DNA from: a phage
Sequence record: PQ400055.1
Direction: 5' to 3' (one strand)
Length of the DNA stretch: 64,000 nt
Made by a program: the position numbers and the translations under genes
Notes under the pieces: model-generated
What the model was told of the DNA's origin: nothing
Seen by the model: only the letters and a program-made list of their open reading frames with translations
Database searches by the model: none
Shown: piece after piece, positions 1 to 64,000 of the stretch
Layout of the letters: every line of letters begins with the position of its first letter
Numbering within the stretch: position 1 is the stretch's first letter

Positions 1-21
1 ATTATAACAGGAGACCCAATA

Positions 22-3000
22 ATGGCAGATTTTTCTCAACATTTCAAGGCCACATTTGGCTTTGACGCTGGTAATGAAAAGGTCGTCAATGTAGCATACG
101 CAGATAAAAACACATCAACGGATGCGGTCAACGTTGAATTTTTCAATTACCATAATGGCATTACTCAGTATGACACAACTCGCGGTTATGATCAATACGG
201 AACTACAATCTATCAAAACCGTCCGTATTATGCAAAAGAAGATATCACAAAGCCAGCAGGTGATTTTGACCCGACTAAATGGCAAGCACTGCGCACGGAC
301 CCACGTTGGGATTATATTGCAGCAACTTCCGGTGATACTCCTTTACAGTCTGGTGATTATATCGCAGCAGATGGTCAATTTGCAAACTTGACTTTCTCTA
401 TGCCAACTAAGCCAGCAGAGGGAGACACTATAACAGTAAAAGATATCGGTGGCAAGTGTGGTGTTAACGAATTATCGTTCTTGAGTACAGGACATGAGTT
501 TTACCATAACGGTAATGTGTATAACCGAAAATGGTATTGCACTACCCCGTATGCAATGAACTATTTCATCTTTGTTCGTAATCGTTGGCATGTTTATCAG
601 ACAGGAACAGAGCCACGCGGTGTGTACGCACAGCCAGCGATTGATGCTATTCAAATGCAGAATGGTGACCAGGTATTTCGTCGTAGTTCGTTGGGTAATA
701 TTACCTTAGTGCTTCCTAAGTTTGCCAACAATGGCGACATGATCCAGACTACAGACCTTGACGGATTAACCGCAACCAACCACGTTACGGTTAAAGTTCA
801 TGAGCACGCAGAAGAACAATCAATTGGCACGTCCGGTCTAAAAGAGATTATCGGTAAGCGTAGCGGTCATGGTGTATTCATCTTTGACAAGACGGAAAAC
901 TTATGGCGTTTGTGGGATGGTGATCAGTCTGTTCGTCTTAAACCGATCATCGATGACACTCGCTTGCAACCTAATAGCTATGTTGCTGTATTTGGTGATC
1001 GTGATGTTACTCTGACGCTGCCGACCAATGTCGAGCCGGGTGATCGTATTCAAGTTTCTATGCAGTATATGAACGGAAACCAGAATTGCCGTATTATCAC
1101 CGCCACAGAGGATACAAAAATCCTTATGCAGAAAAACATGGTTCAGTTTCCTAAGCGTAGCGAGTACCCATTCAATGGGACCGATACATGGACGGGAGTA
1201 TCTGAATTGTCTTTCAACGCTGCAAATGATTATGTACCTTATCTGGAGTTCTCTTATTCAGAAGGTGATGATGGTAAGAAATACTGGTTGGTGGCACATG
1301 CTCACCCGATTGTAGAACGAGTAGATCCGACTCGTAAAGATCGTGTTGGTGTAATTGCACTGGCTACCCAAACTGAAACGAATAAAAACCATGAAGAGAA
1401 TCCTAGCGACGAAGTTGCAGTAACACCAAAAATGCTGGCTAATAAAACCGCCAACGAAACTCGACGCGGTATTGCTCGCATTGCGACTCAAGCGGAAACG
1501 CATCAAGATACTGGTTCCAACTTCCTGGATGATGTTATCGTTACGCCTAAAAAGTTAAATGACTGTGTTGCTACCGAAGCCCGTCGTGGTGTGATGGAAA
1601 TTGCAACCCAGCACGAAACCAATGAAGGTTTAGACGATACCCGCGCTATTACTCCTAAGAAATTAGAAGAACGTCGCGCTTCCGAAGATCTCGCTGGTAT
1701 TGCTGAAATTGTTCAGGCTGGCGGCAGTGCTGCCGCTCGACGTGGCGAAGCTGGTACAGGGATCTATAACATCAATGACCATGCTAAAATTGTTACGCCA
1801 AAAAACATCAACGAAGTCAAGGCGACCGAAACTTCCCGTGGTGTTGGCTATCTGGCAACTGACGCGGAAGTGCAAGGGGCTACAGAATCAACCCCGCAAG
1901 ATGCTTTACTAATCACGACTCGCACGCTAACGAAACGTACTGCTACCGAATCGCGCACTGGTATCGCTGAAATTGCAACTCAGGAAGAAACAAACTTAGG
2001 TCAAAGTGATAACCATATCATCACGCCTAAAAAGTTGCATACTCGCCGCGCAACGGAAACTTTACACGGTTTAGCAGAAATTGCAACTCAACCGGAGTTT
2101 GACGCAGGTCGTGACGATTCTCGCATTTCTACCCCATTGAAGATTAAAACCTTCTTTGAGAATGCACAGCGTTTGAAAGTAGATCCGACTCAGGGGCTTA
2201 ACCTTACTGGTGATTTGTGGCAAGGTATCATGATCAGCGGTCTGGATGCAACCGAAGACACAAAAGGTGTCGCTAAAGTTGCGACTACTCAGCTTACTGA
2301 CGCTGGTCAAGATGATACTACAATCATCACGCCTAAAAAGCTGCAAGGCAAGAAGGCCACCGAAGGTAAAGAAGGCATTATCCGAGTTGGTACTCAAGCC
2401 GAAACCGTGGCTGGTATTATGGACAATGTAGCAATTTCTCCGAAGAACTTCAAATATGTTGTTCAGACAGAGGATACATGGAAAGCAACCGAAGCGCGTC
2501 GTGGATTCTTGAAAGTTGCTACTCAGGAAAACTGTTTTGTTGGTGATAATCTGCAAGGTTCTACTCAAGAACTAGGAAACTACCAGCATGACGGAATTGC
2601 TGTTACCCCTAAAGGATTAAACTACGCACTTGCTAATTTCTTACCTAAGATGGCAACCGCTCAGAATAGTTTGAAATTGGGTAACGTAGAGGCCTCTAAA
2701 TGGGCGCGTAGAGACATTGATCAGACCATAGAGAGCAATTACACGTTTAATAAAAACGTTAACGTGAAGGGCGATTTAGAGTGCTTAAAATCAGGTTCCT
2801 TTGAAACTCTGTCTGTGACTAAGAACTCGACCGATGTTCCGAGTAATGGTCATCTGGTGTTGGGTGATCGTGGAGTTGACGGTCACACCGGAATTACTCT
2901 GCATGGCACAACCGCATCGGAAGGAATGAAAAACTCTTGGTCTATTATCGTTGGTGGTACTGGAACAGCGCAAGTTGTTGATAGTGATGCTATCTCTTTC

Positions 3001-3762
3001 GGTAAAATCAATGATGGTGGAGTCGTTGAGCATTACGCCTTTGCTATGAAACACAATGGCGACGCGACAGCATATAGAGACTTTATTGCAGGTCGTAACC
3101 TGTATGCGAAACAAGGCGGTTTATACATTGTTGACCAGTCTAATCCGGCAATGACTCGTTCCCCAGATGGTACGCTGAATATCGGTCACGGTGGAAGTGT
3201 TAACATCAAGGCAGGGCATCAAACGTTAACTACAGAGATCGCCGGACAGAAGTATCAGATCGTACACGCAGGAAACGCCGACGAAGTTCTTAACCGTCAG
3301 TTTGTTAAGAATGCTGGCGATACAATGGTCGGTAAGCTGACTATGGATAATGCGCCTATTGTTTCTGTTAAGCATGAAGCTAGCGCGGCAACCGCTCCGG
3401 CAATCGGTAACATCGGTTTCTGGAATATGCGAGTTACTACCCAGAACATCAAAGAAACTTATCCAGAGAAGAAAAACGGTACTCTGATGCAATGGGGTAC
3501 TGACGCGGACGGGCTTACCCAGCTTTGGTCCCCTGATGGTACTCATAAACATTATATCCGTTCCGGTACTGGTGGTCAATGGACCGCATGGGGTGAAATT
3601 TACACCAAACAGAACAAGCCTACCGCTCAGGAAATTGGGGCAGTGGTTGCCGAAGGTGGTTTGATGAACTCTATGACGGTTCGTGATTGGATCAAAGTTG
3701 GTAATGTTAAAATCATCGCCAATAATCTGACTCGTACCGTAGACTTTATCTGGGAAGACTAA
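22..3762 (+). CDS. 34: long tail fiber proximal subunit (gp34)
   Basis: 1246 aa ORF (T4 gp34 1289 aa); first of four colinear tail-fibre genes; internal array of ~32-aa repeats (ITPKKL..ATE..RG.AEIATQ.ET); RBS aggag before ATG. Confidence 0.88.
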   Translation: MADFSQHFKATFGFDAGNEKVVNVAYADKNTSTDAVNVEFFNYHNGITQYDTTRGYDQYGTTIYQNRPYYAKEDITKPAGDFDPTKWQALRTDPRWDYIAATSGDTPLQSGDYIAADGQFANLTFSMPTKPAEGDTITVKDIGGKCGVNELSFLSTGHEFYHNGNVYNRKWYCTTPYAMNYFIFVRNRWHVYQTGTEPRGVYAQPAIDAIQMQNGDQVFRRSSLGNITLVLPKFANNGDMIQTTDLDGLTATNHVTVKVHEHAEEQSIGTSGLKEIIGKRSGHGVFIFDKTENLWRLWDGDQSVRLKPIIDDTRLQPNSYVAVFGDRDVTLTLPTNVEPGDRIQVSMQYMNGNQNCRIITATEDTKILMQKNMVQFPKRSEYPFNGTDTWTGVSELSFNAANDYVPYLEFSYSEGDDGKKYWLVAHAHPIVERVDPTRKDRVGVIALATQTETNKNHEENPSDEVAVTPKMLANKTANETRRGIARIATQAETHQDTGSNFLDDVIVTPKKLNDCVATEARRGVMEIATQHETNEGLDDTRAITPKKLEERRASEDLAGIAEIVQAGGSAAARRGEAGTGIYNINDHAKIVTPKNINEVKATETSRGVGYLATDAEVQGATESTPQDALLITTRTLTKRTATESRTGIAEIATQEETNLGQSDNHIITPKKLHTRRATETLHGLAEIATQPEFDAGRDDSRISTPLKIKTFFENAQRLKVDPTQGLNLTGDLWQGIMISGLDATEDTKGVAKVATTQLTDAGQDDTTIITPKKLQGKKATEGKEGIIRVGTQAETVAGIMDNVAISPKNFKYVVQTEDTWKATEARRGFLKVATQENCFVGDNLQGSTQELGNYQHDGIAVTPKGLNYALANFLPKMATAQNSLKLGNVEASKWARRDIDQTIESNYTFNKNVNVKGDLECLKSGSFETLSVTKNSTDVPSNGHLVLGDRGVDGHTGITLHGTTASEGMKNSWSIIVGGTGTAQVVDSDAISFGKINDGGVVEHYAFAMKHNGDATAYRDFIAGRNLYAKQGGLYIVDQSNPAMTRSPDGTLNIGHGGSVNIKAGHQTLTTEIAGQKYQIVHAGNADEVLNRQFVKNAGDTMVGKLTMDNAPIVSVKHEASAATAPAIGNIGFWNMRVTTQNIKETYPEKKNGTLMQWGTDADGLTQLWSPDGTHKHYIRSGTGGQWTAWGEIYTKQNKPTAQEIGAVVAEGGLMNSMTVRDWIKVGNVKIIANNLTRTVDFIWED

Positions 3763-3766
3763 TTAA

Positions 3767-3784
3767 AGGGGGCGAAAGCCCCCT
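3767..3784 (+). other. GC-rich stem-loop between genes 34 and 35 (no T-tract)
   Basis: gggggc-gaaa-gccccc, followed by the gp35 RBS. Confidence 0.4.
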
Positions 3785-3795
3785 ATGGGGTTATT

Positions 3796-4935
3796 ATGAC
3801 ACAAGATATAGAATTACGCAATACTGGAATTAGGTTTGCGCATTTCGACGAAGACTCTGCGACATTTACCAGCATTTCAGAAAATAACTCTGTGATGTAT
3901 AAGCTGGAAGTGCGCGGATCTAATGCGGATTCTACCAAACCAGCAAGGATTAGATTTAATGGAGTGGAGATCGTTGGCACTGGCTATGAAAATGGCCTAA
4001 ATTTTAAAGTTCTTACTCCAACTGGACAACTACACGAAGAAAAGGTATTCTATGGTCGCGGTGCTGTTTTGGCAATGCGTGATTATCTTTCTTTGCTGAA
4101 AGGTGACTATATCATTGCGATGGCAACGCATGGAGAATTGTTTGCAGATCCGATCAGTGATGGTGTATTCTCTAAGCTGGGATCTGTATCATTCCCGAAT
4201 CACATTTTGCTACAGCAAATGCCTCGTGTATCATATGCAGCAATTTATTCTACTAAAATGGGTAAAATTGTGTGCGAAGGGATGCAAGCAACTCACGGGG
4301 AAGGACAAGATTCATCTATACAAATTGAGAAAGTCTATGATACTATAGATGATCTTGCTATAACAGGAACACCACAACGATTTTTAGATTATCCGGTTGA
4401 GTATGTTAGCGAAGATGCCGAACATTTCGAGCTAATACAATGGCCTCATGATGAGACCAGCGCCCCACTTGAGGATTTTAACATAAAGGCAGGTGACAAA
4501 CTATCAATATCCTTTGAATTGTTCCGTGATAGTGCCGCAGCCGCAGCCAACGTAACAGCGCGTTTCTATCACAACTACTTCACCGATGGACAATATCAAA
4601 CTGGTGTTCGATACAATGCCAGCAAAAAAGACCAATGGGAAAAGTTTGAAGCCGTCTATACCGTACCGGAAGGAGTTGATAGTGTAGTAACTGGTTGTAT
4701 CAGATATCCAACCAACTCCAATGAAGGTATTGTTAAAATTAGAAACATACTAATAACGCCGATCAGTGGAGTCGTCAAAACTACTGGTCCTACTTCATTT
4801 GGTGTTAATGGTGTTAGAACAACTCATATTCAGGATAACGGTGATTTTACTAACCCTGTAATGAGTCTTCTTAAACTACCCAGAGATAATAAACACATCA
4901 CATCCAACAACTTTAAAGAGTTCGATGTTGATTAA
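3796..4935 (+). CDS. 35: long tail fiber hinge connector (gp35)
   Basis: 379 aa (T4 gp35 372 aa); position between gp34 and gp36; sequence not compared directly. Confidence 0.7.
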   Translation: MTQDIELRNTGIRFAHFDEDSATFTSISENNSVMYKLEVRGSNADSTKPARIRFNGVEIVGTGYENGLNFKVLTPTGQLHEEKVFYGRGAVLAMRDYLSLLKGDYIIAMATHGELFADPISDGVFSKLGSVSFPNHILLQQMPRVSYAAIYSTKMGKIVCEGMQATHGEGQDSSIQIEKVYDTIDDLAITGTPQRFLDYPVEYVSEDAEHFELIQWPHDETSAPLEDFNIKAGDKLSISFELFRDSAAAAANVTARFYHNYFTDGQYQTGVRYNASKKDQWEKFEAVYTVPEGVDSVVTGCIRYPTNSNEGIVKIRNILITPISGVVKTTGPTSFGVNGVRTTHIQDNGDFTNPVMSLLKLPRDNKHITSNNFKEFDVD

Positions 4936-4945
4936 CATTTTTAAC

Positions 4946-4977
4946 AAGCCGATCCATGTGGTCGGCTTTATTTTTAT
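4946..4977 (+). terminator. rho-independent terminator after gene 35
   Basis: aagccga-tccatgtgg-tcggctt followed by tttattttt. Confidence 0.7.
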
Positions 4978-5096
4978 ACAGTTGGTTAAATTGTAACCAA
5001 AACGAAGAAAGATCTTTAGAATAATAGAAAATTTGTTTCGGTTAAAAAATAGCCAGTGCCTACGGCACGTCGCGAAGCGATATTTTGTTAACATTC

Positions 5097-5104
5097 TATA
5101 AATA
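5097..5104 (+). promoter_or_regulatory. T4-type late promoter (TATAAATA) upstream of gene 36
   Basis: Exact tataaata ~35 nt upstream of the gene 36 ATG. Confidence 0.6.
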
Positions 5105-5137
5105 CTCGGAACTATAACTAATTTTTGAGGTTACTTT

Positions 5138-6628
5138 ATGGCAGATTTGAAATATGGATCTACTGTAGGTGGATCTCCCATTTGGACGCAAGGAAACTTG
5201 ACGATCCAGCCAGCGGGGGATCAGCTTTTCTACAAAGGTCATAAAATCTATACCGCTTTTGATAGACCTTCGGCTACCGATTTTGATGCTGTTAGTGCAT
5301 CCGAAGGTGGCACATTTCAAAAGCAAGTTCATTTCGAGGAAGGTTTAAGCGTAGGTAGCGCATCGGCTGGAGAAACCAAAAAGAATGGTATCTTTAAAGG
5401 TCAGAGCGACGCTGCTAATTTTGACGGCGTAAGCTGGGGTTTGCATTCATGGAAGTCAATCGGCTTTGTTAATGCCCGTGATGGCGTTATTATGGCGTAT
5501 ATTGACACCACAACGGGCGAATTTAAGTCTAAAGGGACTATCGAAGGGACAACCATTAAAGACACAGGTCAACGTGTCTATAGCCCTGTTAATAAACCAA
5601 CGAATAATGATTTGGATTTAGTTTCCCGTCGCGGTGATACTCTCTCAGGAACGTATAATTTAAACACTGTCACTGTTAAACTATCGGTTGATTCGAAATT
5701 AATTGCAAGGGAACGTGATTTAATTAATTTTGATGCGACTAAGATCTATTATGGTAACGTTCTTGATACGTTGGTCTTCCGAAGTAAAGATGAGCCTACC
5801 ATTTTTGTTAATGGCAGAGAAGGTCGTTTTTATCACACCAACAATAAACCAACTAAAGCCGATGTTGGGCTAGGCAATGTCACCAATGATGCACAGGTTA
5901 AACGTGCTGGTGATATTATGGAAGGTAACTTGCAAGCGCCTAGAATGTTGGCGACAAACGATCCCGCTGGTCCTAATGAATTGGTTCGTTTGAGCTACTT
6001 TGAGCGAAAATCAATGGTAGCAAATCCAACCATCATTGGAAACGTTGATTGGAACACTCTTATTAATCGCGGTATCTATCGTGTGGAAAATGCTGGGTCA
6101 GGTACTAATAAACCGTCTGATAGCTATTATAACGGCGTTTTGATGGTATATCGACCAGAAGATGCGGTCGGTACTCGTCGAATTGTTCAGGTGTATTATC
6201 CTGAATCTATTGACCATCCGATGTGCTGGCGTTCGTGTTCTAATGAATCATGGACTGCATGGAACTATGTAGATCACCGTAAATTAGCCGATATTCGCTA
6301 TGTTAACGTAACTGGCGATACCATGACAGGACCGTTAACTGTTCCGGCTGCAAATGGCGTTAGAACAGCTAAAACTAACTATAACGGGGATAACTGTTAT
6401 GCGGCGTTAAGCGGTGCTGATGGTACTGCTATGATTCACCGCATTAGTGATATTAAAGGGACCGAAAAGCTGGGGATCACCCACGACTCAAAGGTCGTGT
6501 TTTTCCGTTCTCGAAACAATACTCAAACCGTGGACCGCTATCAGCTTTATCATGAAGGTAATAAACCTACTCCGGCTGATGTTGGAGCGGTTCCACTTAA
6601 TGCGGTGATTGATTTTGGTACTTTCTAA
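5138..6628 (+). CDS. 36: long tail fiber distal connector (gp36), extended relative to T4
   Basis: N-terminus MADLKYGSTVGGSPIWTQGNL matches T4 gp36 MADLKVGSTTGGSVIWHQGNF; 496 aa vs 221 aa in T4; late promoter TATAAATA upstream. Confidence 0.82.
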   Translation: MADLKYGSTVGGSPIWTQGNLTIQPAGDQLFYKGHKIYTAFDRPSATDFDAVSASEGGTFQKQVHFEEGLSVGSASAGETKKNGIFKGQSDAANFDGVSWGLHSWKSIGFVNARDGVIMAYIDTTTGEFKSKGTIEGTTIKDTGQRVYSPVNKPTNNDLDLVSRRGDTLSGTYNLNTVTVKLSVDSKLIARERDLINFDATKIYYGNVLDTLVFRSKDEPTIFVNGREGRFYHTNNKPTKADVGLGNVTNDAQVKRAGDIMEGNLQAPRMLATNDPAGPNELVRLSYFERKSMVANPTIIGNVDWNTLINRGIYRVENAGSGTNKPSDSYYNGVLMVYRPEDAVGTRRIVQVYYPESIDHPMCWRSCSNESWTAWNYVDHRKLADIRYVNVTGDTMTGPLTVPAANGVRTAKTNYNGDNCYAALSGADGTAMIHRISDIKGTEKLGITHDSKVVFFRSRNNTQTVDRYQLYHEGNKPTPADVGAVPLNAVIDFGTF

Positions 6629-6632
6629 TTTT

Positions 6633-6657
6633 AGCGGGGATTATCTCCCCGCTTTTC
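6633..6657 (+). terminator. rho-independent terminator after gene 36
   Basis: agcgggga-ttatc-tccccgct followed by tttt. Confidence 0.65.
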
Positions 6658-6698
6658 TAAATAATATTATTCTAATAACCGTTTAAGGATTTTATAAA

Positions 6699-9629
6699 AT
6701 GGCAGATTTAAGCAGAATCCAATTTAAACGCACTAGCACTAAAGGTCGTAAACCGGATGCTAGTACGATGAATCCGGGGGAATTGGCAATCAACCTTGCG
6801 GATCAATATCTTCTTACTAAAAATGATTCCGGTGATATTATCAATTTAAGTTGTCCTCCGGTGTATGACCGCGATGTTACAATGGCGGGTAAGGTTAAAG
6901 GTAATAATTATATCTTAAGTAAAACCGCTAACTATCTGGAAGATCAGACAGCGAGAGATCTTAACTACTTTGGTGCTTTCCGTACCAATGGTCTTGATGG
7001 TCTTCTCGAACTCACGCTAAACGTTCCTCACTCTTCCGGTGTCCAATATGGTCGAGGATTTACTTTCCAGTATGGACATACTGGATCACGAGTAGAAACC
7101 TATGGCTATAATAGAGAAGGTCAAAAAGCATTTAGCTATAAAATGTATCACGAAGGTGATAAACCAACTCCAGGAGAATTGAACGTCTATAGCAAACAAG
7201 AAGTTGACCGTATGTTTGTTAAGAACGTTAAACTTGCTACATCTCCTCGTGATATCGTTGAAGGCTATTTTAAATTAGCAACTGCAATGATTCCACAAAA
7301 CGGTCTTAGCGTATTTTTCCGTATTCATGGCGGTAACGGATATAACGTTACTGCATACGATCAAGTTGATATTGTAGAAATTGTTATTCGCAGTGGAAAT
7401 GGTCGCCCTAAAGGTGTTAACGTTATTGCATATCGCCGAAATACAAACAAATCATTTGATGTTTTGGCTGTTAATACTTCTGGTGATAACTATGATATCT
7501 ATGTGAAATATCAGCGTTACACTGATAACGTTATTGTTGAATTTGGTAAAAGTGTTGGTGTTAATCTGGTAGTTCATGACGTTCCAGATTTTGTTGCTGA
7601 ACGTCCTGCTGGTGATAATGTTATTGGCGGTCGTGCTGTAACTCTTTTCAACACCGAAAATAAACGTGGTGTGTTAAGTTTTGATGATAACACACAAAAC
7701 AGCTATGACATTGTTCATCTAAGTAATGATAAAGGTACTGGACGGAAATATATTCGTAAATTCCGTAGCAATTATAACGAAATGGTTTGGCATGAAACCG
7801 TTCAGGGTGCTGTATATCGTCTTGCTACTGGTGCTACAGATTCTACAGAAGTTATTAGAATTGATTCTAATAGTGCAATACCGGGTAATTATAAAGGATA
7901 TGTAATTACTGGTAAAATGGAATTGCACGGTGGTGGTAATGCGATGACTTTACATCGACAGACTGGTCAAGCTGCATATATGGCGTGGTGGGATCGTCGT
8001 GATGGTAAAAACCAACGTAGTGGTTATATCGGTCATGCGGATGGTACTAGTGATGGTTTTGTGTGGCGTAATGATGTTGGTGCTAACTCATTTGATTTGG
8101 AAGGTAGTGGACAAGTAAATTTGACTACAGGAAAAACAAAAATTGTATATACCAATGGTCAATATTATTCCGCTAACGCTGATGCATTCCGTATGATTTA
8201 CGGTAAGTATGGTGCATTCTGGCGAAATGATGGTGGTAAAGTTTATCTGTTGTCTACTGCCGAAAATGATAGATTTGGTGGTTGGAATACATATCGACCT
8301 TTTATCTACGATCTTACTTCCGGTAACGTTCAATTAGGTGGTGATGGAAACGAAGATGTATTAACTCTAGAACGCGCAAGCAAGGCCGCTCGATTCTCTG
8401 GCAACGCTTACATCAAAGGTCAACATTTAACATTTGATGCTGGTGCTGGACAATCCCGCGATTACTTCCGGTTTAACCATTGGGGCGATAGTAATAACGC
8501 TCGCGATAACATCCTACAGATTGAAGACAGTCAGGGTGCACACTTTACCACTGAACGCGCTATGGGTACTGGCAATATCACAGCACGTTTTAAAGGCTTT
8601 GTGCGTGTAGAATCCGGTGAGATTGCCTTTGATGCTAATCGTGGATCTGCGTCTCAATTTACCTTACATACATGGGGTAACGAGCAACGCAAACAGGTTT
8701 TTGAATGTAAGGATGCTACTAGTTATCATTGGTATACCGAACGTACAAACGGTGGAACTGGTCCTATCCTGTTCTCTGTTGCTGGTACATTAAAAACTGC
8801 GAGCAATATACAGGTTGGCGGTGCTGATATTGAGTTTCGTCGCAGTGGTAATAAGCATTTATGGTTTAGAGATCCGAACGGTTTAGAATTAGGTTTGATG
8901 TACTGCGATGATGCTGGTGTTATCCGCTTCCGTGGTCAGAAACAAGGTCAAACTTGGAAACTTGCTGATAAAATGATTCATCTTGAGGCGGGGACTGTCG
9001 GCGGGTCTGATAAAGGTTTGATTCGTGGTAATGTTGCTGGTGGTAGCTGGGCTAGCTGGCGTGATCGTTCTGCCGGAATCCTCGTAGACTGTCCGAACTC
9101 AACCGATTCCGCTCATAACATCTGGAAAGCGACTCATTGGGGAAAATATCATATTGCGGCAATGGGTGTGCATGTTCCTAGGGGTACTATTACCAATGCT
9201 TTAGCTCGCCTAAACGTTCACGACGCCAACTTTGACTTTAACGCTGCGGGTGATTTTAGCGCAGGTCGTAACGGTAGCTTTAACGATGTTTATATTCGTT
9301 CTGATACTCGCCTTAAAATCAATAAGGAAGAGTATAAGGAGAATGCCACCGATAAAGTTAATCGCTTGACGGTATACACCTATGACAAGGTTAAATCTTT
9401 AACCGACCGTACTGTCATTGCTCATGAAGTTGGTATTATTGCTCAGGATCTTGAAAAAGAATTGCCGGAAGCCGTAACAACTTCTAAGATCGGCGATCCA
9501 GATAATCCAGAAGAGATCTTAACAATTTCTAACTCCGCTATCAACGCTCTTTTAATTAAGGCGTTTCAGGAAATGAGCGAAGAATTGAAAGCCGTTAAAG
9601 CTGAACTAGCGGAACTTAAAAAGAATTAA
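6699..9629 (+). CDS. 37: long tail fiber distal subunit (gp37) with C-terminal intramolecular chaperone-like domain
   Basis: N-terminus [29 protein letters not shown] matches T4 gp37 [29 protein letters not shown]; C-terminal ~110 aa ([14 protein letters not shown]...AELKKN) resembles peptidase S74 auto-cleaving chaperone. Confidence 0.88.
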   Translation: [976 protein letters not shown]

Positions 9630-9669
9630 GGAAACTCCCAGGGAAGGGAACTACTAAGGAGAAACGGCT

Positions 9670-9909
9670 ATGGTCTATAATATCGTCATTGGTGCTTTGT
9701 CTAATTTCGGAATGAAATTATTGTCAAAGTTAATTAGTGAAAAGATGCTCACTAAAATTTTCTTCTATTGCGCTCGTCGTCTTGCGGCCTATACCAATAC
9801 GCCAATTGATGATCGTTTCGTGGAAGAACTTTATAAGGAGTTTAATAAAGATCAGTCAGAAGATAGTAACGAGCAAGATAAACCTAGTGATAGTCAAGTA
9901 CCTAAATAA
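9670..9909 (+). CDS. hypothetical small protein with hydrophobic N-terminus, in the position of T4 gene 38
   Basis: 79 aa ORF with strong RBS aaggag 8 nt upstream; hydrophobic N-terminus, acidic C-terminus; no recognisable gp38 similarity. Confidence 0.5.
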   Translation: MVYNIVIGALSNFGMKLLSKLISEKMLTKIFFYCARRLAAYTNTPIDDRFVEELYKEFNKDQSEDSNEQDKPSDSQVPK

Positions 9910-9942
9910 GAGTACACTGTCATAGTTATCTTAGGGCATTAT

Positions 9943-10599
9943 ATGCAAGTTTCTGAAAAAGGGAAAGACTTTGCTATCTCAAATGTCCTGCGCGCTATTT
10001 TCACAACTAAAAGCACGGAGTTGCTCGTACTTCGTGTTTTTGCTGCCGTCGTGTTGTCCATATTAGCATTTGTCGTTTATAGTAAAAACGAGTTATTTGC
10101 GCTTTATAAAGAGACTCGTTATGAGACTTATGCTCACATTCTCCAGGTAGAGAAAGACCGCAATTTTGATAATGCAGCACAGGAGCAGTTACAGATAGTT
10201 CATGTGTCGGCTGATGCCGATTTTTCTGCTGTTTTTAGTTTTCGTCCGAAAAACCTAAACTATTTTGTTGATTTGGTGGCATATGAAGGAAAGCTACCGC
10301 ATACAATCGATGAAAAAAATTTAGGCGGATTCCCTATCAATAAAACGAGTGAAGAATATCGTAGGCATCTTTTAGGTAAATCATATTTTACCGATAAAGA
10401 TTTCCAGTATATTCCATCAAGAGAAAAGAAATTAGAGAATATCGATATAGGTTTCATGTATTCTTGTCCTATATTCAATCTCGATAATGTCTATTCTGGT
10501 AGTATCGCCATTTCATGGAAGAATAAACCGGATATTGACATTGAGAATTTAGATACTCTTTGCAATCAATCTGCCAGAATCCTCGGAAGGATTAGATAA
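9943..10599 (+). CDS. t: holin
   Basis: 218 aa, same length as T4 holin t; motifs YKETRYETYAHILQVEKDR, QLQIVHVSADADFSAVFSFRPKNLNYFVDLVAYEGKLP and MYSCPIFNLDNVYSG match T4 t. Confidence 0.92.
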   Translation: MQVSEKGKDFAISNVLRAIFTTKSTELLVLRVFAAVVLSILAFVVYSKNELFALYKETRYETYAHILQVEKDRNFDNAAQEQLQIVHVSADADFSAVFSFRPKNLNYFVDLVAYEGKLPHTIDEKNLGGFPINKTSEEYRRHLLGKSYFTDKDFQYIPSREKKLENIDIGFMYSCPIFNLDNVYSGSIAISWKNKPDIDIENLDTLCNQSARILGRIR

Positions 10600-10604
10600 C
10601 TTAA

Positions 10605-10638
10605 AGGGGAAGCCTTTCGGCCTCCCCTTCTTTTTTAT
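10605..10638 (+). terminator. terminator after holin t, at the convergence with minus-strand genes
   Basis: aggggaagcc-tttc-ggcctcccct followed by tcttttttatt. Confidence 0.75.
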
Positions 10639-10883
10639 TGGCGCATAGAAGCCCCTGAATCACATTTTGACGCTGTATGATGAAAACAGGTAGCGTACCA
10701 GTCATCGGCTTGTTTGTCTTCGTCAGAAAACGCGTAATTGCGTTGTATGCCGTTTTCTACTTTGACCAGTGCAATAGCTGTTTCTGGAAGATCAATCAAT
10801 CGGACAAAATCGCCATCTTCCCATTCTACACGAGCAATATCATAACCCATCTCAAAATAAACAATCGCTTGTTCTAATTTCAT
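10635..10883 (-). CDS. hypothetical protein
   Basis: 82 aa ORF convergent with t; no recognisable similarity. Confidence 0.45.
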   Translation of the reverse strand: MKLEQAIVYFEMGYDIARVEWEDGDFVRLIDLPETAIALVKVENGIQRNYAFSDEDKQADDWYATCFHHTASKCDSGASMRQ

Positions 10884-11212
10884 TCTGGAAACTTCCCGTA
10901 AATGTTCTCTGCTAACATACGCGCATCGCTAATGATATCTTTCATGCTATGACCGTAGTGTTCAGCCATTGAGTTGACACAATCAACAAAGAAATTATAA
11001 CGGCGACGGTTTAAGATTTCTTCTCTGCTATAGTTTTCATATTTGACGGTCGAGTGTGCTTTCTCGATTGCCTTGATTGCTATATTGACTTCATTGATAA
11101 TGGTTTTAGCATTGTATGCGCCACGACGGATCAGGATATTTGTCAATTCTCTTGCAATATCTTGCAATTCTTCATATTCATGTTCAAACATAATCAACCT
11201 CTCAAAATACAA
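10880..11212 (-). CDS. hypothetical protein
   Basis: 110 aa ORF, 4-nt overlap with downstream ORF; no recognisable similarity (not asiA by direct comparison). Confidence 0.5.
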   Translation of the reverse strand: MYFERLIMFEHEYEELQDIARELTNILIRRGAYNAKTIINEVNIAIKAIEKAHSTVKYENYSREEILNRRRYNFFVDCVNSMAEHYGHSMKDIISDARMLAENIYGKFPE

Positions 11213-11215
11213 TCC

Positions 11216-11548
11216 TTACAGATGAAAACCTGTTACGATCACCGCATCGATCTTACCGCTAGGAATAAACGGTTCGCCCTCTTTTATTTCAACTTTGAAT
11301 TGATGCCATTTCGCTAATACTTCTTCCGGTACACCCAGCGATTCGGCGTCTGCTTTAGTTTCATCCATAATCCAACTAGGCTGCATGAGAGCATAGTTTA
11401 CATAGTCCATTTCTGGGGTCATGTCATCAATGTTAATATATTTGCAGTTGACGCGTTTCAGAATTTCAAATTCTTTATTGTCAACCTGTACCATGTATAA
11501 TTCAGTAGTTTCTGGAATCAGTTCCCACACAATCAGTACATTTTTCAT
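11216..11548 (-). CDS. hypothetical protein
   Basis: 110 aa ORF in tightly packed minus-strand gene array. Confidence 0.5.
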   Translation of the reverse strand: MKNVLIVWELIPETTELYMVQVDNKEFEILKRVNCKYINIDDMTPEMDYVNYALMQPSWIMDETKADAESLGVPEEVLAKWHQFKVEIKEGEPFIPSGKIDAVIVTGFHL

Positions 11549-11556
11549 AGTTCACC

Positions 11557-11925
11557 TCACTTAACAAAGATTTTCTTTAATGCTTTCAAGATCGTTGCTT
11601 CCGGCGCTTCTTCCGGTGGAGGAAGCAATTCTACCACTTCCTCTTCCAACTCGATATAGTCTACCAGATATTCTACATAGAATGCAAGTGCTTCCATGAA
11701 ATTAGATGCTACATCCGATTCGCCACACGCGCCCACATGCATTGTATAAACATCACTGCGATCAAGTTTGTGGATGCTTCCCAGATAGTTCCGGTTATAC
11801 CAGACTTCCCACACTTTCAGCTTTCCGGTTTTGGTTGCTGTTTTATAATCGGTTTCGTAATGATGCAATTGACGTTGCAAATCATTGATAATAACACATT
11901 TTTCGTAATTGTTTTGAATTTCCAT
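11557..11925 (-). CDS. hypothetical protein
   Basis: 122 aa ORF with acidic C-terminal tail. Confidence 0.5.
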   Translation of the reverse strand: MEIQNNYEKCVIINDLQRQLHHYETDYKTATKTGKLKVWEVWYNRNYLGSIHKLDRSDVYTMHVGACGESDVASNFMEALAFYVEYLVDYIELEEEVVELLPPPEEAPEATILKALKKIFVK

Positions 11926-11935
11926 GATGTAATCC

Positions 11936-12127
11936 TCACTTATCGTTAAGAAGTTCTAAAACTTTCTGTCGTACTTTGTCAATATTAGTTGATTCAAAAA
12001 CTGTACGGTATCCCCAGCTTTGACCGTATGAGCGGTTGCAATCTCCATATCCCCATTGTTCAACCTGATAGTATTCAAGGAATGGATGCTGCCGAACTAT
12101 GATACCATCGCGATTAAAAATTACCAT
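11936..12127 (-). CDS. hypothetical protein
   Basis: 63 aa ORF; RBS gaggat upstream. Confidence 0.4.
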   Translation of the reverse strand: MVIFNRDGIIVRQHPFLEYYQVEQWGYGDCNRSYGQSWGYRTVFESTNIDKVRQKVLELLNDK

Positions 12128-12150
12128 AATATAATCCTCACGTCAACAAC

Positions 12151-12438
12151 TTATTTTCGGTTGTGGTCACGATATGTTTTAAAATATCCCTCGTACCACG
12201 GTAAAACATCTGGATTTTTACCACTATACAGACCTTTAACCATCATGTCAATAAGGCCATCTGGTGTTTGATAGTTTCCAGCTTTTATAAGCTCTCTGAT
12301 TAAAATCTCTCTGTATATGTCTTTCGGATCTTCGTAATCAACTTGTATTGTGGTTGTGGTCTCATTCAATTTGGTTTCTGGAGTATCTCGCATTGCATCC
12401 CACCAATCTTTTGTGACCTTCATGTTATTGAATTGCAT
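12151..12438 (-). CDS. hypothetical protein
   Basis: 95 aa ORF. Confidence 0.45.
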   Translation of the reverse strand: MQFNNMKVTKDWWDAMRDTPETKLNETTTTIQVDYEDPKDIYREILIRELIKAGNYQTPDGLIDMMVKGLYSGKNPDVLPWYEGYFKTYRDHNRK

Positions 12439-12449
12439 AATTTAACCTC

Positions 12450-13208
12450 TTACTTGCAAACGTATTGATCTACATCAATTGCGCCACCGAATGTGGGATG
12501 ACGTTTTTCAAATCGAATAGTTCCGTCGTTTGGTTCGAAAACGGAGTATTCATATAGATCTTTCTTGCCAACATTCTTATAAAACCCGCCTTTCGTCATA
12601 ACGGTTTCTTGTACGTTTGCTTTGTGTACGTTGTATTCATCAATGTATACAAAATCAACCATCTTCCCATTTTTAATGGTTACTTTAAGATCCCCTGGCT
12701 GGTTTCCATATTTTGCATACAGTGGAGCCTCTTTAATTTTTGTGGAAATTCCATCTTTCATACTCCACTCATAACGAACGGTGCATTGATAGGTAAAAGT
12801 TTCGACCTTCGGTTCTTCTACCACTTTTGCTTCCTGTTTCGGTTGTTCTTCTTCAACCTTCGCAGAAGTCTCTGAATCGCTTTCTGACGCGGTTTCTTCT
12901 TTAGGTAATACATTCATCAAGTTTTGGATTTGAGCGTTATATACAGCCTCCAGTGGCTGAATCTGCCCGATATTGATCATTGTATCACGAACAGTTTTAT
13001 TCCAGTTTCGTTGCTCTTGTTTCAGAGACGGATCAATCTTAACAGCCTTAACATACACCTCATGAAGTTTAGAGTCCAGTGCGGAGATAGACTCATTAGC
13101 ACAAATAAACTTCTCTGATTTGGTAGTAGCTTTAGCGCAATCAAAGGACGCAGCGTTAGCACCGAAAGCAGTAGCAGAAAGAACGATAGCAGCGATAATG
13201 TTTTTCAT
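12450..13208 (-). CDS. secreted protein with LprI/DUF1311-like (lysozyme-inhibitor-type) N-terminal domain
   Basis: 252 aa; signal peptide MKNIIAAIVLSATAFGANAAS; motif FDCAKATTKSEKFICANESISALDSKLHEVY...EQRNWNKTVRD fits the DUF1311 pattern; preceded by promoter cassette at 13237-13271. Confidence 0.6.
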   Translation of the reverse strand: MKNIIAAIVLSATAFGANAASFDCAKATTKSEKFICANESISALDSKLHEVYVKAVKIDPSLKQEQRNWNKTVRDTMINIGQIQPLEAVYNAQIQNLMNVLPKEETASESDSETSAKVEEEQPKQEAKVVEEPKVETFTYQCTVRYEWSMKDGISTKIKEAPLYAKYGNQPGDLKVTIKNGKMVDFVYIDEYNVHKANVQETVMTKGGFYKNVGKKDLYEYSVFEPNDGTIRFEKRHPTFGGAIDVDQYVCK

Positions 13209-13236
13209 AATATATTCCTCAGTGTTTTGTCTTGAT

Positions 13237-13271
13237 GGGAGTATCTTACTACTCCCTTAATCCGGTGTCAA
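13237..13271 (-). promoter_or_regulatory. sigma70-type early promoter cassette with palindrome around the -10
   Basis: Minus strand TTGACA-17-TAAGAT; inverted repeat GGGAGTA/TACTCCC brackets the -10. Confidence 0.6.
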
Positions 13272-13282
13272 CTACTTTTAAA

Positions 13283-13603
13283 TTATTTTCGCCATTCACC
13301 GGAAACAATAAAGTTTGTAAAGTGATCGTGGTCCATGATAACGTCATTAAGTACCATATGTGGATACACTTTAGTGATAATTTTACTAAGTACCATATGC
13401 GGATATGCTTTAGTGTAATCACGTTTACGATCAGTCATCCAGCCAACGAAAGTTGGTGCAAAGTACGGTACACCGTCAGACGATGCCATATTAAACCCTT
13501 TATCAACCATAAATGCAGCCGCCCTAAGATTTTTAATTGAAGTAGTGCGACTAATTTCAAAAACTTTATCGGTAAAATTCATTTTAAGCCCCCGCTCGTG
13601 CAT
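13283..13603 (-). CDS. hypothetical protein containing a 13-aa tandem duplication
   Basis: 106 aa ORF; in-frame 39-bp tandem repeat at 13348-13422 (KAYPHMVLSKIIT / KVYPHMVLNDVIM). Confidence 0.45.
   Translation of the reverse strand: MHERGLKMNFTDKVFEISRTTSIKNLRAAAFMVDKGFNMASSDGVPYFAPTFVGWMTDRKRDYTKAYPHMVLSKIITKVYPHMVLNDVIMDHDHFTNFIVSGEWRK
13348..13422. repeat. 39-bp tandem direct repeat (2 copies) inside a coding region
   Basis: taagtaccatatgtggatacactttagtgataattt / taagtaccatatgcggatatgctttagtgtaatcac. Confidence 0.6.
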
Positions 13604-13793
13604 TAATACGCATTTTCTGTATAGCCATGATCTGGTTTACTGCTTCTTCTTTACGTTCTTGCGTGATAATGTGACCAGATTCCGCAAACTCTCCAGCAAC
13701 TTCTTCTACGATCTCGCGAACTTGAGAACGTCCAAAGATGCGGTTTCCTTCGTAGCTCATAAACTCTGTTACTACTTGCTCGATAGATTTCAT
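13584..13793 (-). CDS. hypothetical protein
   Basis: 69 aa ORF preceded by promoter cassette and RBS aggag. Confidence 0.5.
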   Translation of the reverse strand: MKSIEQVVTEFMSYEGNRIFGRSQVREIVEEVAGEFAESGHIITQERKEEAVNQIMAIQKMRINARAGA

Positions 13794-13815
13794 GTGATTC
13801 TCCTTTCGTTTGGTA

Positions 13816-13850
13816 TGGGAGTATGTTACTACTCCCTTATCTTTACGTCA
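13816..13850 (-). promoter_or_regulatory. sigma70-type early promoter cassette with palindrome
   Basis: Minus strand TTGACG-17-TAACAT; GGGAGTAgtaacaTACTCCC; then conserved leader and AAGGAG. Confidence 0.6.
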
Positions 13851-13858
13851 ACTAGTTT

Positions 13859-14101
13859 TTAGAAATTTTTCGCTTCTTCTTCGGTCATCATAACCGCGCA
13901 TTCGTGCATAACTTTGAAAACCGGATCAATCATGTCGAATGCTTCGCGGGACAGTTTACGAGAAGCGATTTTGATTGCTTCTACGTCTTCTACTACAGGA
14001 ACAAAAACAGTTTTCAGTTCGTCGAGGACGGCAGCTTCTTTTTCATTCAGGAAGATCCCAGCGTCGTACAGTGCAACTTCGATAACATTAACTTTAACCA
14101 T
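13859..14101 (-). CDS. hypothetical protein (start moved to internal ATG)
   Basis: ORF track gives 13859..14164, but that start overlaps the -35 of a promoter cassette; internal ATG at 14101 has RBS ggagg. Confidence 0.5.
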   Translation of the reverse strand: MVKVNVIEVALYDAGIFLNEKEAAVLDELKTVFVPVVEDVEAIKIASRKLSREAFDMIDPVFKVMHECAVMMTEEEAKNF

Positions 14102-14128
14102 TTTTATTTCCTCCAGTTCGTTTCGGTA

Positions 14129-14165
14129 TGGGAGTATAATACTACCGATGACCTTTGGCGTCAAC
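14129..14165 (-). promoter_or_regulatory. sigma70-type early promoter cassette
   Basis: Minus strand TTGACG-18-TATTAT followed by ACTCCCATACC. Confidence 0.5.
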
Positions 14166-14365
14166 TAGTTTTTTGTTATTTTCGTGAAATTTTTCGTCGC
14201 CTCATGTGCTTTTCGCTGGGCTTCTTGTTGTGCTTGCTGGCGTGCTGCCTCTTGCGATGTCATAACAGACGCATTTGCAGCAGTTACAGCCGCGACCATC
14301 GCTGCGGTATTAGCATTTACCGTACATGCACTAGCCAGCAAAGCAATCGCAATCATTTTCTTCAT
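14165..14365 (-). CDS. small secreted protein
   Basis: 66 aa; N-terminal signal peptide MKKMIAIALLASACTVNA; Ala/Gln-rich mature part. Confidence 0.5.
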   Translation of the reverse strand: MKKMIAIALLASACTVNANTAAMVAAVTAANASVMTSQEAARQQAQQEAQRKAHEATKNFTKITKN

Positions 14366-14601
14366 AGTTTCCCCTTTAGGTTATCTTCGACCTTCACCCA
14401 TTCCGCGTATTCTTGCGCGGCTACTTTCGGATTTAAGCCGTCTTCGTACATTGCTTCAAGTAATTCTTCGTCGGTGGGCTTATACCCTAGATAAGCCTCC
14501 ACCTGATTTTTCCAAATTTTATACCAGTTCATATTATCACCAATCAAGAGCGCGTGTCTCTGCGTCTTCCCATGCTTGATCCATAACAGCCTTGAAAACA
14601 T
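14362..14601 (-). CDS. hypothetical protein
   Basis: 79 aa ORF; 4-nt overlap with downstream ORF. Confidence 0.45.
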   Translation of the reverse strand: MFSRLLWIKHGKTQRHALLIGDNMNWYKIWKNQVEAYLGYKPTDEELLEAMYEDGLNPKVAAQEYAEWVKVEDNLKGKL

Positions 14602-14808
14602 ATTCTAGAGTATCATCTTTAGAGAATCCGAAGACCTTAGACGGAATATCTTCAATTGCTACTCCCGCAACTTCTGCATTACGCGCTTGGCAATAATGCA
14701 ACTCTAAGTTATCGAGATAGCGACCGCCTAATTTCTCCATATCATCCCAGCATTTCCAGTAACCTACTTTATCTGCAATTGCCAACACTTTGCTGTTTTC
14801 GTTGTTCA
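14537..14808 (-). CDS. hypothetical protein (start moved to internal ATG)
   Basis: Internal ATG at 14808 preceded by ggagaatcaaag RBS and promoter cassette; track start 14872 lies inside the promoter. Confidence 0.5.
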
Positions 14809-14834
14809 TCTTTGATTCTCCTTTTGTTTGGTAT

Positions 14835-14869
14835 GGGTGTATTATGCAATGTTGGATTCTGTAAGTCAA
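14835..14869 (-). promoter_or_regulatory. sigma70-type early promoter cassette
   Basis: Minus strand TTGACT-17-CATAAT then ACACCCATACCAAAC...AAGGAG...ATG. Confidence 0.55.
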
Positions 14870-14882
14870 CAACTTTTTAAAA

Positions 14883-14910
14883 TAAAAAAGCCGACCACAA
14901 GGATCGGCTT
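14883..14910 (-). terminator. rho-independent terminator (minus strand)
   Basis: Minus-strand aagccga-tccttgtgg-tcggctt followed by ttttttatttt; same stem as the gene 35 terminator. Confidence 0.7.
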
Positions 14911-14919
14911 AATAATCAG

Positions 14920-15315
14920 TTACTTACTAAATTTCTTTTTGGCTTCGTCTACTGCATGAGATGCCAGCACCGCTGCCGCATGTGCACTTTTATCTGTGTT
15001 GCAGAGAACACCCAGATAAACATCACGCCAAAGTTTAATCATCTCGTAGATCATATCAATATCATTTTCTTGTTTGTTGGCGATGCTATTCGTCGTTATC
15101 TGGTAAGGCAACGGCTTGATCTGTACTGGTTCAGCCATCGGGCTAATCGGTTTCGGATCAGTCATAATAGGTGCTGTTGTTGGTGGTGTTTTCCATACAC
15201 CATTATTCCACGGTTTAATCGTTGTGTCGTAAAGTTTATAAGGATTTTTGTCTGGGTCAACCATCCATGCATGATGAGTACCCAAACCATTTGAAGTGAT
15301 GCGTCGTTCAGTCAT
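14920..15315 (-). CDS. hypothetical protein
   Basis: 131 aa ORF followed by a rho-independent terminator. Confidence 0.5.
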   Translation of the reverse strand: MTERRITSNGLGTHHAWMVDPDKNPYKLYDTTIKPWNNGVWKTPPTTAPIMTDPKPISPMAEPVQIKPLPYQITTNSIANKQENDIDMIYEMIKLWRDVYLGVLCNTDKSAHAAAVLASHAVDEAKKKFSK

Positions 15316-15318
15316 AAT

Positions 15319-15522
15319 TTATTTCCTCTCTGAAAATTCTTTCATCAAGCTGTCGATCTTTGCTCTGTGTTCTGGTGTGTTTGTCATCTCTGCTAATTTG
15401 CTCAGAGATTCAATAGTGATCCGGTTGGCTTCTTCCATAGTCTCAACGACCATTGGCACAATCTTTTTATTGTTGTACACAAATGCAATATAACCGCCTT
15501 CTGGATATTCTTTCATAATCAA
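15319..15522 (-). CDS. hypothetical protein
   Basis: 67 aa ORF directly downstream of gp52. Confidence 0.45.
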   Translation of the reverse strand: MIMKEYPEGGYIAFVYNNKKIVPMVVETMEEANRITIESLSKLAEMTNTPEHRAKIDSLMKEFSERK

Positions 15523-16865
15523 CCCTTCTTAAGTTCTTTAAGATCTTTCTTATATTCCTTCATTGCGGTCGTCTTTGTCCAATACTCATATTCACTATGA
15601 TGTTTATCGGCATCTTTGACCAGTCGATCATACTCTTCTTGAGTAACGCTATACAATGGCATAGAAACTAGCTTATCGGCGTATGGACGCAGTTTTTCAT
15701 GTCCATTGATGGATTGCATTACCTCGGCCTTTTTCTTGCCCTGTAGCTCGATTTCGCCCTTAATTACGCGGTCGATAAATTCGGCTTTAGCCATTGCATA
15801 ATTGTATGCTTCCAGCGTTTCCGCTTGCATCAATTCAATGCGTTTATCGACATACCCTAATCGGATTTCGACGAATCGACGGATCAGATCGCTCGCTTTC
15901 TCGAATACTTCTACTAAACCACGTTCATTAACCACTACGATATTCTGGGCTACTAACTGTGTTAGTTTAAAATCCTTCATGATTTGCTCATGTCGAGCGG
16001 ATTCATCTTCGCTTTTGAAATAATCGCGTTTCAGTGTTACTTCAAATCTGAATCCGTCCTTAGAGCAACGGTCATTATACGATACAATCAGATCTTTTTC
16101 TTCCAGTGCATCCAGTACCGCTACATATTCTTCACGGTCGAACTTATAAGGAACTTCTGATATTGTCAGTTTAGTCTTGCCGTTTAGTTCATATGTACCC
16201 TCAAGAATCACACCATCGCGATCATCTCGCGGGATAACTTTACCCGTGAATTTCGGGAATTGAACATTAGGTTCTTTATCCAGTTTTCCGGCAAGTGCTA
16301 GCTCTGTGCATTCAATAAGGCTTTCCAGTGAATGCGGTAAAATGTCAGTTTTATACCCTGAAGCAATACCACTAATACCATTAGCCAATACCATTGGCAC
16401 AACTGGCAAGTAGAACGCTGGCGGGATGTGTTCCAGATCTTCGTGCTTAGGTGCGCAATTCATATCTTTATAGATTTTAAAGAAGTTTTCATGCACACGA
16501 GCAAAGATATAACGTGCCGCTCCTGCTTTCTGGACTAAACGCGATCCGAAGTTACCTTGACCGTCAAGCAGTGGAGTATTATTGCTCCATGTATTCGCCA
16601 TGAGTGATCCGGCTTCTACGGCATTAGTTTCGCCGTGGTGATACCCCAACTCAGCGACACCAGATCCAATATCTGCCATCTTACGGAATTTCTTACGGTC
16701 GCCTTTACTCTTTTGCAAAGCACATTCCATAACAAAGCGTTGCACTGGTTTAAGCCCATCCACTAATTGAGGAATCCCGCGTTCCTCGGCAGAATAGATC
16801 GCATATTCCTTAGCTTCATTATGTACAATGCTTTCAAGGCTGCGGTAAGTAACTGATTTATTCAT
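15519..16865 (-). CDS. 52: DNA topoisomerase II medium subunit (gp52)
   Basis: GyrA-like motif GLKPVQRFVM as in T4 gp52 (GFKPVQRFVIA); about 448 aa from the ATG at 16865, which has RBS gaggtg (track start 16880). Confidence 0.88.
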   Translation of the reverse strand: MNKSVTYRSLESIVHNEAKEYAIYSAEERGIPQLVDGLKPVQRFVMECALQKSKGDRKKFRKMADIGSGVAELGYHHGETNAVEAGSLMANTWSNNTPLLDGQGNFGSRLVQKAGAARYIFARVHENFFKIYKDMNCAPKHEDLEHIPPAFYLPVVPMVLANGISGIASGYKTDILPHSLESLIECTELALAGKLDKEPNVQFPKFTGKVIPRDDRDGVILEGTYELNGKTKLTISEVPYKFDREEYVAVLDALEEKDLIVSYNDRCSKDGFRFEVTLKRDYFKSEDESARHEQIMKDFKLTQLVAQNIVVVNERGLVEVFEKASDLIRRFVEIRLGYVDKRIELMQAETLEAYNYAMAKAEFIDRVIKGEIELQGKKKAEVMQSINGHEKLRPYADKLVSMPLYSVTQEEYDRLVKDADKHHSEYEYWTKTTAMKEYKKDLKELKKG

Positions 16866-16872
16866 CTTCACC

Positions 16873-17235
16873 TCATACACGCTTACAAATCACATTCTTT
16901 ACTTTATCAGATTTATCAGCCCAATCCAATAGCCATTTTAACGGAAGGATTGACACAATAAACGGGGCAGCAATCAAAGCAAACATGATACACCTGATAA
17001 TCAGGAAAACGCAAGTGACAAAACTAGCGATAGTGATCCCGACAAAACAAAATACCATAGAAAACAGAGTAATGATATAGAAAGGCCAGAATACCCACTC
17101 CCGCATCTTAACGCCTTTGTATTCTCTGAATTGCTTAAAATCTACAAACAACTCTCGGATAGACGCGTACAGGACCGAAAAATCATCTTTCATTGCTCTG
17201 AATGAGCAATCTTCTATTTTAGAATGACCTAGCAT
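16873..17235 (-). CDS. hypothetical membrane protein
   Basis: 120 aa with multiple hydrophobic segments. Confidence 0.5.
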   Translation of the reverse strand: MLGHSKIEDCSFRAMKDDFSVLYASIRELFVDFKQFREYKGVKMREWVFWPFYIITLFSMVFCFVGITIASFVTCVFLIIRCIMFALIAAPFIVSILPLKWLLDWADKSDKVKNVICKRV

Positions 17236-17237
17236 TA

Positions 17238-17531
17238 TTAACCGCCTTTAACCATTGATACAGGAATTGTTTTCTGATTTGTGTATAAGTGGCCTACTTC
17301 AATTTTTTCTTGAATCACCACGACGTTACAATATCCACTGTCTTTAAGTTTTCTGATAATGACTCGCTTTTGTTCGTCGGTGATAGGATTGACTGTTCTC
17401 ACCAATTCACCGCAAATAATAGCACCATCTTTACAATTACCAGTAACTTTCATGCTACGACCGTGAACAACAACCACGTCACCGTAAATCACATTTTCGT
17501 CGTCGTATTTGGTAATAACCGTGACCGTCAT
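17238..17531 (-). CDS. hypothetical protein
   Basis: 97 aa ORF; RBS agaggg upstream. Confidence 0.5.
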   Translation of the reverse strand: MTVTVITKYDDENVIYGDVVVVHGRSMKVTGNCKDGAIICGELVRTVNPITDEQKRVIIRKLKDSGYCNVVVIQEKIEVGHLYTNQKTIPVSMVKGG

Positions 17532-17576
17532 AATATATTCCCTCTAAGAAAGGCCGCGCAAAGCGGCCTATGTTGA

Positions 17577-17903
17577 TTATTGTTCTACAGTATAACCGTT
17601 GTTTTCAAGCCATGCAATAACAATCTTTTCGCCAATTTCATCGAGCATTTCATCAGAGCCATATTCTTTGATGAAAGTCGATGGATCATTATTGCTTACT
17701 ACGTGCTGGATCACAACATGTTCAGGAATTGCGTCTAGTAGTTCGCTATGATCATACTCATTAACGATATCTTCAACACTAACATTATTAACCAAATCAA
17801 CATCATCCATAGTCACAGTAACGCGACCGGACGGACGCAATGAATATTGGCTACTTTCAACTTCAACATGTGCACTTTCGCAAGTAACTTTCATATCAAC
17901 CAT
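17577..17903 (-). CDS. hypothetical acidic protein
   Basis: 108 aa ORF; RBS agagg upstream. Confidence 0.5.
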   Translation of the reverse strand: MVDMKVTCESAHVEVESSQYSLRPSGRVTVTMDDVDLVNNVSVEDIVNEYDHSELLDAIPEHVVIQHVVSNNDPSTFIKEYGSDEMLDEIGEKIVIAWLENNGYTVEQ

Positions 17904-17917
17904 AATTAATTCCTCTG

Positions 17918-18920
17918 TTAGTAATGGCTAAAACCTTCGGTTACATCTTCAACCACATAGTAACGATGACAGCGCATTTTGGCATTCGCATAATCTTTCG
18001 GGATACTTACAACGTGACGCGGATCAACTTTACATTTAATGATTCGGCCTCGTCCACCGCCATAGTGCGGAATATAGTGTTTAGCTGCAACGTGGAGGCC
18101 ATTAGAGCAAGTGCGATCATCATCTGGGTCCACGTCTTTACGCTTCATTTTAACCGTGCGACCTGGGCTATTATCAAACGTATGCGTAAAGAAATCTTTA
18201 TAATCAACATCAACACGTTTCCATGCATAGAAACAACCATCTTCCACGATCTCAATGTCGTTGTGCTCTAAGAAGTCAAATAGACGATCTACGGCCTTAC
18301 GGCTAGGGTTTTTCTTGCACTTCTCAAAGAAGTTAAGATAGTGCGTATATGGCTTATTCTCTTTAATCGACTCCACAACTCGACGAGTCAGATTATTATC
18401 AAGAACAATATTATGATAATACACAATACCATTTTCGATACGGAAAGCGCCGTGATAATATACTTCAACCGCTTTCTTAATGTCAATCAGCGTAATAGCT
18501 TTGATGAAATCATTATGTTTAATCGCTTCCAGTGCTTCCTTAAAGTTAACATGTGATGGATCAGCAGTATAAACAATGTCACCACATGTAATAGTAATAA
18601 ACTTAGTTGAGGCTATGGCTACGATTTTTGAGGAAGTAGTTACGGGCTTTTTTTGCGCGTTCACCGCCTTTTCCTTTACTGGTTTTACGGCGTGCTTTAC
18701 GTTTTTCTAGTGCCTTGCGACCTTCCGCTACTGCGTCTTTCTGAATCAGTAATACACGGGAGGCAGTGCGACGAGATACACCAAATGCTGCCGCAAGTGC
18801 TTCGCGGGTAGTAAACTTACCTTCGCCCCACTGTTTAGCCAGTTTGATTTGTTTCGCAGAATCCAGACATTGAACGTTACGGTCAGAGACGGTGATTTTT
18901 GCTTTAGTCATAGTATTCAT
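17918..18920 (-). pseudogene. rIIB: rIIB split across two frames at an A7 run (frameshift mutation, homopolymer sequencing error, or recoding)
   Basis: N-terminal ORF 18603..18920 has the rIIB-like HTH (REALAAAFGVSRRTASRVL vs T4 QELADWQGVSVDTIRRVL); C-terminal ORF 17918..18664 matches T4 rIIB (RLFDFL..DIEI.EDG.FYAWK, FDN.PG..VKMKR.DVDPDD, DYA.AKMR); removing one A at 18648-18654 joins them as ...ERAKKPVTTSS..., ~333 aa. Confidence 0.8.
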
Positions 18921-18973
18921 TCCTCTATTAGTTGGGCGACTATTGCCGCCCGATTCACATCATTATACCAGAA

Positions 18974-19105
18974 TTATTTTGCTTCGACAACCTTGCGGAT
19001 TGTGCGGTCTGATACATTATAGATTCGTGCCAGTTCGCCTTTAGTCAAACCGCGAGCGTATTGTTTACGGATGGTTTCTTTCTGGATGGCGGTCAGTTTA
19101 GTCAT
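18974..19105 (-). CDS. small HTH protein resembling the rIIB N-terminus (not in ORF track)
   Basis: 43 aa, MTKLTAIQKETIRKQYARGLTKGELARIYNVSDRTIRKVVEAK; RBS aagaggtg; resembles T4 rIIB LTKNEQAEIVKLYSSGNYTQQELADWQGVSVDTIRRVL. Confidence 0.45.
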   Translation of the reverse strand: MTKLTAIQKETIRKQYARGLTKGELARIYNVSDRTIRKVVEAK

Positions 19106-19116
19106 AATATCACCTC

Positions 19117-21231
19117 TTAAAATTTAACATTCTTAACCAGTTTCATAAAGTCTTGTGCGCGTTTGTCATTATGCAGAATACGATACCAGTTATCGACAAT
19201 ATCATACAGTAACGGGCTATTCTCTTTAAACTTCGCACAAACTGCTTTAATTCGTTCGTTTGCTACCGTGAATTTTTCATCACAAATCTTTTTAGTTTCT
19301 TCGTCCATAATCCAACGAGTACGAAGGAGTAACTTGGAAACCTCTTTATTATAATGACGACCGTACAGTCTGTCAATAAATTCTGGAACACAGCGTTCTA
19401 GTTCATCGTCATGAAACAACATAGTGATCACACCCAGATATTCGCCATACCCCAGATGATTGGTCTTAACCTTCTTAGCCAGACCAGCCAGCTTACCGCG
19501 AACAAATTCTAGCGCACATTCCAATTGTTCGTCAACGAGATATTTTTGTGTCTCGTTTCGAGTAATAATATACTTTGTTACCCCGAAGTAGTCAAGCGCC
19601 GTGTGTAATGTATTTTCACTATGGATCGATTTACGACTACGGCTTTCGAATGCATCACCTACGCGGAACATGTGCAAGCCTGATAACTCGCGAATCTCTG
19701 CCGCTTTCATGTGATGGCTGGTTTTATGCCAACTGTCACCAATCTTTTCCATGATATACACGTTAGGCAGCTTAGGAGTCGCTTCACGTTGTGTACGTGT
19801 ACGCTCGGTCTTCTCCGGTTTAACTGCTTTAGCACGCAGATCATCGGCCTCAGAAACTTTAATCACGGTCATTTCAGAATCATCATAATACTGTTTGATG
19901 TACTCGAAAGTTTCCATATGTTTTTCGTTGCGCTGACGGAACACCAGTACCTTTTTATTGATGCCGTATTCCTGGACCATACCGTTAAGAGTCAGTGCGC
20001 GTAGTTTCGGTTTATCGGTATCATCAATAAGACACATAATATCTTCTTTATGCATCCATACAAAATGCGTAATGTTGTATTGACTGCTAACGAAAGCAGG
20101 GCGCAATTTACTGATTGTGTGACGAGTACGATACAGAGTATACACCTGACCTTCTACGTCATTAGGCGAATCTTTACCCGCATTCACAAACTTATTATAG
20201 ATTGCTACCGGATCATCCCACTGCCCGATCTTACCCATCTTGCTAATAATATTGCGTTGAGTCGATGAATACTCGCTCATAAATTGCGCAAGTTTACGCT
20301 CTGTTTTAATGTTGGCGATCTTCTCTTTGACCTTTTCCAACATCATTTCATTGATTTCTGCAATGCGTTTTTCGATGTTCGCTTTAGTCTCAATTGACAA
20401 GTGAACTTCTTCACGCGATGGCATCAGGTCCAGATCACCCAACTCAAAATTAATGTAAATGGTCTGGTGCTGGCGGTTTACAGCTTCTAACCATGTTCCG
20501 CGAACATATTCATACGGGATCGGATACTGGATCTTACCCATGATTGCATATACTACATAGGAATCGTTATCACGCCCATTACAAACATAATAATTATCAA
20601 AGCTAGGGAAATAATTAATTTCGATTGCATTGATATTAGGTTTGTGTTCCCCAAAATGACGCAGTACAAATTGCGCTTCTCGATGCCATGTCTGAATATC
20701 TTTTTCTTTCACCGGAATAGTGATTTTCAGACCATTGTCTTCATAGGTCGGTTCGTCGAAAATCTGCACCATTTTCGGCATAGAGTTTTGCACAAATGCC
20801 GTAAAGCCATAAGCGCGACCATTGTAATAGTTTACGATTGTAAAGGTGTCAGTGTAGCTATAAGCAGATTTCGCACCTAAACCAAAAGACCCGATATAGT
20901 CATTAGTCTGGTCTTTTGTTGATTCAAAGTAAACCGTAAACAGTTGTTCTAATTCTTTCTTAGACGGAATACCAGTACCATAATCACGCACAGAGAAATA
21001 CGGTTCGATTGCAGTCGGTAAATGAATATCAAACGGACGATCTAAGGTTCCGGCTTCTTTGTGAGTGTCGGTAGCATTGCACGAATACTCACGGACGCAA
21101 GCACGCTCACAATATTGATAAGTGTTCTTAGAAAGCACCATAAAAGCCTTGCTACTTGCTTTCAGTGAAAAATCAACCGCACCGCTCAGGTCACTGCCAA
21201 ATACTTCTTCATTATCAATATGCATTTTCAT
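19117..21231 (-). CDS. rIIA: rIIA protector from prophage-induced early lysis
   Basis: 704 aa (T4 725 aa); N-terminal block DYGTGIPSKKE...YIGSFGLGAKSAYSYTDTFTIVNYYNGRAYGF matches T4 rIIA DFGPGMS...[32 protein letters not shown]. Confidence 0.9.
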   Translation of the reverse strand: MKMHIDNEEVFGSDLSGAVDFSLKASSKAFMVLSKNTYQYCERACVREYSCNATDTHKEAGTLDRPFDIHLPTAIEPYFSVRDYGTGIPSKKELEQLFTVYFESTKDQTNDYIGSFGLGAKSAYSYTDTFTIVNYYNGRAYGFTAFVQNSMPKMVQIFDEPTYEDNGLKITIPVKEKDIQTWHREAQFVLRHFGEHKPNINAIEINYFPSFDNYYVCNGRDNDSYVVYAIMGKIQYPIPYEYVRGTWLEAVNRQHQTIYINFELGDLDLMPSREEVHLSIETKANIEKRIAEINEMMLEKVKEKIANIKTERKLAQFMSEYSSTQRNIISKMGKIGQWDDPVAIYNKFVNAGKDSPNDVEGQVYTLYRTRHTISKLRPAFVSSQYNITHFVWMHKEDIMCLIDDTDKPKLRALTLNGMVQEYGINKKVLVFRQRNEKHMETFEYIKQYYDDSEMTVIKVSEADDLRAKAVKPEKTERTRTQREATPKLPNVYIMEKIGDSWHKTSHHMKAAEIRELSGLHMFRVGDAFESRSRKSIHSENTLHTALDYFGVTKYIITRNETQKYLVDEQLECALEFVRGKLAGLAKKVKTNHLGYGEYLGVITMLFHDDELERCVPEFIDRLYGRHYNKEVSKLLLRTRWIMDEETKKICDEKFTVANERIKAVCAKFKENSPLLYDIVDNWYRILHNDKRAQDFMKLVKNVKF

Positions 21232-21245
21232 AATATAATCCTCAC

Positions 21246-21503
21246 TTAATTAAAATCTTCTTTGTCCATCTCTGCGTAGATTACATCCCACGCCCATAAA
21301 TCAATAAACGCATTATATGTCACGGTGCAATCGTTGTCAATCACTTCTTTCGCATATTTCTTGATGTTTTCGTAGGAAACTTGCGGGTCAATTTTGTGTT
21401 TACGAAGGTGCGCATATTCATATCTCAGACATTTCATAAACAGGTCCATCGATTTCTTTTCTCGATGACACTTGGCGATCATAAAATCAAAACTTCGACT
21501 CAT
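21246..21503 (-). CDS. hypothetical protein (rIIA.1 position)
   Basis: 85 aa ORF immediately upstream of rIIA. Confidence 0.5.
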   Translation of the reverse strand: MSRSFDFMIAKCHREKKSMDLFMKCLRYEYAHLRKHKIDPQVSYENIKKYAKEVIDNDCTVTYNAFIDLWAWDVIYAEMDKEDFN

Positions 21504-21514
21504 TTTTCTACTCC

Positions 21515-21709
21515 TTATACATTTTCAATTACCCATTGCAGATGGGCTTCTGCGTCAACCAGTTCAGCGCGGCTTTTCTCTAAGCACTTGCTGTATTCTT
21601 TACGTTCCCACTCGGCAATTTCGTTTTTCAGGACTTCTTCATAGTAAGCAATTACGCCTTTCAGGTCTGAAACTTTACGGCTTGCCAATTCGATGTAATG
21701 GTTACGCAT
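21515..21709 (-). CDS. hypothetical protein
   Basis: 64 aa ORF, predicted helical. Confidence 0.45.
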   Translation of the reverse strand: MRNHYIELASRKVSDLKGVIAYYEEVLKNEIAEWERKEYSKCLEKSRAELVDAEAHLQWVIENV

Positions 21710-21896
21710 TTTGATTCTCCTTTGTTACTAGATAACGAATTTGGTCTTGCATTGCGATCAGTTCCCAGCGTGCTACTTTCATCATGGAAACTGACTCTTT
21801 GAACATAATATTAGCTTTTTCCTTCTCCCCTGTCAAGTAGATTTCTGCAATTTTTTCACAAAATTTTTGAGTTTCTTCATTCTTAAACGGTTTCAT
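21702..21896 (-). CDS. hypothetical protein (start at ATG 21896)
   Basis: Track start 21905 is TTG; ATG three codons downstream, preceded by promoter cassette. Confidence 0.45.
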   Translation of the reverse strand: MKPFKNEETQKFCEKIAEIYLTGEKEKANIMFKESVSMMKVARWELIAMQDQIRYLVTKENQNA

Positions 21897-21920
21897 ATAA
21901 GTCAACCTTTTGTTTTCGAT

Positions 21921-21955
21921 GGGGACATTATGATATATCCCCGATCCAGTGTCAA
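21921..21955 (-). promoter_or_regulatory. sigma70-type early promoter cassette with palindrome
   Basis: Minus strand TTGACA-17-CATAAT; GGGGA...TCCCC brackets the -10. Confidence 0.55.
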
Positions 21956-21962
21956 CAGATTT

Positions 21963-22262
21963 TTAATCTTTTTTCAATGCATCCATTACTCGCTCTGCGA
22001 TCAGTTCTCGTAAGCACTGATAACCATGATATTTGATGGCAATGTCACGCAGATCATTAACCAGTTCCCGTACTTCATGGTCTTTCAGATCGTCTCTGTA
22101 TTTCGATTTAACCGTGTCTTTAGGTGGATTGTGGATAACCTGAAAACCTTGTTCTGCAATCACTGCGGCTTCTCGCTGGCGTTCATGTTGTACTGTATTT
22201 TTTATCAGGTCTACTTCCATGAACTTTGTCATACTCATCATCATGTTATTCTTTTTGCTCAT
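21963..22262 (-). CDS. hypothetical protein (start moved to internal ATG)
   Basis: ATG at 22262 with RBS gaggat; longer track ORF would run through the promoter cassette and the end of gp39. Confidence 0.5.
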   Translation of the reverse strand: MSKKNNMMMSMTKFMEVDLIKNTVQHERQREAAVIAEQGFQVIHNPPKDTVKSKYRDDLKDHEVRELVNDLRDIAIKYHGYQCLRELIAERVMDALKKD

Positions 22263-22284
22263 TATTAAATCCTCATAAACGAAA

Positions 22285-22324
22285 AGGGAGACTCCCATTA
22301 TAGAGAATCTCCCTTGTATGTCAA
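22285..22324 (-). promoter_or_regulatory. sigma70-type early promoter cassette with palindrome, downstream of gp39
   Basis: Minus strand TTGACA-16-TATAAT; GGGAGA...TCTCCC inverted repeat. Confidence 0.55.
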
Positions 22325-22327
22325 GTG

Positions 22328-24151
22328 TTATGATTGCATCCAAATTTTGCGGCGGTCTGAATCTTCGCTATAGAGCAAATCGAATAGCTCTTTATAGTTT
22401 TCCGGTAACGTGATGATTTCCATTACAGGATCGTTGATCACGCGATGATAATCTGATTCTGTAAGAGATGCTAACCCTTTGATATATCGAATGCTATAAC
22501 CTTTGATATTATCTCGGTCGTTCTCGAAATCTTCTAGGTCATAATACCATCGAACATCATCACCTTTCTTTGGTTCCGCAATGATAATAGGTGTTTTGAT
22601 AAACCGGATTCGTCCATCTTCGAACAATTCAGGCCAACGTGCAAAGAAAGAGATCAGACTAGGTTTAATAGACCCGATCCCGTCAGTATCAGCGTCTGTC
22701 ATAATCGCAATATTTTTGTATTGCATAACTTCCAATGCATCAACACCAAATTGCAAACCAGTGATCGCCATGATGTTAAAAATTTCGGCGTTCTTAACGA
22801 TCTTTGCCTCCGGTTGTTCCCACGTTGTAAGAGTTTTGCCTCGCAACGGGAAACCTCCATGTAAATCTGGATCACGTACAGAGACCAGATAGTTGATCGC
22901 GGAATCACCTTCCGTCAAAAACAGGGTAGTTTCTGCGTCAGTTCCAATAAGGTTAGCTTTAACGTGTTTTGCTACCTTAGCCCGTTTCGCTGCTTTGGCT
23001 GCCTTAGTCGCTGCCGCTTTATCTGCTGCCTCTTTGCGTGCCAGGACTACAGCAATAATAGGCATGATAATGTTTTCTTTCTTCGCAATGACTTTAGCCA
23101 GCTTTTTAAAATCAAGATCAATATGACGCTTGATATCACCAGTTGGATTAGTCAATCGTTCTTTTGTCTGTGAATCAAAACGAAGGTTAGGCAATTCACG
23201 AACAATAAGAATACAGGTCAATCCAGACTTAACCGCAGCTTTAGTAACATCAACCTTATGTTCTTTCTTGATTCGTTTTACAATCTCTTCACAAAGATCA
23301 TCTGTCACGTAGTCTACGTGTGTTCCCCCGTTTTTGGTAAACAGACCATTAGCAAAGGATACTGATTTAAAACCTTCTCCCTCGACCGCAGGAACTAGGG
23401 CAAGTGAAAAGTTTTTATCTTCAATGACAAACGGATCATCATTGTATAGTTTAGCATAATCCTTGAACTTACTAACAATACGTTTACCATTAAACTTAAA
23501 CGTGATCTTAGGAAAGATTACGCTCAATGATTGCAGACGATCATGAACAATATCTAAAACAGAGTTGTCCATCATATAACCTTCGAAGTGGTCGAAGTCT
23601 GGACAAAATGTAACCTTTGTTCCCTTCAATTTTGATGGTTTCGATGACCATGTGATATTTTCAGCACCGTTTGTACATTGAACGGTCATTTCTGTTTCTC
23701 CGTCACAGGTCACACCAGTAAACCAATCGCTAAAGAAATTTGACAACGACGACCCCACACCGTTCATCCCTTGCGTTAATCGATTGGTATCATCAAAGTT
23801 AGACCCTGCTTTTGTTCGTGTCCATGCGGCTACAGGTTGCGGAATCTGCGTGCCCTCTGGGGTAGTAACCATATGTTGAGGAATACCGCGACCGTTGTCT
23901 GTTACCGTAACAATATTGTTTTGGATATCGACGCTAATCACATTGGCAAATTCAAAATTAGTGCGAATCGCCTCGTCTACAGAGTTGTCGATGATCTCAT
24001 CAATGATTTTAACCAGTCCTGGAACATATGAAATTTTTGTCCATTTACCGAACAGGAAACGTTGGTGTTCTTCGTAAGTTGTTGATCCTATATACATTCC
24101 TGCACGCTTAAGGACATGTTCACGATCAGATAAAATGCGAAACTCACTCAT
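22328..24151 (-). CDS. 39: DNA topoisomerase II large subunit (gp39 with fused gp60 portion)
   Basis: 607 aa; N-terminus LSDREHVLKRAGMYIGSTTYEEHQRFLFGKW...GLVKIIDEIIDNSVDE matches T4 gp39; C-terminal TOPRIM-like IAIMTDADTDG; one continuous ORF. Confidence 0.9.
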   Translation of the reverse strand: MSEFRILSDREHVLKRAGMYIGSTTYEEHQRFLFGKWTKISYVPGLVKIIDEIIDNSVDEAIRTNFEFANVISVDIQNNIVTVTDNGRGIPQHMVTTPEGTQIPQPVAAWTRTKAGSNFDDTNRLTQGMNGVGSSLSNFFSDWFTGVTCDGETEMTVQCTNGAENITWSSKPSKLKGTKVTFCPDFDHFEGYMMDNSVLDIVHDRLQSLSVIFPKITFKFNGKRIVSKFKDYAKLYNDDPFVIEDKNFSLALVPAVEGEGFKSVSFANGLFTKNGGTHVDYVTDDLCEEIVKRIKKEHKVDVTKAAVKSGLTCILIVRELPNLRFDSQTKERLTNPTGDIKRHIDLDFKKLAKVIAKKENIIMPIIAVVLARKEAADKAAATKAAKAAKRAKVAKHVKANLIGTDAETTLFLTEGDSAINYLVSVRDPDLHGGFPLRGKTLTTWEQPEAKIVKNAEIFNIMAITGLQFGVDALEVMQYKNIAIMTDADTDGIGSIKPSLISFFARWPELFEDGRIRFIKTPIIIAEPKKGDDVRWYYDLEDFENDRDNIKGYSIRYIKGLASLTESDYHRVINDPVMEIITLPENYKELFDLLYSEDSDRRKIWMQS

Positions 24152-24250
24152 TATTAAACCTCTTCATAACATAACCATAACTTACTGCAACCGCCACAAA
24201 GACGGCTGCAACAATCATATTAAAAATTGAGTGATTGTCAAGTATATGAC

Positions 24251-24424
24251 TCATGACACGCGCACATTTTTATCGTAATACCCGCCATTAATCCCGCGCG
24301 GGGCAGTTAATCCCTGTTTACATTCTTTCCCACATTCAGGGCATTCTGCCTTTTCACGCTCGGAAATTTTGCGGATTTTCTGAAATTGACCGTGTTCTTC
24401 ACAAGAATAATCGTATAATGGCAT
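24251..24424 (-). CDS. FmdB-type zinc-ribbon protein
   Basis: MPLYDYSCEEHGQF...CPECGKEC fits the FmdB zinc-ribbon pattern; start assumed at the internal Met of the 84-aa track ORF. Confidence 0.5.
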   Translation of the reverse strand: MPLYDYSCEEHGQFQKIRKISEREKAECPECGKECKQGLTAPRGINGGYYDKNVRVS

Positions 24425-24425
24425 A

Positions 24426-25094
24426 TTATCCCCTTTGTTTCTTAACTGAATTTGGATCTGGATTTTCTGGTAGGTCTTCCAGACCCATAGCATAACGTTG
24501 TGCATAGATTAGCATAAGAATATCGCGAGCGCAATCATGAATTGCATCATGTGCGATAAAACCATCTAGCGTACCCATTGGTAACGGACACTCACACATC
24601 CCGCGATGCATCAATGTACGCTCAATGGCGGTGCGAACATCTCGGATATTCCAGAATCGCACAGGTTCAAGATTGAACGTCTCTCGTGTATTGTGTGCAC
24701 GGCGGATCATATCAACTAGTAACGGAATATCAAACGCATTACCGCGTGACCACAATACGGATTTAACCGGATCTACCCCTACGGCTTCACAGAATGCGTT
24801 AAAACGCGCTAAACCTTCTTTAGTTGATACTTCCGTACCATTTGTGATTAATTGCTTTCTCATGCCTTCTGAGGCGGTATTCTTCCACCATTCAACCACA
24901 CCATGATCAAACACCCTTACACCTTTCTGGGAAGGAATATCAAATTTTACCAGAAAGGAATTGTCAACCAGTTCTTTAAATGTAGGTGGGTTGTGCGGAT
25001 CTTCTTTAAATCCGATTGCCGCCATATTGATAACCGCCCCATCAGGCGGATAACCTAAACTTTCAAAGTCAATCATTAAATCCACTGGAAGCAT
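24426..25094 (-). CDS. dexA: exonuclease A (DEDD 3'-5' exonuclease)
   Basis: MLPVDLMIDFESLG exonuclease motif; ~222 aa from the ATG at 25094 with RBS ggagga (T4 DexA 227 aa); position between 39 and dda. Confidence 0.75.
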   Translation of the reverse strand: MLPVDLMIDFESLGYPPDGAVINMAAIGFKEDPHNPPTFKELVDNSFLVKFDIPSQKGVRVFDHGVVEWWKNTASEGMRKQLITNGTEVSTKEGLARFNAFCEAVGVDPVKSVLWSRGNAFDIPLLVDMIRRAHNTRETFNLEPVRFWNIRDVRTAIERTLMHRGMCECPLPMGTLDGFIAHDAIHDCARDILMLIYAQRYAMGLEDLPENPDPNSVKKQRG

Positions 25095-25095
25095 T

Positions 25096-25515
25096 TTAAA
25101 TATCCTCCGCGATATGCCGGAACAACTCCAGATCGTTTTTATCCAGAATGAAACCGCTACAATCAATAATCCCGTTACCGTAATTATCGGTTAACAGTCG
25201 TTCCGTTGCCATGTATGCGCGTACTTTGTTGTTAAAATTCATTACATGTTGTGCATAGTCACAATGAATCTTTTGACGGTTCCACGCGACAATTGATTGT
25301 AGATGTATTACATTAGCCACATTATTAATAACAACCATATCAAAACCCTCGCTTAGTGGAATGTTCTGACATTTTATTGATACATACAGCTTGGTAGTCA
25401 CGAGATTTTTTGACGAATTAAGAGCTACGGCCAAAAAATCCTGTAACTGTTCGTTTGTCATTGTTGGCTTACACCGCGTATCTAAACTCTTCTTTCTTCT
25501 AGCTTCATTAGCCAT
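25096..25515 (-). CDS. hypothetical protein containing an internal duplicate of its own RBS/start cassette
   Basis: 139 aa ORF; ~55-bp direct repeat at 25339-25395 and 25516-25575, each ending in gagggttttgatATGg. Confidence 0.45.
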   Translation of the reverse strand: MANEARRKKSLDTRCKPTMTNEQLQDFLAVALNSSKNLVTTKLYVSIKCQNIPLSEGFDMVVINNVANVIHLQSIVAWNRQKIHCDYAQHVMNFNNKVRAYMATERLLTDNYGNGIIDCSGFILDKNDLELFRHIAEDI

Positions 25516-25575
25516 ATCAAAACCCTCGCTTAGTGAAATATTCGATCATTTTATTGATACATTCAGCTTCACTGT
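25339..25575. repeat. ~55-bp direct repeat pair carrying RBS and start codon
   Basis: Copies at 25339-25395 and 25516-25575, ~85-90% identical by eye. Confidence 0.55.
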
Positions 25576-25694
25576 CGCCGGATACGTTCCATCCATAATG
25601 ACCCCAACTAAAACACATGGTAACAGTTCCATTGTGACGGCGTACCGTCACTTCGTCAAATTCGGGGATACTTCGCATAATCATAATAATTTCC

Positions 25695-27086
25695 TCAAAT
25701 ATAGTCTACTCGATACCTCGCACGGGTAACACCAACATATAATAACTGCATTGCCAATTCAAAGTCAACATTGTCTGTACACATGCAAGGAGTATACAGG
25801 AACACGCGGTCTACGCTGATCCCTTGTGACTTATGAATGGTGCAAGCTGGTAATGCTTTTACATTCAAGAACATACGCTTCATCGTCCAGAATGAATCCC
25901 AATCTGGTTTAAATTTTGGATTCTCTTTCTTCATTTCGCGATATTGTCCGGCAACCGTATTCAGATAGATAGAGAAAATGTTCTTCTGACGTTGTTCTGT
26001 CAGAATGTTGATTTCTACCAAATCCGGTTTATCTGTAGTGATTCCGACTGTATCTAAACCGACTTTCTGATTTAGGATTTCTTTGTCTTCGTCATCATCG
26101 ACGCTTTCCACTTTCAGAGTATAGCCTAAAACTGGTTGCGGATCTACCCCCGTGCAACGTAATGTAAATTCGCGCGGTATAACCTCTTTAACTCGGATCA
26201 TCTCACCATTGTTAAAAATAACATTGGGGATCTTCTTCCCGCGTTCATCTCGCAGATATTCGATCAATGGTTCCTGAGTAACCAGAATTTCATCTACAAT
26301 CACTGGTTCATCGGTGTTATAAACGCGCTTACGCACAATTTCATTGAGTTTTTCGACGCTCTTGTTAGTGTAGGCCAGAATACGGTTTTCTAGAAGGTCT
26401 TCCGGCGTTTTAACGGTTTCGAAATAATGCTTCATAAACTCCGGCAGAGTTGAGCTATGGAATACACCCTCGTTGCCGCACTGCTTTTCGAATACCCATT
26501 TACCATTACGGACAGCGGTCGCCACATCAATTATTGGCGCATTAGATCGTTTAATCTCTGTAAGTTCTACATTCTGAAACCTTTCATCGGTGAAGAAAGG
26601 AGAGATCGACGTTGCACCGCTCGGATCAACTGGTCGTAACTGGTACAGATCACCCACGGCAATAATAACAATTCGACCGTTGATACTCTTCATGAGAATA
26701 TCAAATAGTTTCTTATCGACCATACTCGCTTCATCAACAATGATGATCTGAACATCATCTAGCTTAGGAGTATCTTTTTGCTCAAATACTTGAGTATCTT
26801 CATAGTTGGTCGGGTTTAGTCGCAGTAGTGCATGTAAAGTAAATGCTTGACGACCTACCGCTTTACTCAAAACTTTTTTAGCCTGGTGGGTAGGCGTTGC
26901 CAAAACCACACCAGTTACACCACGGCGGACCATTTCCTGAACAATGAATTTCATCATTGCGGTTTTACCAGTACCCGCCGCACCACGGACAGTTGTATGC
27001 TTCTTTTGTTCAATACGTTTCATTAGAACATCAAAAGCATGTTTTTGCCCGTCTGTTAACATATCGAAAGTTAATACTCTGCTCAT
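25695..27086 (-). CDS. dda: Dda DNA helicase (SF1)
   Basis: N-terminus LTFDMLTDGQKHAFDVLMKRIEQKKHTTVRGAAGTGKTAMMKFIV matches T4 Dda MTFDDLTEGQKNAFNIVMKAIKEKKHHVTINGPAGTGKTTLTKFII; 463 aa. Confidence 0.9.
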   Translation of the reverse strand: MSRVLTFDMLTDGQKHAFDVLMKRIEQKKHTTVRGAAGTGKTAMMKFIVQEMVRRGVTGVVLATPTHQAKKVLSKAVGRQAFTLHALLRLNPTNYEDTQVFEQKDTPKLDDVQIIIVDEASMVDKKLFDILMKSINGRIVIIAVGDLYQLRPVDPSGATSISPFFTDERFQNVELTEIKRSNAPIIDVATAVRNGKWVFEKQCGNEGVFHSSTLPEFMKHYFETVKTPEDLLENRILAYTNKSVEKLNEIVRKRVYNTDEPVIVDEILVTQEPLIEYLRDERGKKIPNVIFNNGEMIRVKEVIPREFTLRCTGVDPQPVLGYTLKVESVDDDEDKEILNQKVGLDTVGITTDKPDLVEINILTEQRQKNIFSIYLNTVAGQYREMKKENPKFKPDWDSFWTMKRMFLNVKALPACTIHKSQGISVDRVFLYTPCMCTDNVDFELAMQLLYVGVTRARYRVDYI

Positions 27087-27400
27087 TATCCTAAAATCCT
27101 CACCTTGCGAACACAGATAGTATTGAGTTCTCGCCGTACCCGTTCTTTTTCATATTCAGGAATTTTATATTCGATACCATCCCGAACAATTTCAGAAGAC
27201 CGGATTATGCCAAATTTTCGTTTAGGTACAACCTTGTATTTCGGTTCACCAGCCAATAGACTCTCACAATAATCTATCTGATCACACATTGACGCTAACG
27301 CAGCATCATGTGTTTCGCAAGTTAGGACGCGACCTTTCGCGTCCACTGAGTATTGAAAGAATCCGTCTTTATCACGATAACATACAGCAAATACATGCAT
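27086..27400 (-). CDS. hypothetical protein (dda.1 position)
   Basis: 104 aa ORF. Confidence 0.5.
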   Translation of the reverse strand: MHVFAVCYRDKDGFFQYSVDAKGRVLTCETHDAALASMCDQIDYCESLLAGEPKYKVVPKRKFGIIRSSEIVRDGIEYKIPEYEKERVRRELNTICVRKVRILG

Positions 27401-28155
27401 TATAAACCTACCTTCGCTTTCATCAATTCAATCCACGACGCATCAATCGGAAGCCCGTATTTCACGCGTTCTTTTTGTGCTGGCGTTAAGTTCTCATACT
27501 TAGAAAGAGATTCAATCAAAACGCTGGTATATTTTAGCACGATTTCGGTATTGTTTGCAATAGCCTTAAGTTTTTCTTCTTTCTTGTTGATTTCGCTAAG
27601 GGCTTGCTTGAGATCTGCAATTTTCTGATAACGTTCTTCCATACGGAAGAGAGTATTTTTAATCGCTCGCTCGGCTGCCTCTGCTTTCTCCGGTTCGTTG
27701 TGCTTTTTATGGCGCTCGATTGCTAATTTCTTTTCTTCGATTGCCATTTCCTGATTTTTGATGCGATTCTCGTTAAGTTCGATCCACTCGATGTACTTCG
27801 CACGTAGGGCAATTTCATCATCAGAAAGTTTACCGTTAGTTCCTAGTTCCTGGATCTCTTTAAGAGATTCGATAGTGTGATTGCCACGGAAAGAATTGTA
27901 TTTCAGTTTAACCGGAATTACATTGCCATCAACATATCCCAGATTGCAATCAATGCGCTCTAAGGAGAGTCCGTCATCACCTTCACCGAAAGCCTCACCT
28001 GAATAGGCACAATGAGTCTGACGGTAAATGTTACGAACAGTGACTAAGCTCATAGAGAAGTCTTTGTTGCGACGTGAAGCACCAGCCATGATAGAGTTCA
28101 GCCGGAAAACAACCAGCGCCAATTCTTCGTTAGATTTAAAAGCAAACAGTTTCAT
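27400..28155 (-). CDS. hypothetical protein with coiled-coil C-terminal half (positional equivalent of T4 srd)
   Basis: 251 aa; positional inference only; preceded by promoter cassette. Confidence 0.5.
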   Translation of the reverse strand: MKLFAFKSNEELALVVFRLNSIMAGASRRNKDFSMSLVTVRNIYRQTHCAYSGEAFGEGDDGLSLERIDCNLGYVDGNVIPVKLKYNSFRGNHTIESLKEIQELGTNGKLSDDEIALRAKYIEWIELNENRIKNQEMAIEEKKLAIERHKKHNEPEKAEAAERAIKNTLFRMEERYQKIADLKQALSEINKKEEKLKAIANNTEIVLKYTSVLIESLSKYENLTPAQKERVKYGLPIDASWIELMKAKVGL

Positions 28156-28179
28156 AATTGATTCTCCTTAGTTGGTATG

Positions 28180-28213
28180 TGTGTATTATTGTCTATCTGG
28201 TTTGTGCTGTCAA
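28180..28213 (-). promoter_or_regulatory. sigma70-type early promoter cassette
   Basis: Minus strand TTGACA-17-AATAAT then ACACACATACCAACTAAGGAG...ATG. Confidence 0.5.
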
Positions 28214-28216
28214 CAC

Positions 28217-28720
28217 TTAAATTAAAGAAAATTTGTAAATCTCTATCAGATCGCCGTTACACGCGTAAACTTCCTCGATCTCATCAAGGATCATGGTCGT
28301 CCCTGTCTTGTATATGCACTCGCGCTCATCTGCCAACATAGCATACAAAGACAGTCGAGTAGTCGGATTGTCATACTCTTTAGACACCACTCGGTCAATA
28401 GCATGTTCGTAATAATTCATGCAAGGCTTGGTAGGTTTTATTGCAATAATCTTTCCTGTTGCATAAACATCGGTTGCAAAGTCCTCTGCTGTTGATTGTA
28501 GTGGCGTAAAGCTCATAGGACGCTCTACAACGAAAGAATCACCCACAATTAAGGTATCCAGCTTACGGCCTTCTCTTTTGCTCACACCGCGATACAAGGC
28601 TTCATGATGCACTAACCGCTCAGTCTTTTCAATCAATCCATTAAGGATCGACATATCGATATTTTCTTTAGAGTTCATCACTTCATCAATGATGTTAAGT
28701 TCTTCTGGTGTAAATTGCAT
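28217..28720 (-). CDS. putative mono-ADP-ribosyltransferase (ModA/ModB-like)
   Basis: 167 aa; candidate R-S-E triad in order (ALYRG ... MSFTP ... DERECIY); T4 modA/modB position. Confidence 0.5.
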   Translation of the reverse strand: MQFTPEELNIIDEVMNSKENIDMSILNGLIEKTERLVHHEALYRGVSKREGRKLDTLIVGDSFVVERPMSFTPLQSTAEDFATDVYATGKIIAIKPTKPCMNYYEHAIDRVVSKEYDNPTTRLSLYAMLADERECIYKTGTTMILDEIEEVYACNGDLIEIYKFSLI

Positions 28721-28727
28721 AATAAAA

Positions 28728-28781
28728 AAGCCTCCAATCTTTCGACGGGAGGCATAATAAAACCATTATAGAGTAGTGTCA
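28728..28781 (-). promoter_or_regulatory. promoter followed by a stem-loop that contains the RBS of the ModA-like gene
   Basis: Minus strand TTGACA-17-TATTAT, then gcctccc-gtcgaaagatt-ggaggc-ttttttatt-ATG; the GGAGG RBS is the 3' arm of the stem. Confidence 0.5.
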
Positions 28782-28789
28782 ACTAATTT

Positions 28790-29314
28790 TTAGTAGCCGC
28801 GTTCTTGACGGGCGAAGTTTTCAGCATTTTTCAGATAGTACAGAATAAAGAGTTCTTGAGCGTCAATACCCAGCGGGATCATCTTTGACAGAATGAAGTG
28901 GATCGCGTCCACAAATTCAAATTTCACTTCAAGCTGATCTTCCGGTGACAGTTCAGAGAATTTACGCGCTCGCGCTTCTCCGTGGTTCTTTTTCCACATT
29001 TTCCAGATTGCACTTGCATCTTTACCATTGGACATTCCACCCAGCGATGTGTAAAGCTCTCGTGTTTCGTCTGCGATAGCGTCATCCATCCGTTGCATCC
29101 AATCCAGCATTTCACCGCAAGTCTCTAGCTTAGTTGGATTTGGGACCCAATCAAATTTTTCGGATAATGCAACCTGCAAACCAGTTTGCATTTCGAGCAT
29201 CACCTGAAACGGATCTTTACCTTCTGCAATAGCGTGATGATATGCGGCGATAGCCGCGTTAATATCTTTTTCGTTAACCAGACCAGCACAAGAATTAAAT
29301 TCTGACATATTCAC
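28790..29314 (-). CDS. 56: dCTP pyrophosphatase (gp56, MazG-like)
   Basis: 174 aa (T4 171 aa); C-terminus ...YYLKNAENFARQERGY and EFVDAIHFIL as remembered for T4 gp56; position before gene 61. Confidence 0.75.
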   Translation of the reverse strand: MNMSEFNSCAGLVNEKDINAAIAAYHHAIAEGKDPFQVMLEMQTGLQVALSEKFDWVPNPTKLETCGEMLDWMQRMDDAIADETRELYTSLGGMSNGKDASAIWKMWKKNHGEARARKFSELSPEDQLEVKFEFVDAIHFILSKMIPLGIDAQELFILYYLKNAENFARQERGY

Positions 29315-29322
29315 CTCATTAA

Positions 29323-30351
29323 TTAAAATTTACAATATTTCATAAACCGCATTTTAGCCATCAGACCTTGTACGGTGTTCTCTTTGATGTATTCCATGAT
29401 CTGGTCGCGTGTAGCGCCCTCGTCCTGAATCATGGCGTTAACGTCTTTAGAATGCCACGGGCAGCGATCCCACAAAACAATCTTTTCCCCTGCATTGATA
29501 AACTTTTCCAGTCGGTGCATTGTATCGGCAGACCGTGGTTCCGCATCAAGTACAAACACTCGCTGGTCTGGGAAAGGGATTTCATCTAATCCCAACGTAC
29601 CGCCAGTAATTGCACACCCGTTATCAATAAACAATGAATCGATCGGACCTTCTAAGAAATACACTGGTTTACTCGGATCGGCGCGTTCAAGACCATAGAC
29701 CTTACTCGCTAACTCGTGAGTTTTAATCGTCATATATTTGGTCTTTCCGTAATCCTTTCTCAATGCTCGCCCCTGAACGGATTCTATCTTGTTCTCGCGG
29801 TTAAAGATAGGAATAACTAAACGCGGTTCAGGTTGTGGATTCTTGAAAGTATCAGCCTTAATGTGATTTGCTACCTTTTGCCATTCTCTCGTGAAATACA
29901 GAAGATCCCATTTATCGTGGGGAATGCAACGATCACTGACATACTTTATTATAGGATGATTAGCCGGAAGAGTATCTAATCTCTCGCAGAAAGGCAATGT
30001 TTGCACTTTCTTAATCTCCGGCTTTTCTACCTTTTTCAGTGGCTTGAACGTGGTGTTCTTGTGGTCGCCTTGTTCCTTCCGTCGTTCCATAAGCCATTCC
30101 CTGAATAGGTCCGGCTTATACTGTTTGAGAAATTCACCTAACGGCTGATTGTAGTTACAGTTGAAACAGCCGCAACGCAAACTATCTTTATAGGTATAGA
30201 TACGGAATCGCGCTTGAGTATGATTTTTCTTTGAGTCACCGCAGATCGGACAACTACAGACCAGCGTAAATGAGCTAGTATGCAACCGTTTAAAATTTCG
30301 TTCGCCGTATATGGCTTTTTCCGCTATTTCATAATCTGCGTAGTAAATCAT
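29323..30351 (-). CDS. 61: DNA primase (gp61)
   Basis: 342 aa, same as T4 gp61; N-terminal zinc finger CSCPICGDS...CGCFNC and TOPRIM-like core. Confidence 0.85.
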   Translation of the reverse strand: MIYYADYEIAEKAIYGERNFKRLHTSSFTLVCSCPICGDSKKNHTQARFRIYTYKDSLRCGCFNCNYNQPLGEFLKQYKPDLFREWLMERRKEQGDHKNTTFKPLKKVEKPEIKKVQTLPFCERLDTLPANHPIIKYVSDRCIPHDKWDLLYFTREWQKVANHIKADTFKNPQPEPRLVIPIFNRENKIESVQGRALRKDYGKTKYMTIKTHELASKVYGLERADPSKPVYFLEGPIDSLFIDNGCAITGGTLGLDEIPFPDQRVFVLDAEPRSADTMHRLEKFINAGEKIVLWDRCPWHSKDVNAMIQDEGATRDQIMEYIKENTVQGLMAKMRFMKYCKF

Positions 30352-30360
30352 AATAACCTC

Positions 30361-30564
30361 TTATAGCTCAAATTTCATGAAAGTTCCTACACTTTCATTT
30401 TCATTCTCTCCGTTTTCATCTAAGCCAAATTTGTATACACTACCATCTGGCGATGTGTAAGAGAATACACGAAAACGGCCTACCGAATCAAGTTCTGTAA
30501 ATTCATATTCTTTTCCGGCTTCAAAAAGTGCATATGTGCTTTTAAGACATTTCATCGTAATCAT
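30361..30564 (-). CDS. hypothetical protein
   Basis: 67 aa ORF; start overlaps stop of the upstream small ORF (ATGA). Confidence 0.45.
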   Translation of the reverse strand: MITMKCLKSTYALFEAGKEYEFTELDSVGRFRVFSYTSPDGSVYKFGLDENGENENESVGTFMKFEL

Positions 30565-30719
30565 TTAAGCGCCACCGACAACAGAATGAGAACTACACCA
30601 ACATACATTGTGATCTCGGATAACTTTTCTGTTTTTGTTTTGTGTCCAGATAATCCGAAAACAACAACACCGATAATAGCGGACAGCAAGCCAACGATAA
30701 ACATGATGATACTAAGCAC
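30561..30719 (-). CDS. small two-helix membrane peptide (not in ORF track)
   Basis: 52 aa from GTG with RBS aaggag: VLSIIMFIVGLLSAIIGVVVFGLSGHKTKTEKLSEITMYVGVVLILLSVALK; ATGA coupling to the next gene. Confidence 0.4.
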   Translation of the reverse strand: MLSIIMFIVGLLSAIIGVVVFGLSGHKTKTEKLSEITMYVGVVLILLSVALK

Positions 30720-30888
30720 CGTCTTTCTCCTTTTTGCGTTTTTCTTTACCCGCTACACTAGGTCCACGATTGGTAATAGATCCGCTCGTTTCCCCTGCTG
30801 CGATCTTCTCAGGATTGCCGCCAGCATCGCCAGCGGTCATATCTTCTTTGAGTTTATTTTCTTCAACAAACTGTTTAAATCCAATCAT
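30712..30888 (-). CDS. small Gly/Lys-rich protein (not in ORF track)
   Basis: 58 aa; ATG overlaps the stop of 30885..31262 (ATGA). Confidence 0.35.
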   Translation of the reverse strand: MIGFKQFVEENKLKEDMTAGDAGGNPEKIAAGETSGSITNRGPSVAGKEKRKKEKDGA

Positions 30889-31262
30889 AGAATAATCTCT
30901 TTCAGTAAGTCAACAATCTGGTCTTTCGTCAGTTTATCCTGATTCTCTACAATCTTGATAACACAAGCATTAACATCTTTTCGAGTCACGCGGGAGATCG
31001 TTTTAATACGATGAAACGGTTCGTAGAAATATACTGCTTCATTATAGAGCGCAGCAATTTTTCGACGCATTTGATCTTTATCTGACAAGAAAACAAGTGC
31101 TGTTTTATGACCTTCTACACCCGCCACGTTATATAGTTCAGCAACACCCCAGCGACCTTCCGGTTCAATCATTCCGGCGTGTTTACCGTCGATAAAAATA
31201 AGAATATCTCCGTTGAATGCGGTTTTGAATGCTACATCTTCCGGCGTAATCATATTTTTCAT
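30885..31262 (-). CDS. hypothetical protein
   Basis: 125 aa ORF. Confidence 0.5.
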   Translation of the reverse strand: MKNMITPEDVAFKTAFNGDILIFIDGKHAGMIEPEGRWGVAELYNVAGVEGHKTALVFLSDKDQMRRKIAALYNEAVYFYEPFHRIKTISRVTRKDVNACVIKIVENQDKLTKDQIVDLLKEIIL

Positions 31263-31292
31263 AATATCGTCTCCTTAGAGTTTCATTATAGA

Positions 31293-31928
31293 TCAAGCGA
31301 ATGTAGAAAGCAAACGTTTTGTTTCTTTCAGTTGTCGTTCAAGATCTTTGCGTTTCTCTTTAAGTTGCATTTTAGCATTATTTCGCTCTCTTGTAACCTC
31401 TTTATCAATGCTCTTATTCCAGTTATCAATATCAGAATAAGTTGGCATACCCAATTCTAGACCTAATGCGGTTGGATACAGGGTAACAGTCCATAAACCG
31501 CTAATCTTCTTAAATAGGTCGGGGTGTAGTGTACTATCTACATCTTCCGGTGTCAACTCTTTTTCTTCTTTCAGTGGTGGGATCTCGTCATATGGTTCCA
31601 GTGCATTTACTTTAATATCAGATACCTCATCAAAGAATCCGCGTACATCCGCAGGAAATACACAAGCAATTTCCCAACCGTGATCACGCAGAGAAGTAAT
31701 ATTTTTCACTCCCCCACCATGTGTGATGATTGATGTGACATTGCCATCAAGGTCCACCGAATTTACGAGAAATGGCTTATCGTCTGTCAGATCATTATAA
31801 AACTGTGCTTCGGCTGTAGTCATCTCCAGAAACAGATCTCGGATCGGACGACCATCAGGTGCGTTACCTTCCTTGAGAGTATAAAAGCGACTTACGATCC
31901 ATTTTGGCGGTAAAGCATTAGCGATCAT
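31293..31928 (-). CDS. hypothetical protein
   Basis: 211 aa ORF between gp41 and gp61. Confidence 0.5.
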   Translation of the reverse strand: MIANALPPKWIVSRFYTLKEGNAPDGRPIRDLFLEMTTAEAQFYNDLTDDKPFLVNSVDLDGNVTSIITHGGGVKNITSLRDHGWEIACVFPADVRGFFDEVSDIKVNALEPYDEIPPLKEEKELTPEDVDSTLHPDLFKKISGLWTVTLYPTALGLELGMPTYSDIDNWNKSIDKEVTRERNNAKMQLKEKRKDLERQLKETKRLLSTFA

Positions 31929-31978
31929 GTTATATCTCCTATCAAATCATTCACCAGCGCCCCGTAGGGCGCATTTTA

Positions 31979-33391
31979 TTAGAAAGTCATGTTATTTGCT
32001 AGCTCGTCGAGTTTTTCTCGTTTCTCGGCTTGCTGTGCGCTTTGTGGTTTAACTTGTGCATTCTCCTGATCTGCGATCTGGTTTGGGACTTCATACCAAC
32101 GCTGATTGCCTTTTTTCACACCAACGTTAAACCGTGAATAATAGTTCTTATCACCGTAACGAGACTTGATCTGCTTCATGAGTTGGACGCCCATTTTAGC
32201 CAGGTCTTCGGTTTCGATAACACCCAACATAAAGTCGGCAGTAGCCGGAAGACCTGCTGATTCAGCGGTATCACTCATGTTAAGGTCGGAAGCATCCCAA
32301 CCAGCACGGGTAGTTTGTGCCGCAGTCCAACCAACAACATCCCACTTAACAAAAAATCCGCGAAGTTCTTCCGCAATCGCTTTAACGAGAGTGTAGCTAT
32401 TCTCAGAGTATACACGCAAGCGAGACGATGCGCAAATCCCCAGATAGTCAACAATCACAACATCAGGTTTAAACTGTTTCTTGAGTCGCAATTCATTCAT
32501 TAACGCCTCAAAGTGATTGGAGTTCGCGCCACCAGTCGGATACTGCTTGATCATCAATTTTCCAACCGGACGATCTCCGATCTTCTTATTCTTAACACGC
32601 TTCATACGTGCGGAATATTCCGCAAAAGAAACATTACCATTATCCAATTCATCTAATGTAATGTCAAGCAAGTTTGCGTCGATACGTTTGGCTACGACAT
32701 GCTCTGCCATCTCCATTGAGATATACAATACATCATAACCACATTCCATATAATCCGCAGCAAGAGAACATAATCCAAGCGATTTACCAACATTTACACC
32801 AGCAAGCAACACATTTAGCGTTTTTCTTTCCGCACCTCCTTTCGTGATTTTATTCAACATCGGCAGCTTAAACGGGATCTTATTCGCCTTAGTCTGATAT
32901 AGCAAGAATCGTTTTTCAAAGTCATTAAACCAGTCATGACCTACATCAGAATCAAACGTAATGGATAGTGCTTCCTGCATGATCTCAGGAATAGCACCCT
33001 CACTCGGCAATTTCTTATTCTGTTTCTCTTTTGGTAGTTGTGCGTTCGCCTGAATCTCTAGCGCCCGTGACATTGCATTATACATGGCACGGTCACGAAT
33101 AAATTTTTCGGTTTCCTTCATTAACCAATCAAGGTCTTCCGGTGTATTCTCAAGCGAATCAAGAAGAGTTTTAGCCCCTTCATATGTTGTCTGATTGCCT
33201 CTCTCCTTGTCTAAAGCAATCTGTAATGCAGTTGGCGTAGGAATGTTGGAATATTCGTCTACGTGCTTTTTAATCAGCTTATAAATCAGTTTTTCTTCGT
33301 CTTCGGTGAAGTAGTCCGCTTTAAGGTGAGGCCATACATTCGTAAAGAATGCGCCATTGTAAATCAACTGTGAAAAGATAGTTTTAATCAT
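31979..33391 (-). CDS. 41: replicative DNA helicase (gp41, DnaB-like)
   Basis: 470 aa (T4 475 aa); Walker A GVNVGKS and DnaB-like C-terminal RecA fold; adjacent to gp61. Confidence 0.88.
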   Translation of the reverse strand: MIKTIFSQLIYNGAFFTNVWPHLKADYFTEDEEKLIYKLIKKHVDEYSNIPTPTALQIALDKERGNQTTYEGAKTLLDSLENTPEDLDWLMKETEKFIRDRAMYNAMSRALEIQANAQLPKEKQNKKLPSEGAIPEIMQEALSITFDSDVGHDWFNDFEKRFLLYQTKANKIPFKLPMLNKITKGGAERKTLNVLLAGVNVGKSLGLCSLAADYMECGYDVLYISMEMAEHVVAKRIDANLLDITLDELDNGNVSFAEYSARMKRVKNKKIGDRPVGKLMIKQYPTGGANSNHFEALMNELRLKKQFKPDVVIVDYLGICASSRLRVYSENSYTLVKAIAEELRGFFVKWDVVGWTAAQTTRAGWDASDLNMSDTAESAGLPATADFMLGVIETEDLAKMGVQLMKQIKSRYGDKNYYSRFNVGVKKGNQRWYEVPNQIADQENAQVKPQSAQQAEKREKLDELANNMTF

Positions 33392-33705
33392 ACATAGCCC
33401 CCAACTACACGCATAACAAAGGTCTTGAGTTTATACCAGAAAGTTTCTTTTTTCAACTTTTCTTCTGCTTCTTTGATCTGCGCGGTTAACGCCTTAATGA
33501 CGTGTGGATATACCACATCACGATCTGACGGCGTGGAGTAGTCGACCACAATACCTTTAGTGTCTGTATCGTATTCAACATTATGAATATAGACAATATG
33601 ATGTTCTCCCTCTTCATCAACAATTATCAGTTCCTGAATAACTGTCTTCATTGCTTCTTGAATCAAGCCGTGTGCTTCTTCTAAACTTGTTGGTTTCTTA
33701 TCCAT
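33388..33705 (-). CDS. 40: hypothetical protein at gene 40 position (head vertex assembly chaperone)
   Basis: 105 aa with hydrophobic C-terminus; positional inference. Confidence 0.5.
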   Translation of the reverse strand: MDKKPTSLEEAHGLIQEAMKTVIQELIIVDEEGEHHIVYIHNVEYDTDTKGIVVDYSTPSDRDVVYPHVIKALTAQIKEAEEKLKKETFWYKLKTFVMRVVGGYV

Positions 33706-33725
33706 AATATAATCCTCTCTAGATA

Positions 33726-33750
33726 TGAAAAAGGGGCACGTAGCCCCTTT
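33726..33750 (-). terminator. rho-independent terminator after uvsX
   Basis: Minus-strand aaaggggc-tacgt-gccccttt followed by tttc. Confidence 0.65.
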
Positions 33751-33760
33751 ACTACCATTG

Positions 33761-34831
33761 TTATGCTAACATATCTTCGATTTCTTTGTCAACTGCTTCG
33801 TCGCTGATCACTTGCCCCAGCTTATAATGATCGTTGATTGCTTCGTTAAACTTATCGTTTGTCAGAAGTGGTTTCCAGAACTCAATGCTATTGGTTTCTT
33901 TAGCACGGAACTTGCGTTCTTCGGTTTCCATCTCTCCGGTCTCGGTATTTAGGATTGAACGAGAATACCAGCCGTTTGACGGTTTCACTACCCAGCCTAA
34001 ATCTACAGCCAATTCCAGCAACCCGGAATAAGGATCGATACCACCGCTAAATGTTACGCTAATCGGGAACTTAGATTTTTCTTTAACGGTTCGTGATTTT
34101 TCCGCATTCAGGATAAAATCATAACCAGTAATTTCGGTTCCTTCTTTCTGCTGACGACGACCAATAATGAAAACTTCATTGGCTGAATACATCGCGCCCG
34201 TACCGCCGGACATAACGGTCTTACTAAACATTTCTTGCGTTTCGTAAGTGTGGTTAATAGCGATGCACGGGATATCATTCATAGTCAGATACGGCGTAAC
34301 CATACGGAACAAGCCTTTAAGTGCTTTAGCTCGCGTCATATCCTGCGCTGATTTCTCATTAATCGCGTCTTCAACTTCTTTTTTGCTTGCTAAGTTACCG
34401 ATTGAGTCAATAAAGATGATCACTTTATCTTCACGGGTAATTTGCTCAAGCTGGTTCATGATTTCAAATTTCAGTTCTTCGATGTTCTTGATTGGAACAT
34501 GCACCACGCGATCAGGATCTACACCCATAGATTCAAGATAAGCGGACGTAATACCAAACTCAGAATCAAAGAACAAGCACGCCGCATCAGGATTCTGTTT
34601 CATGTATGCACTAACGCAAGTTAATCCCATGTTTGATTTAAAGTGCTTAGACGGACCAGCAAAGAAAATCAGACCAGATTGAAAGCCTTTTTTAAGATCA
34701 CCTGAAAACGCAATATTCAGCATCGGGATCTTAGTGCGAGTATTTGTTTTTTCGTTAAAGAAGCTGGATTTAGACAGTACCGCAGTAGTTTTCAGGGTAG
34801 AGTTCTTTTTCAGTTTTTCCAGTACAGACAT
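33761..34831 (-). CDS. uvsX: UvsX recombinase (RecA-like)
   Basis: 356 aa; RecA-fold Walker A GPSKHFKS and overall RecA-like organisation; position between 41/40 and 43. Confidence 0.85.
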   Translation of the reverse strand: MSVLEKLKKNSTLKTTAVLSKSSFFNEKTNTRTKIPMLNIAFSGDLKKGFQSGLIFFAGPSKHFKSNMGLTCVSAYMKQNPDAACLFFDSEFGITSAYLESMGVDPDRVVHVPIKNIEELKFEIMNQLEQITREDKVIIFIDSIGNLASKKEVEDAINEKSAQDMTRAKALKGLFRMVTPYLTMNDIPCIAINHTYETQEMFSKTVMSGGTGAMYSANEVFIIGRRQQKEGTEITGYDFILNAEKSRTVKEKSKFPISVTFSGGIDPYSGLLELAVDLGWVVKPSNGWYSRSILNTETGEMETEERKFRAKETNSIEFWKPLLTNDKFNEAINDHYKLGQVISDEAVDKEIEDMLA

Positions 34832-34842
34832 TATTAATACCT

Positions 34843-35031
34843 CTATTCAGTTAATCCGTAATACTTTAATTGCTTCATTGTTATTCGATCTTTGTAGTGC
34901 TCTTGAATTAACTTTTTCATCGCATCAACATCGATCGTCACAAATACTTCGTTGCTGTGATTTCCGTGAACTTTCTTGAAATGCTCTATGCCTTCCTCAC
35001 GTTCACGTTTAATCTTTTCAATGTCTCTCAT
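34843..35031 (-). CDS. hypothetical small protein
   Basis: Only ORF between uvsX and gene 43; ATG at 35031 chosen over the GTG at 35070. Confidence 0.4.
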   Translation of the reverse strand: MRDIEKIKREREEGIEHFKKVHGNHSNEVFVTIDVDAMKKLIQEHYKDRITMKQLKYYGLTE

Positions 35032-35092
35032 CGTATATTTCTCACGTTGGCGGGTATCGTCACCCAACACCCGCCATTATACACACTTTATC

Positions 35093-37771
35093 TTAAATGT
35101 CAAACAGGTCAGTCAGAGAAGCAACTTTCTCATATTGCAGCTTTGCAGCCGTGGTAATGTTCTCCAGTGGTTTGACGAAAGTCTTATTAAACAACAAAGG
35201 CCAGTCTAACCACTTTAACACCTCTGATTCAATTTCTGGAGGAATACGAGTACCGGACAACCAACCAAAACAGATTTCTCCAAACGGATTTCGATCTTTC
35301 AGCGGTACAATCATAACCTTCTCGCCCTCACGAATTGGATCTAGTCCGAATTTTCGAGCATTACGATTATAACACAATACACTCTTAACCGCATACGGAC
35401 AACCCTTAATCGGATACCCGTTTGAATCGCTGTATTTCTGTAGGTTGTTTGCAGATGATACCGCAGCAACCTCAAGATAATCAAGTTTTCTAAATTCTTG
35501 CTCAAAAATACCGTAGTATTCCTGCAATGACTCTTCACCTTCCTGCAACATACGGCGAATACATTCTTTCAGTGATTTCTGACATGCTTTAGGGGTGGAG
35601 CTACGTTGCGTTTCCAAGCCCATGATTTTTAGCTTAGGTTCAGCAAAGCGCGTTCCTTCCATATCCCAAACATTAAGAGCATAACGCTTTTTGCCAGTCC
35701 AGAATCCACCGATACCCGCAGATTTCAACGGAGGACCAGCAATTGCCTCACGGTCCATAAACATCAAGTGCTCATAGTTGTTCATGTACTCGCATAACTC
35801 GCGATATCCCTTGTCGATAATAGGTTCCATTCGATGTTTACCGAAATTATCAAGGAAGTCAACAAGTTTTTCGGTATCGTCGAAACGGTCTTCCCCGCCA
35901 ACCTTATCAACAACATTGTTAACCAGCACATAAACGGAGTCAGTATCACAATAACGAACATATGCAAAATCGGTTGTTCCGCAAAGCTCGTTTAAGTATT
36001 CGTTAATCTTACGCTCAATCCACTGAATTGCAAGCTGACCAAACAAGGTGATCGCACTAGCGTTACGGAGATCATAAAAACGGAATTTAGGATTCCCCAA
36101 CGCACCATAAAGGGAGTTGATCAAAACTTTTCGAGAAAGCTGGTTTGTATTGCACAAGATCGACTCGTCTTTACATTCTTCCAGCAATTTCTCTAAGGCA
36201 TCTTTACTTAATTCAGAAAGCATCGATTTAAACGCTTCATCAAAGTCGTGACGTACTTCAACGCTATAGCTAATGGTTCCCCCATAAACATGATTTTCAT
36301 CGTGTAGAATCGCTTTACAGAGTTCAGCATTGCGATCACATGCCAACATCATGTTTTTGTACTGCTTACGCTGATCGAATACCTTTTTAATCTCAATCGG
36401 TACGATACCGTGAATATCTTTTCTATACATCCATCCGTTAGGAGAGCAAGAATACTCATCACTCGGACGTGGTGCAGTTTTATTGATATACTCGTGCATC
36501 GGTGCAGCATCAAAAGATCCGGCGATTGTTTCCGGCGAAATGTTAACCTGTCGAATAATAGATGGGTACAGACTTGTTAAGTCAAAGCTCATCATCCAAC
36601 GGTAAGCATTCGGCACAGGTTCTTTTACGAATGCGCCTGGATACGTCTGCTTAGGCTGTATCTTATTTTCCGGTACTACTTTACCCTCAGCTTTCAGAGA
36701 TCCGAAGATAATAGCATCCCATACTTTCATCGGGTTATAAACATGGTTAAATTTAATCTTTGCATAGAAACATAGACTATACACAAGATCGATAAATCCA
36801 CGCTTTTTATCAATCGCCAGCACACGATCAACGTCGCCGATGTTATAATCGATGTAAAGTTGATGGTTGTCATCACGCAATTTCTTTAACGGACCATCAT
36901 AATCAACCTTACCGATTCCTGTCTCATATTCAGCAACATAATCTAACGCATATGTTGGTTGAGTCGTAAAGCTAAATTTCTTGTACAGGTCAATATAATC
37001 AAGGCTTTCGATCCCCATGATCGTAAATGCTTCACGCTCGTTGCCAAAATCATCCTGTGAGATTCGGGATTTAATCTTACCGCACGGGCTTAGACGGTTA
37101 GCGGTTCTACTTCCGAACTTATTACTGATACGTTTAATGATATATGGAATATCGAATGTTTCTGTGTTCCAGCCAGTGAAACCAACGGGTCGGTTTTCCT
37201 CAAAGAATCGGATGTATTCTAACAGCAATTCATCTTCTGTGTCATAGACGTTATAAACAACGCGCTCTACAATATCAGGTCGAAGAATAGACTTGCTTGC
37301 TTCCCAGATTTCACCGTTTTTTCCCTTCAAATCAAATACAAAGAAACGATCATGTACTGAATCATAATGCGTAATTGCATCGATAGGATATTTCGCTTCT
37401 TCTGGTTTAGGAAATTCTGGGGCAGTGACCTCGATATCAACCCATGCTACACGGATTTTATTTCGGTCATATCGAATCTCTCCTTTATACGTATCAGACA
37501 GATAGGAGATGATAAAATCATCCATCCCTAGCGCCTCTTGCCCCATTTCTCCCATCTTTTTACGCCATTTGTTGGCCTCGTTCATAGAGGGGAATTTTTT
37601 AGCAATGCAAGGCTTGCCATAGATATCTTTATAATTCGTAACCATACCAGGCGCGGCATGATGAAATAAAGTTGGCGTATATTCAACGTAACGCTCTTGT
37701 TCTTGTCCAGCATCATCAATATAACGCTCGTAGATCTTATCACCTACTCGCTCACATGACAGAAAATACAT
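35093..37771 (-). CDS. 43: DNA polymerase (gp43, family B)
   Basis: N-terminus ...VGDKIYERYIDDAGQEQERYVEYTPTLFHH...KDIYGKPCIAKKFPSMNEANKW matches T4 gp43; ATG at 37771 has RBS ggag and a promoter cassette upstream (track start 37801 lies inside it). Confidence 0.92.
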   Translation of the reverse strand: MYFLSCERVGDKIYERYIDDAGQEQERYVEYTPTLFHHAAPGMVTNYKDIYGKPCIAKKFPSMNEANKWRKKMGEMGQEALGMDDFIISYLSDTYKGEIRYDRNKIRVAWVDIEVTAPEFPKPEEAKYPIDAITHYDSVHDRFFVFDLKGKNGEIWEASKSILRPDIVERVVYNVYDTEDELLLEYIRFFEENRPVGFTGWNTETFDIPYIIKRISNKFGSRTANRLSPCGKIKSRISQDDFGNEREAFTIMGIESLDYIDLYKKFSFTTQPTYALDYVAEYETGIGKVDYDGPLKKLRDDNHQLYIDYNIGDVDRVLAIDKKRGFIDLVYSLCFYAKIKFNHVYNPMKVWDAIIFGSLKAEGKVVPENKIQPKQTYPGAFVKEPVPNAYRWMMSFDLTSLYPSIIRQVNISPETIAGSFDAAPMHEYINKTAPRPSDEYSCSPNGWMYRKDIHGIVPIEIKKVFDQRKQYKNMMLACDRNAELCKAILHDENHVYGGTISYSVEVRHDFDEAFKSMLSELSKDALEKLLEECKDESILCNTNQLSRKVLINSLYGALGNPKFRFYDLRNASAITLFGQLAIQWIERKINEYLNELCGTTDFAYVRYCDTDSVYVLVNNVVDKVGGEDRFDDTEKLVDFLDNFGKHRMEPIIDKGYRELCEYMNNYEHLMFMDREAIAGPPLKSAGIGGFWTGKKRYALNVWDMEGTRFAEPKLKIMGLETQRSSTPKACQKSLKECIRRMLQEGEESLQEYYGIFEQEFRKLDYLEVAAVSSANNLQKYSDSNGYPIKGCPYAVKSVLCYNRNARKFGLDPIREGEKVMIVPLKDRNPFGEICFGWLSGTRIPPEIESEVLKWLDWPLLFNKTFVKPLENITTAAKLQYEKVASLTDLFDI

Positions 37772-37803
37772 AATATAAACTCCTTCACTTACGAAAGACA
37801 CTC

Positions 37804-37832
37804 ATTATAGGGGAATCGACTTAGTTTGTCAA
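37804..37832 (-). promoter_or_regulatory. sigma70-consensus promoter upstream of gene 43
   Basis: Minus strand TTGACA-17-TATAAT between regA stop and the gp43 start. Confidence 0.6.
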
Positions 37833-37853
37833 TACCCCTATCCCATCAGTATC

Positions 37854-38216
37854 TTATCGCCCGATCTGATATTTCTCGATCAGCGTCCACTCTTCTTTCT
37901 GTTTGAAAGACAATACACGGAAATTATTAACTTCGGTAGTTTCAAAATCACTATCAATCAGGGTACACAGATTCCACTGCGCCAGAAGTTTTGCAATGTT
38001 ATTACGGCGTAATTCATCTTCCCACGTCATTTTAACACTACGACCATCTAATTTCAACAACTCCTTGAAATGAACGATGTAATAGCGCCCTTTCTTCTGG
38101 AGAATATGACAAGACTGATACAGTGTCTTGTCTCGATTGTTGGCAATGCCGCAGCGGGTTAAAGTTTCCTTAATTTTAAGGAAGTTTTCAGGACTAATCA
38201 AATTAATTTCAATCAT
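37854..38216 (-). CDS. regA: RegA translational repressor
   Basis: 120 aa; MIEINLISPENFLKIKETLTRCGIANNRDKTLYQSCHILQKKGRYYIVHFKE nearly identical to T4 RegA. Confidence 0.95.
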   Translation of the reverse strand: MIEINLISPENFLKIKETLTRCGIANNRDKTLYQSCHILQKKGRYYIVHFKELLKLDGRSVKMTWEDELRRNNIAKLLAQWNLCTLIDSDFETTEVNNFRVLSFKQKEEWTLIEKYQIGR

Positions 38217-38217
38217 T

Positions 38218-38796
38218 TTACCACCTTTCTATAATCTTTTTAAGTCGTTTCCTTTCTGTCTGATTCTTAGTAACACCCGCCAAAAGTTCATCGGTCGCAT
38301 ACGGTTTAATGTGCTTCAATAACTTGTCCATATATCCCTTTTCATTAGCCAAATCGAGATAAAACCGGGCGTCATCCATATTTACACAATATGCTTTCGC
38401 CACTGCCATTAAAACCAATTTTTGGTCCAATTCTTCTGTTAGTTTAGCCCATTTACCGTATCGTTTCCCCTTAGAAATACTCTGTAAGAGATAATCAAAA
38501 TGCATTTGATCTGGGAGGCCATGACCGATTAAATTCATCACATACGCGCTATATAGGCAATCTGCGTGCTGGGAAAGAGCGGTGTTAATCCATCTCTGGT
38601 TATATGCAGAATTGTTTCCCACATTAACGCGCTGTTTATCTAAGGTGATATGATCCATCAGAGCAAATAATGCATTGTCGGTTTTCTCGGTGAATGTGTC
38701 CGCTAATTCAGACACCTTTTCCCAATCACGAGAGCGCCATGCAATTTCATGCTCGTTTAATTGTGTATCATCTTCACCGAAAAATTGACCTAACAT
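38218..38796 (-). CDS. 62: clamp loader small subunit (gp62)
   Basis: 192 aa (T4 187 aa); position between regA and 44. Confidence 0.75.
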   Translation of the reverse strand: MLGQFFGEDDTQLNEHEIAWRSRDWEKVSELADTFTEKTDNALFALMDHITLDKQRVNVGNNSAYNQRWINTALSQHADCLYSAYVMNLIGHGLPDQMHFDYLLQSISKGKRYGKWAKLTEELDQKLVLMAVAKAYCVNMDDARFYLDLANEKGYMDKLLKHIKPYATDELLAGVTKNQTERKRLKKIIERW

Positions 38797-39785
38797 TATA
38801 CGAACTCCAATTCAACCATTAATTGCATTAACAAAAAGACAATGTGAATCTCTTTATCAGCCGCGTGCGCAAACATCTGATTATTTTCACCAATAATCTC
38901 GGTCAGACGAATAATAGACGCTGGCTTAACTTGAGTATACAACTCATTATAAAGTTTCTTGACAAATTGAGCGTATGTATTGGTATAGCGTGGCGCGAGT
39001 TTACGCACATTAGCAAACTGTTTAGTTTTAAGTGCTTCCACCACATCGGTTACTTCGGTATTGCTACTTTCGATAACCATGCTCAATACGCCAGCATCAA
39101 TTTTACCATGTTTAGCGTAGCGGTCCAAAAGTTTCATTACGCGTCGGAAGTCTGGGAAGTTCTGCTTAACCAATTCCGCTAATACGCGCATTTCTTCTAC
39201 TGGTACACCTTCTTTATCAAGAATTGCTTTACACCGGACGATCATTTCTTTCATCATGCGAAGCTGATCATCTTTAGTCGGAGATCCAAACGTGATGGGG
39301 TCAAAACGAGATCGTAACGCTGGGATAATACCTTCTAGATCGTTTGCTGTGATAATGAATGTTACATTGTTTGAGTATGCCTCAGAGAAACTACGCAAGT
39401 GTCTTTGAGCATCAGCTAGCCCCGCTCGGTCATACTCATCGATAATAACAACTTTGCCTTTTTCTCGTTTTTCTTCATCGAGTGATACACTCTGCGCAAA
39501 GCGTGTAATCTCATCTCGGATAAAATCAATCTTACAATCTGCGCCGTTAACAAACAGATAATCAACACCCACATCTTCGCAAAGCGCCTTAGCAACGGTT
39601 GTTTTACCAGTACCCGGCGATGGGCTATGCAGAATCATTGAAGGGATTCGGCCTTGCTTAACAATCTGCGCGAAGATCTTTTTATCTGCTTCCGGCAGAA
39701 TACATTCAGAAATTGATTTCGGACGGTATTTCTGTTCCCACTGAAACTCATTTTCATTAACACTCAGCATATAATCACCTCTCAC
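38796..39785 (-). CDS. 44: clamp loader large subunit (gp44, AAA+)
   Basis: 329 aa; Walker A SPSPGTGKTT, Walker B IIDEYD; regA-62-44-45 order. Confidence 0.88.
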   Translation of the reverse strand: MRGDYMLSVNENEFQWEQKYRPKSISECILPEADKKIFAQIVKQGRIPSMILHSPSPGTGKTTVAKALCEDVGVDYLFVNGADCKIDFIRDEITRFAQSVSLDEEKREKGKVVIIDEYDRAGLADAQRHLRSFSEAYSNNVTFIITANDLEGIIPALRSRFDPITFGSPTKDDQLRMMKEMIVRCKAILDKEGVPVEEMRVLAELVKQNFPDFRRVMKLLDRYAKHGKIDAGVLSMVIESSNTEVTDVVEALKTKQFANVRKLAPRYTNTYAQFVKKLYNELYTQVKPASIIRLTEIIGENNQMFAHAADKEIHIVFLLMQLMVELEFV

Positions 39786-39798
39786 AAATTACATCATT

Positions 39799-39824
39799 AA
39801 AACGGGGAGTATTTTATACTCCCC
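39799..39824 (-). terminator. stem-loop with T-tract between genes 45 and 44
   Basis: Minus-strand ggggagtat-aaa-atactcccc followed by gtttt; just downstream of a -10 element. Confidence 0.55.
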
Positions 39825-39830
39825 ACAAAC

Positions 39831-39859
39831 ATTATATTAGTCGGTGTAGCTGGAGTCAA
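39831..39859 (-). promoter_or_regulatory. sigma70-type promoter at the 3' end of gene 45
   Basis: Minus strand TTGACT-17-TATAAT; followed by the GGGGAGTAT/ATACTCCCC stem-loop. Confidence 0.45.
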
Positions 39860-40526
39860 GGTCACACGCGATCATATAAGATACGGTTTCACTTGCCAGC
39901 CATACAGCCTTACGGCGAGTGAAGCTCAGTTTGTAATCGCCGAAGTCAGTAGCAACCAGTTTCATGTTATCTTTACGAATAAAGAAATGGAAGTCTGCGG
40001 TTCCGGTATATTCGCCCATATCAAGACAAAACATCTCATTAGGATTATTTTTGTCAATCTCTTCCCAACCTTTGATCATCAGACGACCATCAATCGGAAG
40101 AAATTCAAGGCGGTCCACTTTAAGCTGATTGCTCATTTTCATAAGCTGTTTCAGATCGTCGTTGCTCAGTTCGTAATCTACATCGCTTGCAGGTGGAGTA
40201 ACTCGGCCTTTCGGTGATACGATAGCAGCAGCACTAGCACCAGGATAATTAATTTTCAGACGATCATTAGACACACGAATGTTTCCGGTGCGGTCATCAA
40301 CCGTAATATCTGCTTCATCGCCTACCAGATTCAGAATACCCAGGAAAGAGTTAAGATCATAGATCCCAATTTCGTGTTCCAGTTCTTGATTCAGAGTCGC
40401 TTCACCATATACAACGTTTGTCATGTTTTTGGTGATTAGGACGTTTCCTTTTTTCAGGATGATACCTGGGTTAATAGCGGAAAAGTTTTTCAGGGTAGCA
40501 ATGGTTTCTTTAGTCAGTTTCATCAA
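39837..40526 (-). CDS. 45: sliding clamp (gp45)
   Basis: 229 aa; MMKLTKETIATLKNFSAINPGIILKKGN...IYDLNSFLGILNLVGDEADI matches T4 gp45. Confidence 0.92.
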   Translation of the reverse strand: MMKLTKETIATLKNFSAINPGIILKKGNVLITKNMTNVVYGEATLNQELEHEIGIYDLNSFLGILNLVGDEADITVDDRTGNIRVSNDRLKINYPGASAAAIVSPKGRVTPPASDVDYELSNDDLKQLMKMSNQLKVDRLEFLPIDGRLMIKGWEEIDKNNPNEMFCLDMGEYTGTADFHFFIRKDNMKLVATDFGDYKLSFTRRKAVWLASETVSYMIACDLDSSYTD

Positions 40527-40553
40527 ATCACCTTTATCATGTTAATCAATTAA

Positions 40554-40952
40554 TTACGGGTTTACTTCGTGCTCATTTTGAATCTTTAGCATTCTTTCGA
40601 TAAATTTTTTCTCGGCTTCCTTGTCGGATGAGTGAGTATACTTCAATCCAATGTAAGCTGTCAAGTATTGTTGCAGAGCATAGACAGTAACAGGATTCTT
40701 TGCGGTCTTTTTGCCGTCGAGATATACCAGATCACCACGAACATCAAACGCAAGTTTACGACGAATCACATCATCAACAAATTTATCTAGAACAAAATAC
40801 CACTCAATACACTCTATCCCGTGACGGTAGTTCATTACATCATTATCTTTGATATAGTCAAACGGAATATGACATAATTTACTATTTTGTAGGATGAATA
40901 GCATTTGTTCTTTTAAGCTCATACGTTTCATTCTATCACTTCCCATCAGCAA
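40554..40952 (-). CDS. hypothetical protein at rpbA position
   Basis: 132 aa (T4 RpbA 129 aa); positional inference only. Confidence 0.45.
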   Translation of the reverse strand: MLMGSDRMKRMSLKEQMLFILQNSKLCHIPFDYIKDNDVMNYRHGIECIEWYFVLDKFVDDVIRRKLAFDVRGDLVYLDGKKTAKNPVTVYALQQYLTAYIGLKYTHSSDKEAEKKFIERMLKIQNEHEVNP

Positions 40953-41328
40953 TTGCGATCAGACGAGTTACTACTACGCTAGCGGCTTCAATCAGCAGTT
41001 CATCAGTGTCAATCTGATAACCCTTTTCGAGAATATCTTTACCTCGAATAGTTTTAGCGCCTTTAGCAATTGAATCATCGTAATACTTGCGCATTGCCGC
41101 GATCCATTCTTTTTGCACCATATCATCAATATGCGCGTACAGTTCAAAGCGTGCTTGCTGCGGGATAACCTTCATTTTAGCTTTCTCGCTTTCCGGCATT
41201 TGTAGTACCCACGCTTTACGGATCTTGTTCATTGCTCGGTCAAATTCGAGACTGGTTTTCTTGTTCTGAATGTCTGCTACAGTAATTTTAGCCAGGTTTG
41301 CGGAAGTAGTCATAATATTAATCTCCAA
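40936..41328 (-). CDS. hypothetical protein
   Basis: 130 aa ORF between 45 and 46. Confidence 0.5.
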   Translation of the reverse strand: MEINIMTTSANLAKITVADIQNKKTSLEFDRAMNKIRKAWVLQMPESEKAKMKVIPQQARFELYAHIDDMVQKEWIAAMRKYYDDSIAKGAKTIRGKDILEKGYQIDTDELLIEAASVVVTRLIAIADGK

Positions 41329-41343
41329 AATAAAATCAGTATA

Positions 41344-41574
41344 TCACGTTCTAAAGTTTGTTGCAACCCCAGCATCAGGGTAATCGAGTTTATCAAAGTT
41401 GGGGACCAGCATAAACTCATGATGACGACAAGACAACATTTTTGTTATGTCTGCATCGCTGTATATGCTGTTTTTCATATCCCCCATACTAACTACATAT
41501 TCTTCACCGGAATATAGATTGATTAAGGTATACAATTCTAACTCCGGCTGCGTTACTCTGTCAAATGTTAACAT
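41344..41574 (-). CDS. hypothetical protein
   Basis: 76 aa ORF; overlaps gp46 start. Confidence 0.4.
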   Translation of the reverse strand: MLTFDRVTQPELELYTLINLYSGEEYVVSMGDMKNSIYSDADITKMLSCRHHEFMLVPNFDKLDYPDAGVATNFRT

Positions 41575-43258
41575 TCATTTCAGTGAATCGCCCACGTTTA
41601 ACCATCTTGAGATGACGGCTAAAATCATCAGGGTTATGGTCACGATGGCTGATAATATACACGTTATCATCTAACTTGTCAATGATGGAATCAAGTGCTT
41701 TTACGCCTTGAACGTCCGTAGCCCCATCATAAATTTCGTCGAGTACCAACAAAGAAATGTTAGTACCAGATACTTTACCAGCAACATCACGCCATGTAAA
41801 GAGCATCGCAAGGTCAATACGTGCTTTTTCGCCTTGACTGAACGATGTATACGAAAACGATTCACGCCCCCGTGATTTGATTGTTTCGTTAAACTCTTCA
41901 TCTAGCGTAAAGATATAATCCGCTTCCATGATATCAAGATAATACGCAATCCGATCATTGAAATATGGAATATATTTCTTGACGATAGACGCCTTAACAC
42001 CGGAATCCTTCAACATTTCTGTTACAAATCCACGGTGATATTTTTCAAGAACTAGCTTTGATTTTTCATTAGTAATCTCTACCAGTTCGTGTTCCAGTTT
42101 AGCAAGTTCTTCGGAATTGTCAACCCTTTCTTTTTGTAATTCCTGAATTGCTTTCTGGATCTGTTTAGCCCGACCTACAGATGCCGTTAAATTCGCTCTC
42201 TGTGACTCTATAGCGCGTTTAATTTCCAAGACCTTAGTTTGTGCTGTCTGGAAAGAATTGGCTTTCTCTGCGTATTCTACGCGTTTCTCGTCAATAAGAG
42301 ACAGTTTATGTTCGGCTTGTGCTTTTTGTTCGCGTACAGCCTGATCATTACCCTGAATGATCGGTTGTGTGCACGTAGGACAGATCCCGCCTTTCTCGTG
42401 CATATGGATAACACGGTCAAAGTTCTGGATCTGCGCACCAATCTGTGCGATAGCAGTATTAATTTTAGCCAATGCTGCGCTAGGATCTTCCGGCATAACA
42501 ACAGCCAATAGCTCATCGGTCAAGCGCGTTTCTTCGGCTTTAAACGCTTTAGCTGATTCTACTTCTTTCTCGTACATATTCTGCAAACGCTGTAGATTCT
42601 CGGCACTCGCCTTGCTAGCGTCTTCTATGTACTTTTTATGAGTGTTGATTTGTTGCTGAACGTGATTAGCTTTCATTTCCTGCATTTGGATATTCTGGGT
42701 AATCTCTCGCACATACGCTTTATTCAGTTTATCCATTTCGCCTAGCGTAGCAATATCAAGCAAATCCTCGACCAGTTTACGGCGACCCGCTGCCGGAAGA
42801 CTCATAAACGGAACATAACCAGCAGTGCCTAAAACAACGATCTGTTTAAAGCTGGCTAGGTTCATGCCTATGATACCTTCAAAATATTCCTGAAAGTCTT
42901 TGGTGCTTGCGCTCTCGTCGATCTTTTGACCGTCGCGATGCACTTCGAATACTTCCGGTTTTTGACCACGTTTGATATAAAACTCTTTCCCGTCCAGTTC
43001 AAACCAGACTTCGACTAACAGTTTCTTTTTGTTGACGCTGTTAATCAATTGGCCTTTCTTGATACTACGAAACGGTTTACCGAACAACACAAAGCAAAGC
43101 GCCTCGATCATTGTTGATTTACCAGCACCGTTAACACCAGTGATTAGTGTCTTTTTGAATCCGTCTAGCTGAATCTCTACAGGTTCAGCACCCACGCTCA
43201 TTATATTTTGATAGCGCAAGGTTTTAAAATTTAACTTTGCCATTAATCCACTCCGCAA
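41561..43258 (-). CDS. 46: recombination endonuclease subunit gp46 (Rad50/SbcC-like)
   Basis: 565 aa (T4 560 aa); Walker A GVNGAGKST, long coiled-coil with CPTC zinc hook, C-terminal LLVLDE. Confidence 0.88.
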   Translation of the reverse strand: MRSGLMAKLNFKTLRYQNIMSVGAEPVEIQLDGFKKTLITGVNGAGKSTMIEALCFVLFGKPFRSIKKGQLINSVNKKKLLVEVWFELDGKEFYIKRGQKPEVFEVHRDGQKIDESASTKDFQEYFEGIIGMNLASFKQIVVLGTAGYVPFMSLPAAGRRKLVEDLLDIATLGEMDKLNKAYVREITQNIQMQEMKANHVQQQINTHKKYIEDASKASAENLQRLQNMYEKEVESAKAFKAEETRLTDELLAVVMPEDPSAALAKINTAIAQIGAQIQNFDRVIHMHEKGGICPTCTQPIIQGNDQAVREQKAQAEHKLSLIDEKRVEYAEKANSFQTAQTKVLEIKRAIESQRANLTASVGRAKQIQKAIQELQKERVDNSEELAKLEHELVEITNEKSKLVLEKYHRGFVTEMLKDSGVKASIVKKYIPYFNDRIAYYLDIMEADYIFTLDEEFNETIKSRGRESFSYTSFSQGEKARIDLAMLFTWRDVAGKVSGTNISLLVLDEIYDGATDVQGVKALDSIIDKLDDNVYIISHRDHNPDDFSRHLKMVKRGRFTEMNVNI

Positions 43259-43487
43259 TCACACATTCCATAATATTAAATGCTAACACATCTTCATCAA
43301 TGTTGTAAACACTTGCCGCCTTCACTTTAACTAATGTGTCTCTGCGATCTGGCAACATGATCACATAATCCAGTGTCGCAGGATCATATGTCATAAAGGG
43401 ATCAACATAAATCCCTTTATTCAATGCCAGATATTCGTGAAGACCTTCTATAACCCTGTGTCTAAGGTAGGTCATCGATAGAATCAT
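43224..43487 (-). CDS. hypothetical protein
   Basis: 87 aa ORF. Confidence 0.45.
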   Translation of the reverse strand: MILSMTYLRHRVIEGLHEYLALNKGIYVDPFMTYDPATLDYVIMLPDRRDTLVKVKAASVYNIDEDVLAFNIMECVIAEWINGKVKF

Positions 43488-44080
43488 TTTAGTTTATGTT
43501 CCTCTAAAAATTCTTCAATTTCACCTTGCAGGTCTTCCGCTTGCTGTTCCAGAATATCGCGAAATTCACCTACAGTCAAGCGGTGATCACATTTCACCAG
43601 TCGATGCGGGAGAATATATCCCTTGTACATTGTCTCTGACGCTTCCAGGAATACACCGCTATGCATGACAGAGATCCAACCTGTTAGCGTCAATGGAGTA
43701 TTCGGAAAATAATACTTGCTGGATTGTATCCACTGGACGAAAGCACCATATACAATCGGATTATATTCACCAACCACACTCTTAATAATTGCTTCTACTT
43801 TGTCTTTTACAAAGTCGCCAATGTCCATAGTTACCATCAAATCCTGTGGATGAATAACTTTAAGGTAACGACGGTAGCCGTCATCATACCACATCTTAAC
43901 CACTGGCTGACCCCACATTTTAGCAATACGCGCTTTCAGATAGCCATAGATTGGATTCTTGTGATATGATTGTTTTATTGTGTATTTGTTCACCAATTCA
44001 ATAAAATGTTCAATTACCAGCGAATCAGAATCAGCCGCGACCATAGTCATATTCATAATATGTTCCTCGTTCAATCTCAT
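43484..44080 (-). CDS. hypothetical protein
   Basis: 198 aa ORF between 46 and 47. Confidence 0.5.
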   Translation of the reverse strand: MRLNEEHIMNMTMVAADSDSLVIEHFIELVNKYTIKQSYHKNPIYGYLKARIAKMWGQPVVKMWYDDGYRRYLKVIHPQDLMVTMDIGDFVKDKVEAIIKSVVGEYNPIVYGAFVQWIQSSKYYFPNTPLTLTGWISVMHSGVFLEASETMYKGYILPHRLVKCDHRLTVGEFRDILEQQAEDLQGEIEEFLEEHKLK

Positions 44081-44348
44081 ATTGTTTCAGGTCTTCTAAA
44101 AGTTCATCCATTGCTTGTTTCAGCACATGACGCAGCGTAAAGTAATAGCTTTCATCAAATTCTATCTCCTCGCGAGGAATAGAACGAATCTTACACTTAA
44201 CGGTAGTGTCAGTGAGTCGCTTTTCTAGCATCATCCGAACTTCTTCATGCTCTTTGGAATACCATACGTCAACGGAGATCCCCTTACGGCGAGCGAACAT
44301 CGGCAACGCTGCATTAAATTCCATTACTTTTTGTGTAAGTGTTTTCAT
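44031..44348 (-). CDS. hypothetical protein
   Basis: 105 aa ORF. Confidence 0.45.
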   Translation of the reverse strand: MKTLTQKVMEFNAALPMFARRKGISVDVWYSKEHEEVRMMLEKRLTDTTVKCKIRSIPREEIEFDESYYFTLRHVLKQAMDELLEDLKQYEIERGTYYEYDYGRG

Positions 44349-44596
44349 CGTACAGACTCCATAGATCCACGCGCAATAACATTCTGGGTAATATCAGCAA
44401 TCTTACGGGATACAATGGTTGCTAGTTCCAGTCTAGTGATATTGTCTCGGTCGAAAGGAATTTCGTCATGTGTCCACATCCCGTAGTTAGAACGGAAGGA
44501 TAGCATATGTTGACCATTCCGAACAACCTCAAAAACTCGGATCTTAGTAAACTTCTCTAAACTTGCGTTAAATTCTTTCAGTGCATCAGTAATCAT
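44345..44596 (-). CDS. hypothetical protein (start at second ATG)
   Basis: RBS ggagg overlaps the first ATG at 44608, so the ATG at 44596 is the likelier start. Confidence 0.45.
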   Translation of the reverse strand: MITDALKEFNASLEKFTKIRVFEVVRNGQHMLSFRSNYGMWTHDEIPFDRDNITRLELATIVSRKIADITQNVIARGSMESVR

Positions 44597-44621
44597 AATA
44601 ACCTCCAATCAATTTTTAATG

Positions 44622-44651
44622 AGTATAACGGGGATTTCTCCCCGCGTCAAC
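44622..44651 (-). promoter_or_regulatory. sigma70-type early promoter cassette with palindromic spacer
   Basis: Minus strand TTGACG-18-TATACT; CGGGGA-gaaa-TCCCCG palindrome in the spacer. Confidence 0.5.
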
Positions 44652-45676
44652 TAACTTTTTGCGCTATTTACTTCTGCTAAAAGTTCATCAGAGATACGCT
44701 TAACTGCCGCAAGTTCTTCCGGTTCTAGGTTTTGTTCTTCCAGATATTCATAGACCATCTGAATAGTGCTTTTAACTTCAATAACACCTGTTTCCTGTGA
44801 TGCGCTACTCTCCAGTTTATGGACCACTTTTAGCTTGTGTACAACGGCCTCTAACGCGCTTTCTAACTTAGTTAACCCATTATCAGCAACCGTTGCAATA
44901 AGACGCACACTAAGCCCCTTAAAGCGTTCTACATCGATTTTATCATCTGACGGGTAAGTGATACGCACATGATAAGTTTTGTCATTCTGGATAAACTCTT
45001 TTTTGTGTGTATCGGTATCGAATACCCAAAACCCACGCGGATCGTTTTCGTCACCCGCCGTTAGTGTGTATGGTGTACCGATATACGTTACATTACCGCC
45101 ATCGCTGATAGTATGAAAATGACCGGAAAACACTTCACGGTATTTCTTGAGGAAGTCCGCGCTATAACCTTCGGATTTTAGCCCTTTATAGAAATAGTAA
45201 CCGGACAATTCCCAATGGCCTACACAATATTCGCTGAATGAGTTTTGAATAAACTCTAAAATCTCTGATTTATTGTCATCACAAAACCACGGGAACAGAT
45301 CAAATGATACACCATCAAAGGTAACTGTTTCCGGTTTATCGATAACCTTAATGCAATCATACTGGCTTAACACTTCACGCGGTGCGTTAGGCTGGATCTT
45401 GTTTCGTTTAAACATATCATGGTTCCCGACCGTGATATAACAAGTAATTCCAGCCTCTTCCAGTAATGGGATGACCTTAGTACGGTTAAATTTCATGGTT
45501 TCATGGGTAATTGCTTTTCGGCAATCAAACCAATCCCCTGTTTGAATCCATGTCTTAATATTATGCTCTTTGGAGTATTCAACCGCCTTCTTGATGGTAT
45601 CAAGAATATACTCATGCACCCACGGATCATCGCCACCGATACCAGTATGCAGATCACCTAAAAGCAAAATTTTCAT
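44651..45676 (-). CDS. 47: recombination endonuclease subunit gp47 (Mre11/SbcD-like)
   Basis: 341 aa (T4 339 aa); calcineurin-like phosphoesterase motifs LGDLH, GNHD, GHFH. Confidence 0.88.
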   Translation of the reverse strand: MKILLLGDLHTGIGGDDPWVHEYILDTIKKAVEYSKEHNIKTWIQTGDWFDCRKAITHETMKFNRTKVIPLLEEAGITCYITVGNHDMFKRNKIQPNAPREVLSQYDCIKVIDKPETVTFDGVSFDLFPWFCDDNKSEILEFIQNSFSEYCVGHWELSGYYFYKGLKSEGYSADFLKKYREVFSGHFHTISDGGNVTYIGTPYTLTAGDENDPRGFWVFDTDTHKKEFIQNDKTYHVRITYPSDDKIDVERFKGLSVRLIATVADNGLTKLESALEAVVHKLKVVHKLESSASQETGVIEVKSTIQMVYEYLEEQNLEPEELAAVKRISDELLAEVNSAKS

Positions 45677-45721
45677 AGTCTCTTCCTCTCTTCGTTTTCG
45701 ATGCTCTCACTATATCACAGA

Positions 45722-45746
45722 AAAATAAAAAGGGAAACCCCTTTCA
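45722..45746 (-). terminator. weak terminator-like hairpin upstream of gene 47
   Basis: Minus-strand aaaggg-gttt-cccttt followed by ttatttttc. Confidence 0.4.
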
Positions 45747-45766
45747 GAGTCTCCCTTATAAAGCCA

Positions 45767-46054
45767 TTACAGCATACTTAATACCGTTTGCCGTGTACTA
45801 ATCCACATAGCAGAAAGCAGTTCTGGCGTGTGTGGCTGTTTGTAGATATCACGTAACTTTCCGATAGCGTAGATATACGCATCACGGTTATCATCGATGA
45901 TAGCTTGTTCAGCCCACCGCTTAAGGCGTGCAATCTCTCGCGAGTTCTTACGCAAGATCTTTTCCGCTTTCTTAGCGGCTTTAGCCTCTAGTTCTGCTTG
46001 TACTTTGTCTACTTCATTCACTGCAATCTGGTCATGCTGTTCATTGCAAGTCAT
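45767..46054 (-). CDS. hypothetical protein
   Basis: 95 aa, predicted helical. Confidence 0.45.
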   Translation of the reverse strand: MTCNEQHDQIAVNEVDKVQAELEAKAAKKAEKILRKNSREIARLKRWAEQAIIDDNRDAYIYAIGKLRDIYKQPHTPELLSAMWISTRQTVLSML

Positions 46055-46055
46055 A

Positions 46056-46289
46056 TTATTTTACCTCTGGGATATAATCAATTATTAAAGAAAATTCATC
46101 TTCTGATACATTATAGCTATGTGAGATTGTACCCGTAAAGACCTCAAGATCCGGTGATTTGATATTGCACGGATCGATAATCACCGGAACGCCGCAATCT
46201 CTCAAAAATAATTTGGCGAAATACGGCACAAGGTCAGTTTCAAACTCTGCTTCTTCCAGCAAACGGGAAATGTTAATTTTCAATCTCAT
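46056..46289 (-). CDS. hypothetical protein
   Basis: 77 aa ORF. Confidence 0.4.
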
Positions 46290-46806
46290 AAAATTGGTCC
46301 AAGCTAGGCAATTCCTCGGTCAATACATCTTCAACCTTTGGCGCTTTCGGTTTATTGACCGATTCCTCGTAGTTGTTGATTTTATCGTAAATGTCCTGTA
46401 TGAATGCCTCATCAGCAATCTGGCACATATCAGCGTCGCGTTCGTCATATACATGATGCACAAAATATTTGTATTTTGCGGCTGTCGCTGTTCTCTCTTT
46501 TTTAATGCGCTGTACAAAAGCATTAAAGCACGCTTGCGTGATGTAAGCATGAGGATTTTTATACTTTGTCTCGTCAAAATTAATCAAACCCTTGACCGCC
46601 GCTTCGATTCCGTCGTCGATCATTTCTTCGCGCCACGTTTGACTATAACCAGAAAAGTTAAAACGACGTGATAGATTTTTAGAGATTTGCATAATTGCTA
46701 GGCCGATTTGATCGCTCATTGGAACTTGCCGACCTTCTGCTGCAATTTGTTGTTTCCAACGGCAAATTTCTTCGTAAAGCTCTTTATTGTTTACATAATC
46801 AGACAC
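46273..46806 (-). CDS. 55: late-transcription sigma factor gp55
   Basis: YVNNKEL...[58 protein letters not shown] nearly identical to T4 gp55; GTG start with RBS gaggg. Confidence 0.95.
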
Positions 46807-46846
46807 TTCGCACCCTCGCTATTATTTAGGAAATAACCCTTTCGGG

Positions 46847-48316
46847 CTATTCCCCATTACCATTATACTTTCTTTGCTTAGTTATCCACACTCTAACCAT
46901 CTCTACAGATTCGCCGTCAGACGGATCAAGAGTTTTTCCTTTTTTCTTCATGCGGTACTTAAATCCGTTAAATCTTGCATTCTCTTGCTCGTTAAAGTCG
47001 AACATCTTTTTAAATGATTTTCGCCCTTTACGTTCACCACATTCTAGCGGAATCATTCGATCTGTTATTACATTGGCATTAGGCAGAAACGTTTTTAGAT
47101 AATCCACCAACGCCCAATCAGGAACATATAGATTAACATTCTCCTTGCTCTCGTTGTCTCTCAGGTTACAACGCAAACATAATTGAAATGCTGGTTCCAG
47201 ATAATCAGACACATGACGCGCTTTCAAAAACTCGTTTGTCGGGAGATCACAACTATTAGCAAGACCTTTTAAAATATCAATCTCCCATCGTTGAGGGTTA
47301 AAGCTGAACATCACAGCAACATTTTTATGATGAATGTAAGAGTTAAGACCATAAGACCCGTAAGGTATCCGCTCACCAATACCATTTGTACACGCTTCAC
47401 GGTCCCGATTCACGGTATAAATGAAGTCATCGCCACATTCATTTTTAACCATATCAACAAGACGTTCAAAGGTATTGTTTGTTTCTGACTGGTGACGCGA
47501 CCATCGTTCAGAGTCCGTCATAAGGATGATATTAACTCTATCTGTATTTTTATACTCTTTGAAATATAGTCTGGATTCTAGCGCACTCGGAACAAAATCG
47601 CAATTTGCATAGTATCGTAGATACTTCCCACTATATGTATCAAAGAGATTTGCACATGCTATCGTAACCTTTTTAAAGTCTCCCCACGTACCGTGTTTGT
47701 TATCGTTCAAGAAAACAATTTTCGACCCATTCTTCCGGTGTCCTTCGTTATGTTTTACCATAACGTTGATTTTCTTCTCTAATAACGCCTCATAAAGCCC
47801 TCTAAGAGAAGAATCGATCATATCAGTACCATCCTTCGCACTTTCTATCTTTTCTTTGATAGCGGCCTTCTCAGAGTCTTTTAGAACTAAGTTCTGTAGG
47901 CATTCCGATTCGTCGGCGATTGGTTCGCAATGCTTCGTGATAAGTTCAAGATTAGACTTAAACGGATACTCATTAAATTCAACCAGTTGAGGAACTTCAT
48001 CAATGTAAAGAGCATAATCACCAAACATTTTTGAACGTTCCATATTAGATAACGCTGTATGTGTAATGAATATCACATCAGCACCATCTTTAACTGATTG
48101 CATTATCGACGCTTGCACTGTCTTAAGGCTTCTTAGTCTTGTGCTATCAATCAAGACAGCACGACCGCCCATTCTTTTAAACTTATTGTAAGATTGTTCA
48201 CTTAAAACACGAGATGGCGAAGCAATAACCGCTTTTTCTTTTGTCTCTAGGACGTGGGAAAGTATAGCATCAGTTTTCCCCGCCGCTGGCAATGCGATTA
48301 ATGTTTCAATCTTCAT
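46847..48316 (-). CDS. P-loop NTPase, possible helicase-like N-domain, function unknown
   Basis: 489 aa; Walker A-like LPAAGKTDA and DEAD-like YIDEVP; C-terminal ~300 aa without recognisable motifs. Confidence 0.55.
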   Translation of the reverse strand: MKIETLIALPAAGKTDAILSHVLETKEKAVIASPSRVLSEQSYNKFKRMGGRAVLIDSTRLRSLKTVQASIMQSVKDGADVIFITHTALSNMERSKMFGDYALYIDEVPQLVEFNEYPFKSNLELITKHCEPIADESECLQNLVLKDSEKAAIKEKIESAKDGTDMIDSSLRGLYEALLEKKINVMVKHNEGHRKNGSKIVFLNDNKHGTWGDFKKVTIACANLFDTYSGKYLRYYANCDFVPSALESRLYFKEYKNTDRVNIILMTDSERWSRHQSETNNTFERLVDMVKNECGDDFIYTVNRDREACTNGIGERIPYGSYGLNSYIHHKNVAVMFSFNPQRWEIDILKGLANSCDLPTNEFLKARHVSDYLEPAFQLCLRCNLRDNESKENVNLYVPDWALVDYLKTFLPNANVITDRMIPLECGERKGRKSFKKMFDFNEQENARFNGFKYRMKKKGKTLDPSDGESVEMVRVWITKQRKYNGNGE

Positions 48317-48621
48317 TAGAAACCCTTACGTCGTGCTTTCTGGCATTTCTTGATCATTTTATCAGAAATTTCGCGCTTAGGTGCAATCTCTTTCACACCG
48401 AAAGCACTAATGCCAAATTCAGAGAGAATATATTCAACAAACAATTCACGCACACGCGCTTTACCGATATTCACGCCGTTATTTTTCAGATATGTCTGGC
48501 CTTCGACTTGCATCAGATCTAAATCTGCGTCGGTAATATTGATTTCTTCCATGCGCCCAAATCGAGAATAAACCATGTGTGCGATTGCATTGTGTACTAA
48601 CATAATATATTCCTCACTCAA
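48316..48621 (-). CDS. hypothetical protein
   Basis: 101 aa ORF. Confidence 0.5.
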   Translation of the reverse strand: MSEEYIMLVHNAIAHMVYSRFGRMEEINITDADLDLMQVEGQTYLKNNGVNIGKARVRELFVEYILSEFGISAFGVKEIAPKREISDKMIKKCQKARRKGF

Positions 48622-48624
48622 GAA

Positions 48625-48783
48625 TTACTTAATGATACTTACTTTACCAGATCCATGACAATGAGCGCAACACCCATCACCACGCAATCCTGTTCCGTTA
48701 CAGTGTTTACACTTCTTCAACGGTAAAGCCATTATAGCAAATAAAGCAATAATGAATACCGAAACTAAATTCTCAATAATCAT
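48625..48783 (-). CDS. small membrane-anchored zinc-finger peptide with two CxxCxGxG motifs (not in ORF track)
   Basis: 52 aa by manual translation: MIIENLVSVFIIALFAIMALPLKKCKHCNGTGLRGDGCCAHCHGSGKVSIIK; RBS gaggg 7 nt upstream. Confidence 0.5.
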   Translation of the reverse strand: MIIENLVSVFIIALFAIMALPLKKCKHCNGTGLRGDGCCAHCHGSGKVSIIK

Positions 48784-49042
48784 AAATCGCCCTCAGTTCT
48801 TTATAGCCTCCAATGTGCTCGTTGTCAATGAATATCTGGGGGTATACAAACCGGAGGCTCTTTGAGTTTAGCCTCCCCGCCAGTTCTTCAATCATATCAC
48901 GGTCGGGAATAATGTCAACCCCGACCTGCTTGAATACTGGTTTAAGTGTATACGGAATACCCAGATCATCCAGTAGCTTCATTGCACTAATACAACCATA
49001 ACAATGATAAGCCTCTTTCGGTATACCGTATATCTCGATCAT
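48773..49042 (-). CDS. glutaredoxin/thioredoxin-fold protein (NrdH-like)
   Basis: 89 aa; CxxC active site YHCYGCIS near the N-terminus. Confidence 0.65.
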   Translation of the reverse strand: MIEIYGIPKEAYHCYGCISAMKLLDDLGIPYTLKPVFKQVGVDIIPDRDMIEELAGRLNSKSLRFVYPQIFIDNEHIGGYKELRAIYDY

Positions 49043-49560
49043 TTCTCAGCCTTTAATCTTTCTAGTTCTTCTTCCAGTTCCTTGATCCGTTGGTCACGTT
49101 CAAAGTCACGCTGTAGCTTAGTGGCAAATACTCGCTTAAACTGATTGTAATCATCGATTTTAAACACTTCTTCTTCGCCATAGCGACGTACAGAAACTTC
49201 GTAGTTGTTGAAAAATTGTTCCAACATTGCATCAGTAGTCAGTTCTGACGACACCACTTTAAAATAACGTTCTTCTGATTGCAAAAACCAGTTGTGCGCG
49301 TATTCCCGTACATCATCAACATCTCGACAGGTGTATGTTTTTCCATCAATTTCAATCGCAGAAACATATTCGATATCTGACGCAATTTTTTCAAAAGCGA
49401 TAACTTTAAATGTACGGTCACCGATAAAGTCTGCTATTGCATCATTTGCAACACTGGTTGCAAATGCTTTCCGCGCTCGCTCGTTTTTCCACTGATAGGT
49501 CATACCAACAACAAACATATTACCATCAACAAACATATTACCAACCTCGCTCTTTACCAA
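49039..49560 (-). CDS. paralogous-family protein, member 1 (one repeat unit plus coiled-coil tail)
   Basis: 173 aa; motifs GMTYQWKN...FKV...IEIDGKTYT...WF..ERYFKVV; C-terminal RIKELEEELERLKAEK. Confidence 0.55.
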   Translation of the reverse strand: MVKSEVGNMFVDGNMFVVGMTYQWKNERARKAFATSVANDAIADFIGDRTFKVIAFEKIASDIEYVSAIEIDGKTYTCRDVDDVREYAHNWFLQSEERYFKVVSSELTTDAMLEQFFNNYEVSVRRYGEEEVFKIDDYNQFKRVFATKLQRDFERDQRIKELEEELERLKAEK

Positions 49561-50362
49561 TCAAAAATTCAACTTCACGACGTTTAATGTCTTCTTGAAG
49601 GTCTTTAATCTTCTGGCGATCTTGCATGATTTCATCCATCTTGTCAAGTGCCGCAATGAAATCATCGAAACGTTCAAAGGTTTTACCTTCATTTGCTTCG
49701 CCAAATTTAACCATTGTCAGGCCGTAACGACTACTAAACAGACGTTTCAACTGTCCAACGATCTTAGAATCAGTGGTTATAACTTCCAATTCTTCTACTT
49801 CACGAAAGAATTTTCTATCAGAATCAATAAACCAGCTAGTTCCTTTATGGTCTCTATCTTCGGTTGCGCTCATTAGAGTATGGTCTTTACCATCAATTTC
49901 AATTACATCAATTTGCCCACATGGACTAACATTTTTAACAGTAAAAGGTCTATAATTTATTGCTCGTGCAATAACATAATTAAGGTTAGATACGTTTTCA
50001 GCATAATGGCAGAAGTCGGTCATAGCATTCGCATCTTTCCAAGTATAAGTTTTACCAACTTCCCATTTCTGGGGAACTTCTTCAACTTCACGAAAGAATT
50101 TTCTATCGAATGGACTAAAGAAATATGTGGCAGTCCAAATGTCTTTTCCTGTAGCAGTTTTCGCCGTATGATAAACACCGTCTAGCTCTATTGCATCAAT
50201 CCAACCGTTACCATCGATCTCGATGATGGTAAATGGCTTGTCACCAATAGCTGCACTAATATCGCTGTTAAGTGGAGAAAGAACACCTTCTCCGTTAGTA
50301 ATAAACTCAGTTTTAGCGTTTTCATCTTTCCAGGTGTAGGTTTTACCAATTTCCCATTTCAT
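49538..50362 (-). CDS. paralogous-family protein, member 2 (two tandem repeat units plus coiled-coil tail)
   Basis: 274 aa; WEIGKTYTWKDENA...PFT..IEIDG...RKFFREVEE twice, then a coiled coil. Confidence 0.55.
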   Translation of the reverse strand: MKWEIGKTYTWKDENAKTEFITNGEGVLSPLNSDISAAIGDKPFTIIEIDGNGWIDAIELDGVYHTAKTATGKDIWTATYFFSPFDRKFFREVEEVPQKWEVGKTYTWKDANAMTDFCHYAENVSNLNYVIARAINYRPFTVKNVSPCGQIDVIEIDGKDHTLMSATEDRDHKGTSWFIDSDRKFFREVEELEVITTDSKIVGQLKRLFSSRYGLTMVKFGEANEGKTFERFDDFIAALDKMDEIMQDRQKIKDLQEDIKRREVEFLIGKERGW

Positions 50363-50374
50363 AATATATTCCCC

Positions 50375-50875
50375 TTAACCGATTTTATCAAGTTCGTTTA
50401 ATGCTTTCTCTGCTTCCTGTATAGCTTGCACTCTTTCCGGCATTTTGTCAAGAAAATCTTTCAACTCTTCAAAACTGGAGATATGACGCAAGGCATTAGC
50501 ACCGATAGCCGCATGTGATTTGCATTCAAAGCGAATTTTATAATTATCCATCGCCAATTTGAGAAGGTCTATTAGATCATATTCATGACCAGGCAATAAA
50601 ACTTCTTTGAAGCACGCTCGGTCGCCATCGGAAAACCATATATTATCACCAACATCGATAGAACTAATATAATCCCCTTCGTGATTATAGATTGAACGTA
50701 CATTACCCCAACGGTCTACCGTAGCGACAGTAAATGGTTTATCTAGATATGTAAACACACCATCAATATTAGGTTTTTGTTCGTAACGCCAACAATCACG
50801 CAAAATGCGCTTTTCGTCCTCACCAACCAACTTATATGTCTTCCCTTCTTCCCATTTCATAATATCATCTCTCAT
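50375..50875 (-). CDS. paralogous-family protein, member 3
   Basis: 166 aa; WEEGKTYK...PFTVATVD...WFSDGDRACFKEV plus C-terminal coiled coil. Confidence 0.55.
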   Translation of the reverse strand: MRDDIMKWEEGKTYKLVGEDEKRILRDCWRYEQKPNIDGVFTYLDKPFTVATVDRWGNVRSIYNHEGDYISSIDVGDNIWFSDGDRACFKEVLLPGHEYDLIDLLKLAMDNYKIRFECKSHAAIGANALRHISSFEELKDFLDKMPERVQAIQEAEKALNELDKIG

Positions 50876-51402
50876 TTTTTGATACGTGATTCTAATTGGA
50901 TCATACGGTCGCGCGTTTGCTTGTATTCGCGGATAGCACCGATCCGGCTAGGCATACCATCAAGCACGCTCTTAATCCCTTCTAGGGTAGTGATTTTAGC
51001 AATGCTATTATGTAACCCCATCTTATCGATCAACTGAATGTCGTAGGCTTCCATAAGCAGACCCAGACGTTCTAAAGTTAGGTCTTCTTCTTTTTCTTCC
51101 GATTCTGGAATCTTAGGTTCAATAATAACTTCGGTAAAGAAACGACGCTCACCCGACCAAAACCACACACCGGAACAGCCAATAGGGGATTCTTTTAACG
51201 TCATAGAGTCGAAATCACTACCGATAATAGTAATTTCTCTAACATCACCATCATCGTCAATGTCTTCTACCCTAAACGGGCGACCAGCCAACAAGTCAAC
51301 AATACATCTGTTAATAGACGACGAAAATTTAGTCAGTTCGGCTTTCGACGCTTCGCATTCAATCTTGTAAGTTTTACCAACTTCCCATTCCATAATAATC
51401 AC
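50872..51402 (-). CDS. paralogous-family protein, member 4
   Basis: 176 aa; WEVGKTYK...PFRVEDID...WFWSGERRFFTEV plus C-terminal coiled coil. Confidence 0.55.
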   Translation of the reverse strand: MIIMEWEVGKTYKIECEASKAELTKFSSSINRCIVDLLAGRPFRVEDIDDDGDVREITIIGSDFDSMTLKESPIGCSGVWFWSGERRFFTEVIIEPKIPESEEKEEDLTLERLGLLMEAYDIQLIDKMGLHNSIAKITTLEGIKSVLDGMPSRIGAIREYKQTRDRMIQLESRIKK

Positions 51403-51403
51403 C

Positions 51404-51913
51404 TCAAATAATTTTCACTGGAATACTATTAACAATCTTGTATTGTACTTGATTGTCAGACCCCCGCCACGGCTTCTTCGTTGGCATATCTTTAATATAA
51501 CGCCCATCGATGAACATGTCAACTGATTCTACAATTTTTCTTTGCTCATCATTCAATTGGTCAAGGGTATAACCGGACCATAGCCAAATATCTTTATTTG
51601 GCATCCATGATTTTACTTCATCGATGATCCGCTGTACACCCTTTAAATTGCGTTTATACAGTGGATCGCCACCTAAGAATGTTAGCCCCTGAATAAAATC
51701 AGGTCTAAGCAGGTCCAGAATCAATCCCATTGTATCATCGGTGAATGGTTCCCCGTTCTTAGGATTGAGTAGGCTAGCATTAAAGCAACCATCACATGCG
51801 TGTGAACATCCGGTAACGTAAAGGGAGACTCTCACTCCCTCACCGTTAACCATATCACAATCTTTAATATCGGCATAGCGTAGTTTGCCGTATGTATCAG
51901 AACTCATATTCAA
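51404..51913 (-). CDS. nrdG: anaerobic ribonucleotide reductase activating protein (radical SAM)
   Basis: 169 aa; CSHACDGC radical-SAM cysteine motif; adjacent to nrdD region. Confidence 0.85.
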   Translation of the reverse strand: MNMSSDTYGKLRYADIKDCDMVNGEGVRVSLYVTGCSHACDGCFNASLLNPKNGEPFTDDTMGLILDLLRPDFIQGLTFLGGDPLYKRNLKGVQRIIDEVKSWMPNKDIWLWSGYTLDQLNDEQRKIVESVDMFIDGRYIKDMPTKKPWRGSDNQVQYKIVNSIPVKII

Positions 51914-52047
51914 TTACCCCGAACTCGTTTACAATCTGCGCTTTATAGTAACCACCGCGAGATGCTAATAGATAAGCTGGGCTTAGGTATTCGTATTCAC
52001 GGATTTCTACTTGTGCGTTTTCAGTTTCCCAAATCAGTAAAGTCCAC
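51897..52047 (-). CDS. hypothetical small protein (start moved to internal ATG)
   Basis: Track start 52124 lies inside the promoter cassette; internal ATG at 52047 has RBS ggag. Confidence 0.35.
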
Positions 52048-52091
52048 ATATTTGATTCTCCTGTAAAGTTGTATCTCGTCTTGATGAATAT

Positions 52092-52120
52092 AGTATAGGG
52101 GATCTCGCGATCCCCGTCAA
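52092..52120 (-). promoter_or_regulatory. sigma70-type early promoter cassette with palindromic spacer
   Basis: Minus strand TTGACG-17-TATACT; spacer GGGGATC-gcga-GATCCCC. Confidence 0.55.
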
Positions 52121-52124
52121 GCAT

Positions 52125-52673
52125 TTATTTTAAATTTTTTCGAATGTAGTCAGACCATTCCTTCCCTGTCAGTTCGGTCCCATTCTGGAAACTGAAATAT
52201 TCATACGGCATCGAGTCAAGATAAAACAGGATCATACATCGCGCCATATAATACCAATCACGATTAAAGTAAACTACGTTATCGCCAGTACCATCAGCAC
52301 CTTTATCATAACCATCGCGGGTACGGGCGACCCATTGAATAGTATCATTTTTCTCACGGATCGTAACAGGTTCCCAATATCCAGCACATCCAGCATGACC
52401 ACACGAACAAGTAATGAAATATTGTCCTTTTGCTTTGTTGTCATCCCATTCACGATGGATTGGTTCGATCTCGTGAAACAGTGCTAAGCAATCATGATTA
52501 TGCAACACTGGCTTACCATCAATCAATGCATGGAATGTATACAAACGACCCGTAGACAAATAGCTATCCTCACGCTCAACCAGTTCAATAGCAATCTTTT
52601 TAGCTCGTTCTTTGTGTCGTTGTGCTTTACGCTTACGGTTTAATGATTTCATATTCACCTCACACATTATCAA
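52125..52673 (-). CDS. hypothetical Cys-rich protein
   Basis: 182 aa; basic N-terminus; CSCGHAGCAGYW cluster. Confidence 0.5.
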   Translation of the reverse strand: MIMCEVNMKSLNRKRKAQRHKERAKKIAIELVEREDSYLSTGRLYTFHALIDGKPVLHNHDCLALFHEIEPIHREWDDNKAKGQYFITCSCGHAGCAGYWEPVTIREKNDTIQWVARTRDGYDKGADGTGDNVVYFNRDWYYMARCMILFYLDSMPYEYFSFQNGTELTGKEWSDYIRKNLK

Positions 52674-53209
52674 AGGTCGCGATATAGTACATTATGAAAA
52701 TGAGAACTTGCATTACCAATATTGTAGATAATAAATTCTTCATCCGGCGCTTGCGCTACAAATTGAGTATGAGCAACCGCCACAACCTTAAAAATACGAT
52801 CCGTGATCTTGTGTTTAATTTCTGCCCCTACTTCCATAGGAACATATTCATTTGTTTCTGTTTCAGTCGCAAAACAGCCATCTTCTTCATAAGCACGAAC
52901 AAATCGATCGCAATCAGTACGCTTAACAAATTCAAGAGTATACAATTCTCGTGAATTGTCGGTATAGACCAATACAGAATTATTATGATAGCGAATCACA
53001 TACAGGTTATTATCATCGTCAATTACGCAAAAGCTACGGATTCCTTCGCCTTTACTCCAGCAGATATTAACCACCGTTCCTCTAATAAAAAAACTTTCCT
53101 TTAAATTAAAACTAGTCAATGTGCTAGCGTGCATTTTAACAACAACACCATCGCCAATTTCCAGTTTACGAAGTTTAACTTCTTTGTTCAGTACACAAAA
53201 CATCATCAT
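52670..53209 (-). CDS. hypothetical protein
   Basis: 179 aa ORF preceded by promoter cassette. Confidence 0.5.
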   Translation of the reverse strand: MMMFCVLNKEVKLRKLEIGDGVVVKMHASTLTSFNLKESFFIRGTVVNICWSKGEGIRSFCVIDDDNNLYVIRYHNNSVLVYTDNSRELYTLEFVKRTDCDRFVRAYEEDGCFATETETNEYVPMEVGAEIKHKITDRIFKVVAVAHTQFVAQAPDEEFIIYNIGNASSHFHNVLYRDL

Positions 53210-53238
53210 GTTGTCCTCTCGTTGTTTTCGATGTGAGC

Positions 53239-53266
53239 ATTATACATTAGCTAATCATGTTGTCAA
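53239..53266 (-). promoter_or_regulatory. sigma70-type early promoter cassette
   Basis: Minus strand TTGACA-16-TATAAT then ...CATCGAAAACAACGAGAGGA...ATG. Confidence 0.55.
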
Positions 53267-53278
53267 CACCCCAAAACG

Positions 53279-53303
53279 AAAAAGCCGACCCTTTCGGATC
53301 GGC
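53279..53303 (-). terminator. rho-independent terminator after nrdD
   Basis: Minus-strand agccga-tccgaaaggg-tcggct followed by ttttt. Confidence 0.65.
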
Positions 53304-53309
53304 TGAAAT

Positions 53310-55172
53310 TTACATGTGCTTAACGCGGTTTACCATCTCGGAGTGTTTCCCGTGGTTGAATGGACGCAGATCAACAGATCCAAGATATCCACTAACGCGA
53401 CGGATAACATTCATCTTTTCCAGATTGTCATTACCGCAATCAGGACAAACAAAACCAGACTCGGTCGCTCTCATTTCCTTAGTAGATCCGCATACATGAC
53501 ATACATCAGAAGGAGTATTAACACCGAAGTAGTGCAATTTATCCATTGCATAGTCTACTACAGTTTCAAGACCTTTCAGGTTGTTTTTCATGTCTGGGAA
53601 CTCAACATAAGAGATCATGCCACCGGACGCCAGCCAGTGATAATCTTTCTCAAAGTCAATTTTCTCAAATGGAGTGACTTTCCGGTCTACGTCAAGGTGG
53701 AATGAGTTGGTGTACCAGTCTTTATCGGTAGCACCCTTAACAATACCAAATTGCTCTCGGTCCAGTCGATTAAATCGATAGCAAAGGCTCTCGGCTGGAG
53801 TACCGTAAAGACTAAACCCAAGTCCGGTTTCGTCCTTCCATTTTTCAGTATAATGACGCAAGATCTTAAGAATATGTTTACCGTATCGCTGCGCATCTTC
53901 CGAATCAAACGGATGAACACCAAACAGGACGCTCAATACCTCATGTAAACCAATATATCCAAGAGAGATACTAGCGCGACCATCTTTCAACACTTCCAAA
54001 ATTTCATCGTTTTGATGAATACGGAAAAACGCACCTTCGGTATACAGCACCGGAGCAACATTGGCTTTAGCCCCTTTTAAAGCGTCTACGCGACTCATGA
54101 GCGCATCAAAGCAAATAGGCATACGATTGGCTAGCTCTTGTTCGAATAGCTCAATTCTGCGCATTACAGACGCTTTACCAGCACGACGCGCGGCAATAAG
54201 GGCAATACGCGGAAGATTCAGGGTCACAACACCCAAGTTATTACGTCCGTCTAATACTTCTTCTCCTTTCTCATTATGCCACACACCCAGGAAGCTACGA
54301 CAACCCATCGGGCTAACCGGAACACTAGATCCGGTGATACTACGGTTATTCTTCGCAGAGATATAATCAGGGTAAAGACGCTTACTAGAACATTCCAATG
54401 CAAGTTGCTTAATGTCGTAGTTCGGATCTTCCGGTTTAAGGTTTAATCCTTCTTCTAAGAACATCACCAGCTTAGGAAACACCGGAGTGATACCATCTTT
54501 ACCTAAACCTTTAGTTCGAACGTTCAGGATCGCTTTCTGAATCAGTTTTTCTTCCCAGCTAGTACCCATACCAAAGGTTAAAGTCACAAAAGGCGTTTGA
54601 CCGTTGGTGGAGAACAAAGTGTTGATTTCATATTCCAACGCCTGATATCCGTCTAACGTTTCTTTTTCTGTTTTCTCTTGTGCATAGAGAGTATCAGCTT
54701 TGATTCCGTAGGTTTCGGCATCAGCAAGGTGTTTATAATATGTTTTCTCAACATACGGTGCTAACACCTGATCGATGTTTGCGATTGTGGTCCCGCCATA
54801 TTGATGACTTGCCACCTGTGCGATAATTTGAGCGGTTACAGCACAAGCAACGCCGATTGATTTCGGACTTTCGATTTGTGCGCTACCCAATTTAAAACCA
54901 TTCTCTAACATGTCTTTGAGATTAACAAGACAGCAGTTAGTAAACGGCATAGCGGGTGCATAATCCATATCATGATAATGAATGTCACCGTCTACATGCG
55001 CTTTATAGATGTGCTCAGGTAACACGGTTTTAGCAATCTGTTTAGACACAGCACCAGCAATCAGATCTCGACGTGTCGGGAATGTTCGCGCGTCTTTGTT
55101 CGCGTTCTCTTTGCTTACTTCGTTTTCTTTACCCGTTGCGATCTCTGTAATGTCTTTGATTAGTTTTTCCAT
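53310..55172 (-). CDS. nrdD: anaerobic ribonucleoside-triphosphate reductase
   Basis: 620 aa; C-terminal zinc ribbon CHVCGS...CPDCG followed by glycyl-radical motif RVSGYLG; uninterrupted ORF. Confidence 0.9.
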   Translation of the reverse strand: MEKLIKDITEIATGKENEVSKENANKDARTFPTRRDLIAGAVSKQIAKTVLPEHIYKAHVDGDIHYHDMDYAPAMPFTNCCLVNLKDMLENGFKLGSAQIESPKSIGVACAVTAQIIAQVASHQYGGTTIANIDQVLAPYVEKTYYKHLADAETYGIKADTLYAQEKTEKETLDGYQALEYEINTLFSTNGQTPFVTLTFGMGTSWEEKLIQKAILNVRTKGLGKDGITPVFPKLVMFLEEGLNLKPEDPNYDIKQLALECSSKRLYPDYISAKNNRSITGSSVPVSPMGCRSFLGVWHNEKGEEVLDGRNNLGVVTLNLPRIALIAARRAGKASVMRRIELFEQELANRMPICFDALMSRVDALKGAKANVAPVLYTEGAFFRIHQNDEILEVLKDGRASISLGYIGLHEVLSVLFGVHPFDSEDAQRYGKHILKILRHYTEKWKDETGLGFSLYGTPAESLCYRFNRLDREQFGIVKGATDKDWYTNSFHLDVDRKVTPFEKIDFEKDYHWLASGGMISYVEFPDMKNNLKGLETVVDYAMDKLHYFGVNTPSDVCHVCGSTKEMRATESGFVCPDCGNDNLEKMNVIRRVSGYLGSVDLRPFNHGKHSEMVNRVKHM

Positions 55173-55185
55173 TGTATCACCTATG

Positions 55186-55207
55186 AAAAAGCGGGATTTC
55201 TCCCGCT
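55186..55207 (-). terminator. terminator-like hairpin directly upstream of the nrdD start
   Basis: Minus-strand agcggga-gaaa-tcccgct followed by ttttt, then RBS ggtga and the nrdD ATG. Confidence 0.55.
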
Positions 55208-55216
55208 CGTTGATAG

Positions 55217-55711
55217 TTATTTTACCAGTTCTGCTAATTCTTTTTCTTTAGCTTCTAGTTCAGCTTTAAGCTGTTTAATCTCTTGTCGCTTCTTATTAGC
55301 GGCTTCCTGCTTACTATTTCGGATAACCTGATCTAGATACAACTCCCAATCCTGAATATTTTTGATAATGTATCCGTCAACATTAATTGGTCGGAGATTC
55401 AGTACAGCTTCCAGTTTAGTCGCAAAAACTTTAATTGCTGGCGTGAAGTATTCATATTCGTTATCTTCAAACCAATAACCTAGACTTGCATTATCAATAC
55501 GAAGACGAAGTTCAAGATCAAGGTCTTTATCTTCGGTGTAAAGATCTTTCACCTGACCCAGCGAACTAACAACAACTTTAAAACGAATTTTATCTACACC
55601 ACCAAACACATCAGTAAGTATACCAGCAATTGAGCTATTAGCGCAAGATTGGTCGCTGAATGCGTCAAGGTTTTCTTTAGTTACAGTATACCAAACATCT
55701 TGTACCCACAT
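55217..55711 (-). CDS. paralogous-family-related protein with coiled-coil tail
   Basis: 164 aa; ...FKVV...WFEDNEYEYF... and C-terminal KQLKAELEAKEKELAELVK. Confidence 0.5.
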   Translation of the reverse strand: MWVQDVWYTVTKENLDAFSDQSCANSSIAGILTDVFGGVDKIRFKVVVSSLGQVKDLYTEDKDLDLELRLRIDNASLGYWFEDNEYEYFTPAIKVFATKLEAVLNLRPINVDGYIIKNIQDWELYLDQVIRNSKQEAANKKRQEIKQLKAELEAKEKELAELVK

Positions 55712-55735
55712 AATATAATCCTCTCGTTGTTAAGT

Positions 55736-55769
55736 GGGAGTATTATAGCATACTCCCTTCGCATGTCAA
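55736..55769 (-). promoter_or_regulatory. sigma70-type early promoter cassette with palindrome
   Basis: Minus strand TTGACA-16-TATAAT; GGGAGTAtgctataaTACTCCC; leader ...CAACGAGAGGATTATATTATG. Confidence 0.6.
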
Positions 55770-56944
55770 GCACTAACTTTTTTCTTTACTGCTTTCACCT
55801 TCTGGCGAATTGCTCGAATCTCTTCGATCTCTTTTTCAGTCTCTTTAACAATTTCTTTGCGATTCTGAATATCTGTATCTAGATTATCATCAAGTTTAGG
55901 CAGCATGTCAATCAAGAACTTTTTAAAGTCTTTCAGGTTTCGGATAACAGCACCTTCACCCATTACCGCCACGCCTACACCATCCGGCAGATCACCAAAC
56001 AGCTTAACCAGTTCAGACAGATGATCATGATCTTCTAGTGCTTCTTCCGGTTCAGATGGCAGTTCAACAAAGTTATAACGTTCATCATTGCTGATCAAGT
56101 GATACCAGCAAAGACCGAAAGATTTCGGTGTATATTCTACACCATCAATTTCAACCGCGTCAACACTTCCATAATCATCTACTTTAGTTACCTTAAATCC
56201 TTGTCCCAGCTTTTGAACAATTTCAACAACATGACTTGATACAGTTTCAGCGGTAAACCAATATGGCAAATTATGCTGATTTGGTTTGTAGCGTTCACCT
56301 ACTTTAAATCTCTGACCATCCGCTTGCATAGAATGAAATTGTTGTTTCGTGATTTCCGCGAAGTATTCAAATTCGCTACCGTCAAACAAGCAATTCCATT
56401 GATCACAAAAACGGTCCGCCTTGACGGTTTCACCTTTCGCGGTGATCATGGTAGCTGATCCGTGCAATTCTTCTTCAACTAAAAAGCCATATTCGACAAA
56501 ATCAACAAGTTTCATGGCTTCTTTGTGCTCTGGGTCATGCTCTCCCCAGAATCGCTTAAATTCTTGCAAACCTTCTGGGGTAAACGAATAACATTTACCT
56601 TTTTCAAAGTAAGTCGGCATTGCATCCTCTTTCTTGTTCATCGCTTCGTATGCCTCTTTTGAGATACGTTTAAAGTATTTGCGCTCATTGTGCATAATCA
56701 TAGTAGACCAATAATAAACGATATCCTCAGCGGAATAAACTACATCTCCAGCTTCAATAGTAATAACATGACCGTGGTCATCTTTTTCTAATACTTTAAA
56801 GCCCTTTTCTACGATTTCAGCAACCCGAATATGACCACGGCGCGAAGCATCGGTCAGAATAATTGAATAGCGAGAAAAGTCTAGAAACTCATCTTTACCG
56901 CCTTCACGGAATGCATAGTAATGACCTTCAAAGAATTTAGCCAT
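55766..56944 (-). CDS. paralogous-family protein (multi-repeat member)
   Basis: 392 aa; repeated ...YYAF...GFKVL...ERKYFKRISKE... units plus C-terminal coiled coil. Confidence 0.55.
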   Translation of the reverse strand: MAKFFEGHYYAFREGGKDEFLDFSRYSIILTDASRRGHIRVAEIVEKGFKVLEKDDHGHVITIEAGDVVYSAEDIVYYWSTMIMHNERKYFKRISKEAYEAMNKKEDAMPTYFEKGKCYSFTPEGLQEFKRFWGEHDPEHKEAMKLVDFVEYGFLVEEELHGSATMITAKGETVKADRFCDQWNCLFDGSEFEYFAEITKQQFHSMQADGQRFKVGERYKPNQHNLPYWFTAETVSSHVVEIVQKLGQGFKVTKVDDYGSVDAVEIDGVEYTPKSFGLCWYHLISNDERYNFVELPSEPEEALEDHDHLSELVKLFGDLPDGVGVAVMGEGAVIRNLKDFKKFLIDMLPKLDDNLDTDIQNRKEIVKETEKEIEEIRAIRQKVKAVKKKVSA

Positions 56945-56969
56945 AATATAATCCTCTCGTTGTTTAGAT

Positions 56970-57004
56970 GGGAGTATCTTACTACTCCCGTTTCATCATG
57001 TCAA
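56970..57004 (-). promoter_or_regulatory. sigma70-type early promoter cassette with palindrome
   Basis: Minus strand TTGACA-17-TAAGAT; GGGAGTAgtaagaTACTCCC; near-identical to the copy at 13237. Confidence 0.6.
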
Positions 57005-57585
57005 GCGTTAAATGACTTTTGGATCTCTTTCAGTTCTTCCACTTTCTCGGCGCTGAATTTAGCGTAGGTATCATGTCGAATAATTTCACTTTCAAGAAAG
57101 GTTTCCAGTCGAGATCTATTTTCAATAAGGAACTCTTTCAGGTCTTCCGCGTTCTTGATAAAGATTTTATTGTCGGTAATGTCATCTTCAATCGCAAAGG
57201 AGATAGAGCGAACTTTACCAAACAAGTTAATCAGATCTTCCAGAGATTCTTCTTTCTTAACTGGTTTCATTTCTTCAAACTGCTTTTTAGTGATGCGTTT
57301 AAAGTATTTGCGCTCGCTTGCATCAATCATGATTGACGCACCCTCATAATCATGAGTTTCTACCAAATACACTTTACCCATAACATTAACCGTAAGAACT
57401 TTAAAGCCCCTGTGAAGCACACCATACAGGAACTTGTTATGTTGTGGGTAGCGTTTAACAAATTCCTCTGCGGACTCAGCATTACGGAAAGTGTAATAAC
57501 GACCTCGTTCAAAAACAGCATCATTTGAAGACTTAGCCGGATACAATTTATACGTTTTCTGTACCATAATATAATCCTCTATCAT
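57001..57585 (-). CDS. paralogous-family protein
   Basis: 194 aa; GRYYTFRNAESAEEF...GFKVLTVN...ERKYFKRITKKQFEEM plus coiled coil. Confidence 0.55.
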   Translation of the reverse strand: MIEDYIMVQKTYKLYPAKSSNDAVFERGRYYTFRNAESAEEFVKRYPQHNKFLYGVLHRGFKVLTVNVMGKVYLVETHDYEGASIMIDASERKYFKRITKKQFEEMKPVKKEESLEDLINLFGKVRSISFAIEDDITDNKIFIKNAEDLKEFLIENRSRLETFLESEIIRHDTYAKFSAEKVEELKEIQKSFNA

Positions 57586-57854
57586 TTCACTAATTGAACA
57601 GCACGGAACAGAATGCGCTCACACGGAAGCAGCATAAATTCCCAACGCGGATCAAAGTCTTTAGCGGTGTACGTTTTCCCATCAACCGAGATTTCACTTA
57701 CATAACCAACAGGTGACACTTTAAGAACAGTAAACCCATTCTTGATGACTTCGTAGGTATCTTTCACCCCTTCGTATTCATCATCTAAGAAGTCTTTATG
57801 TGCTTGCTCAGATTTAAAAACATAGGCCACACCGGATTTAAACATCTTACGCAT
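57582..57854 (-). CDS. paralogous-family protein (single unit; start moved to internal ATG)
   Basis: MRKMFKSGVAYVFK...GFTVLKV...ISVDGKTYT; RBS aaggag; track start 57914 lies inside the promoter. Confidence 0.5.
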   Translation of the reverse strand: MRKMFKSGVAYVFKSEQAHKDFLDDEYEGVKDTYEVIKNGFTVLKVSPVGYVSEISVDGKTYTAKDFDPRWEFMLLPCERILFRAVQLVK

Positions 57855-57879
57855 TGTTGATTCTCCTTCTTGATTAGAT

Positions 57880-57914
57880 GGGAGTATTTTACTACTCCCA
57901 TTTCTTATTGTCAA
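57880..57914 (-). promoter_or_regulatory. sigma70-type early promoter cassette with palindrome
   Basis: Minus strand TTGACA-17-TAAAAT; GGGAGTAgtaaaaTACTCCC. Confidence 0.6.
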
Positions 57915-57917
57915 CTA

Positions 57918-58406
57918 CTATCTTAATCTTTGTATGAATTGTTTCTTATACTTCTTCGTGATCTCTTCTCTTGTATCAGCGTCGCAGTAATCGAAACCTT
58001 CTGCGTCCATAATAGCAACCATCTCCGCGCGTGTCAAGCGTGAAAATCGTTTTACTTTATCAACAGCATATTGAGGATGTAAATGATTGTTGGTGTAGTC
58101 TCCTTTGATGTAATTAACATAGTTTGTAGCCCAAACAACGAAATCAGCACCTAAAGCACCAACACCAAACCGTTTAAAGTCTCCGGTCAACGATCCTTCT
58201 AGGCGGTTGCAACACGAATGAAGCAATCCCCTTACGCGGCCTTGCCCTTTACCATCTAGATCGTGGTCGTGGTCAAGATGGTTTTTGCTCATATCCTCAA
58301 AAAGTGGCAATTGACAAAGGGGGCAAATGCCCCCCTGTTTTTCGAATAGTTCTTGTTTGTACTCTTTAGCACTCTTAGCAGTCAGTAACATAAATTCACC
58401 CTCCAA
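57918..58406 (-). CDS. 49: endonuclease VII (Holliday junction resolvase, gp49)
   Basis: HLDHDHDLDGKGQGRVRGLLHSCCN matches T4 gp49 HLDHDHELNGPKAGKVRGLLCNLCN; zinc-binding CPLCQ; 162 aa. Confidence 0.9.
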   Translation of the reverse strand: MEGEFMLLTAKSAKEYKQELFEKQGGICPLCQLPLFEDMSKNHLDHDHDLDGKGQGRVRGLLHSCCNRLEGSLTGDFKRFGVGALGADFVVWATNYVNYIKGDYTNNHLHPQYAVDKVKRFSRLTRAEMVAIMDAEGFDYCDADTREEITKKYKKQFIQRLR

Positions 58407-58415
58407 AGAAGGTAT

Positions 58416-58709
58416 TTAACCATTAATCTTGTTTTTGACTACAAAGGATCGGAACTCATCAAAACCACCGATATAATCACCATCATAGAAAATCTGCGGC
58501 ATGGTGGCAATAACTTCTACCCCTGCGCGATCCTGAATATCGGCAATGATAGAATCAATCTTTACCGGGCGACCGTTTTCGTCCACACCATCATTAACCG
58601 GAATGTAGATGTAAGGGATCTTACGCGCTTCACAAAGGCGCTTTGCATTCTGGCAATACTTACAGTTGTAACCTTCAAAACCAAAAATTTCTACCATGTT
58701 ATACCTCAA
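58416..58709 (-). CDS. nrdC: thioredoxin/glutaredoxin (NrdC-like)
   Basis: 97 aa; CKYCQNAKRL...MPQIFYDGDYIGGFDEF matches T4 NrdC CVYCDNAKRL...MPQVFAPDGSHIGGFDQL. Confidence 0.85.
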   Translation of the reverse strand: MRYNMVEIFGFEGYNCKYCQNAKRLCEARKIPYIYIPVNDGVDENGRPVKIDSIIADIQDRAGVEVIATMPQIFYDGDYIGGFDEFRSFVVKNKING

Positions 58710-59518
58710 TCTACGTTAGTTACATAAACTTCTTGCGTATCAGAAGACTTGCCACCTGAACGATCTAGGCAATAGGTCTTATTCAACAAGACGCAGTTTA
58801 AATCATTCCGCTTGATAAAGTCAAGAAGATGATCATTTGCCTTTCCCTTATGATGCGTGACATTACTTATACCAAACTGAAAACCACGCGCCATAATAGA
58901 TTCTACCCACTGATAGAATTTAATCTCTTCCTCGTCACTCCAGAACTTATTGTATTCCGCAGAAGTGATAAGGTACGGCGGGTCCAAATAAACGAAATCA
59001 CCTGGCAAGATCTCGATCTCGTCATAACGACCAGAAGTAAAACTGATTCGACCGTCTTTGTTTTCTTCCTTAAAATTCAGGACGCGCTCTACCGCGTTTT
59101 CGTTAAAAGTCCGTCGGCCAAAATTAGCATTAAATTCTCCCTTCCTGTTATGGCGGTTAATGTTGCTAAAACTGTGCTGAATCAACACAAACAGAGATAG
59201 AGGGTCTGGATTCTCGTTATACTTCTTACGGAATGTCATGTAAGCGTCTTTATCTTCGCGAGACAAACCATTTTCGGCAATAATACGCTTGATCGTAGAA
59301 ACCGGATCAGGACACTCATCAATGGCCTTGTAAGCGTCAATTAAGCGATGATCATAGTCATTAGCCAGTACATCACCTTCAACATACAGAGACACGCTCA
59401 AGCCACCACAAAAGGCATCAACAAAGCGGTTATAGTGCTTAGGGAAATATTTACTAACACCGGGCAATAACTTTTCCTTATTGCCCGTATAGGGAATTAA
59501 ACCTAATGCTTTCTTCAT
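58706..59518 (-). CDS. dam: DNA adenine methyltransferase (Dam)
   Basis: 270 aa; YTGNKEKLLP..YNRFVD.FCGGLSVSL...LANDYD and GDFVYLDPPYLITSAEYNKFWSDEEE match T4 Dam. Confidence 0.9.
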   Translation of the reverse strand: MKKALGLIPYTGNKEKLLPGVSKYFPKHYNRFVDAFCGGLSVSLYVEGDVLANDYDHRLIDAYKAIDECPDPVSTIKRIIAENGLSREDKDAYMTFRKKYNENPDPLSLFVLIQHSFSNINRHNRKGEFNANFGRRTFNENAVERVLNFKEENKDGRISFTSGRYDEIEILPGDFVYLDPPYLITSAEYNKFWSDEEEIKFYQWVESIMARGFQFGISNVTHHKGKANDHLLDFIKRNDLNCVLLNKTYCLDRSGGKSSDTQEVYVTNVD

Positions 59519-59949
59519 TATCCCTTCCTCAAATAAGTTCGCTCAATCTCTACCAGTTCGAAAAATTCATCCCAATCACACGGAAAGTTGCAGTTTCCGA
59601 AATGATCCTCTTTGTAAAGTTCTTTACCGGATGGCAGCTTAATATCTGTTACGCTGTAGTATCCACAACAATCGCAATCACCCTCTGTATATTCTGTTTT
59701 AGTCGGAATATCCATCATTGCCAGATACAAAGGTACATCGTCTTGCTCAAAGTTCATGTAACCTTCATGGTCAAACGAGACAAAATTGTCATCACCCAAA
59801 AAAGGGATATAATGGTCATAATCGGTTACAGGTTGACCGTGTAATTCCCATTCTACAATTTTAACATTACCACTAAATTTTATACCCATAATTTCAACAA
59901 GAAAATGAGTATCGTCAATGTAAATCTTACTAGGGGTTGGATAAACCAT
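59518..59949 (-). CDS. hypothetical Cys-rich protein
   Basis: 143 aa; CDCCGYY...CNFPCDWDEF. Confidence 0.5.
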   Translation of the reverse strand: MVYPTPSKIYIDDTHFLVEIMGIKFSGNVKIVEWELHGQPVTDYDHYIPFLGDDNFVSFDHEGYMNFEQDDVPLYLAMMDIPTKTEYTEGDCDCCGYYSVTDIKLPSGKELYKEDHFGNCNFPCDWDEFFELVEIERTYLRKG

Positions 59950-59959
59950 TATATAATCC

Positions 59960-60256
59960 TCATATATCAGAGAATAGAATCTCTGTTAGCTTCACTGACT
60001 GCTCTCTGAATGTTAGCGTATACTCGAAAGGAAAGTCAACACCTAATTTCAGAAGAGAATAGCCTACCGCCTCTTTATGCTTATCGGTTAGGGCGATCCT
60101 AACCAATTCCCGTTGAATCTCTTTAGGCGGTGAATGGATAGTAACACGGGTATCATGCAATGTCCAGTCACCATTTCGAATTAAGATTAACGGTTTATCA
60201 TCATTGAAGATCACCGACCCCTTTCCGGTCGGTGAGTGTTTTATACTAATCATCAA
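59960..60256 (-). CDS. hypothetical protein
   Basis: 98 aa ORF. Confidence 0.45.
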   Translation of the reverse strand: MMISIKHSPTGKGSVIFNDDKPLILIRNGDWTLHDTRVTIHSPPKEIQRELVRIALTDKHKEAVGYSLLKLGVDFPFEYTLTFREQSVKLTEILFSDI

Positions 60257-60467
60257 ATTCTAAGAAATATTCTGGAACGATATAACCGTTAAAGTCATTA
60301 CACTTATAAAAATGTGGTGCATTTAATGCTGGATGAGCATTAGTAAAGAGTTTACCCTCTAGAAACAGAATGTAATTAATAGGTCTAATACCTACAGAAT
60401 CAGGGTCTAAACCTTTTTCTTTCAGTTCAGCCAGCGTTAAAACTCGTCCAGATCGTAACTTAGCCAT
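60246..60467 (-). CDS. hypothetical protein
   Basis: 73 aa ORF. Confidence 0.4.
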   Translation of the reverse strand: MAKLRSGRVLTLAELKEKGLDPDSVGIRPINYILFLEGKLFTNAHPALNAPHFYKCNDFNGYIVPEYFLEFDD

Positions 60468-60753
60468 GATTTACCCCTAATTCATCAAGATTATGTCGCA
60501 GCATTTCAGAGTATTTTTCTACTTCCTTGATCTTAGTGTGGATCTCCACGATCTCATCTTCACTATCAGATAGTTTAATGGCAATAGCGAGCGTGCTTTT
60601 ACCAGCTTTCATAGTCTCTTTCCGTTCAACCAATAGATCCGCGTGTTTCAATAGCAATTCTTCACGTCGAACATAAGCGACGGTCAAAGCCTCATCAGCG
60701 ATTTCTAAAGCATTTTCAGCGACACCAACAACCATTTTACGAGTAGACAGCAT
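60460..60753 (-). CDS. hypothetical protein
   Basis: 97 aa, predicted helical. Confidence 0.45.
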   Translation of the reverse strand: MLSTRKMVVGVAENALEIADEALTVAYVRREELLLKHADLLVERKETMKAGKSTLAIAIKLSDSEDEIVEIHTKIKEVEKYSEMLRHNLDELGVNHG

Positions 60754-60767
60754 AAATTCACCTCACA

Positions 60768-61112
60768 TTATTTCACGTTAACGCCGTTATCAATCCAGCC
60801 GACGCTATTTGGTTTAACAGTTTTACCATAGGATGCATACTTAATCAAGCATGGTTTAACATCATTATCAAATCTTCCTAAACGTACTCCCAAATCAGGA
60901 ATATCCATGTATGCGGCTTTATATCCCCATGTACCGTATTCAGAATCAATCTCAACCGGACGGCCTTTAAAAGCATACACTACACCGTGACGGTCAACGA
61001 TAACATAGCGATAGCCAGCCGGAAGATACACAGTTTCGCCGTAAACTTTAACTGGAGTAGCAGAAGAGATAAACATAATATAATCCTCACATCGTTCATT
61101 TGATGCGGTCAT
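60768..61112 (-). CDS. hypothetical protein
   Basis: 114 aa ORF. Confidence 0.45.
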   Translation of the reverse strand: MTASNERCEDYIMFISSATPVKVYGETVYLPAGYRYVIVDRHGVVYAFKGRPVEIDSEYGTWGYKAAYMDIPDLGVRLGRFDNDVKPCLIKYASYGKTVKPNSVGWIDNGVNVK

Positions 61113-61146
61113 TATATGATAACCGCATTTTCATGTCAACAGTTTT

Positions 61147-61521
61147 TTAAAAATCTTCTTCCGGTTTATATCGACCGTCATCGACTGGTTTTGGACTGAA
61201 TCCTTTATGCGTGCGCGGCTTCGCTTCCGGTTTACCAGCAATCATCAAACCAAAACATTTCAGCCCCTTATAACACATAACAATATCAACCACGGTCCAC
61301 GTTATAGGCCAGACGATTGCAGCAATACAAAATGCTCCTGTATCGACCTCTTTGGTGTCCTTGTCGAATCTGGCATACAAGCAGAATACTAGATACGAGA
61401 TCATTGCACCAGTAATCCAGATATAAAGTACATTAACAATATCTTGTGTTGTCAAATTGTCCTCCTTACATGTCTTGCAGTGCATAAAAGCATTTTTCTT
61501 CGTAGTCATAGAAAATGTCAA
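61147..61521 (-). CDS. hypothetical membrane protein
   Basis: 124 aa with 2-3 hydrophobic helices. Confidence 0.5.
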   Translation of the reverse strand: MTFSMTTKKNAFMHCKTCKEDNLTTQDIVNVLYIWITGAMISYLVFCLYARFDKDTKEVDTGAFCIAAIVWPITWTVVDIVMCYKGLKCFGLMIAGKPEAKPRTHKGFSPKPVDDGRYKPEEDF

Positions 61522-61744
61522 AGTATGCTTTTTCTACATACTCGCCATTGATCCAAGCGGCAGTAACAATCAGAGTGGTCCAGGTAGATCCGCTCTCAAC
61601 GGTAAAGGTTTTAATACCCAGCTTCGCTGCCAAGTCGAACGCAAACCGGACGCAACCACGGCAGGAAGTGATATTGGAAGTTTTGATTTTAAAGCCACCG
61701 CGAGTTTTAGAAATTTCTACTTTAGCGAAAGACAGGTTGCTCAT
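61466..61744 (-). CDS. hypothetical protein (start moved to internal ATG)
   Basis: MSNLSFAKVEIS... with RBS aaggag; track start 61801 lies inside the promoter. Confidence 0.45.
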   Translation of the reverse strand: MSNLSFAKVEISKTRGGFKIKTSNITSCRGCVRFAFDLAAKLGIKTFTVESGSTWTTLIVTAAWINGEYVEKAYFDIFYDYEEKCFYALQDM

Positions 61745-61786
61745 TTTGATTCTCCTTAAGAAAGTGTGTTTCGTTTTGATGTGTGT

Positions 61787-61815
61787 AGTATAGGGGATCA
61801 CCGATCCCCTGTCAA
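61787..61815 (-). promoter_or_regulatory. sigma70-type early promoter cassette with palindromic spacer
   Basis: Minus strand TTGACA-17-TATACT; spacer GGGGATC-ggt-GATCCCC. Confidence 0.55.
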
Positions 61816-61831
61816 CAACTTTTTTATGATT

Positions 61832-62152
61832 TTAGTGAATTAACTCTACACCAAAATGAGGCACAGAGAACGCCTTACAAAACACATATTCATCATGTTT
61901 AGGAATCGCCCCTAACCGCTCTATTTCGCTCGCTAACACTATAAACTGTTTATCTGGTGCATATGCCTTGCGTGCTTCAACAACGCACGGAAAACGCGTT
62001 TTAGAGAGTTCTGGATAGTTTTCCGAATCCAACAGGACAATGAATACCCTGTTACATTGATTGTAGAATCCTGTTTTTGATTTCATCAAGTTTTCTTCTC
62101 TGTACAATTCGTGCAATCTTCCTTTCATGATTTCGTTGGTTCTTGTCTTCAC
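61832..62152 (-). CDS. hypothetical protein
   Basis: 106 aa; overlaps 62052..62369 by ~100 nt in another frame, so one start is probably mis-set. Confidence 0.35.
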   Translation of the reverse strand: MKTRTNEIMKGRLHELYREENLMKSKTGFYNQCNRVFIVLLDSENYPELSKTRFPCVVEARKAYAPDKQFIVLASEIERLGAIPKHDEYVFCKAFSVPHFGVELIH

Positions 62153-62369
62153 AGTTTACCCATTCAACAAGGTCTTTACCTAACTCGAAAGCCCATTCTC
62201 GGTCCTGCTTTACGTTTTGTAGGTATGGACTTTCTGACACTCTACGAAGTGATGTTGTCGTAACAAGAATGATCTCAGGAATGGTCGGATGTTCTTTTCC
62301 ATATACAATAGGACGCGAGTCACTATCAATACCTTGTAAGAAGGTGTATCCTGAATCACTTAGAATCAT
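62052..62369 (-). CDS. hypothetical protein
   Basis: 105 aa ORF; see overlap above. Confidence 0.4.
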   Translation of the reverse strand: MILSDSGYTFLQGIDSDSRPIVYGKEHPTIPEIILVTTTSLRRVSESPYLQNVKQDREWAFELGKDLVEWVNCEDKNQRNHERKIARIVQRRKLDEIKNRILQSM

Positions 62370-62388
62370 ATACTTTTCATTTCACACA

Positions 62389-62646
62389 TCACAGTTTCCT
62401 CAACCAGTTATTCAAGCGAGTAAACCATGATGCTTTTCGTGCTTCTTTTACTTTATGTGCACGTAAACCACTGAAACACCATTCATAATCATCACTGAAA
62501 CATGATTCAACAGGAACACCCGCATTTCGTAGTTCTCTGGTCTTTATCATGAATCCTTGACATAAGGGGCGACCTTCAACAATGATAGGAAGTTTAACTT
62601 TTTCCATGAAAGTATACCCAGCACGGTCAATAATTTCAATTTTCAT
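62389..62646 (-). CDS. hypothetical protein
   Basis: 85 aa ORF. Confidence 0.4.
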   Translation of the reverse strand: MKIEIIDRAGYTFMEKVKLPIIVEGRPLCQGFMIKTRELRNAGVPVESCFSDDYEWCFSGLRAHKVKEARKASWFTRLNNWLRKL

Positions 62647-62890
62647 TTACATTGTCTCCATAGATCTTTCCAGCAATATCAATTTCACCAGCGCGAACAT
62701 CTAGGATAAGATGCGGTAGGTGTATGCAGTTTTCCCACCCCACTCGCTTCATTTCTTCTACGGTAATATAAGCCCACCCGTTCGCTGTAATAAAGTCTAC
62801 TTCAACCTTGAGAGGAAAGCAAGACTTTTCTATGTCTTCGAATCCGATAATGTGTTTTGTCGTTGAATATGGAATATATCCGGTGATCAT
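62636..62890 (-). CDS. hypothetical protein
   Basis: 84 aa ORF. Confidence 0.4.
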   Translation of the reverse strand: MITGYIPYSTTKHIIGFEDIEKSCFPLKVEVDFITANGWAYITVEEMKRVGWENCIHLPHLILDVRAGEIDIAGKIYGDNVNEN

Positions 62891-63348
62891 TTTGTGATCT
62901 CCTTATACTCAACACACCATAAGCGGGTAGCCCATGATAAACACTCATAACGCTGGCAGAAATCGGACCATAGATATTGTGCACCGTTCGGCATAGTTGA
63001 AATATGCGTTTTCTCTCCAACTTTCACGAAAGAAGTATTCGATTTTGTGATCTCGACCGGAGTATATCCGAAAGCGGGTTCCAAGCCAACATCTGAACTA
63101 AATGCCAATTTAACAGAATTTGTTTTTCTGACCGCTGTCCGGTTTCCTTCTGGGTATAGTACAGCAGGTTTAGCGCCTAAGCGGATAAACTCAGTGTTTT
63201 TAATAAACAGAATATCATGATAACCGTCATATTCCGACACTTCCATAGTAACAGGAAAATCGACATGTGCTAAACCTGGTAGATCTCGCATATCATGAAA
63301 GGTCGCCATCAACTTTTTCATTCTATATTCCTCACTCTTCTGTTTCAT
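62887..63348 (-). CDS. hypothetical protein
   Basis: 153 aa ORF. Confidence 0.45.
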   Translation of the reverse strand: MKQKSEEYRMKKLMATFHDMRDLPGLAHVDFPVTMEVSEYDGYHDILFIKNTEFIRLGAKPAVLYPEGNRTAVRKTNSVKLAFSSDVGLEPAFGYTPVEITKSNTSFVKVGEKTHISTMPNGAQYLWSDFCQRYECLSWATRLWCVEYKEITK

Positions 63349-63568
63349 TTCTTTTATATGGTACTATAACAGGATTAATACAGCAAGCACCAATTACGTT
63401 ATGAGCACCACAATTTAAGCATTTATAATCATGGAACTTATTAAGGAATCGCCCGAACTCATAACCGACTAGCGCAGCATGTACTTGAGTCTCGATCTCA
63501 TCCATATCAGCCAATGTTTTAACCTTCATAATATAATCCTCAAATTGTAGTTTTGCGAAGATGGTCAT
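63332..63568 (-). CDS. hypothetical Cys-containing protein
   Basis: 78 aa; CLNCGAHNVIGACC. Confidence 0.4.
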   Translation of the reverse strand: MTIFAKLQFEDYIMKVKTLADMDEIETQVHAALVGYEFGRFLNKFHDYKCLNCGAHNVIGACCINPVIVPYKRNETEE

Positions 63569-63830
63569 TACATGCTTTTAATGCATCGGTCGCGGTGTCA
63601 TAGCGAGTATTATCATAGCACCAATAACCATCTGTCAACTGATAAATTAATCCATCCTTTTTAGCTTCGATGAAAGATAACTCTTTGAAAGTTTCTACTT
63701 TCTTTGCTGATAATCCACGGTCACGGCGTTTATAGAGTTTAGCTAAAATGCGTTCAGCTTGTTCCTCTTTATCGCCAGACAGATCCCAGATGATGTTTCT
63801 TATATGCTTGATTAATTGTTCAGTGGTCAT
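63540..63830 (-). CDS. hypothetical protein
   Basis: 96 aa ORF preceded by promoter cassette and RBS aaggag. Confidence 0.5.
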   Translation of the reverse strand: MTTEQLIKHIRNIIWDLSGDKEEQAERILAKLYKRRDRGLSAKKVETFKELSFIEAKKDGLIYQLTDGYWCYDNTRYDTATDALKACNDHLRKTTI

Positions 63831-63859
63831 CTTTGATTCTCCTTAGTTGGTATGCGTGC

Positions 63860-63887
63860 ATTATAGCATTGTGATTATCTTTGTCAA
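63860..63887 (-). promoter_or_regulatory. sigma70-type early promoter cassette
   Basis: Minus strand TTGACA-16-TATAAT then GCACGCATACCAACTAAGGAGAATCAAAGATG. Confidence 0.55.
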
Positions 63888-63898
63888 CACCCAAAAAC

Positions 63899-63924
63899 AA
63901 AAAAGGCTATCCCGAAGGATAGCC
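63899..63924 (-). terminator. rho-independent terminator (minus strand)
   Basis: Minus-strand ggctatcc-ttcg-ggatagcc followed by ttttttg. Confidence 0.65.
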
Positions 63925-64000
63925 CATAAAATTACACACGAGCGCCGTAGATCGTGCCTACTTTATCCCAGCGTGGGGCATTACCAGTAACAGCTTTACC

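Follow-up and report, generated by a model that had tools for sequence, protein, structure and literature searches.

An extra A in a homopolymer run splits rIIB in the genome record of an RB49-like phage

The rII genes of phage T4 hold the classical homopolymer frameshift hot spots, known from Benzer's hot spots, the Streisinger slippage model and the Crick-Brenner rIIB series. In recent work on phage contingency loci, phage runs of at least six bases were reported to undergo +/-1 mutation at ~3e-4 per tract, and an engineered A6-to-A7 null allele of T4 rIIA showed ~10,000 times more reversion than a point mutant (Gomez, Barrick and Waters, bioRxiv 10.1101/2025.10.21.683753). Selection for escape from a CARD-gasdermin defence readily yields early rIIB frameshifts in T6, and phages can do without rIIB in hosts that lack RexAB (PMC10312443). 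Advantages of the ON and OFF states under different host defences are found in the literature for T4 and T6 (PMC10312443; bioRxiv 10.1101/2025.10.21.683753). Here we describe a stretch of phage DNA (record PQ400055.1; 64,000 nucleotides, referred to as the window) in which rIIB is split across two reading frames at a run of seven A. The gene and the genus are known and the lesion is a textbook one; it is either an rII homopolymer frameshift or a routine assembly error, both of which are already familiar.

The window derives from a member of Krischvirus (RB49-like T-even phages of E. coli, Straboviridae). Megablast searches with positions 17500-19300 and 10000-30000 against 50,697 phage records gave best matches of 99.6% identity over 1.8 kb and 99.2% identity over 97% of 20 kb, respectively, and no identical phage record was present among the 50,697. 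The genes of interest are all on the minus strand, in the order topoisomerase gp39 (22328-24151), rIIA (19117-21231), a 43-aa ORF (18974-19105), rIIB, three small ORFs and topoisomerase gp52 (15519-16880). At the rIIB locus this order matches that of the annotated phages kvi and PTE-Eco09. In the early region of T-even phages rIIB is expected to follow rIIA, as it does here. Its upstream partner rIIA is intact (704 aa), has annotated orthologues in kvi and KFS-EC, and shows weak matches to GHKL-ATPase Pfam families.

The interrupted rIIB gene occupies 1003 nt of the minus strand (17918-18920). The 5' fragment (18603-18920) is an ORF of 105 aa with an ATG start, and the 3' fragment (17918-18664) is a mechanically called GTG-start ORF of 248 aa. 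They lie in different frames, with a 62-nt overlap around the A7 run; on the plus strand this run appears as T7 (18648-18654) between a C and a G. On the coding strand the context is GGT GAA CGC GCA AAA AAA GCC CGT. Within the rIIB frame of 333 codons the run falls on codons 89-91, and it is one base longer than the A6 of relatives. Residues 1-91 of the 105-aa ORF are the native RIIB N-terminus (a putative HTH followed by a basic linker); its last 14 residues, ARNYFLKNRSHSLN, are out-of-frame read-through of the RIIB linker, and it ends GGERAKKARNYFLKNRSHSLN at a TAA stop (18603-18605). The 248-aa ORF begins MNAQKKPVTTSSKIV, corresponds to native RIIB from Pro92 on, and holds the whole conserved core. 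GTG is its sole start type; the one at 18664 has a weak Shine-Dalgarno sequence (AAGGA, 7 nt upstream). With one A deleted the gene becomes 1002 nt and a single ORF of 333 aa, with the junction GGERAKKPVTTSSKIV. A preliminary description of this DNA had placed two rIIB ORFs in different frames overlapping at A7 and had joined them by removal of one A; on recheck all of its coordinates were correct, and the 333-aa junction is exactly as it had claimed.

Both ORFs are contiguous parts of one RIIB. The N-terminal ORF matches profile positions 741-816 of PHROG 609, "RIIB lysis inhibitor" (E 6.8e-5), the C-terminal ORF matches positions 807-1051 (E 2.5e-97), and the intact protein of kvi covers 743-1051 in a single stretch (E 4e-106). 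The C-terminal ORF also matches four other RIIB PHROGs. After repair of the run, the protein is identical to the RIIB of kvi at 333/333 residues, and that protein shares 44% identity with T4 RIIB over 321 aa (BLASTP, E 6e-85). No RIIB match was returned by Pfam, NCBIfam or PDB sequence searches. The N-terminal HTH label reflects sub-threshold Pfam matches only (aa 37-57, E 0.004-0.08, below gathering scores). The profile matches, the similarity to T4 and the perfect repair bear out the earlier assignment of the gene as rIIB, split by one extra A. Relatives encode rIIB as one CDS and the window does so in two frames; the window thus contains an interrupted allele, or an interrupted record, of rIIB.

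The HTH-like segment and the RIIB core are separated by a basic linker of poor conservation, and the frameshift site falls in this linker. Distant RIIB homologues (from Felixounavirus, Vequintavirus, Listeria phages and others) align only from about aa 91-115 onward. The preliminary description had drawn a parallel between the repaired junction and T4 RIIB, and this is only partly right: the T4 segment EEAKRPKVTISGD does lie in the same linker, but BLASTP places it opposite EKRKARRKTSKG, ~15 residues upstream and off the junction. Like the T4 rII hot-spot mutants, the window has an rIIA/rIIB pair with a +1 change in an A run early in rIIB, before the conserved core, and T4 rIIB also has an early A6 run (nt 253-258, TCT AAA AAA TTC). 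The two tracts are not homologous, however, as Lys90-Lys91 of Krischvirus aligns ~20 residues upstream of the T4 Lys-Lys. The present case further differs from the T4 mutants in its genus and in a RIIB only 44% identical to theirs, and in being known from sequence alone.

Comparison with relatives indicates that the split is private to this genome and very recent. In an alignment with RB49 (OZ035808), kvi and KFS-EC there is a single gap, which falls in the run, and all three have A6. In a megablast search of the 50,697 phage records, an 81-nt query centred on the run matched 49 Krischvirus records, every one of them over 80 nt, and no record was at least 99% identical to it. These 49 records were judged by match length, and 13 sequences were read directly at the tract. 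The directly read set includes Sf20, MIZ6, PHB13 and 011D4, which the 81-nt query had missed, as well as a contig from IMG/VR and two from metagenomes, which were picked up with an exact pattern that accepted A6, A7 or A8 (A6-A8). All 13 have A6, in the form GCA AAA AAG CCC (Ala-Lys-Lys-Pro). The comparison of run length proposed at the outset therefore gave A6 in every relative read directly, and an A7 allele was found nowhere else among the 49 records judged by length, the 13 sequences read or the matches to the A6-A8 pattern. Where annotation was read (kvi, KFS-EC, PTE-Eco09, Sf20, MIZ6, PHB13 and 011D4), rIIB is one intact CDS of 993 or 1002 nt. The preliminary description had also allowed for a conserved pair of distinct genes at this site in relatives; the search for such a pair was negative, with one intact rIIB CDS throughout.

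The extra A is the sole lesion in rIIB. Relative to RB49 OZ035808, the gene of the window has two synonymous changes in addition to it, and in the comparison with 11 relatives synonymous differences far exceed non-synonymous ones, both before and after the run. We infer that selection acted on the 333-codon frame until very recently. An old pseudogene was considered and rejected, as the gene has no further lesion and its repair yields the kvi protein with 100% identity.

A real mutation by replication slippage is the reading that we favour, by a narrow margin, and we give it about an even chance. DNA polymerase would have slipped on the conserved A6 and added one A, by the classical Streisinger mechanism, within the Lys-Lys codons of the linker that joins the HTH-like region to the RIIB core. 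The published slippage rate, the escape of T6 from CARD-gasdermin by rIIB frameshifts and the dispensability of rIIB where RexAB is absent together provide a route to such an allele and a selective reason for its fixation. The T6 escapers (PMC10312443) offer a parallel, as these carry an early rIIB frameshift as their sole mutation and are viable without RexAB; they arose under laboratory selection against a defined defence.

The main alternative is a miscall of homopolymer length, and we rate it as a serious possibility with somewhat less than an even chance. The phage would then truly have A6 and an intact 333-codon rIIB, and the split would exist only in the record, the seventh A having come from an over-call by long-read or flow chemistry or from incomplete polishing. 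The pattern is that of assembly pseudo-frameshifts, in which a one-base change in a run of 6-7 bases breaks an otherwise perfectly conserved gene. The difference from relatives is indeed a single base in a run of the longest homopolymer class of the window (7-base runs, of which there are only three), A7 is unique among all other sequences of the tract examined, and the protein without the extra A is 100% identical to that of a relative.

An indel census of the whole window against kvi, RB49 OZ035808, LF73P4 and PTE-Eco09 bears on both readings. The 64 kb contain 39 runs of at least six bases. For 36 of them the length is matched by one or more of these four close relatives, and the three that deviate are the rIIB A7 run and those at 25406-25411 and 50875-50880. 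Among the 104 kvi CDSs in the syntenic stretch, two change frame in the window: rIIB and a 58-aa ORF (ortholog of kvi_151) at 25406. The runs at 25406 and 50875 each depart by one base from the kvi length, on flanks that otherwise match kvi; the nearest haplotypes are those of kvi and PTE-Eco09. These two coding A-runs, like that of rIIB, are thus one base off, as scattered errors would be. Furthermore, a low-divergence block at 12-36 kb has ~10 private substitutions relative to the four relatives, set against two frame-changing run differences, a ratio that also suits a miscall.

Against a miscall, the deviating lengths at the other tracts recur in independent records and can thus be natural alleles. 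The 25406 tract is A6 in the window and in Ec_Makalu_002, A7 in kvi, GEC-3S and PTE-Eco09, and A8 in ECD7. The 50875 tract, A6 in the window and A5 in kvi, is A6 in W115 too, and the T4 loop variant at 39812 is common to kaaroe, FL15, FL37 and FL38. A first census had suggested four window-private homopolymer changes; once the variants at 39812, 50875 and 25406 were found in other phages, this number was reduced to one, and the rIIB A7 is the one truly unique run in 64 kb. The variants at 25406 and 50875 look like independent events, although they could also be miscalls. Judging from the tract at 25406, with its A6, A7 and A8 forms, real variation in A-run length does exist in this phage group.

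With 36 of 39 runs corroborated, and the other two variants present in other phages, the assembly does not appear generally error-prone; the window also contains no ambiguous bases. One uncorroborated run in 64 kb is fewer than an error-prone assembly from long reads only usually leaves, and the agreement of the other long runs with relatives means that there is no wider error signature of the kind that assembly pseudo-frameshifts would lead one to expect. That only one run is unique speaks mildly for a real mutation. Miscalls of A7 are very rare in assemblies from short reads. Exact-protein look-ups with both fragments (with either start codon) and with rIIA found no second assembly of this genome and no reads. 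A broken rIIB was seen in none of the other Krischvirus sequences examined, which shows that such alleles are rare among isolates and counter-selected in nature; a miscall predicts the same picture. All readings other than a real slippage mutation or a miscall are, even taken together, quite improbable.

If the mutation is real, the A7 allele is predicted to be an rIIB null or a strong hypomorph, since ribosomes that begin at the rIIB start add 91 native residues and 14 aberrant ones before they meet a stop codon, which leaves the core (residues 92-333) out of frame. Traces of full-length RIIB might be made from transcripts with one A fewer, or by a +1 slip of tRNA-Lys. Weak independent initiation at the GTG at 18664 is also conceivable, in which case the allele could be hypomorphic. 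The start of T4 rIIB is itself dispensable, as in the deletion r1589. By analogy with T4 and T6, the phenotype would be rII-like: lambda lysogens would restrict growth through RexAB, and defences triggered by RIIB might be evaded. Lysis timing may differ, and reversion to A6 would be expected at high frequency.

The isolate would then be an RB49-like phage with an rIIB mutation that arose in nature or in the laboratory. This would be relevant to phage users (in therapy cocktails or host-range studies, for example), and would offer an example outside T4 for the recent idea of phage contingency loci. If the extra A is an artefact, the record needs correction, with rIIB annotated as one gene of 333 codons. 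In either case what is known of rII and of recoding is unchanged, and no new kind of gene expression is involved.

A stronger form of the slippage reading holds that the A6 run of rIIB is a working contingency locus, that switching between A6 and A7 toggles RIIB, and that this isolate was caught in the OFF (A7) state. We consider this unlikely. As in the phage contingency loci described by Gomez, Barrick and Waters (bioRxiv 10.1101/2025.10.21.683753), an A6 run lies in an rII gene and the A7 form would be null, and a trade-off is plausible for both: RIIB would be needed against RexAB-type exclusion and yet would trigger RIIB-sensing defences such as CARD-gasdermin. The OFF allele would directly encode, as its 105-aa HTH-only product, what the intact allele might make by -1 slippage, and it would be slightly leaky for full-length RIIB via +1 or transcriptional slippage. 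That study, by contrast, concerns T4 rIIA, with measured reversion, and mentions neither rIIB nor Krischvirus; ours is a comparison of sequences only. A repeat of at least six bases inside an ORF, as used there to define such loci, is present here (A6 in relatives, A7 in the window), and membership in the class appears to fit on this trivial criterion only. The rIIB tract is of constant length in more than 50 relatives; the tract at 25406 varies between A6, A7 and A8.

Slippage-dependent expression as an evolved feature, another suggestion of the preliminary description, fares much worse. Programmed frameshifting or RNA-polymerase slippage would join the two frames, so that a short HTH protein and full-length RIIB are made in a set ratio. 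Both tRNA-Lys and RNA polymerase can slip on an A7 run, which makes a low level of rejoining likely on general grounds. There is a likeness to -1 frameshifting of the dnaX / IS911 type at A_AAA_AAG and to slippage on long A/T runs, as the run encodes lysines and the A_AAA_AAG of the intact relatives is phased as a slippery heptamer for -1 shifts would be. Unlike at such sites, however, the split is not conserved (every relative examined has an in-frame A6), and the tract is not conserved at the aligned position of T4 rIIB. The shift is also in the wrong direction: the frames of the window would be joined by +1 or -2, or by an mRNA with one A fewer, and not by the -1 of the heptamer. No stimulatory downstream structure is predicted: folds of 58, 88 and 141 nt do not exceed shuffled sequences in stability (z scores of +0.54, +1.46 and +0.82). 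The sequence GCA AAA AAA GCC permits re-pairing of tRNA-Lys, and lacks the hungry or stop codon of prfB-type +1 sites. Efficient transcriptional slippage is known mainly at runs of 9 or more. We therefore rejected an evolved recoding site, as the two defining features of the class, conservation and structure, were tested for and are absent; its probability is very low.

In the intact relatives, a -1 slip at A_AAA_AAG would yield exactly the 105-aa product of the window, and there is no sign that it is used.

That the locus comprises two separate overlapping genes, for a small HTH protein and a RIIB-core protein, has a negligible probability: the two modules can exist apart, given the stand-alone 43-aa HTH gene just upstream that resembles the T4 RIIB N-terminus and the many distant phage homologues that match the core only, but we rejected this reading because all relatives with annotation that was read have a fused single CDS and because the tail of the N-terminal ORF is out of frame (with the lone GTG start and weak Shine-Dalgarno sequence of the C-terminal ORF also against it).

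The 43-aa HTH mini-gene between rIIA and rIIB belongs to PHROG 15481 (E 3e-34), has CENP-B_N/HTH Pfam matches, and shows 41% identity to the N-terminus of T4 RIIB over 39 aa. It is annotated as a separate CDS in kvi, KFS-EC, Sf20, MIZ6, PHB13, 011D4 and PTE-Eco09. This mini-gene is conserved, and it is untouched by the rIIB frameshift.

The coding-strand A-run at 25406-25411 lies among the small minus-strand genes in the interval from the dda helicase to dexA, within an ORF at 25096-25515. Its length differs among related phages, with six A in the window and in Ec_Makalu_002, seven in kvi, GEC-3S and PTE-Eco09, and eight in ECD7. A run of seven yields two genes, encoding proteins of 58 aa (phage protein family profile PHROG 37371) and 80 aa (PHROG 15021). 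The six A of the window put the 58-aa gene out of frame past residue 36 and join it to the next gene, forming a 139-aa ORF. Because the flanks of the run in the window are identical to those in kvi, the shortening looks, from sequence comparison, like an event separate from that in Ec_Makalu_002. This tract is a better candidate than the rIIB run for a hypervariable "contingency" tract (a homopolymer with reversible slippage by one nucleotide), or else the site of a recurrent miscall.

A second coding-strand A-run on the minus strand (50875-50880) is located where the ORFs at 50872-51402 and 50375-50875 meet. The window and W115 have six A, and 56 of 57 matched records have five, as judged by match length (kvi was read directly). 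With the extra A, the upstream protein ends in ...SRIKK* instead of ...SRIKNER*, and the ORFs overlap by 4 nt (ATGA) rather than 11 nt. It is probably harmless.

In every relative with an intact rIIB that was read, the tract equivalent to window positions 18646-18655 reads GC-A_AAA_AAG. This is a correctly phased -1 slippery heptamer of the dnaX/IS911 type. Slippage by -1 in the intact gene would yield a product identical to the 105-aa protein encoded directly in the window, and in Sf20 and MIZ6 a GGAGG motif occurs 11 nt upstream of the tract. As no RNA structure was predicted downstream of the tract, we consider the heptamer in the relatives to be probably coincidental.

Between rIIA and rIIB is a conserved stand-alone gene for a 43-aa helix-turn-helix protein (18974-19105, minus strand; PHROG 15481, E 3e-34). 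The protein is 41% identical to the N-terminus of T4 RIIB over 39 aa, whereas similarity to the N-terminus of the adjoining Krischvirus RIIB was not detectable. The gene could be a RIIB N-terminal module that was detached or duplicated. Within rIIA itself, an in-frame tandem duplication of 6 nt relative to kvi (GTGTAC GTGTAC, 19791-19796) makes the protein 704 aa in the window versus 702 aa in kvi; rIIA of PTE-Eco09 is likewise 2115 nt.

The rIIA/rIIB region is rearranged in OL964745.1, a laboratory T4 mutant deposited as "Mutant Escherichia phage T4 clone T4_7t1". The RIIB match in this genome is limited to residues 94-327, and the 1110-nt RIIB CDS shares sequence with the end of rIIA. This record is a precedent for deposited genomes of laboratory phages carrying rII lesions.

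DNA polymerase gp43 is encoded in the window by a single continuous ORF of 902 aa (35093-37801, minus strand). The annotations of kvi and PTE-Eco09 divide it into two CDSs with an insert of ~1.1 kb between them. The insert holds extra ORFs, including kvi_168 (274 aa), which has no match in the window. The difference suggests that some Krischvirus genomes carry a mobile insertion of the intron or homing-endonuclease type, which the window lacks. The insert breakpoint maps near window positions 36569-36578.

Follow-up and report, generated by a model that had tools for sequence, protein, structure and literature searches.

How rIIA and rIIB work has been a puzzle for about 70 years. RIIB is treated as a specific transcription factor by Aravind's group (PMC7824862), and it is the trigger sensed by a bacterial gasdermin/CARD defence, which phage T6 escapes through rIIB frameshifts (PMC10312443). 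The closest described counterparts of the gene reported here are the N-terminal helix-turn-helix (HTH) modules of RIIB in T4 (residues ~5-50) and in Klebsiella phage JD18 (residues 1-45). In a set of 80 IMG/VR loci, the typical RIIB carries one such module at its N-terminus, as in T4, and the most distant homologues carry none. The PDB holds no solved RIIB structure.

The locus studied here contains, between rIIA and rIIB, a 43-aa ORF that shares with the T4 and JD18 modules their family (41-53% identity), a three-helix HTH and the position directly behind the rIIA stop. Unlike them, it is not fused to an RIIB core, its own stop codon following helix 3. It is also followed by a 62-nt spacer with a promoter-like site and a hairpin, and the phage's own RIIB keeps a second, more divergent HTH.

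The window (the whole stretch of 64,000 nucleotides analysed, from record PQ400055.1) comes from a Krischvirus (RB49-like) phage. In this region its identity is 99.8% to Escherichia phage FL37 and 99.7% to Krischvirus RB49, and 59 records of the genus match it at 95-99% identity. An earlier note on this DNA had described a minus-strand ORF with a good ribosome-binding site between rIIA and rIIB, encoding an HTH protein. Its position and translation (MTKLTAIQKETIRKQYARGLTKGELARIYNVSDRTIRKVVEAK) are exactly as given there, and its location is borne out by rIIA upstream and by the rIIB start at 18911, as annotated in relatives. The features of the locus are as follows.

19117..21231, minus strand: rIIA (704 aa), upstream neighbour of the 43-aa ORF, with its stop codon at 19119..19117
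19376..19348, minus strand: predicted promoter TTGACA-17-TATAAT, a perfect sigma-70 consensus, inside the 3′ end of rIIA
19116..19110, minus strand: Shine-Dalgarno sequence GAGGTGA, 4 nt 5′ of the ATG of the 43-aa ORF and adjoining the rIIA stop
18974..19105, minus strand, including the stop codon: the 43-aa ORF, a free-standing HTH of the RIIB N-terminal type, with its ATG at 19105..19103
19096..18983, minus strand: match to the RIIB N-terminal profile within the 43-aa ORF
18990..18962, minus strand: promoter-like site TTGTCG-17-TGgTATAAT, with the -35 in the last codons of the ORF and the -10 just after its stop
18951..18934, minus strand: G+C-rich hairpin GGGCGGC-AATA-GTCGCCC without a U-tract, in the 62-nt spacer before rIIB
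17918..18911, minus strand: rIIB, with a separate Shine-Dalgarno sequence and ATG; intact in relatives, where it encodes 330 aa
18732..18878, minus strand: second HTH module, the fused copy at the rIIB N-terminus, located by profile

The good ribosome-binding site stood up to comparison. A GAGGTGA or GGTGA lies 3-4 nt 5′ of the ATG, directly 3′ of the rIIA stop, in all five lineages that carry the gene. The ORF of the window starts 11 nt past the rIIA stop, and the layout is the same on contigs L006, L007, L094 and L096. Translational coupling of rIIA to the 43-aa gene is plausible.

The earlier note had also called the ORF unannotated. This fails, since all 59 Krischvirus records name it as a hypothetical protein (for example RB49p274, NP_891845; kvi_140; KNU01_gp160; BN201_0276 in GEC-3S). 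Its family is PHROG 15481, labelled "unknown function", which it matches over its full length (residues 1-43 on profile positions 1-43, E=3e-34). RB49p274 and the PHROG 15481 entries are the same family as the window's protein, 98-100% identical in the 59 isolates, but give neither a function nor a link to RIIB; no such link or function appeared in the public annotations examined, and the papers examined do not mention the ORF. What is already known is thus the ORF as a hypothetical protein and as PHROG 15481. Apparently unstated before, in the annotations and literature examined, are its membership in the RIIB module family, its exceptional conservation, and the variable number and position of the module.

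The main profile used to assess kinship with RIIB was built from 43 N-terminal modules of RIIB, all taken from phage lineages outside the Krischvirus clade. Against the six-frame translation of the whole window, the 43-aa ORF was the best match (41.7 bits, E=6.4e-12) and the phage's own RIIB N-terminus the second (25.9 bits), the rest of the window reaching at most 7 bits. The profile therefore finds both of the modules that the earlier note had proposed for this locus, one of them free-standing. A six-sequence seed profile of RIIB N-termini scored the ORF at 36.6 bits. Generic HTH families in Pfam and PHROGs gave it at most 26 bits, and PHROG 609 matched it weakly, at its HTH positions. Pairwise searches agreed: BLASTP returned 53% identity to residues 3-42 of JD18 RIIB (E=1e-8) and 41% identity to residues 7-45 of T4 RIIB (E=5e-4). 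Among the tblastn matches listed from 50,697 phage records, most of those outside Krischvirus were rIIB N-termini from many genera, individually marginal at E about 0.04-3.

The homology to canonical RIIB reaches within two residues of the start codon. MTKLTAIQKETI aligns with (MA)VTCLSEIQKDAI of JD18 RIIB, with MTKLT... opposite VTCLS..., so the ORF holds both the genomic and the sequence position of a canonical rIIB start. The RIIB core (KFISIT...FDNSPG...CSRGLHV...DYNDAKMR) is absent from the ORF, which stops after helix 3, and sits in the next gene, 62 nt downstream. The 43-aa protein is therefore not an RIIB protein. As a side observation, T4 "EAK-RPKVTISGD" resembles Krischvirus "EAK*...MT-KAKITVSDR"; this likeness, in a very short motif, hints at a duplicated unit of HTH plus beta-motif.

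The resemblance to the rIIB N-terminus claimed in the earlier note thus holds at family level. Its stronger form, close paralogy to the phage's own RIIB copy, does not. The free and fused modules of the window share 32% identity over 38 profile-aligned positions, and the two modules inside one genome share 26-35%, so that the RIIB N-termini of JD18 and T4 are closer to the 43-aa protein than its own fused neighbour is. BLASTP against the phage's own RIIB (the intact kvi version) left the HTH regions unaligned (E=27), so this kinship is visible through profiles only. The free family also prefers a "T-even-type" sub-profile (40-47 bits vs 24-28 bits), and the fused modules of L006 prefer an "RB43-type" (RTIGRV) sub-profile. 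Low identity and differing sub-profiles together point to an old duplication or to a free copy gained by recombination; the free/fused comparison spans about 38 aligned positions, too few to choose between the two.

The gene is strongly conserved. With tblastn, the protein was found at at least 95% identity in 59 Krischvirus records, which is the number that hold the region, and the ORF is intact in all 59; the conservation in relatives that the earlier note had named as a check was thus found. Five further clusters were recovered from a collection of 5.8 billion proteins (98, 86, 86, 77 and 69% identical). Across five lineages there are six variants of the protein, every one of 43 aa, and the order rIIA, 43-aa ORF, rIIB is kept on contigs L006, L007/L008, L094/L095 and L096. 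L006 is a metagenomic sister lineage of Krischvirus. Identities between lineages were as follows.

43-aa protein: 70-86%
RIIB: about 54-61%
Fused HTH module: 37-66%
rIIA: 36-40%
Topoisomerase II medium subunit: 67%, L006 vs Krischvirus (the nearest known relative of L006)

Nei-Gojobori counts gave dN/dS values of 0.02-0.33 across comparisons of the 43-aa gene, with synonymous sites close to saturation. Three comparisons illustrate this range.

Window vs L094: synonymous 21.2/31.0, non-synonymous 8.8/98.0, dN/dS about 0.05
L094 vs L096: synonymous 14.5/31.0, non-synonymous 1.5/98.0, dN/dS about 0.02
Window vs L006: synonymous 13.8/28.8, non-synonymous 20.2/94.2, dN/dS 0.33

The segment from helix 2 through the turn to helix 3, TKGELAR[IV]YNVSDRTIR[KR]VVE, is unchanged across variants save for two conservative positions. 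We conclude with high confidence that the 43-aa ORF is a real, conserved gene of the RIIB N-terminal module family.

The predicted structure agrees with the HTH assignment. AlphaFold2, run on a six-sequence alignment, gave a model with a pLDDT of 90.7 and helices at residues 6-18, 22-28 and 33-41. The protein matched Pfam CENP-B_N (PF04218) at 26.0 bits, above the gathering cutoff of 21.2 (E=7e-6), together with many weaker HTH families; the CENP-B_N match is a generic assignment of fold class only. In Foldseek searches of the PDB, the nearest structures were DNA-bound HTH domains of IstA, gamma-delta resolvase, CENP-B and NarL/LuxR proteins, with query-normalised TM scores of 0.72-0.79 (0.78 for CENP-B, 1hlv_A) and rmsd values of 1.0-4.4 Å; all E-values exceeded 0.1, as expected for a query of 43 residues. 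Among predicted viral structures, the protein's own family came first, followed by many phage "HTH DNA-binding" proteins. One of these, the RIIA-RIIB protein of RB43, superposes through its HTH with a TM score of 0.92 and an rmsd of 0.8 Å. In these models the fold class is clear yet not diagnostic, as structure search does not separate RIIB-type HTHs from those of transposases, resolvases and homing endonucleases. The HTHs of transposases, resolvases and CENP-B (PF04218, HTH_7, HTH_23/28; PDB 8b4h, 1hlv, 1gdt) have the same tri-helical fold. They are, however, parts of larger proteins, whereas here the HTH is the whole protein, and in sequence it is closer to RIIB N-termini than to these domains.

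The surroundings of the gene suggest how it might be expressed. The consensus promoter predicted inside rIIA lies 271 nt upstream of the start of the ORF, and three other lineages have similar sites at a distance of 220-270 nt; if active, it would start a transcript on which the 43-aa gene is the first complete cistron. The predicted promoter that overlaps the end of the ORF probably drives rIIB, and the same site is marked in the annotation of GEC-3S. Hairpins of 7-10 bp, G+C-rich and without a U-tract, occur in the spacer of every lineage (window, L006, L007, L095 and L096), each with a different stem sequence. Such a hairpin could be an mRNA 3′-end or stability element. The rIIB promoter predicted for L007 and L095 has its -10 hexamer inside the hairpin loop. 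Rfam matched no RNA family in 18500..19500.

We examined how the module is distributed around RIIB. It lies outside the rIIB ORF in 2 of the 80 diverse IMG/VR loci, both of them Krischvirus-like contigs. Metagenome and IMG/VR scans with the 43-aa alignment revealed no further lineage with a free-standing copy, and L090 was the only new locus of interest. Departures from the usual arrangement are seen in two metagenomic loci.

4483..4614 of L006 (ENA ERZ27260015 contig k141_60519): free-standing 43-aa gene, additional to three fused modules
4685..6064 of L006: RIIB of 459 aa with three tandem N-terminal HTH modules
1813..3093 of L090 (JGI Ga0272441_10032161): distant RIIB of 426 aa, its core 32% identical

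In the L090 protein the core is N-terminal and the HTH is C-terminal, and ELARAYNVSDRTIRRI matches the recognition region of the free family at 13 of 16 residues. With such variable number and position around the RIIB core, the module may act as an independent unit that accompanies RIIB; judged from sequence, the pattern suggests that the unit needs only to be present together with RIIB. A profile search of 1.84 billion representatives found a single cluster belonging to the 43-aa family. The strongest non-family matches in that search were proteins of 220-720 aa with four to seven tandem similar HTH modules and no RIIB core (P0006-P0019), which rank high because repeat scores add up. Small HTH proteins matched by profile search (L099, L100 and L093) lie in unrelated genomic contexts and were set aside.

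The rIIB gene of the window differs from that of its relatives. A run of seven A residues at 18648..18654 (on the minus strand) produces a +1 frameshift that divides the gene into ORFs of 105 and 248 aa, whereas all 59 Krischvirus records have six A residues and an intact 330-aa rIIB. A sequencing or assembly error and a real rIIB-null contingency variant are equally possible explanations; in rIIA of T4, runs of six A residues act as contingency loci (bioRxiv 10.1101/2025.10.21.683753).

Several further observations concern rIIB in this and other phages. In this clade the linker that joins the fused HTH to the RIIB core (~18650..18730 on the minus strand; kvi RIIB residues 60-88) is extremely K/R-rich, for example EGRKALEKRKARRKTSKGKGGERAKKP. 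In L096 (657..986) the linker has a longer lysine-rich tract, and the linkers of T4 and JD18 are not basic. Phage RB43 (L014 1248..4397, IMGVR_UViG_638276010, 180,500 bp; UniProt Q56C47) has a 1049-aa RIIA-RIIB fusion ORF. It results from a single additional T, about 30 nt ahead of the rIIA stop, which puts rIIA in frame with rIIB. Its close relatives L015, L011 and L012, which do not have the extra T, have separate genes with overlapping stop and start codons (TAATG). At L059 21..975 (IMGVR_UViG_2700989062), a frameshift in the rIIB linker leaves the HTH (86-aa ORF) and the core (271-aa ORF) in different frames; we rejected this locus as an independent split of HTH and core, as it is an ordinary frameshifted rIIB.

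What does the 43-aa protein do? We think it reasonably probable that it is a small DNA-binding protein acting in trans as a partner or regulator of the rII system; for DNA binding as such, we see about even chances. The small DNA-binding regulator that the earlier note had put forward thus stays the best reading. This role is favoured because the protein is strongly basic (its sequence has 11 K/R and 4 D/E), because its fold resembles DNA-bound HTHs and because RIIB is classed as a transcription factor. The protein would be made early, alongside RIIA, with transcription starting at upstream promoters and at the consensus site inside rIIA. Its helix 2-turn-helix 3 would then act in trans on a target like that of the fused module, most probably DNA. 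Some points weigh against this reading. A monomeric HTH of 43 residues without a dimerisation element may bind DNA only weakly, the HTH fold is generic, and the free-standing arrangement is limited to one clade among the 80 diverse rIIB loci. In T4, the N-terminal segment of rIIB is reportedly dispensable for growth on K-12(lambda) (deletion r1589; Crick et al. 1961), and the role of the module may therefore lie outside the classic Rex phenotype.

Other readings of the same data must be weighed. As the main rival, the protein could be an adaptor or decoy in protein-protein contacts, docking on RIIA or RIIB as a third subunit that provides the ancestral N-terminal module non-covalently, or titrating a host factor or sensor that recognises this module of RIIB. 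By Rosetta-stone logic, a module that is N-terminal, C-terminal, repeated or free around the RIIB core would fit such a role, as would a conservation exceeding that of rIIA and RIIB and the sensing of RIIB by the gasdermin/CARD system (PMC10312443). We regard it as unlikely, given that the high positive charge and the DNA-bound HTHs among the nearest folds argue against it. A generic small transcription regulator of the phage, for instance a repressor or activator of early genes, lying next to the rII genes incidentally, would agree with weak Pfam and PHROGs matches to Mor/late activators, sigma-70 region 4 and DNA-binding proteins. Yet outside its own family the protein matches the RIIB N-terminal profile best, at 41.7 bits against at most 26 bits for generic families, and the gene keeps its place between rIIA and rIIB in all five lineages, which makes this reading quite improbable.

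Two further explanations would deprive the ORF of a separate function, and both seem to us very improbable. The earlier note had considered a duplication remnant, that is, a non-functional product of partial rIIB duplication or recombination that has stayed open by chance. The ORF is indeed short and spans only the first domain of the neighbouring gene's family, at a junction prone to rearrangement, as seen in the rIIA-rIIB fusion of RB43 and in frameshifted rIIB genes. A decaying remnant is nevertheless excluded in practice by strong purifying selection (dN/dS far below 1 with synonymous sites near saturation) and by the same length, start, ribosome-binding site, stop and context in five lineages whose rIIA proteins are only 34-44% identical; the 43-aa protein is better conserved than either neighbour, and no isolate among the 59 has lost the ORF. 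Alternatively, the ORF could be the true N-terminus of RIIB, joined to the rest by bypassing (as in T4 gene 60), frameshifting, readthrough or splicing. It lies at the canonical rIIB start position, its stop codon is followed by a hairpin that superficially resembles the gene 60 take-off site, and in the window an AAA before the stop and an AAA at rIIB codon 3 form a possible take-off/landing pair. This pair, however, is present in the window and L007 only; the ORF of L006 ends with GCT, and L095 has no AAA nearby. We therefore rejected a gene 60-type bypass, as the take-off and landing codons are not conserved among relatives. The spacer varies in length and sequence between lineages and holds a promoter-like site, rIIB has its own Shine-Dalgarno sequence and ATG, and Rfam shows neither an intron nor another RNA family.

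Returning to a trans-acting partner of the rII system, a broader version can be considered, in which the 43-aa protein is a third trans-acting rII component that keeps the ancestral function of the module, namely the targeting of RIIA/RIIB to DNA or to a host partner. We advance this tentatively and consider it doubtful. If it were true, the fused copy would have been freed to diverge, and what classical rII genetics treats as the "dispensable" B1 segment would be a functional unit that can be separated and studied by itself.

In this clade the module occurs naturally detached and is better conserved than either rII protein, which makes it easy to get at. As a peptide of 43 residues it can be made synthetically, assayed for DNA or protein binding, deleted and provided in trans.

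The arrangement can finally be compared with split genes of T4-like phages. In the T4 topoisomerase genes 39 and 60 and in nrdA-a/nrdA-b of Aeromonas phage Aeh1, a domain is likewise fused in some relatives and encoded by a separate cistron in others. Here, an old duplication of the RIIB N-terminal module was most likely followed by the setting apart of one copy through a stop codon, a promoter and a hairpin; alternatively, the free module could have been acquired by recombination. Because the downstream rIIB retains a copy of the module, the locus points to duplication and separation rather than to a simple fission.

Follow-up and report, generated by a model that had tools for sequence, protein, structure and literature searches.

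Krischvirus, the genus of the RB49-type phages, belongs to the family Straboviridae and lies outside the subfamily Tevenvirinae. The absence from its members of the genes for hydroxymethylcytosine (hmC) DNA has been described on several occasions. Gene 42, alc, and denB are missing from RB49-type phages (Petrov et al. 2010, PMC2993671, Table 4), alpha-gt being limited to the T-evens and beta-gt to T4 and CC31 (PMC2993671). According to a 2021 survey, the RB43 and RB49 groups keep only the DenA and dCTPase-dUTPase homologues and have no known base-modification enzymes; they do encode cytosine methyltransferases (PMC8056088). RB49 DNA is cut by HpaII and NheI, and the phage has been described as having neither hydroxymethylase nor beta-gt (Yaung et al. 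2014, PMC4041780). Krischvirus genomes have also been reported to be devoid of 5hmdCMP synthase and glucosyltransferase genes, and HPLC/MS of one member, TB34, revealed canonical nucleosides only (PMC13390438). The lack of hmC genes in RB49-type phages is hence already published, and finding it again restates an established property of the genus. What is added here is the anatomy of the two junctions in which the T-even genes would be expected, the avoidance of restriction sites in a newly analyzed stretch, a synteny argument for insertion of the T-even genes, and a critical reading of the one dissenting report, that of modified cytosine in phage SAP.

The DNA analyzed (64,000 nt; hereafter the window) is, as judged from nucleotide identity and gene order, a segment of a Krischvirus (RB49-type, "pseudo-T-even") genome. 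A 4.3-kb query spanning the uvsX-43 junction (positions 33700 to 38000) gave 65 matches among phage records. Fifty-nine of these cover at least 80% of the query at 95 to 99.7% identity; all are RB49-type coliphages, including RB49, JSE, Phi1, Delraymugoa, kvi, TB34, and SAP. Nucleotide identity over this segment is 98 to 99.7% to RB49, JSE, Phi1, Delraymugoa, and others (98.3% over the 4.3 kb for RB49, NC_005066), and positions 1 to 25000 are 96 to 98% identical to the same genus. Among complete genomes, that of Escherichia phage Delraymugoa (164,032 bp) is the nearest; it is colinear with the whole window and mostly ~98% identical to it, the main aligned blocks ranging from 91 to 98% and one short tail-fiber segment standing at 77%. 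G+C content is ~40% throughout the window. The gene order of RB49 was recovered: RB49p025 separates uvsX from 43, and the pair a-gt.4/a-gt.5 precedes gene 55. More generally, the Krischvirus relatives (RB49, Phi1, JSE, Delraymugoa, and TB34, at 96 to 99.7% identity) are arranged as in the window and have in common with it a 62-aa ORF and a promoter/stem-loop cassette between 43 and uvsX, the a-gt.4/a-gt.5 pair adjoining gene 55, gp56 beside gene 61, and Dam beside gene 49. JSE, kvi, PTE-Eco09, G5211, and G2494 carry a ~1.1-kb insertion in gene 43, whereas gene 43 of the window is uninterrupted. No record identical to the window was present in the phage collection (best match, 99.7% locally and 96 to 98% over the tail-fiber end), making this phage another member of a well-sampled genus. 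The main value of the finding is the classification as an RB49-type phage.

The minus strand of the window carries, in order, genes 41, 40, uvsX, a small ORF, 43, regA, 62, 44, and 45, then 46, and then 47, two small ORFs, and 55 (Table 1). The flanking core genes (41-40-uvsX, 43-regA-62-44-45, 46-47, and 55) are orthologous to and colinear with those of T4. The start codon of uvsX ends at position 34831 and the stop codon of gene 43 starts at 35093, leaving an interval of 261 bp compared to ~3.6 kb in T4. An earlier note on this DNA had given the interval as 34832 to 35092, with one ORF of ~62 to 75 aa; the coordinates proved exact and a single ORF was seen, on the minus strand, of 62 aa from an ATG (34843 to 35031) or 75 aa from a GTG (to 35070). 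The T4 content that it had given for this interval (beta-gt, 42, and imm) is also right, as T4 has segA, b-gt, 42, imm, and imm.1 there.

Table 1. Coordinates of the features discussed in the text (positions in the 64,000-nt window)
Feature	Position	Strand	Evidence or remark
Gene 56 homologue (dCTPase/dUTPase-type NTP pyrophosphohydrolase), beside primase gene 61 as in T4	28790..29308	(-)	49% identity over all 171 aa of T4 gp56, E=7e-51
Gene 41	31979-33391	(-)	
Gene 40	33388-33705	(-)	
uvsX (RecA-like recombinase), lower border of uvsX-43 interval	33761..34831	(-)	63% identity to T4 UvsX, E=9e-151; syntenic with RB49 uvsX annotation
62-aa early ORFan (RB49p025 orthologue; phrog_12120), sole gene between uvsX and 43	34843..35031	(-)	phrog_12120 E=4e-42
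GC-rich stem-loop of putative PeSL cassette, 12-bp stem	35048..35076	(-)	RNA fold -22.7 kcal/mol, z=-5.9
Perfect sigma-70 consensus early promoter, TTGACA-16-TATAAT	35076..35103	(-)	12/12 match; overlaps end of gene 43; RB49 annotation has an early promoter here
Gene 43 DNA polymerase, upper border of uvsX-43 interval	35093..37801 (ORF)	(-)	Relatives annotate ATG at 37771
Second perfect sigma-70 promoter, upstream of gene 43	37804..37832	(-)	
Gene 47 (SbcD-like nuclease subunit), lower border of 47-55 interval	44651..45676	(-)	Syntenic with RB49 and Delraymugoa annotation
Terminator-like hairpin and T-run between a-gt.4 and 47	45730..45757	(-)	
a-gt.4 orthologue (DUF2654)	45767..46054	(-)	44% identity to T4 a-gt.4, E=1e-12; Pfam PF10849 E=1e-22
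a-gt.5 orthologue (DUF5491), overlaps 3' end of gene 55	46056..46289	(-)	32% identity to T4 a-gt.5, E=6e-8; phrog_1169 E=3e-29
Gene 55 late sigma factor, upper border of 47-55 interval	46273..46806	(-)	Syntenic with RB49 and Delraymugoa annotation
Dam (GATC N6-adenine) methyltransferase homologue	58706..59518	(-)	46% identity to T4 Dam, E=2e-64; PF02086 E=4e-30

None of the T4 genes is hidden in the window in a form that our searches would detect. With T4 gp42, b-gt, a-gt, imm, and imm.1 as tblastn queries, nothing better than E=0.2 was obtained, in agreement with the claim that 42, beta-gt, and imm are missing between uvsX and 43 and alpha-gt between 47 and 55. This absence is not a sensitivity artifact because the positive controls scored in the same run (uvsX, 1e-150; gp56, 7e-51; Dam, 2e-64). 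Remnants or pseudogenes of 42, beta-gt, imm, or alpha-gt were not found in either interval (tblastn, up to E=10). Compared to the T4/Tevenvirinae system, the window is without gp42, alpha-gt, beta-gt, imm, imm.1, segA, mobB, 47.1, a-gt.2, a-gt.3, alc, denB, and arn; gp56, Dam, a-gt.4, a-gt.5, denA, cd, Td, Frd, and gp1 homologues are common to T4 and the window or its relatives.

The 64 kb of the window were read directly, and the other ~100 kb of this phage were judged from its relatives. The whole-genome homologue search that had been proposed was run on complete Delraymugoa and returned no gp42, alpha-gt, or beta-gt. In tblastn with T4 proteins, a-gt, b-gt, imm, alc, denB, arn, and ndd were not found in this genome, and denA, cd, frd, 56, and dam were; for alc, denB, and arn there was no match with E<0.02 in either Delraymugoa or the window. 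Profile searches gave the same picture. T4 and Moonvirus CF1 proteins served to build HMMs for the TS superfamily, gp42 alone, b-gt, and Imm, phmmer was run with a-gt and beta-alpha-gt, and the targets were every six-frame ORF of at least 40 aa from Delraymugoa and the window, with all filters off. Only Td was recovered (E=3e-136), with nothing else below E=0.01, and for the glucosyltransferases (alpha-gt, beta-gt, and beta-alpha-gt/TAGT) nothing fell below E=0.5 in the window or Delraymugoa by tblastn, phmmer, or HMM. Pfam domains of glycosyltransferases or TET/JBP were absent from ~35 window and Delraymugoa proteins, including all the larger hypothetical ones. Of the components of a post-replicative route from 5mC through 5hmC to glycosylated cytosine (C5 methyltransferase, TET/JBP dioxygenase, and TAGT), these ~35 proteins thus included only a C5-methyltransferase-like one, encoded in Delraymugoa outside the region of the window.

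The sole weak gp42 match in Delraymugoa (tblastn E=0.007) is to a gene annotated "thymidylate synthase," the one ORF of the thymidylate synthase superfamily in that genome. Its 410-aa product was considered as a disguised hydroxymethylase and rejected. It is 38 to 51% identical to T4 Td, has the motifs CHPF, QRSVD..GLPFNVASY, and GGDTHIY, and carries at the specificity position an Asn where gp42 has Asp (RND), its extra length being a ~135-aa insertion.

The earlier note had further described two small ORFs "instead of" alpha-gt between 47 and 55 (45677 to 46272). Two ORFs are there and alpha-gt is not; they are, however, orthologous to T4 a-gt.4 and a-gt.5, which are neighbors of gene 55 also in T4, and therefore cannot be regarded as replacements. 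The a-gt.5 assignment rests on the T4 and PHROG matches in Table 1, the match to PF17595 (E=3e-4) being below the Pfam cutoff. The interval measures 596 bp in the window compared to ~3.15 kb in T4, where it contains 47.1, a-gt, mobB, and a-gt.2 to a-gt.5. RB49 has in addition an HNH-AP2 homing endonuclease gene (RB49p040) between 47 and a-gt.4, which is absent from the window.

Homologues of gp56 and Dam are retained as had been claimed, at 49% and 46% identity to the T4 proteins, the former also matching PF08761 (dUTPase_2) and phrog_173. The two genes differ in location: T4 has dam between 56 and 61, whereas in the window Dam adjoins gene 49. The gene 56 product is the only dUTPase-type enzyme of T4 relatives. 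Here it would have been kept in that capacity and, judging from T4 biochemistry, would together with dCMP deaminase and Td feed dUMP and dTMP synthesis. The word "nevertheless" with which the earlier note had introduced these genes suggested a paradox for gp56, but there is none: the presence of gp56 is not specific to hmC phages, gene 56 occurring with or without gene 42 and being absent, among T4 relatives, from four giant phages only (Petrov et al. 2010, PMC2993671, Table 4). The gp1 dNMP kinase is likewise kept in relatives (PF21448).

The short uvsX-43 interval has a distinctive structure. The window has nine perfect sigma-70 promoter matches where 0.13 would be expected, and every one of them is on the minus strand. 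In the one at the uvsX-43 junction, the -10 box runs directly into a stem-loop whose stability was equaled by none of 200 shuffles. This stem-loop is not followed by a U-tract and is thus not a canonical intrinsic terminator. Promoter-early stem-loop (PeSL) cassettes have been described in RB49 and phi1, where they border gene 43 on both sides and typically precede ORFans (Arbiol et al. 2010, PMC2839356). As in the window, they consist of a sigma-70 consensus promoter fused to a G/C-rich stem-loop just upstream of a small ORFan. In its sequence features, the promoter and stem-loop at the uvsX-43 junction are a PeSL cassette of the published type.

The most fitting description of the ORF downstream is that of a horizontally mobile early ORFan. 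The encoded protein is at least 95% identical in 59 Krischvirus records, and homologues with 45 to 50% identity occur in unrelated ~48-kb phages of Salmonella, Klebsiella, and E. coli, e.g., Akira, where they lie within clusters of small genes. No Pfam match was found for it. The protein is highly charged and helical, with no membrane segment, which rules out an analogue of Imm; the AF2 model is of low confidence (pLDDT 66, pTM 0.32). As to its start, the -10 box reaches to 35076, so that transcription would be expected to begin at or after the GTG at 35070, which is itself part of the stem-loop. The 62-aa ATG form is therefore the real one; all relatives annotate this 189-nt CDS rather than the 75-aa form.

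Where all the cytosines of a phage are glucosyl-hmC, most type II enzymes have no effect on its DNA, and nothing is gained by purging their sites. We examined all 64 palindromic hexamers, taking as depleted those more than 4-fold below a Markov-expected count of at least 4. Twenty-one are depleted in the window, and 17 are absent altogether (observed versus expected: GAATTC, 0 versus 16; AAGCTT, 0 versus 16; GGATCC, 0 versus 13; TCCGGA, 0 versus 28). The whole Delraymugoa genome has 24 depleted palindromic hexamers (TCCGGA, 1 versus 66 expected) compared to only one in T4 (79 kb), while the proportion of depleted nonpalindromic hexamers is ~1% in the window, Delraymugoa, and T4 alike. The pentamers CCWGG and CCSGG are also 2.5- to 4-fold depleted in the window (observed/expected ratio [O/E], 0.39 and 0.25, respectively). 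No depletion is seen for GATC (O/E, 1.0), the site that Dam of the phage itself would protect. Rusinov et al. found that coliphages of the T4-like family without hydroxymethylase avoid 56% of E. coli restriction sites versus 2.4% for those with the enzyme (Rusinov et al. 2018, PMC6286503). The hexamer counts of the window and T4 reproduce this contrast. We located no report on palindrome avoidance in RB49 specifically beyond this general result. The avoidance marks DNA exposed to type II restriction and speaks for a long history of exposed cytosine DNA in the lineage, T4 differing in showing no such avoidance.

The gene content of Delraymugoa, the hexamer avoidance in the window, the RB49 digests, and the HPLC/MS analysis of TB34 all support the original suggestion that no glucosyl-hmC is made. 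We conclude that the phage is very probably a Krischvirus that replicates with ordinary dCTP and packages canonical-cytosine DNA, lacking both the T-even imm-42-beta-gt cassette and alpha-gt. No phage of this type has been found to carry that cassette, which sits between 43 and uvsX in Tevenvirinae, or alpha-gt, whose place is between 47 and a-gt.4. Here the uvsX-43 junction is occupied by the PeSL cassette, which would drive the 62-aa ORFan; alc, denB, and arn, whose functions are useful only with hmC DNA, are likewise missing. Protection without hypermodification may take two routes: the purging of type II restriction sites (palindromic hexamers and CCNGG) and site-specific methylation, for which Dam is available in the window and two further candidate methyltransferases, one C5-cytosine type and another N6 type, lie outside the window region in relatives. 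The window DNA is expected to be ordinary C-DNA, cuttable by restriction enzymes and clonable. A phage with C-DNA would be open to type I to III restriction, BREX, and CRISPR while offering no target to type IV enzymes (GmrSD, McrBC), and it would be able to perform generalized transduction, which matters for the safety of phage therapy (PMC12115623, PMC8056088).

Whether the T-even genes were never there or were lost can be approached by comparing the 43/uvsX junction across genera. Gene 43 abuts uvsX, with no ORF in the gap, in Pseudotevenvirus Miller (79 nt), Slopekvirus P-KP2 (74 nt), and the distantly related Menderavirus Moby (43 nt). Like the window, these genera (Pseudotevenvirus, RB43/Miller; Slopekvirus, KP15/P-KP2; Menderavirus, Moby) are without gene 42 and have no modification genes between 43 and uvsX; they differ in that their gaps are free of any ORF whereas the Krischvirus junction has the PeSL and the 62-aa ORFan, the latter also being found at this position in the divergent Krischvirus phiS. 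The Tevenvirinae junction, in contrast, is occupied in Moonvirus CF1 by two hypothetical genes, imm, 42, beta-alpha-gt, and beta-gt. On the simplest reading of this synteny, a compact 43/uvsX junction would be ancestral and the hmC cassette an insertion in the Tevenvirinae line, with Krischvirus separately gaining its PeSL and ORFan at the same junction. That the site of the T-even cassette is empty in several other genera supports such an insertion origin.

A Krischvirus ancestor that had imm-42-beta-gt and alpha-gt and lost them cleanly is the alternative, which we consider improbable. PeSL-mediated deletion is documented in the RB49 group (PMC2839356), and partners of the hmC pathway are kept (56, denA, cd, gene 1, a-gt.4, and a-gt.5). 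However, 56, denA, cd, and gene 1 occur widely among T4 relatives whether or not these have gene 42 (PMC2993671), 43 and uvsX are adjacent in the three other genera without gene 42, one of them outside Straboviridae, and neither interval contains pseudogene remnants. The site avoidance, which is genome-wide, also speaks against loss by implying a long evolution with unmodified DNA.

A second alternative is raised by a 2026 report on phages of the Durham Collection. Virion DNA of Krischvirus SAP was found by HPLC/MS to contain ~1/3 5-hmdC and ~2/3 alpha-gentiobiosyl-hmdC, and the phage was restricted by the type IV enzyme BrxU; its genome is without every known pathway gene, and the authors call the modification unexplained (PMC13390438). 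Taken at face value, Krischvirus would make hmC-derived hypermodified cytosines by a pathway that involves no gp42-, alpha-gt-, or beta-gt-like proteins. Sequence searches do miss enzymes that bear no recognizable resemblance to known ones, roughly half of the window ORFs are without an assigned function, and gp56 is kept in the window, as is the gp1 kinase in relatives. We nonetheless regard such a pathway as highly improbable. Seven T6-like Tequatrovirus phages of the Durham Collection have the same modification profile as SAP, whose genome shares 99.96% identity with that of unmodified TB34 (PMC13390438). Moreover, the listed differences between the two do not appear to be biological. Table S5 of the report (PMC13390438) includes ~45 single-base indels, which would frameshift gp43, gp45, UvsX, gp39 (topoisomerase), gp47, and NrdB; no viable phage could carry these, and they must have arisen in assembly. 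Each of the other 16 differences is a C>T or G>A change. SAP and TB34 thus appear to share a single genome, and the "modified Krischvirus" would be most simply explained by a stock that was mixed or mislabeled. That RB49 DNA is cut by HpaII and NheI (PMC4041780) and that strong restriction-site avoidance bespeaks long-exposed C-DNA point in the same direction. The evidence thus points to an artifact rather than to new chemistry, and there is very little likelihood that a Krischvirus like this one packages 5-hydroxymethylcytosine and gentiobiosyl-hmC, perhaps conditionally, with no detectable gp42 or glucosyltransferase homologue. Were it true, gene content would fail to predict DNA chemistry in T4 relatives.

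That this phage has the pathway genes beyond the 64-kb window, gained, e.g., from a co-infecting T-even into another hyperplastic region, is the least credible reading: only the window was read and T4-type genomes do shuffle accessory genes via PeSLs and homing endonucleases (PMC2839356), but complete Delraymugoa has none, surveys of RB49, phi1, JSE, TB34, SAP, and the whole RB49 group find none (PMC2993671, PMC8056088, PMC13390438), palindromic-site avoidance would not persist if the DNA were hypermodified, and alc and denB, of which the window bears no trace, would have had to be acquired as well.

The 16 C>T or G>A differences between SAP and TB34 show a pattern of their own. Twelve were mapped, and each of them fits the middle base of a CCSGG site: nine are CCSGG sites in Delraymugoa, two were checked in SAP, and one was deduced from the codon change. 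Two of the nine Delraymugoa positions also fall in the window (39615 in gene 44 and 59462 in dam), and both are CCSGG there; in the alignment of the dam site, SAP and the window read CCGGG and TB34 reads CCAGG. The pattern hints at a modified cytosine, through either base-calling errors at the modified site or deamination of 5mC. We give roughly even chances to a site-specific modified cytosine at CCSGG in these phages, made by a C5-methyltransferase-like enzyme of their own. The candidate enzyme is a 279-aa C5-methylase-like protein (PF00145, E=4e-19) encoded between nrdA and nrdB in relatives, including Delraymugoa, outside the region covered by the window.

Avoidance of palindromic hexamers across the window is extreme. 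Over positions 1-64000, 21 of the 64 palindromic hexamers were depleted more than 4-fold and 17 were absent, including GAATTC, AAGCTT, GGATCC, CTGCAG, and TCCGGA (zero occurrences each), against one depleted palindromic hexamer in a 79-kb T4 comparison and about 1% of non-palindromic hexamers. The pentamers CCWGG and CCSGG were also underrepresented in the window (observed/expected, 0.39 and 0.25, respectively), and a search for GATC avoidance in the window revealed none.

CCSGG recurs when SAP and TB34, two Krischvirus phages with published genomes, are compared. All 12 of the mapped "SNPs" (one of them by inference) fell at the central base of this motif, which is T/A in TB34 and C/G in SAP, the window, and other relatives. 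The remaining differences between the two genomes are 1-bp indels that frameshift essential genes. Conjointly, the CCSGG-centered "SNPs" and the frameshifting indels suggest assembly artefacts and, in virion DNA, cytosine modification at CCSGG.

Two further genes lie outside the window in the closest complete relative, Escherichia phage Delraymugoa. The product of one has 172 aa and includes a GmrSD_N (DUF262) domain (PF03235, E=6e-20); the other, two genes away, encodes a 238-aa methyltransferase (phrog_757). Encoded by a phage whose DNA is unmodified, the 172-aa product is a partial type IV restriction-like protein, and we speculate that it acts against hmC-containing competitor phages. The Krischvirus thymidylate synthase, also encoded outside the window, owes its length of 410 aa to an insertion of ~135 aa (approximately residues 118 to 253) between conserved TS blocks, for which no Pfam match was found.

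Gene 43 is uninterrupted in the window, whereas in JSE, kvi, PTE-Eco09, G5211, and G2494 the gene 43 match is in two pieces ~1.1 kb apart and each of these five phages has two "DNA polymerase" annotations. For JSE, Petrov et al. (2010, PMC2993671) describe gene 43 as containing a putative group I intron, the homing endonuclease of which is degenerate. Between gene 47 and a-gt.4, RB49 carries RB49p040, a 555-nt gene for an HNH-AP2 homing endonuclease; in the window and in Delraymugoa, nothing but a spacer of 90 nt separates the two genes, and it includes a terminator-like hairpin.

Homologues sharing 45 to 50% identity with the 62-aa ORFan, the only gene between uvsX and gene 43, occur in unrelated phages of ~48 kb that infect Salmonella, Klebsiella, and E. 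coli, e.g., Salmonella phage Akira, where they are located within runs of small hypothetical genes. This distribution indicates that a very small gene has spread horizontally.

Perfect matches to TTGACA-N15-18-TATAAT numbered nine in the window versus 0.13 expected by chance, all on the minus strand, i.e., in the direction of early transcription. They are probably PeSL elements, the promoter-early stem-loop cassettes of RB49/phi1, the stem-loop having been examined at the copy next to gene 43 (35076-35103) only.

Coordinates of the features described in the window (PQ400055.1) and in related phages
Feature	Sequence	Position	Strand	Gene or match
CCSGG difference	Window	39615		gene 44
CCSGG difference	Window	59462		dam
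CCSGG differences	SAP, OZ034687.1	125060, 127945, 140012
CCSGG difference	TB34, OX001802.1	~127843
GmrSD_N protein	Delraymugoa segment L003	L003:30079-30597
Methyltransferase	Delraymugoa segment L003	L003:30928-31644
Thymidylate synthase	Delraymugoa segment L004	L004:1759-2991 (Delraymugoa 51759-52991)
Gene 43	Window	35093-37801
47/a-gt.4 spacer	Window	45677-45766
62-aa ORFan	Window	34843-35031
ORFan homologue	Akira (L008)	L008:2447-2629
Perfect promoter	Window	19348-19376	minus
Perfect promoter	Window	21312-21340	minus
Perfect promoter	Window	22297-22324	minus
Perfect promoter	Window	35076-35103	minus
Perfect promoter	Window	37804-37832	minus
Perfect promoter	Window	53239-53266	minus
Perfect promoter	Window	55742-55769	minus
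Perfect promoter	Window	61111-61139	minus
Perfect promoter	Window	63860-63887	minus
489-aa protein	Window	46847-48316		phrog_2467
Paralogous ORF	Window	49039-49560		phrog_5347
Paralogous ORF, longer	Window	49538-50362		phrog_5347
GoF-annotated gene	Window	55766-56944
GoF-annotated gene	Window	57001-57585
Distal long-tail-fibre region	Window	7832-10993

Directly upstream of gene 55, the window encodes a conserved 489-aa protein with a weak N-terminal DEAD/DEAH helicase match (PF00270, E=3e-6). Two neighbouring paralogous ORFs share a phrog family, the longer of them also matching GoF-like (mRNA metabolism modulator) families, and further GoF-annotated genes are present. The distal long-tail-fibre region is the part of the window most divergent from Delraymugoa, with segments of 77 to 91% identity plus unaligned gaps compared to ~98% identity elsewhere, a pattern that is consistent with host-range variation.

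Follow-up and report, generated by a model that had tools for sequence, protein, structure and literature searches.

A Predicted SF2 Helicase with an XPD/DinG-like Build Next to Gene 55 of T4-like Phages

The Locus and Its Distribution among T4-like Phages

The DNA considered here is a stretch of 64,000 nucleotides from a phage (sequence record PQ400055.1), referred to below as the window. Its minus strand carries, between a homolog of T4 gp55.2 and the late sigma factor gene 55, a complete coding sequence for a protein of 489 aa:

46273..46806, minus strand: gene 55, late sigma factor, downstream (phrog_234, E 4.2e-63)
46847..48316, minus strand: complete CDS of the 489-aa protein (ATG start; stop codon 46847-46849; ORF list)
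48316..48621, minus strand: homolog of T4 gp55.2, upstream (BLASTP, 41% identity, E 3e-19)

The protein begins with MKIETLIALPAAGKTDA and contains the segment YALYIDEVP further on in its translation. An earlier note on this DNA, made from the sequence alone, had described an ORF of 489 aa at 46847-48316 that adjoins gene 55 and matches no T4 core protein at this position. The coordinates and the length agree exactly with the ORF list, and the adjoining gene is indeed gene 55. T4 has no copy of the 489-aa gene; there, nothing but the 87-aa gene 55.1 separates gene 55 from 55.2.

The family phrog_2467 (function unknown) matches the protein end to end (E 2.9e-175), and tblastn retrieved homologs from 244 T4-like phage records, 238 of which cover at least 80% of its length. 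The surrounding 6 kb is 97-98% identical in nucleotide sequence to Krischvirus, the RB49/Phi1/JSE-type T4-like coliphages (megablast), and the JSE protein is 100% identical to the one studied here (tblastn). Full-length tblastn homologs at 35-42% identity extend across other T4-like phages; homologs are present in the Aeromonas phages 44RR, 25, CC2, and Ah1, in RB16, Lw1, Miller, and Cronobacter and Enterobacter phages, and in Proteus phage Pm5461, Morganella phage MP1, Serratia phage Muldoon, and Erwinia phage IT22. Within the six-frame translation of the window, the 489-aa CDS is the sole match to the family profile. The gene is labeled “hypothetical protein” in JSE, RB16, 44RR, and all other records inspected, and the label “gp55.2” that stands near the match in annotation tables belongs to the small upstream ORF. 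The ORF is a genuine, conserved gene and not a chance reading frame, and among T4-like phages it is confined to certain lineages. Because T4 and its closest relatives thrive without it, the gene is probably non-essential.

Conserved Helicase Motifs

Residue conservation was assessed in an alignment of 32 T4-like homologs, down to 32% identity (alignment A1), and in a second set of 137 more distant relatives. The motifs recognized are as follows:

48269..48295, minus strand: motif I/Walker A, ALPAAGKTD, aa 8-16 (conservation)
47990..48010, minus strand: motif II/Walker B, LYIDEVP, aa 103-109 (conservation)
47648..47668, minus strand: motif III-like strand, VTIACAN, aa 217-223, returning to lobe 1 (alignment and model)
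47336..47362, minus strand: motif V-like segment, YGSYGLNSY, aa 319-327 (conservation)
47159..47188, minus strand: motif VI, FQLCLRCNLR, aa 377-386, candidate arginine fingers (conservation)

In A1, residues P10, G13, K14, and T15 of motif I and D106, E107, and P109 of motif II are invariant across the 32 homologs; among the distant relatives K14 is kept in 136 of 137, G13 in 134 of 137, and both D106 and E107 in all 137. The motif III-like segment, TIAxAN at 218-223, has T218 and N223 nearly invariant in the T4-like homologs (A1), N223 being kept in 85 of the 137 distant relatives. Residues G323 and N325 of the GLN triplet at 323-325 are invariant in the T4-like homologs (A1) and in 137/137 distant relatives, as is the motif VI pattern Q378-x3-R382-x3-R386 in both sets (32 and 137/137), and the longer relatives described below carry a likewise invariant Q-x3-R-x-S-x-R.

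The reading of ALPAAGKTDA and YIDEVP as Walker A-like and Walker B motifs of a helicase- or translocase-type P-loop ATPase is upheld by these residues and by a Pfam match to DEAD: the catalytic Lys and the Asp-Glu pair, the absence of which on alignment would have spoken against it, are kept in A1 and among the 137 distant relatives. Conservation of K14, D106, and E107 argues for an active ATPase. The idea that about 300 aa following this core lack any recognizable motif has to be abandoned, since the C-terminal part harbors the motif III-like, motif V-like, and motif VI segments.

The Pfam match itself (DEAD, PF00270, aa 11-130) is marginal, with 27.3 bits against a cutoff of 26; a search of NCBIfam with the protein gave no match, and single-sequence (phmmer) and profile (hmmsearch) searches of PDB sequences returned nothing specific. 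A DEAD-box-type enzyme that would remodel transcripts of phage or host, whether as an RNA helicase or as an RNA chaperone, is a highly improbable identity, because this match covers only the generic motifs I-II, because the full-length structural matches presented below are DNA helicases, and because DEAD-box proteins lack the large insert that separates motifs II and III here.

Predicted Fold and Architecture

An AlphaFold2 model built from A1 (mean pLDDT 88, pTM 0.76) divides the protein into the following parts:

47987..48316, minus strand: RecA-like lobe 1, N-terminal part, aa 1-110, with motifs I, Ia, Ib, and II (Pfam and model)
47675..47986, minus strand: inserted domain between motifs II and III, aa 111-214 (strands and a helical hairpin)
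47057..47605, minus strand: RecA-like lobe 2, aa ~238-420
46850..47044, minus strand: Lys/Arg-rich helical C-terminal tail, aa 425-489 (alignment and model)

Lobe 1, formed by aa 1-110 plus about 215-237, displays an alternating strand/helix pattern; its N-terminal part includes T85/H86 of an “ITH” segment conserved in A1, and the strand at 216-221 covers the motif III-like segment. The insert, of about 105 aa, comprises a hairpin of helices 147-162 and 166-179. The two RecA-like lobes lie in tandem, with the motif VI arginine finger in lobe 2. A low-confidence linker (426-431) leads to the tail helices 443-458 and 468-485; the distal tail is specific to the T4-like clade, with E445 and W477 invariant in A1, and profile matches of the long-form relatives end at about position 405-457, so that the T4-like tail occupies the place of the basic linker and primase-like module of those relatives. 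In the model the whole protein is one SF2 helicase, its two RecA lobes supplemented by the inserted domain and a short tail, and not, as had been supposed, an ATPase core joined to about 300 aa of unknown sequence.

A whole-fold comparison placed the XPD/Rad3/DinG helicases closest to the model by a clear margin, about 90 more residues being alignable to XPD/DinG than to plain SF2 cores. A second model, of the long-form relative P0043 (24% identical, pLDDT 85), gave E. coli DinG, XPD, and CasDinG as its best Foldseek matches (E 1.6e-9 to 1.7e-6). The agreement of two independent models examined with different programs indicates that the XPD/DinG-like architecture is a property of the family.

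Likeness to and Differences from XPD/DinG Helicases

XPD, Rad3, and DinG are SF2 5′-to-3′ DNA helicases that carry, between motifs II and III, an Arch domain, which measures roughly 190 aa in XPD. The phage protein resembles examples such as Finegoldia magna DinG (9kqh), archaeal XPD (3crv/2vl7), yeast Rad3, and CasDinG, but it is more compact (489 aa, as against 550-740 aa for members of the group) and its insert of about 105 aa is much smaller than the XPD Arch domain, to which it may nevertheless be equivalent, judging from its position and aligned length. XPD, FancJ, and E. coli DinG also possess a 4Fe-4S domain, with four Cys between motifs Ia and II, whereas some DinG proteins and CasDinG are devoid of the cluster. 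In the phage protein, the model has no insert between motifs Ia and II and the alignments have no conserved Cys quartet; C130 and C380 are the only invariant Cys in T4-like copies (A1), and of the 137 distant relatives no more than 11 and 4, respectively, retain them. Because the Fe-S cluster is absent, polarity cannot safely be transferred from XPD or E. coli DinG.

This likeness is one of structure. Neither of the Pfam families DEAD_2 (PF06733) and Helicase_C_2 (PF13307) matches the protein even at E up to 10, phmmer and hmmsearch runs of the target profile against PDB found neither DinG nor XPD, and the profile of the long forms reaches DinG only at E 0.49. Our position is that the protein would work like an XPD/DinG-type helicase, yet is not a demonstrable member of the XPD/DinG family.

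A Wider Family Associated with a Primase-like Module

An exhaustive profile search put the family at no fewer than 1331 cluster representatives with E up to 1e-3, and 763 of these reach E up to 1e-10; they come from phages and from mobile elements of bacteria. The suggestion that the protein is lineage-specific accordingly stands within T4-like phages, where only certain lineages have it, and fails in the wide sense. The nearest relatives outside T4-like phages come from gammaproteobacterial chromosomes, where their sole name is “DEAD/DEAH box helicase family protein”; a chromosomal copy in Bradyrhizobium adjoins an ATP-dependent DNA ligase. A pattern-based locus search of bacterial genomes returned two loci only, both apparently T4-like phage contigs in the assemblies.

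Family members fall into two size classes, of about 450-550 aa and about 750-900 aa. Among the best 150 of the 1331 representatives, 63 have an extra module; it follows the helicase on the C-terminal side in at least 60 of the 63 and is N-terminal in none; counting modules fused to the helicase or encoded beside it, about 40% of sampled members have one. Its conserved motifs are LVLDF[ED]xG, NTxxH..PRFRV, and SGLDxSK..SLFYLP, and D579 (in LVLDFE) and D661 (in SGLDxSK) are invariant in the long forms. In the P0043 model it is confidently predicted to form an alpha/beta domain of its own, with a helical domain after it. The PHROG family phrog_9765, “DNA primase,” was matched by all nine extensions tested (best E 4.8e-10), and phrog_2135, also “DNA primase,” by five of the nine, whereas Pfam gave only faint PriCT_1 and RepB_primase_C matches and no AEP match, and PDB sequences gave none; the module is therefore called primase-like. 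An AEP fold is plausible, and in the Foldseek search with the whole long-form model, where helicase matches fill the list, no AEP structure surfaced. The N-terminal extension of another relative, P0125, looked AEP-like by eye and was set aside: it differs from the C-terminal module (probability 0.3%) and has no Pfam or PHROG match. The association with primase-like modules is seen in distant relatives, at about 24-30% identity to the phage protein; neither the window nor the vicinity of any of 31 T4-like helicase copies contains such a module.

The module also occurs on its own. In one element a gene of its own encodes it (258 aa), immediately after the gene for a 463-aa short-form helicase, and hhalign relates this gene to the C-terminal module with a probability of 100% (E 1e-74). 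A P4-type integrase and an AlpA/HTH_17 gene immediately precede both the 463-aa short form and an 814-aa long form, and variable cargo comes after them. The slot in which both stand is the one where P4-like integrative elements have their replication primase-helicases. The fusion of the family to primase-like modules speaks for DNA rather than RNA as substrate, a further point against an RNA helicase. We hold that the T4-like helicase either descends from the helicase half of this mobile-element pairing of helicase and primase-like module or has an ancestor in common with it.

Placement of long and short forms in an initiator/replication slot also brings to mind an origin-recognizing initiator helicase like herpesvirus UL9, in which the C-terminal tail would bind specific phage sequences and the DNA would be opened for replication to begin, and the conserved basic helical tail of the T4-like proteins would suit such a role. 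It is nonetheless very unlikely. In T4-type phages replication starts at R-loops and recombination intermediates, with no dedicated initiator. A UL9-like origin-binding relationship was rejected since Herpes_ori_bp (PF02399) gave no match at E up to 10 and no UL9-like protein is present in the top 50 viral structural neighbors; the viral neighbors are uncharacterized helicase-like proteins of diverse phages (Atu_ph07, phiRSL1, Fnu1, Motura, and H101). A point in favor of an initiator is that a related group, pVOG9714, was noted to be most similar to UL9 (Kazlauskas et al., 2018; PMC5862659).

The same study predicted a helicase family of viruses and plasmids (pVOG1685/pVOG9714) and reported that some All3500-family AEP primases are fused to remotely SF2-like domains, the helicase being C-terminal to the All3500-type AEP (Kazlauskas et al., 2018; PMC5862659). 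The family described here likewise has only remote similarity to SF2, is represented in T4-like phages, and is associated with primases of mobile elements; judged by these features, it is almost certainly theirs. The domain order is opposed, with the helicase first and the module C-terminal in our long forms, and Kazlauskas et al. draw no connection to XPD/DinG (PMC5862659). The 489-aa protein is a stand-alone, Fe-S-free, XPD/DinG-like variant inside a helicase family predicted in 2018 and never characterized. Our literature search found no experimental work on its gene, the retron-trigger helicase paper covering UvsW and T5 D10 only.

The IS-excision enhancer (IEE) of E. coli O157 also joins an AEP primase-polymerase to an SF2 helicase domain; it is a DNA-dependent ATPase and an end-joining polymerase, and its SF2 domain hydrolyzes ATP without unwinding (PMC9943667). 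Like the long forms, IEE unites an SF2 motor with an AEP-type enzyme on an integrative element (SpLE1), and it is the only such fusion with biochemistry, although its domain order is opposite. Taken from the Sakai chromosome and tested as a relative, it was rejected, with hhalign probabilities of 2% (short-form profile) and 10% (long-form profile), and on sequence grounds it is best regarded as an analog, with no homology to the family beyond the SF2 level. Its behavior lends some credit to an ATP-driven DNA translocase or clamp that grips or tracks duplex or primer-template DNA, in the manner of the IEE SF2 domain or Swi2/Snf2, and that remodels protein-DNA complexes or holds a partner enzyme on DNA without unwinding. 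Such an activity appears unlikely for the phage protein: IEE has no specific relationship to it, the structural matches that lead by a clear margin (XPD/DinG) belong to genuine unwinding helicases, and no partner is tethered to the T4-like proteins.

Genomic Context and Expression

The helicase gene belongs to a leftward early/middle cluster, and its neighbors are genes for replication, nucleotide metabolism, and transcription. Gene 55 lies 40 nt past its stop codon. The actual start of the 55.2 homolog is probably the ATG at 48603, with GAGGA ahead of it, and its TAA stop overlaps the ATG of the helicase gene (TAATG), an AAGGG sequence being present 8 nt upstream. Together, the overlap and this sequence suggest that translation of the helicase is coupled to that of the gp55.2 homolog. 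In a set of 31 T4-like loci, the helicase is immediately followed by gene 55 in 22 and preceded by a 55.2-like gene in 24. This 55.2-like gene touches or overlaps the start of the helicase in about 16 loci, all RB16-type genomes among them; in the latter the link to gene 55 is broken and tail-fiber gene 34 follows instead. [quoted passage not shown]

A sigma-70 consensus scan, which found 14 sites against 9.7 expected, gave two matches upstream of the helicase gene:

48891..48918, minus strand: sigma-70-like promoter match TTGACA-16-TATGAT with TG, upstream of the run of small ORF, 55.2 homolog, and helicase (consensus scan, weak evidence)
48632-48661, minus strand: weaker sigma-70-like match (consensus scan only)

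No T4 late promoter (TATAAATA) is present near the helicase gene, the only copy in the window being at 5097 on the other strand. A CCC-GAAA-GGG hairpin after the stop codon was considered as a terminator and discarded as too weak.

Elsewhere, the window encodes other components of a T4-type replisome:

25695-27086: Dda (AAA_30 and Dda SH3 domain)
29323-30351: gp61 primase (synteny with JSE)
31979-33391: gp41 DnaB-like helicase
35093-37801: gp43 polymerase, intact

Replacement of Dda or gp41 by the 489-aa protein was considered and rejected, both being encoded in the window and in JSE. Since Dda, gp41, gp61, and gp43 are all encoded in the window, the 489-aa protein is an additional helicase and not a substitute.

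This context also bears on the proposal of the earlier note that the protein might be defence-related. As a conflict protein it would be a counter-defence factor or a weapon against co-infecting elements, and CasDinG, Hna, and DdmD are kin by fold. This is scarcely probable. PADLOC gave no significant match, its sole match (RTasSLATT, E 0.0089, 13.6 bits, 60 residues) being below threshold and at chance level; the protein has no nuclease or effector domain; its position and its replication, nucleotide-metabolism, and transcription neighbors are stable across genera in which it is only 35% identical, unlike fast-turnover anti-defence loci; and integrative elements place it in the replication slot rather than among the cargo.

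Proposed Role

The explanation that we favor, with a probability of roughly two in three (about 0.68), is that of an accessory DNA helicase, XPD/DinG-like without Fe-S, acting in phage replication, recombination, or repair. Its components deserve different degrees of confidence. That the protein is an ATP-driven SF2 motor can hardly be doubted, and this predicted nucleic-acid motor would be catalytically competent and probably monomeric. DNA is most likely its target, and there is good reason to consider DNA its substrate. The XPD/DinG-like build makes 5′-to-3′ movement on single strands possible, and by analogy with XPD/DinG we would put this polarity at even odds. An accessory helicase role in replication, recombination, or repair has a slight balance of probability on its side.

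Mechanistically, the RecA-like lobes would bind and hydrolyze ATP at their interface through K14, D106/E107, and Q378, R382, and R386, and the two lobes would ratchet along one nucleic-acid strand. In the model a domain of about 105 aa is inserted where XPD/DinG have the Arch domain, and an Fe-S domain is absent; in T4-like phages the helicase stands alone, a short basic tail taking the place of the primase-like module. The enzyme would thus supplement a complete T4-type replisome (Dda, gp41, gp61, and gp43), and an accessory role is proposed because of the family context, the early/middle cluster, the putative coupling to 55.2, and the completeness of this replisome. Dda and UvsW are the known accessory, non-replicative helicases of T4-type phages and act on forks, R-loops, and D-loops; the proposed role parallels theirs, and UvsW is, like the 489-aa helicase, an SF2 enzyme. 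DinG-type enzymes clear or process R-loops, D-loops, or bound proteins around forks, and the phage helicase may do the same ahead of or behind forks.

Two more ambitious proposals are distinctly unlikely. In the first, the 55.2 homolog and the helicase would form a two-gene topology/R-loop module: inhibition of host Topo I by gp55.2 favors R-loop-dependent replication in work on T4, and the helicase, translated from the same message in a coupled manner, would process or limit R-loops on phage DNA, so that these would be turned into replication starts or cleared ahead of forks, and would thereby do part of the job of T4 UvsW in cytosine-DNA T4-like phages. Coupling, synteny, and the known actions of DinG-type enzymes and of gp55.2 are what this pairing is based on, and it is rated low because T4 has 55.2 without the helicase. 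In the second, broader proposal, the family would constitute a new monomeric XPD-like SF2 class serving as the replicative partner of a new primase family in integrative elements.

Implications for T4-like Phages and Mobile Elements

T4-type replication is a textbook system, the helicase set of which (gp41, Dda, and UvsW) is, to our knowledge, considered complete. The accessory DNA helicase proposed here would mean that the helicases of many T4-like genera include a fourth one, different in structure and built like XPD/DinG, the carriers being Krischvirus, Pseudotevenvirus, and Karamvirus-type phages as well as phages of Aeromonas, Proteus, Serratia, and Erwinia. The gain in annotation is solid: “SF2 DNA helicase, XPD/DinG-like” is a defensible name for phrog_2467 and for several hundred proteins of phages. 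The gene is a reasonable experimental target, although the kind of result does not surprise. The finding also links a phage gene to a large, uncharacterized replication module of P4-like integrative elements, made of a helicase and a primase-like part. If these are truly Fe-S-free 5′-to-3′ helicases working with a new type of primase, they would represent a new kind of mobile-DNA replication module and would offer a compact, tractable model for the mechanics of XPD/DinG enzymes.

Genes neighboring the helicase in the window

Between nrdH and nrdG, the window carries a gene family that is expanded locally, and a small zinc-finger ORF lies upstream of the homolog of T4 gp55.2:

49039-51402, minus strand: four paralogous ORFs in tandem (49039-49560, 49538-50362, 50375-50875, and 50872-51402)
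48625-48783, minus strand: 52-aa ORF, hydrophobic at its N-terminus, with two DnaJ-type zinc-finger repeats

Three of the four ORFs of the array were scanned and all three matched phrog_5347. The 274-aa ORF contains the repeat in two copies and further matches PHROGs of goF-like “mRNA metabolism modulator” proteins. In the 52-aa ORF, the hydrophobic N-terminus is followed by CKHCNGTG and CAHCHGSG, i.e., two occurrences of CxxCxGxG. Its match is phrog_3931 (E = 4e-10), annotated as function unknown, and the ORF appears to encode a mini zinc-finger protein with a membrane anchor.

Insertions that distinguish JSE from the window phage

Two genes that are each a single intact ORF in the window are each annotated in two pieces in the related phage JSE:

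35093-37801, minus strand: gene 43 (DNA polymerase), one intact 902-aa ORF
53310-55172, minus strand: nrdD, one intact 620-aa ORF with a full-length NRDD Pfam match

The gene 43 region of JSE (17062-20204) is annotated as two CDSs, and nothing in the window corresponds to approximately 470 bp of it (18538-19010); an insertion seems to split the polymerase gene in JSE. The nrdD gene of JSE consists of two pieces flanking a homing endonuclease gene, whereas that of the window is uninterrupted. A second homing endonuclease gene of JSE (9918-10838) has no match in the window, where the region compared was 28782-29286. Therefore, at least two mobile endonuclease insertions of JSE are absent from the window phage.

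Relatives of the helicase in other genomic contexts

T4-like copies of the helicase gene are present in two “bacterial genome” records, both of which look like T4-like phage contigs within bacterial assemblies, probably through contamination or co-assembly. The first, from Flagellimonas marina (NZ_JBHSCL010000010.1; 178,077 bp), is similar in size to phage RB16, and the locus coordinates of its 55.2-like gene are identical to those in RB16. The second, a 43-kb contig of a Bacilli MAG, carries genes 55 and 47 downstream of the helicase gene.

The exhaustive search also recovered two family members, P0125 (877 aa) and P0138 (1266 aa), with N-terminal extensions of 370-416 aa. That of P0125 contains acidic motifs (IIVFDFDEDED) that by eye resemble those of an AEP, and it had no match in Pfam or PHROG. 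In an hhalign comparison (probability 0.3%), this extension proved unrelated to the primase-like module that is common at the C-terminus. It may be a counterpart of the fusions between an All3500 AEP and a helicase that Kazlauskas et al. reported (PMC5862659).

Finally, integrative elements with a long or split helicase and primase-like gene, two on metagenome contigs (L005 and L006) and a third at locus L009, share a layout in which a P4-type integrase gene, AlpA/HTH_17 and the helicase(-primase) gene precede the cargo. The latter includes Mrr_cat, PLDc_2, a metallophosphatase and a large phosphatase/ADP-ribosylglycohydrolase protein, and DUF927 genes also lie downstream in L009. These elements may be defence islands whose replication module is unusual.
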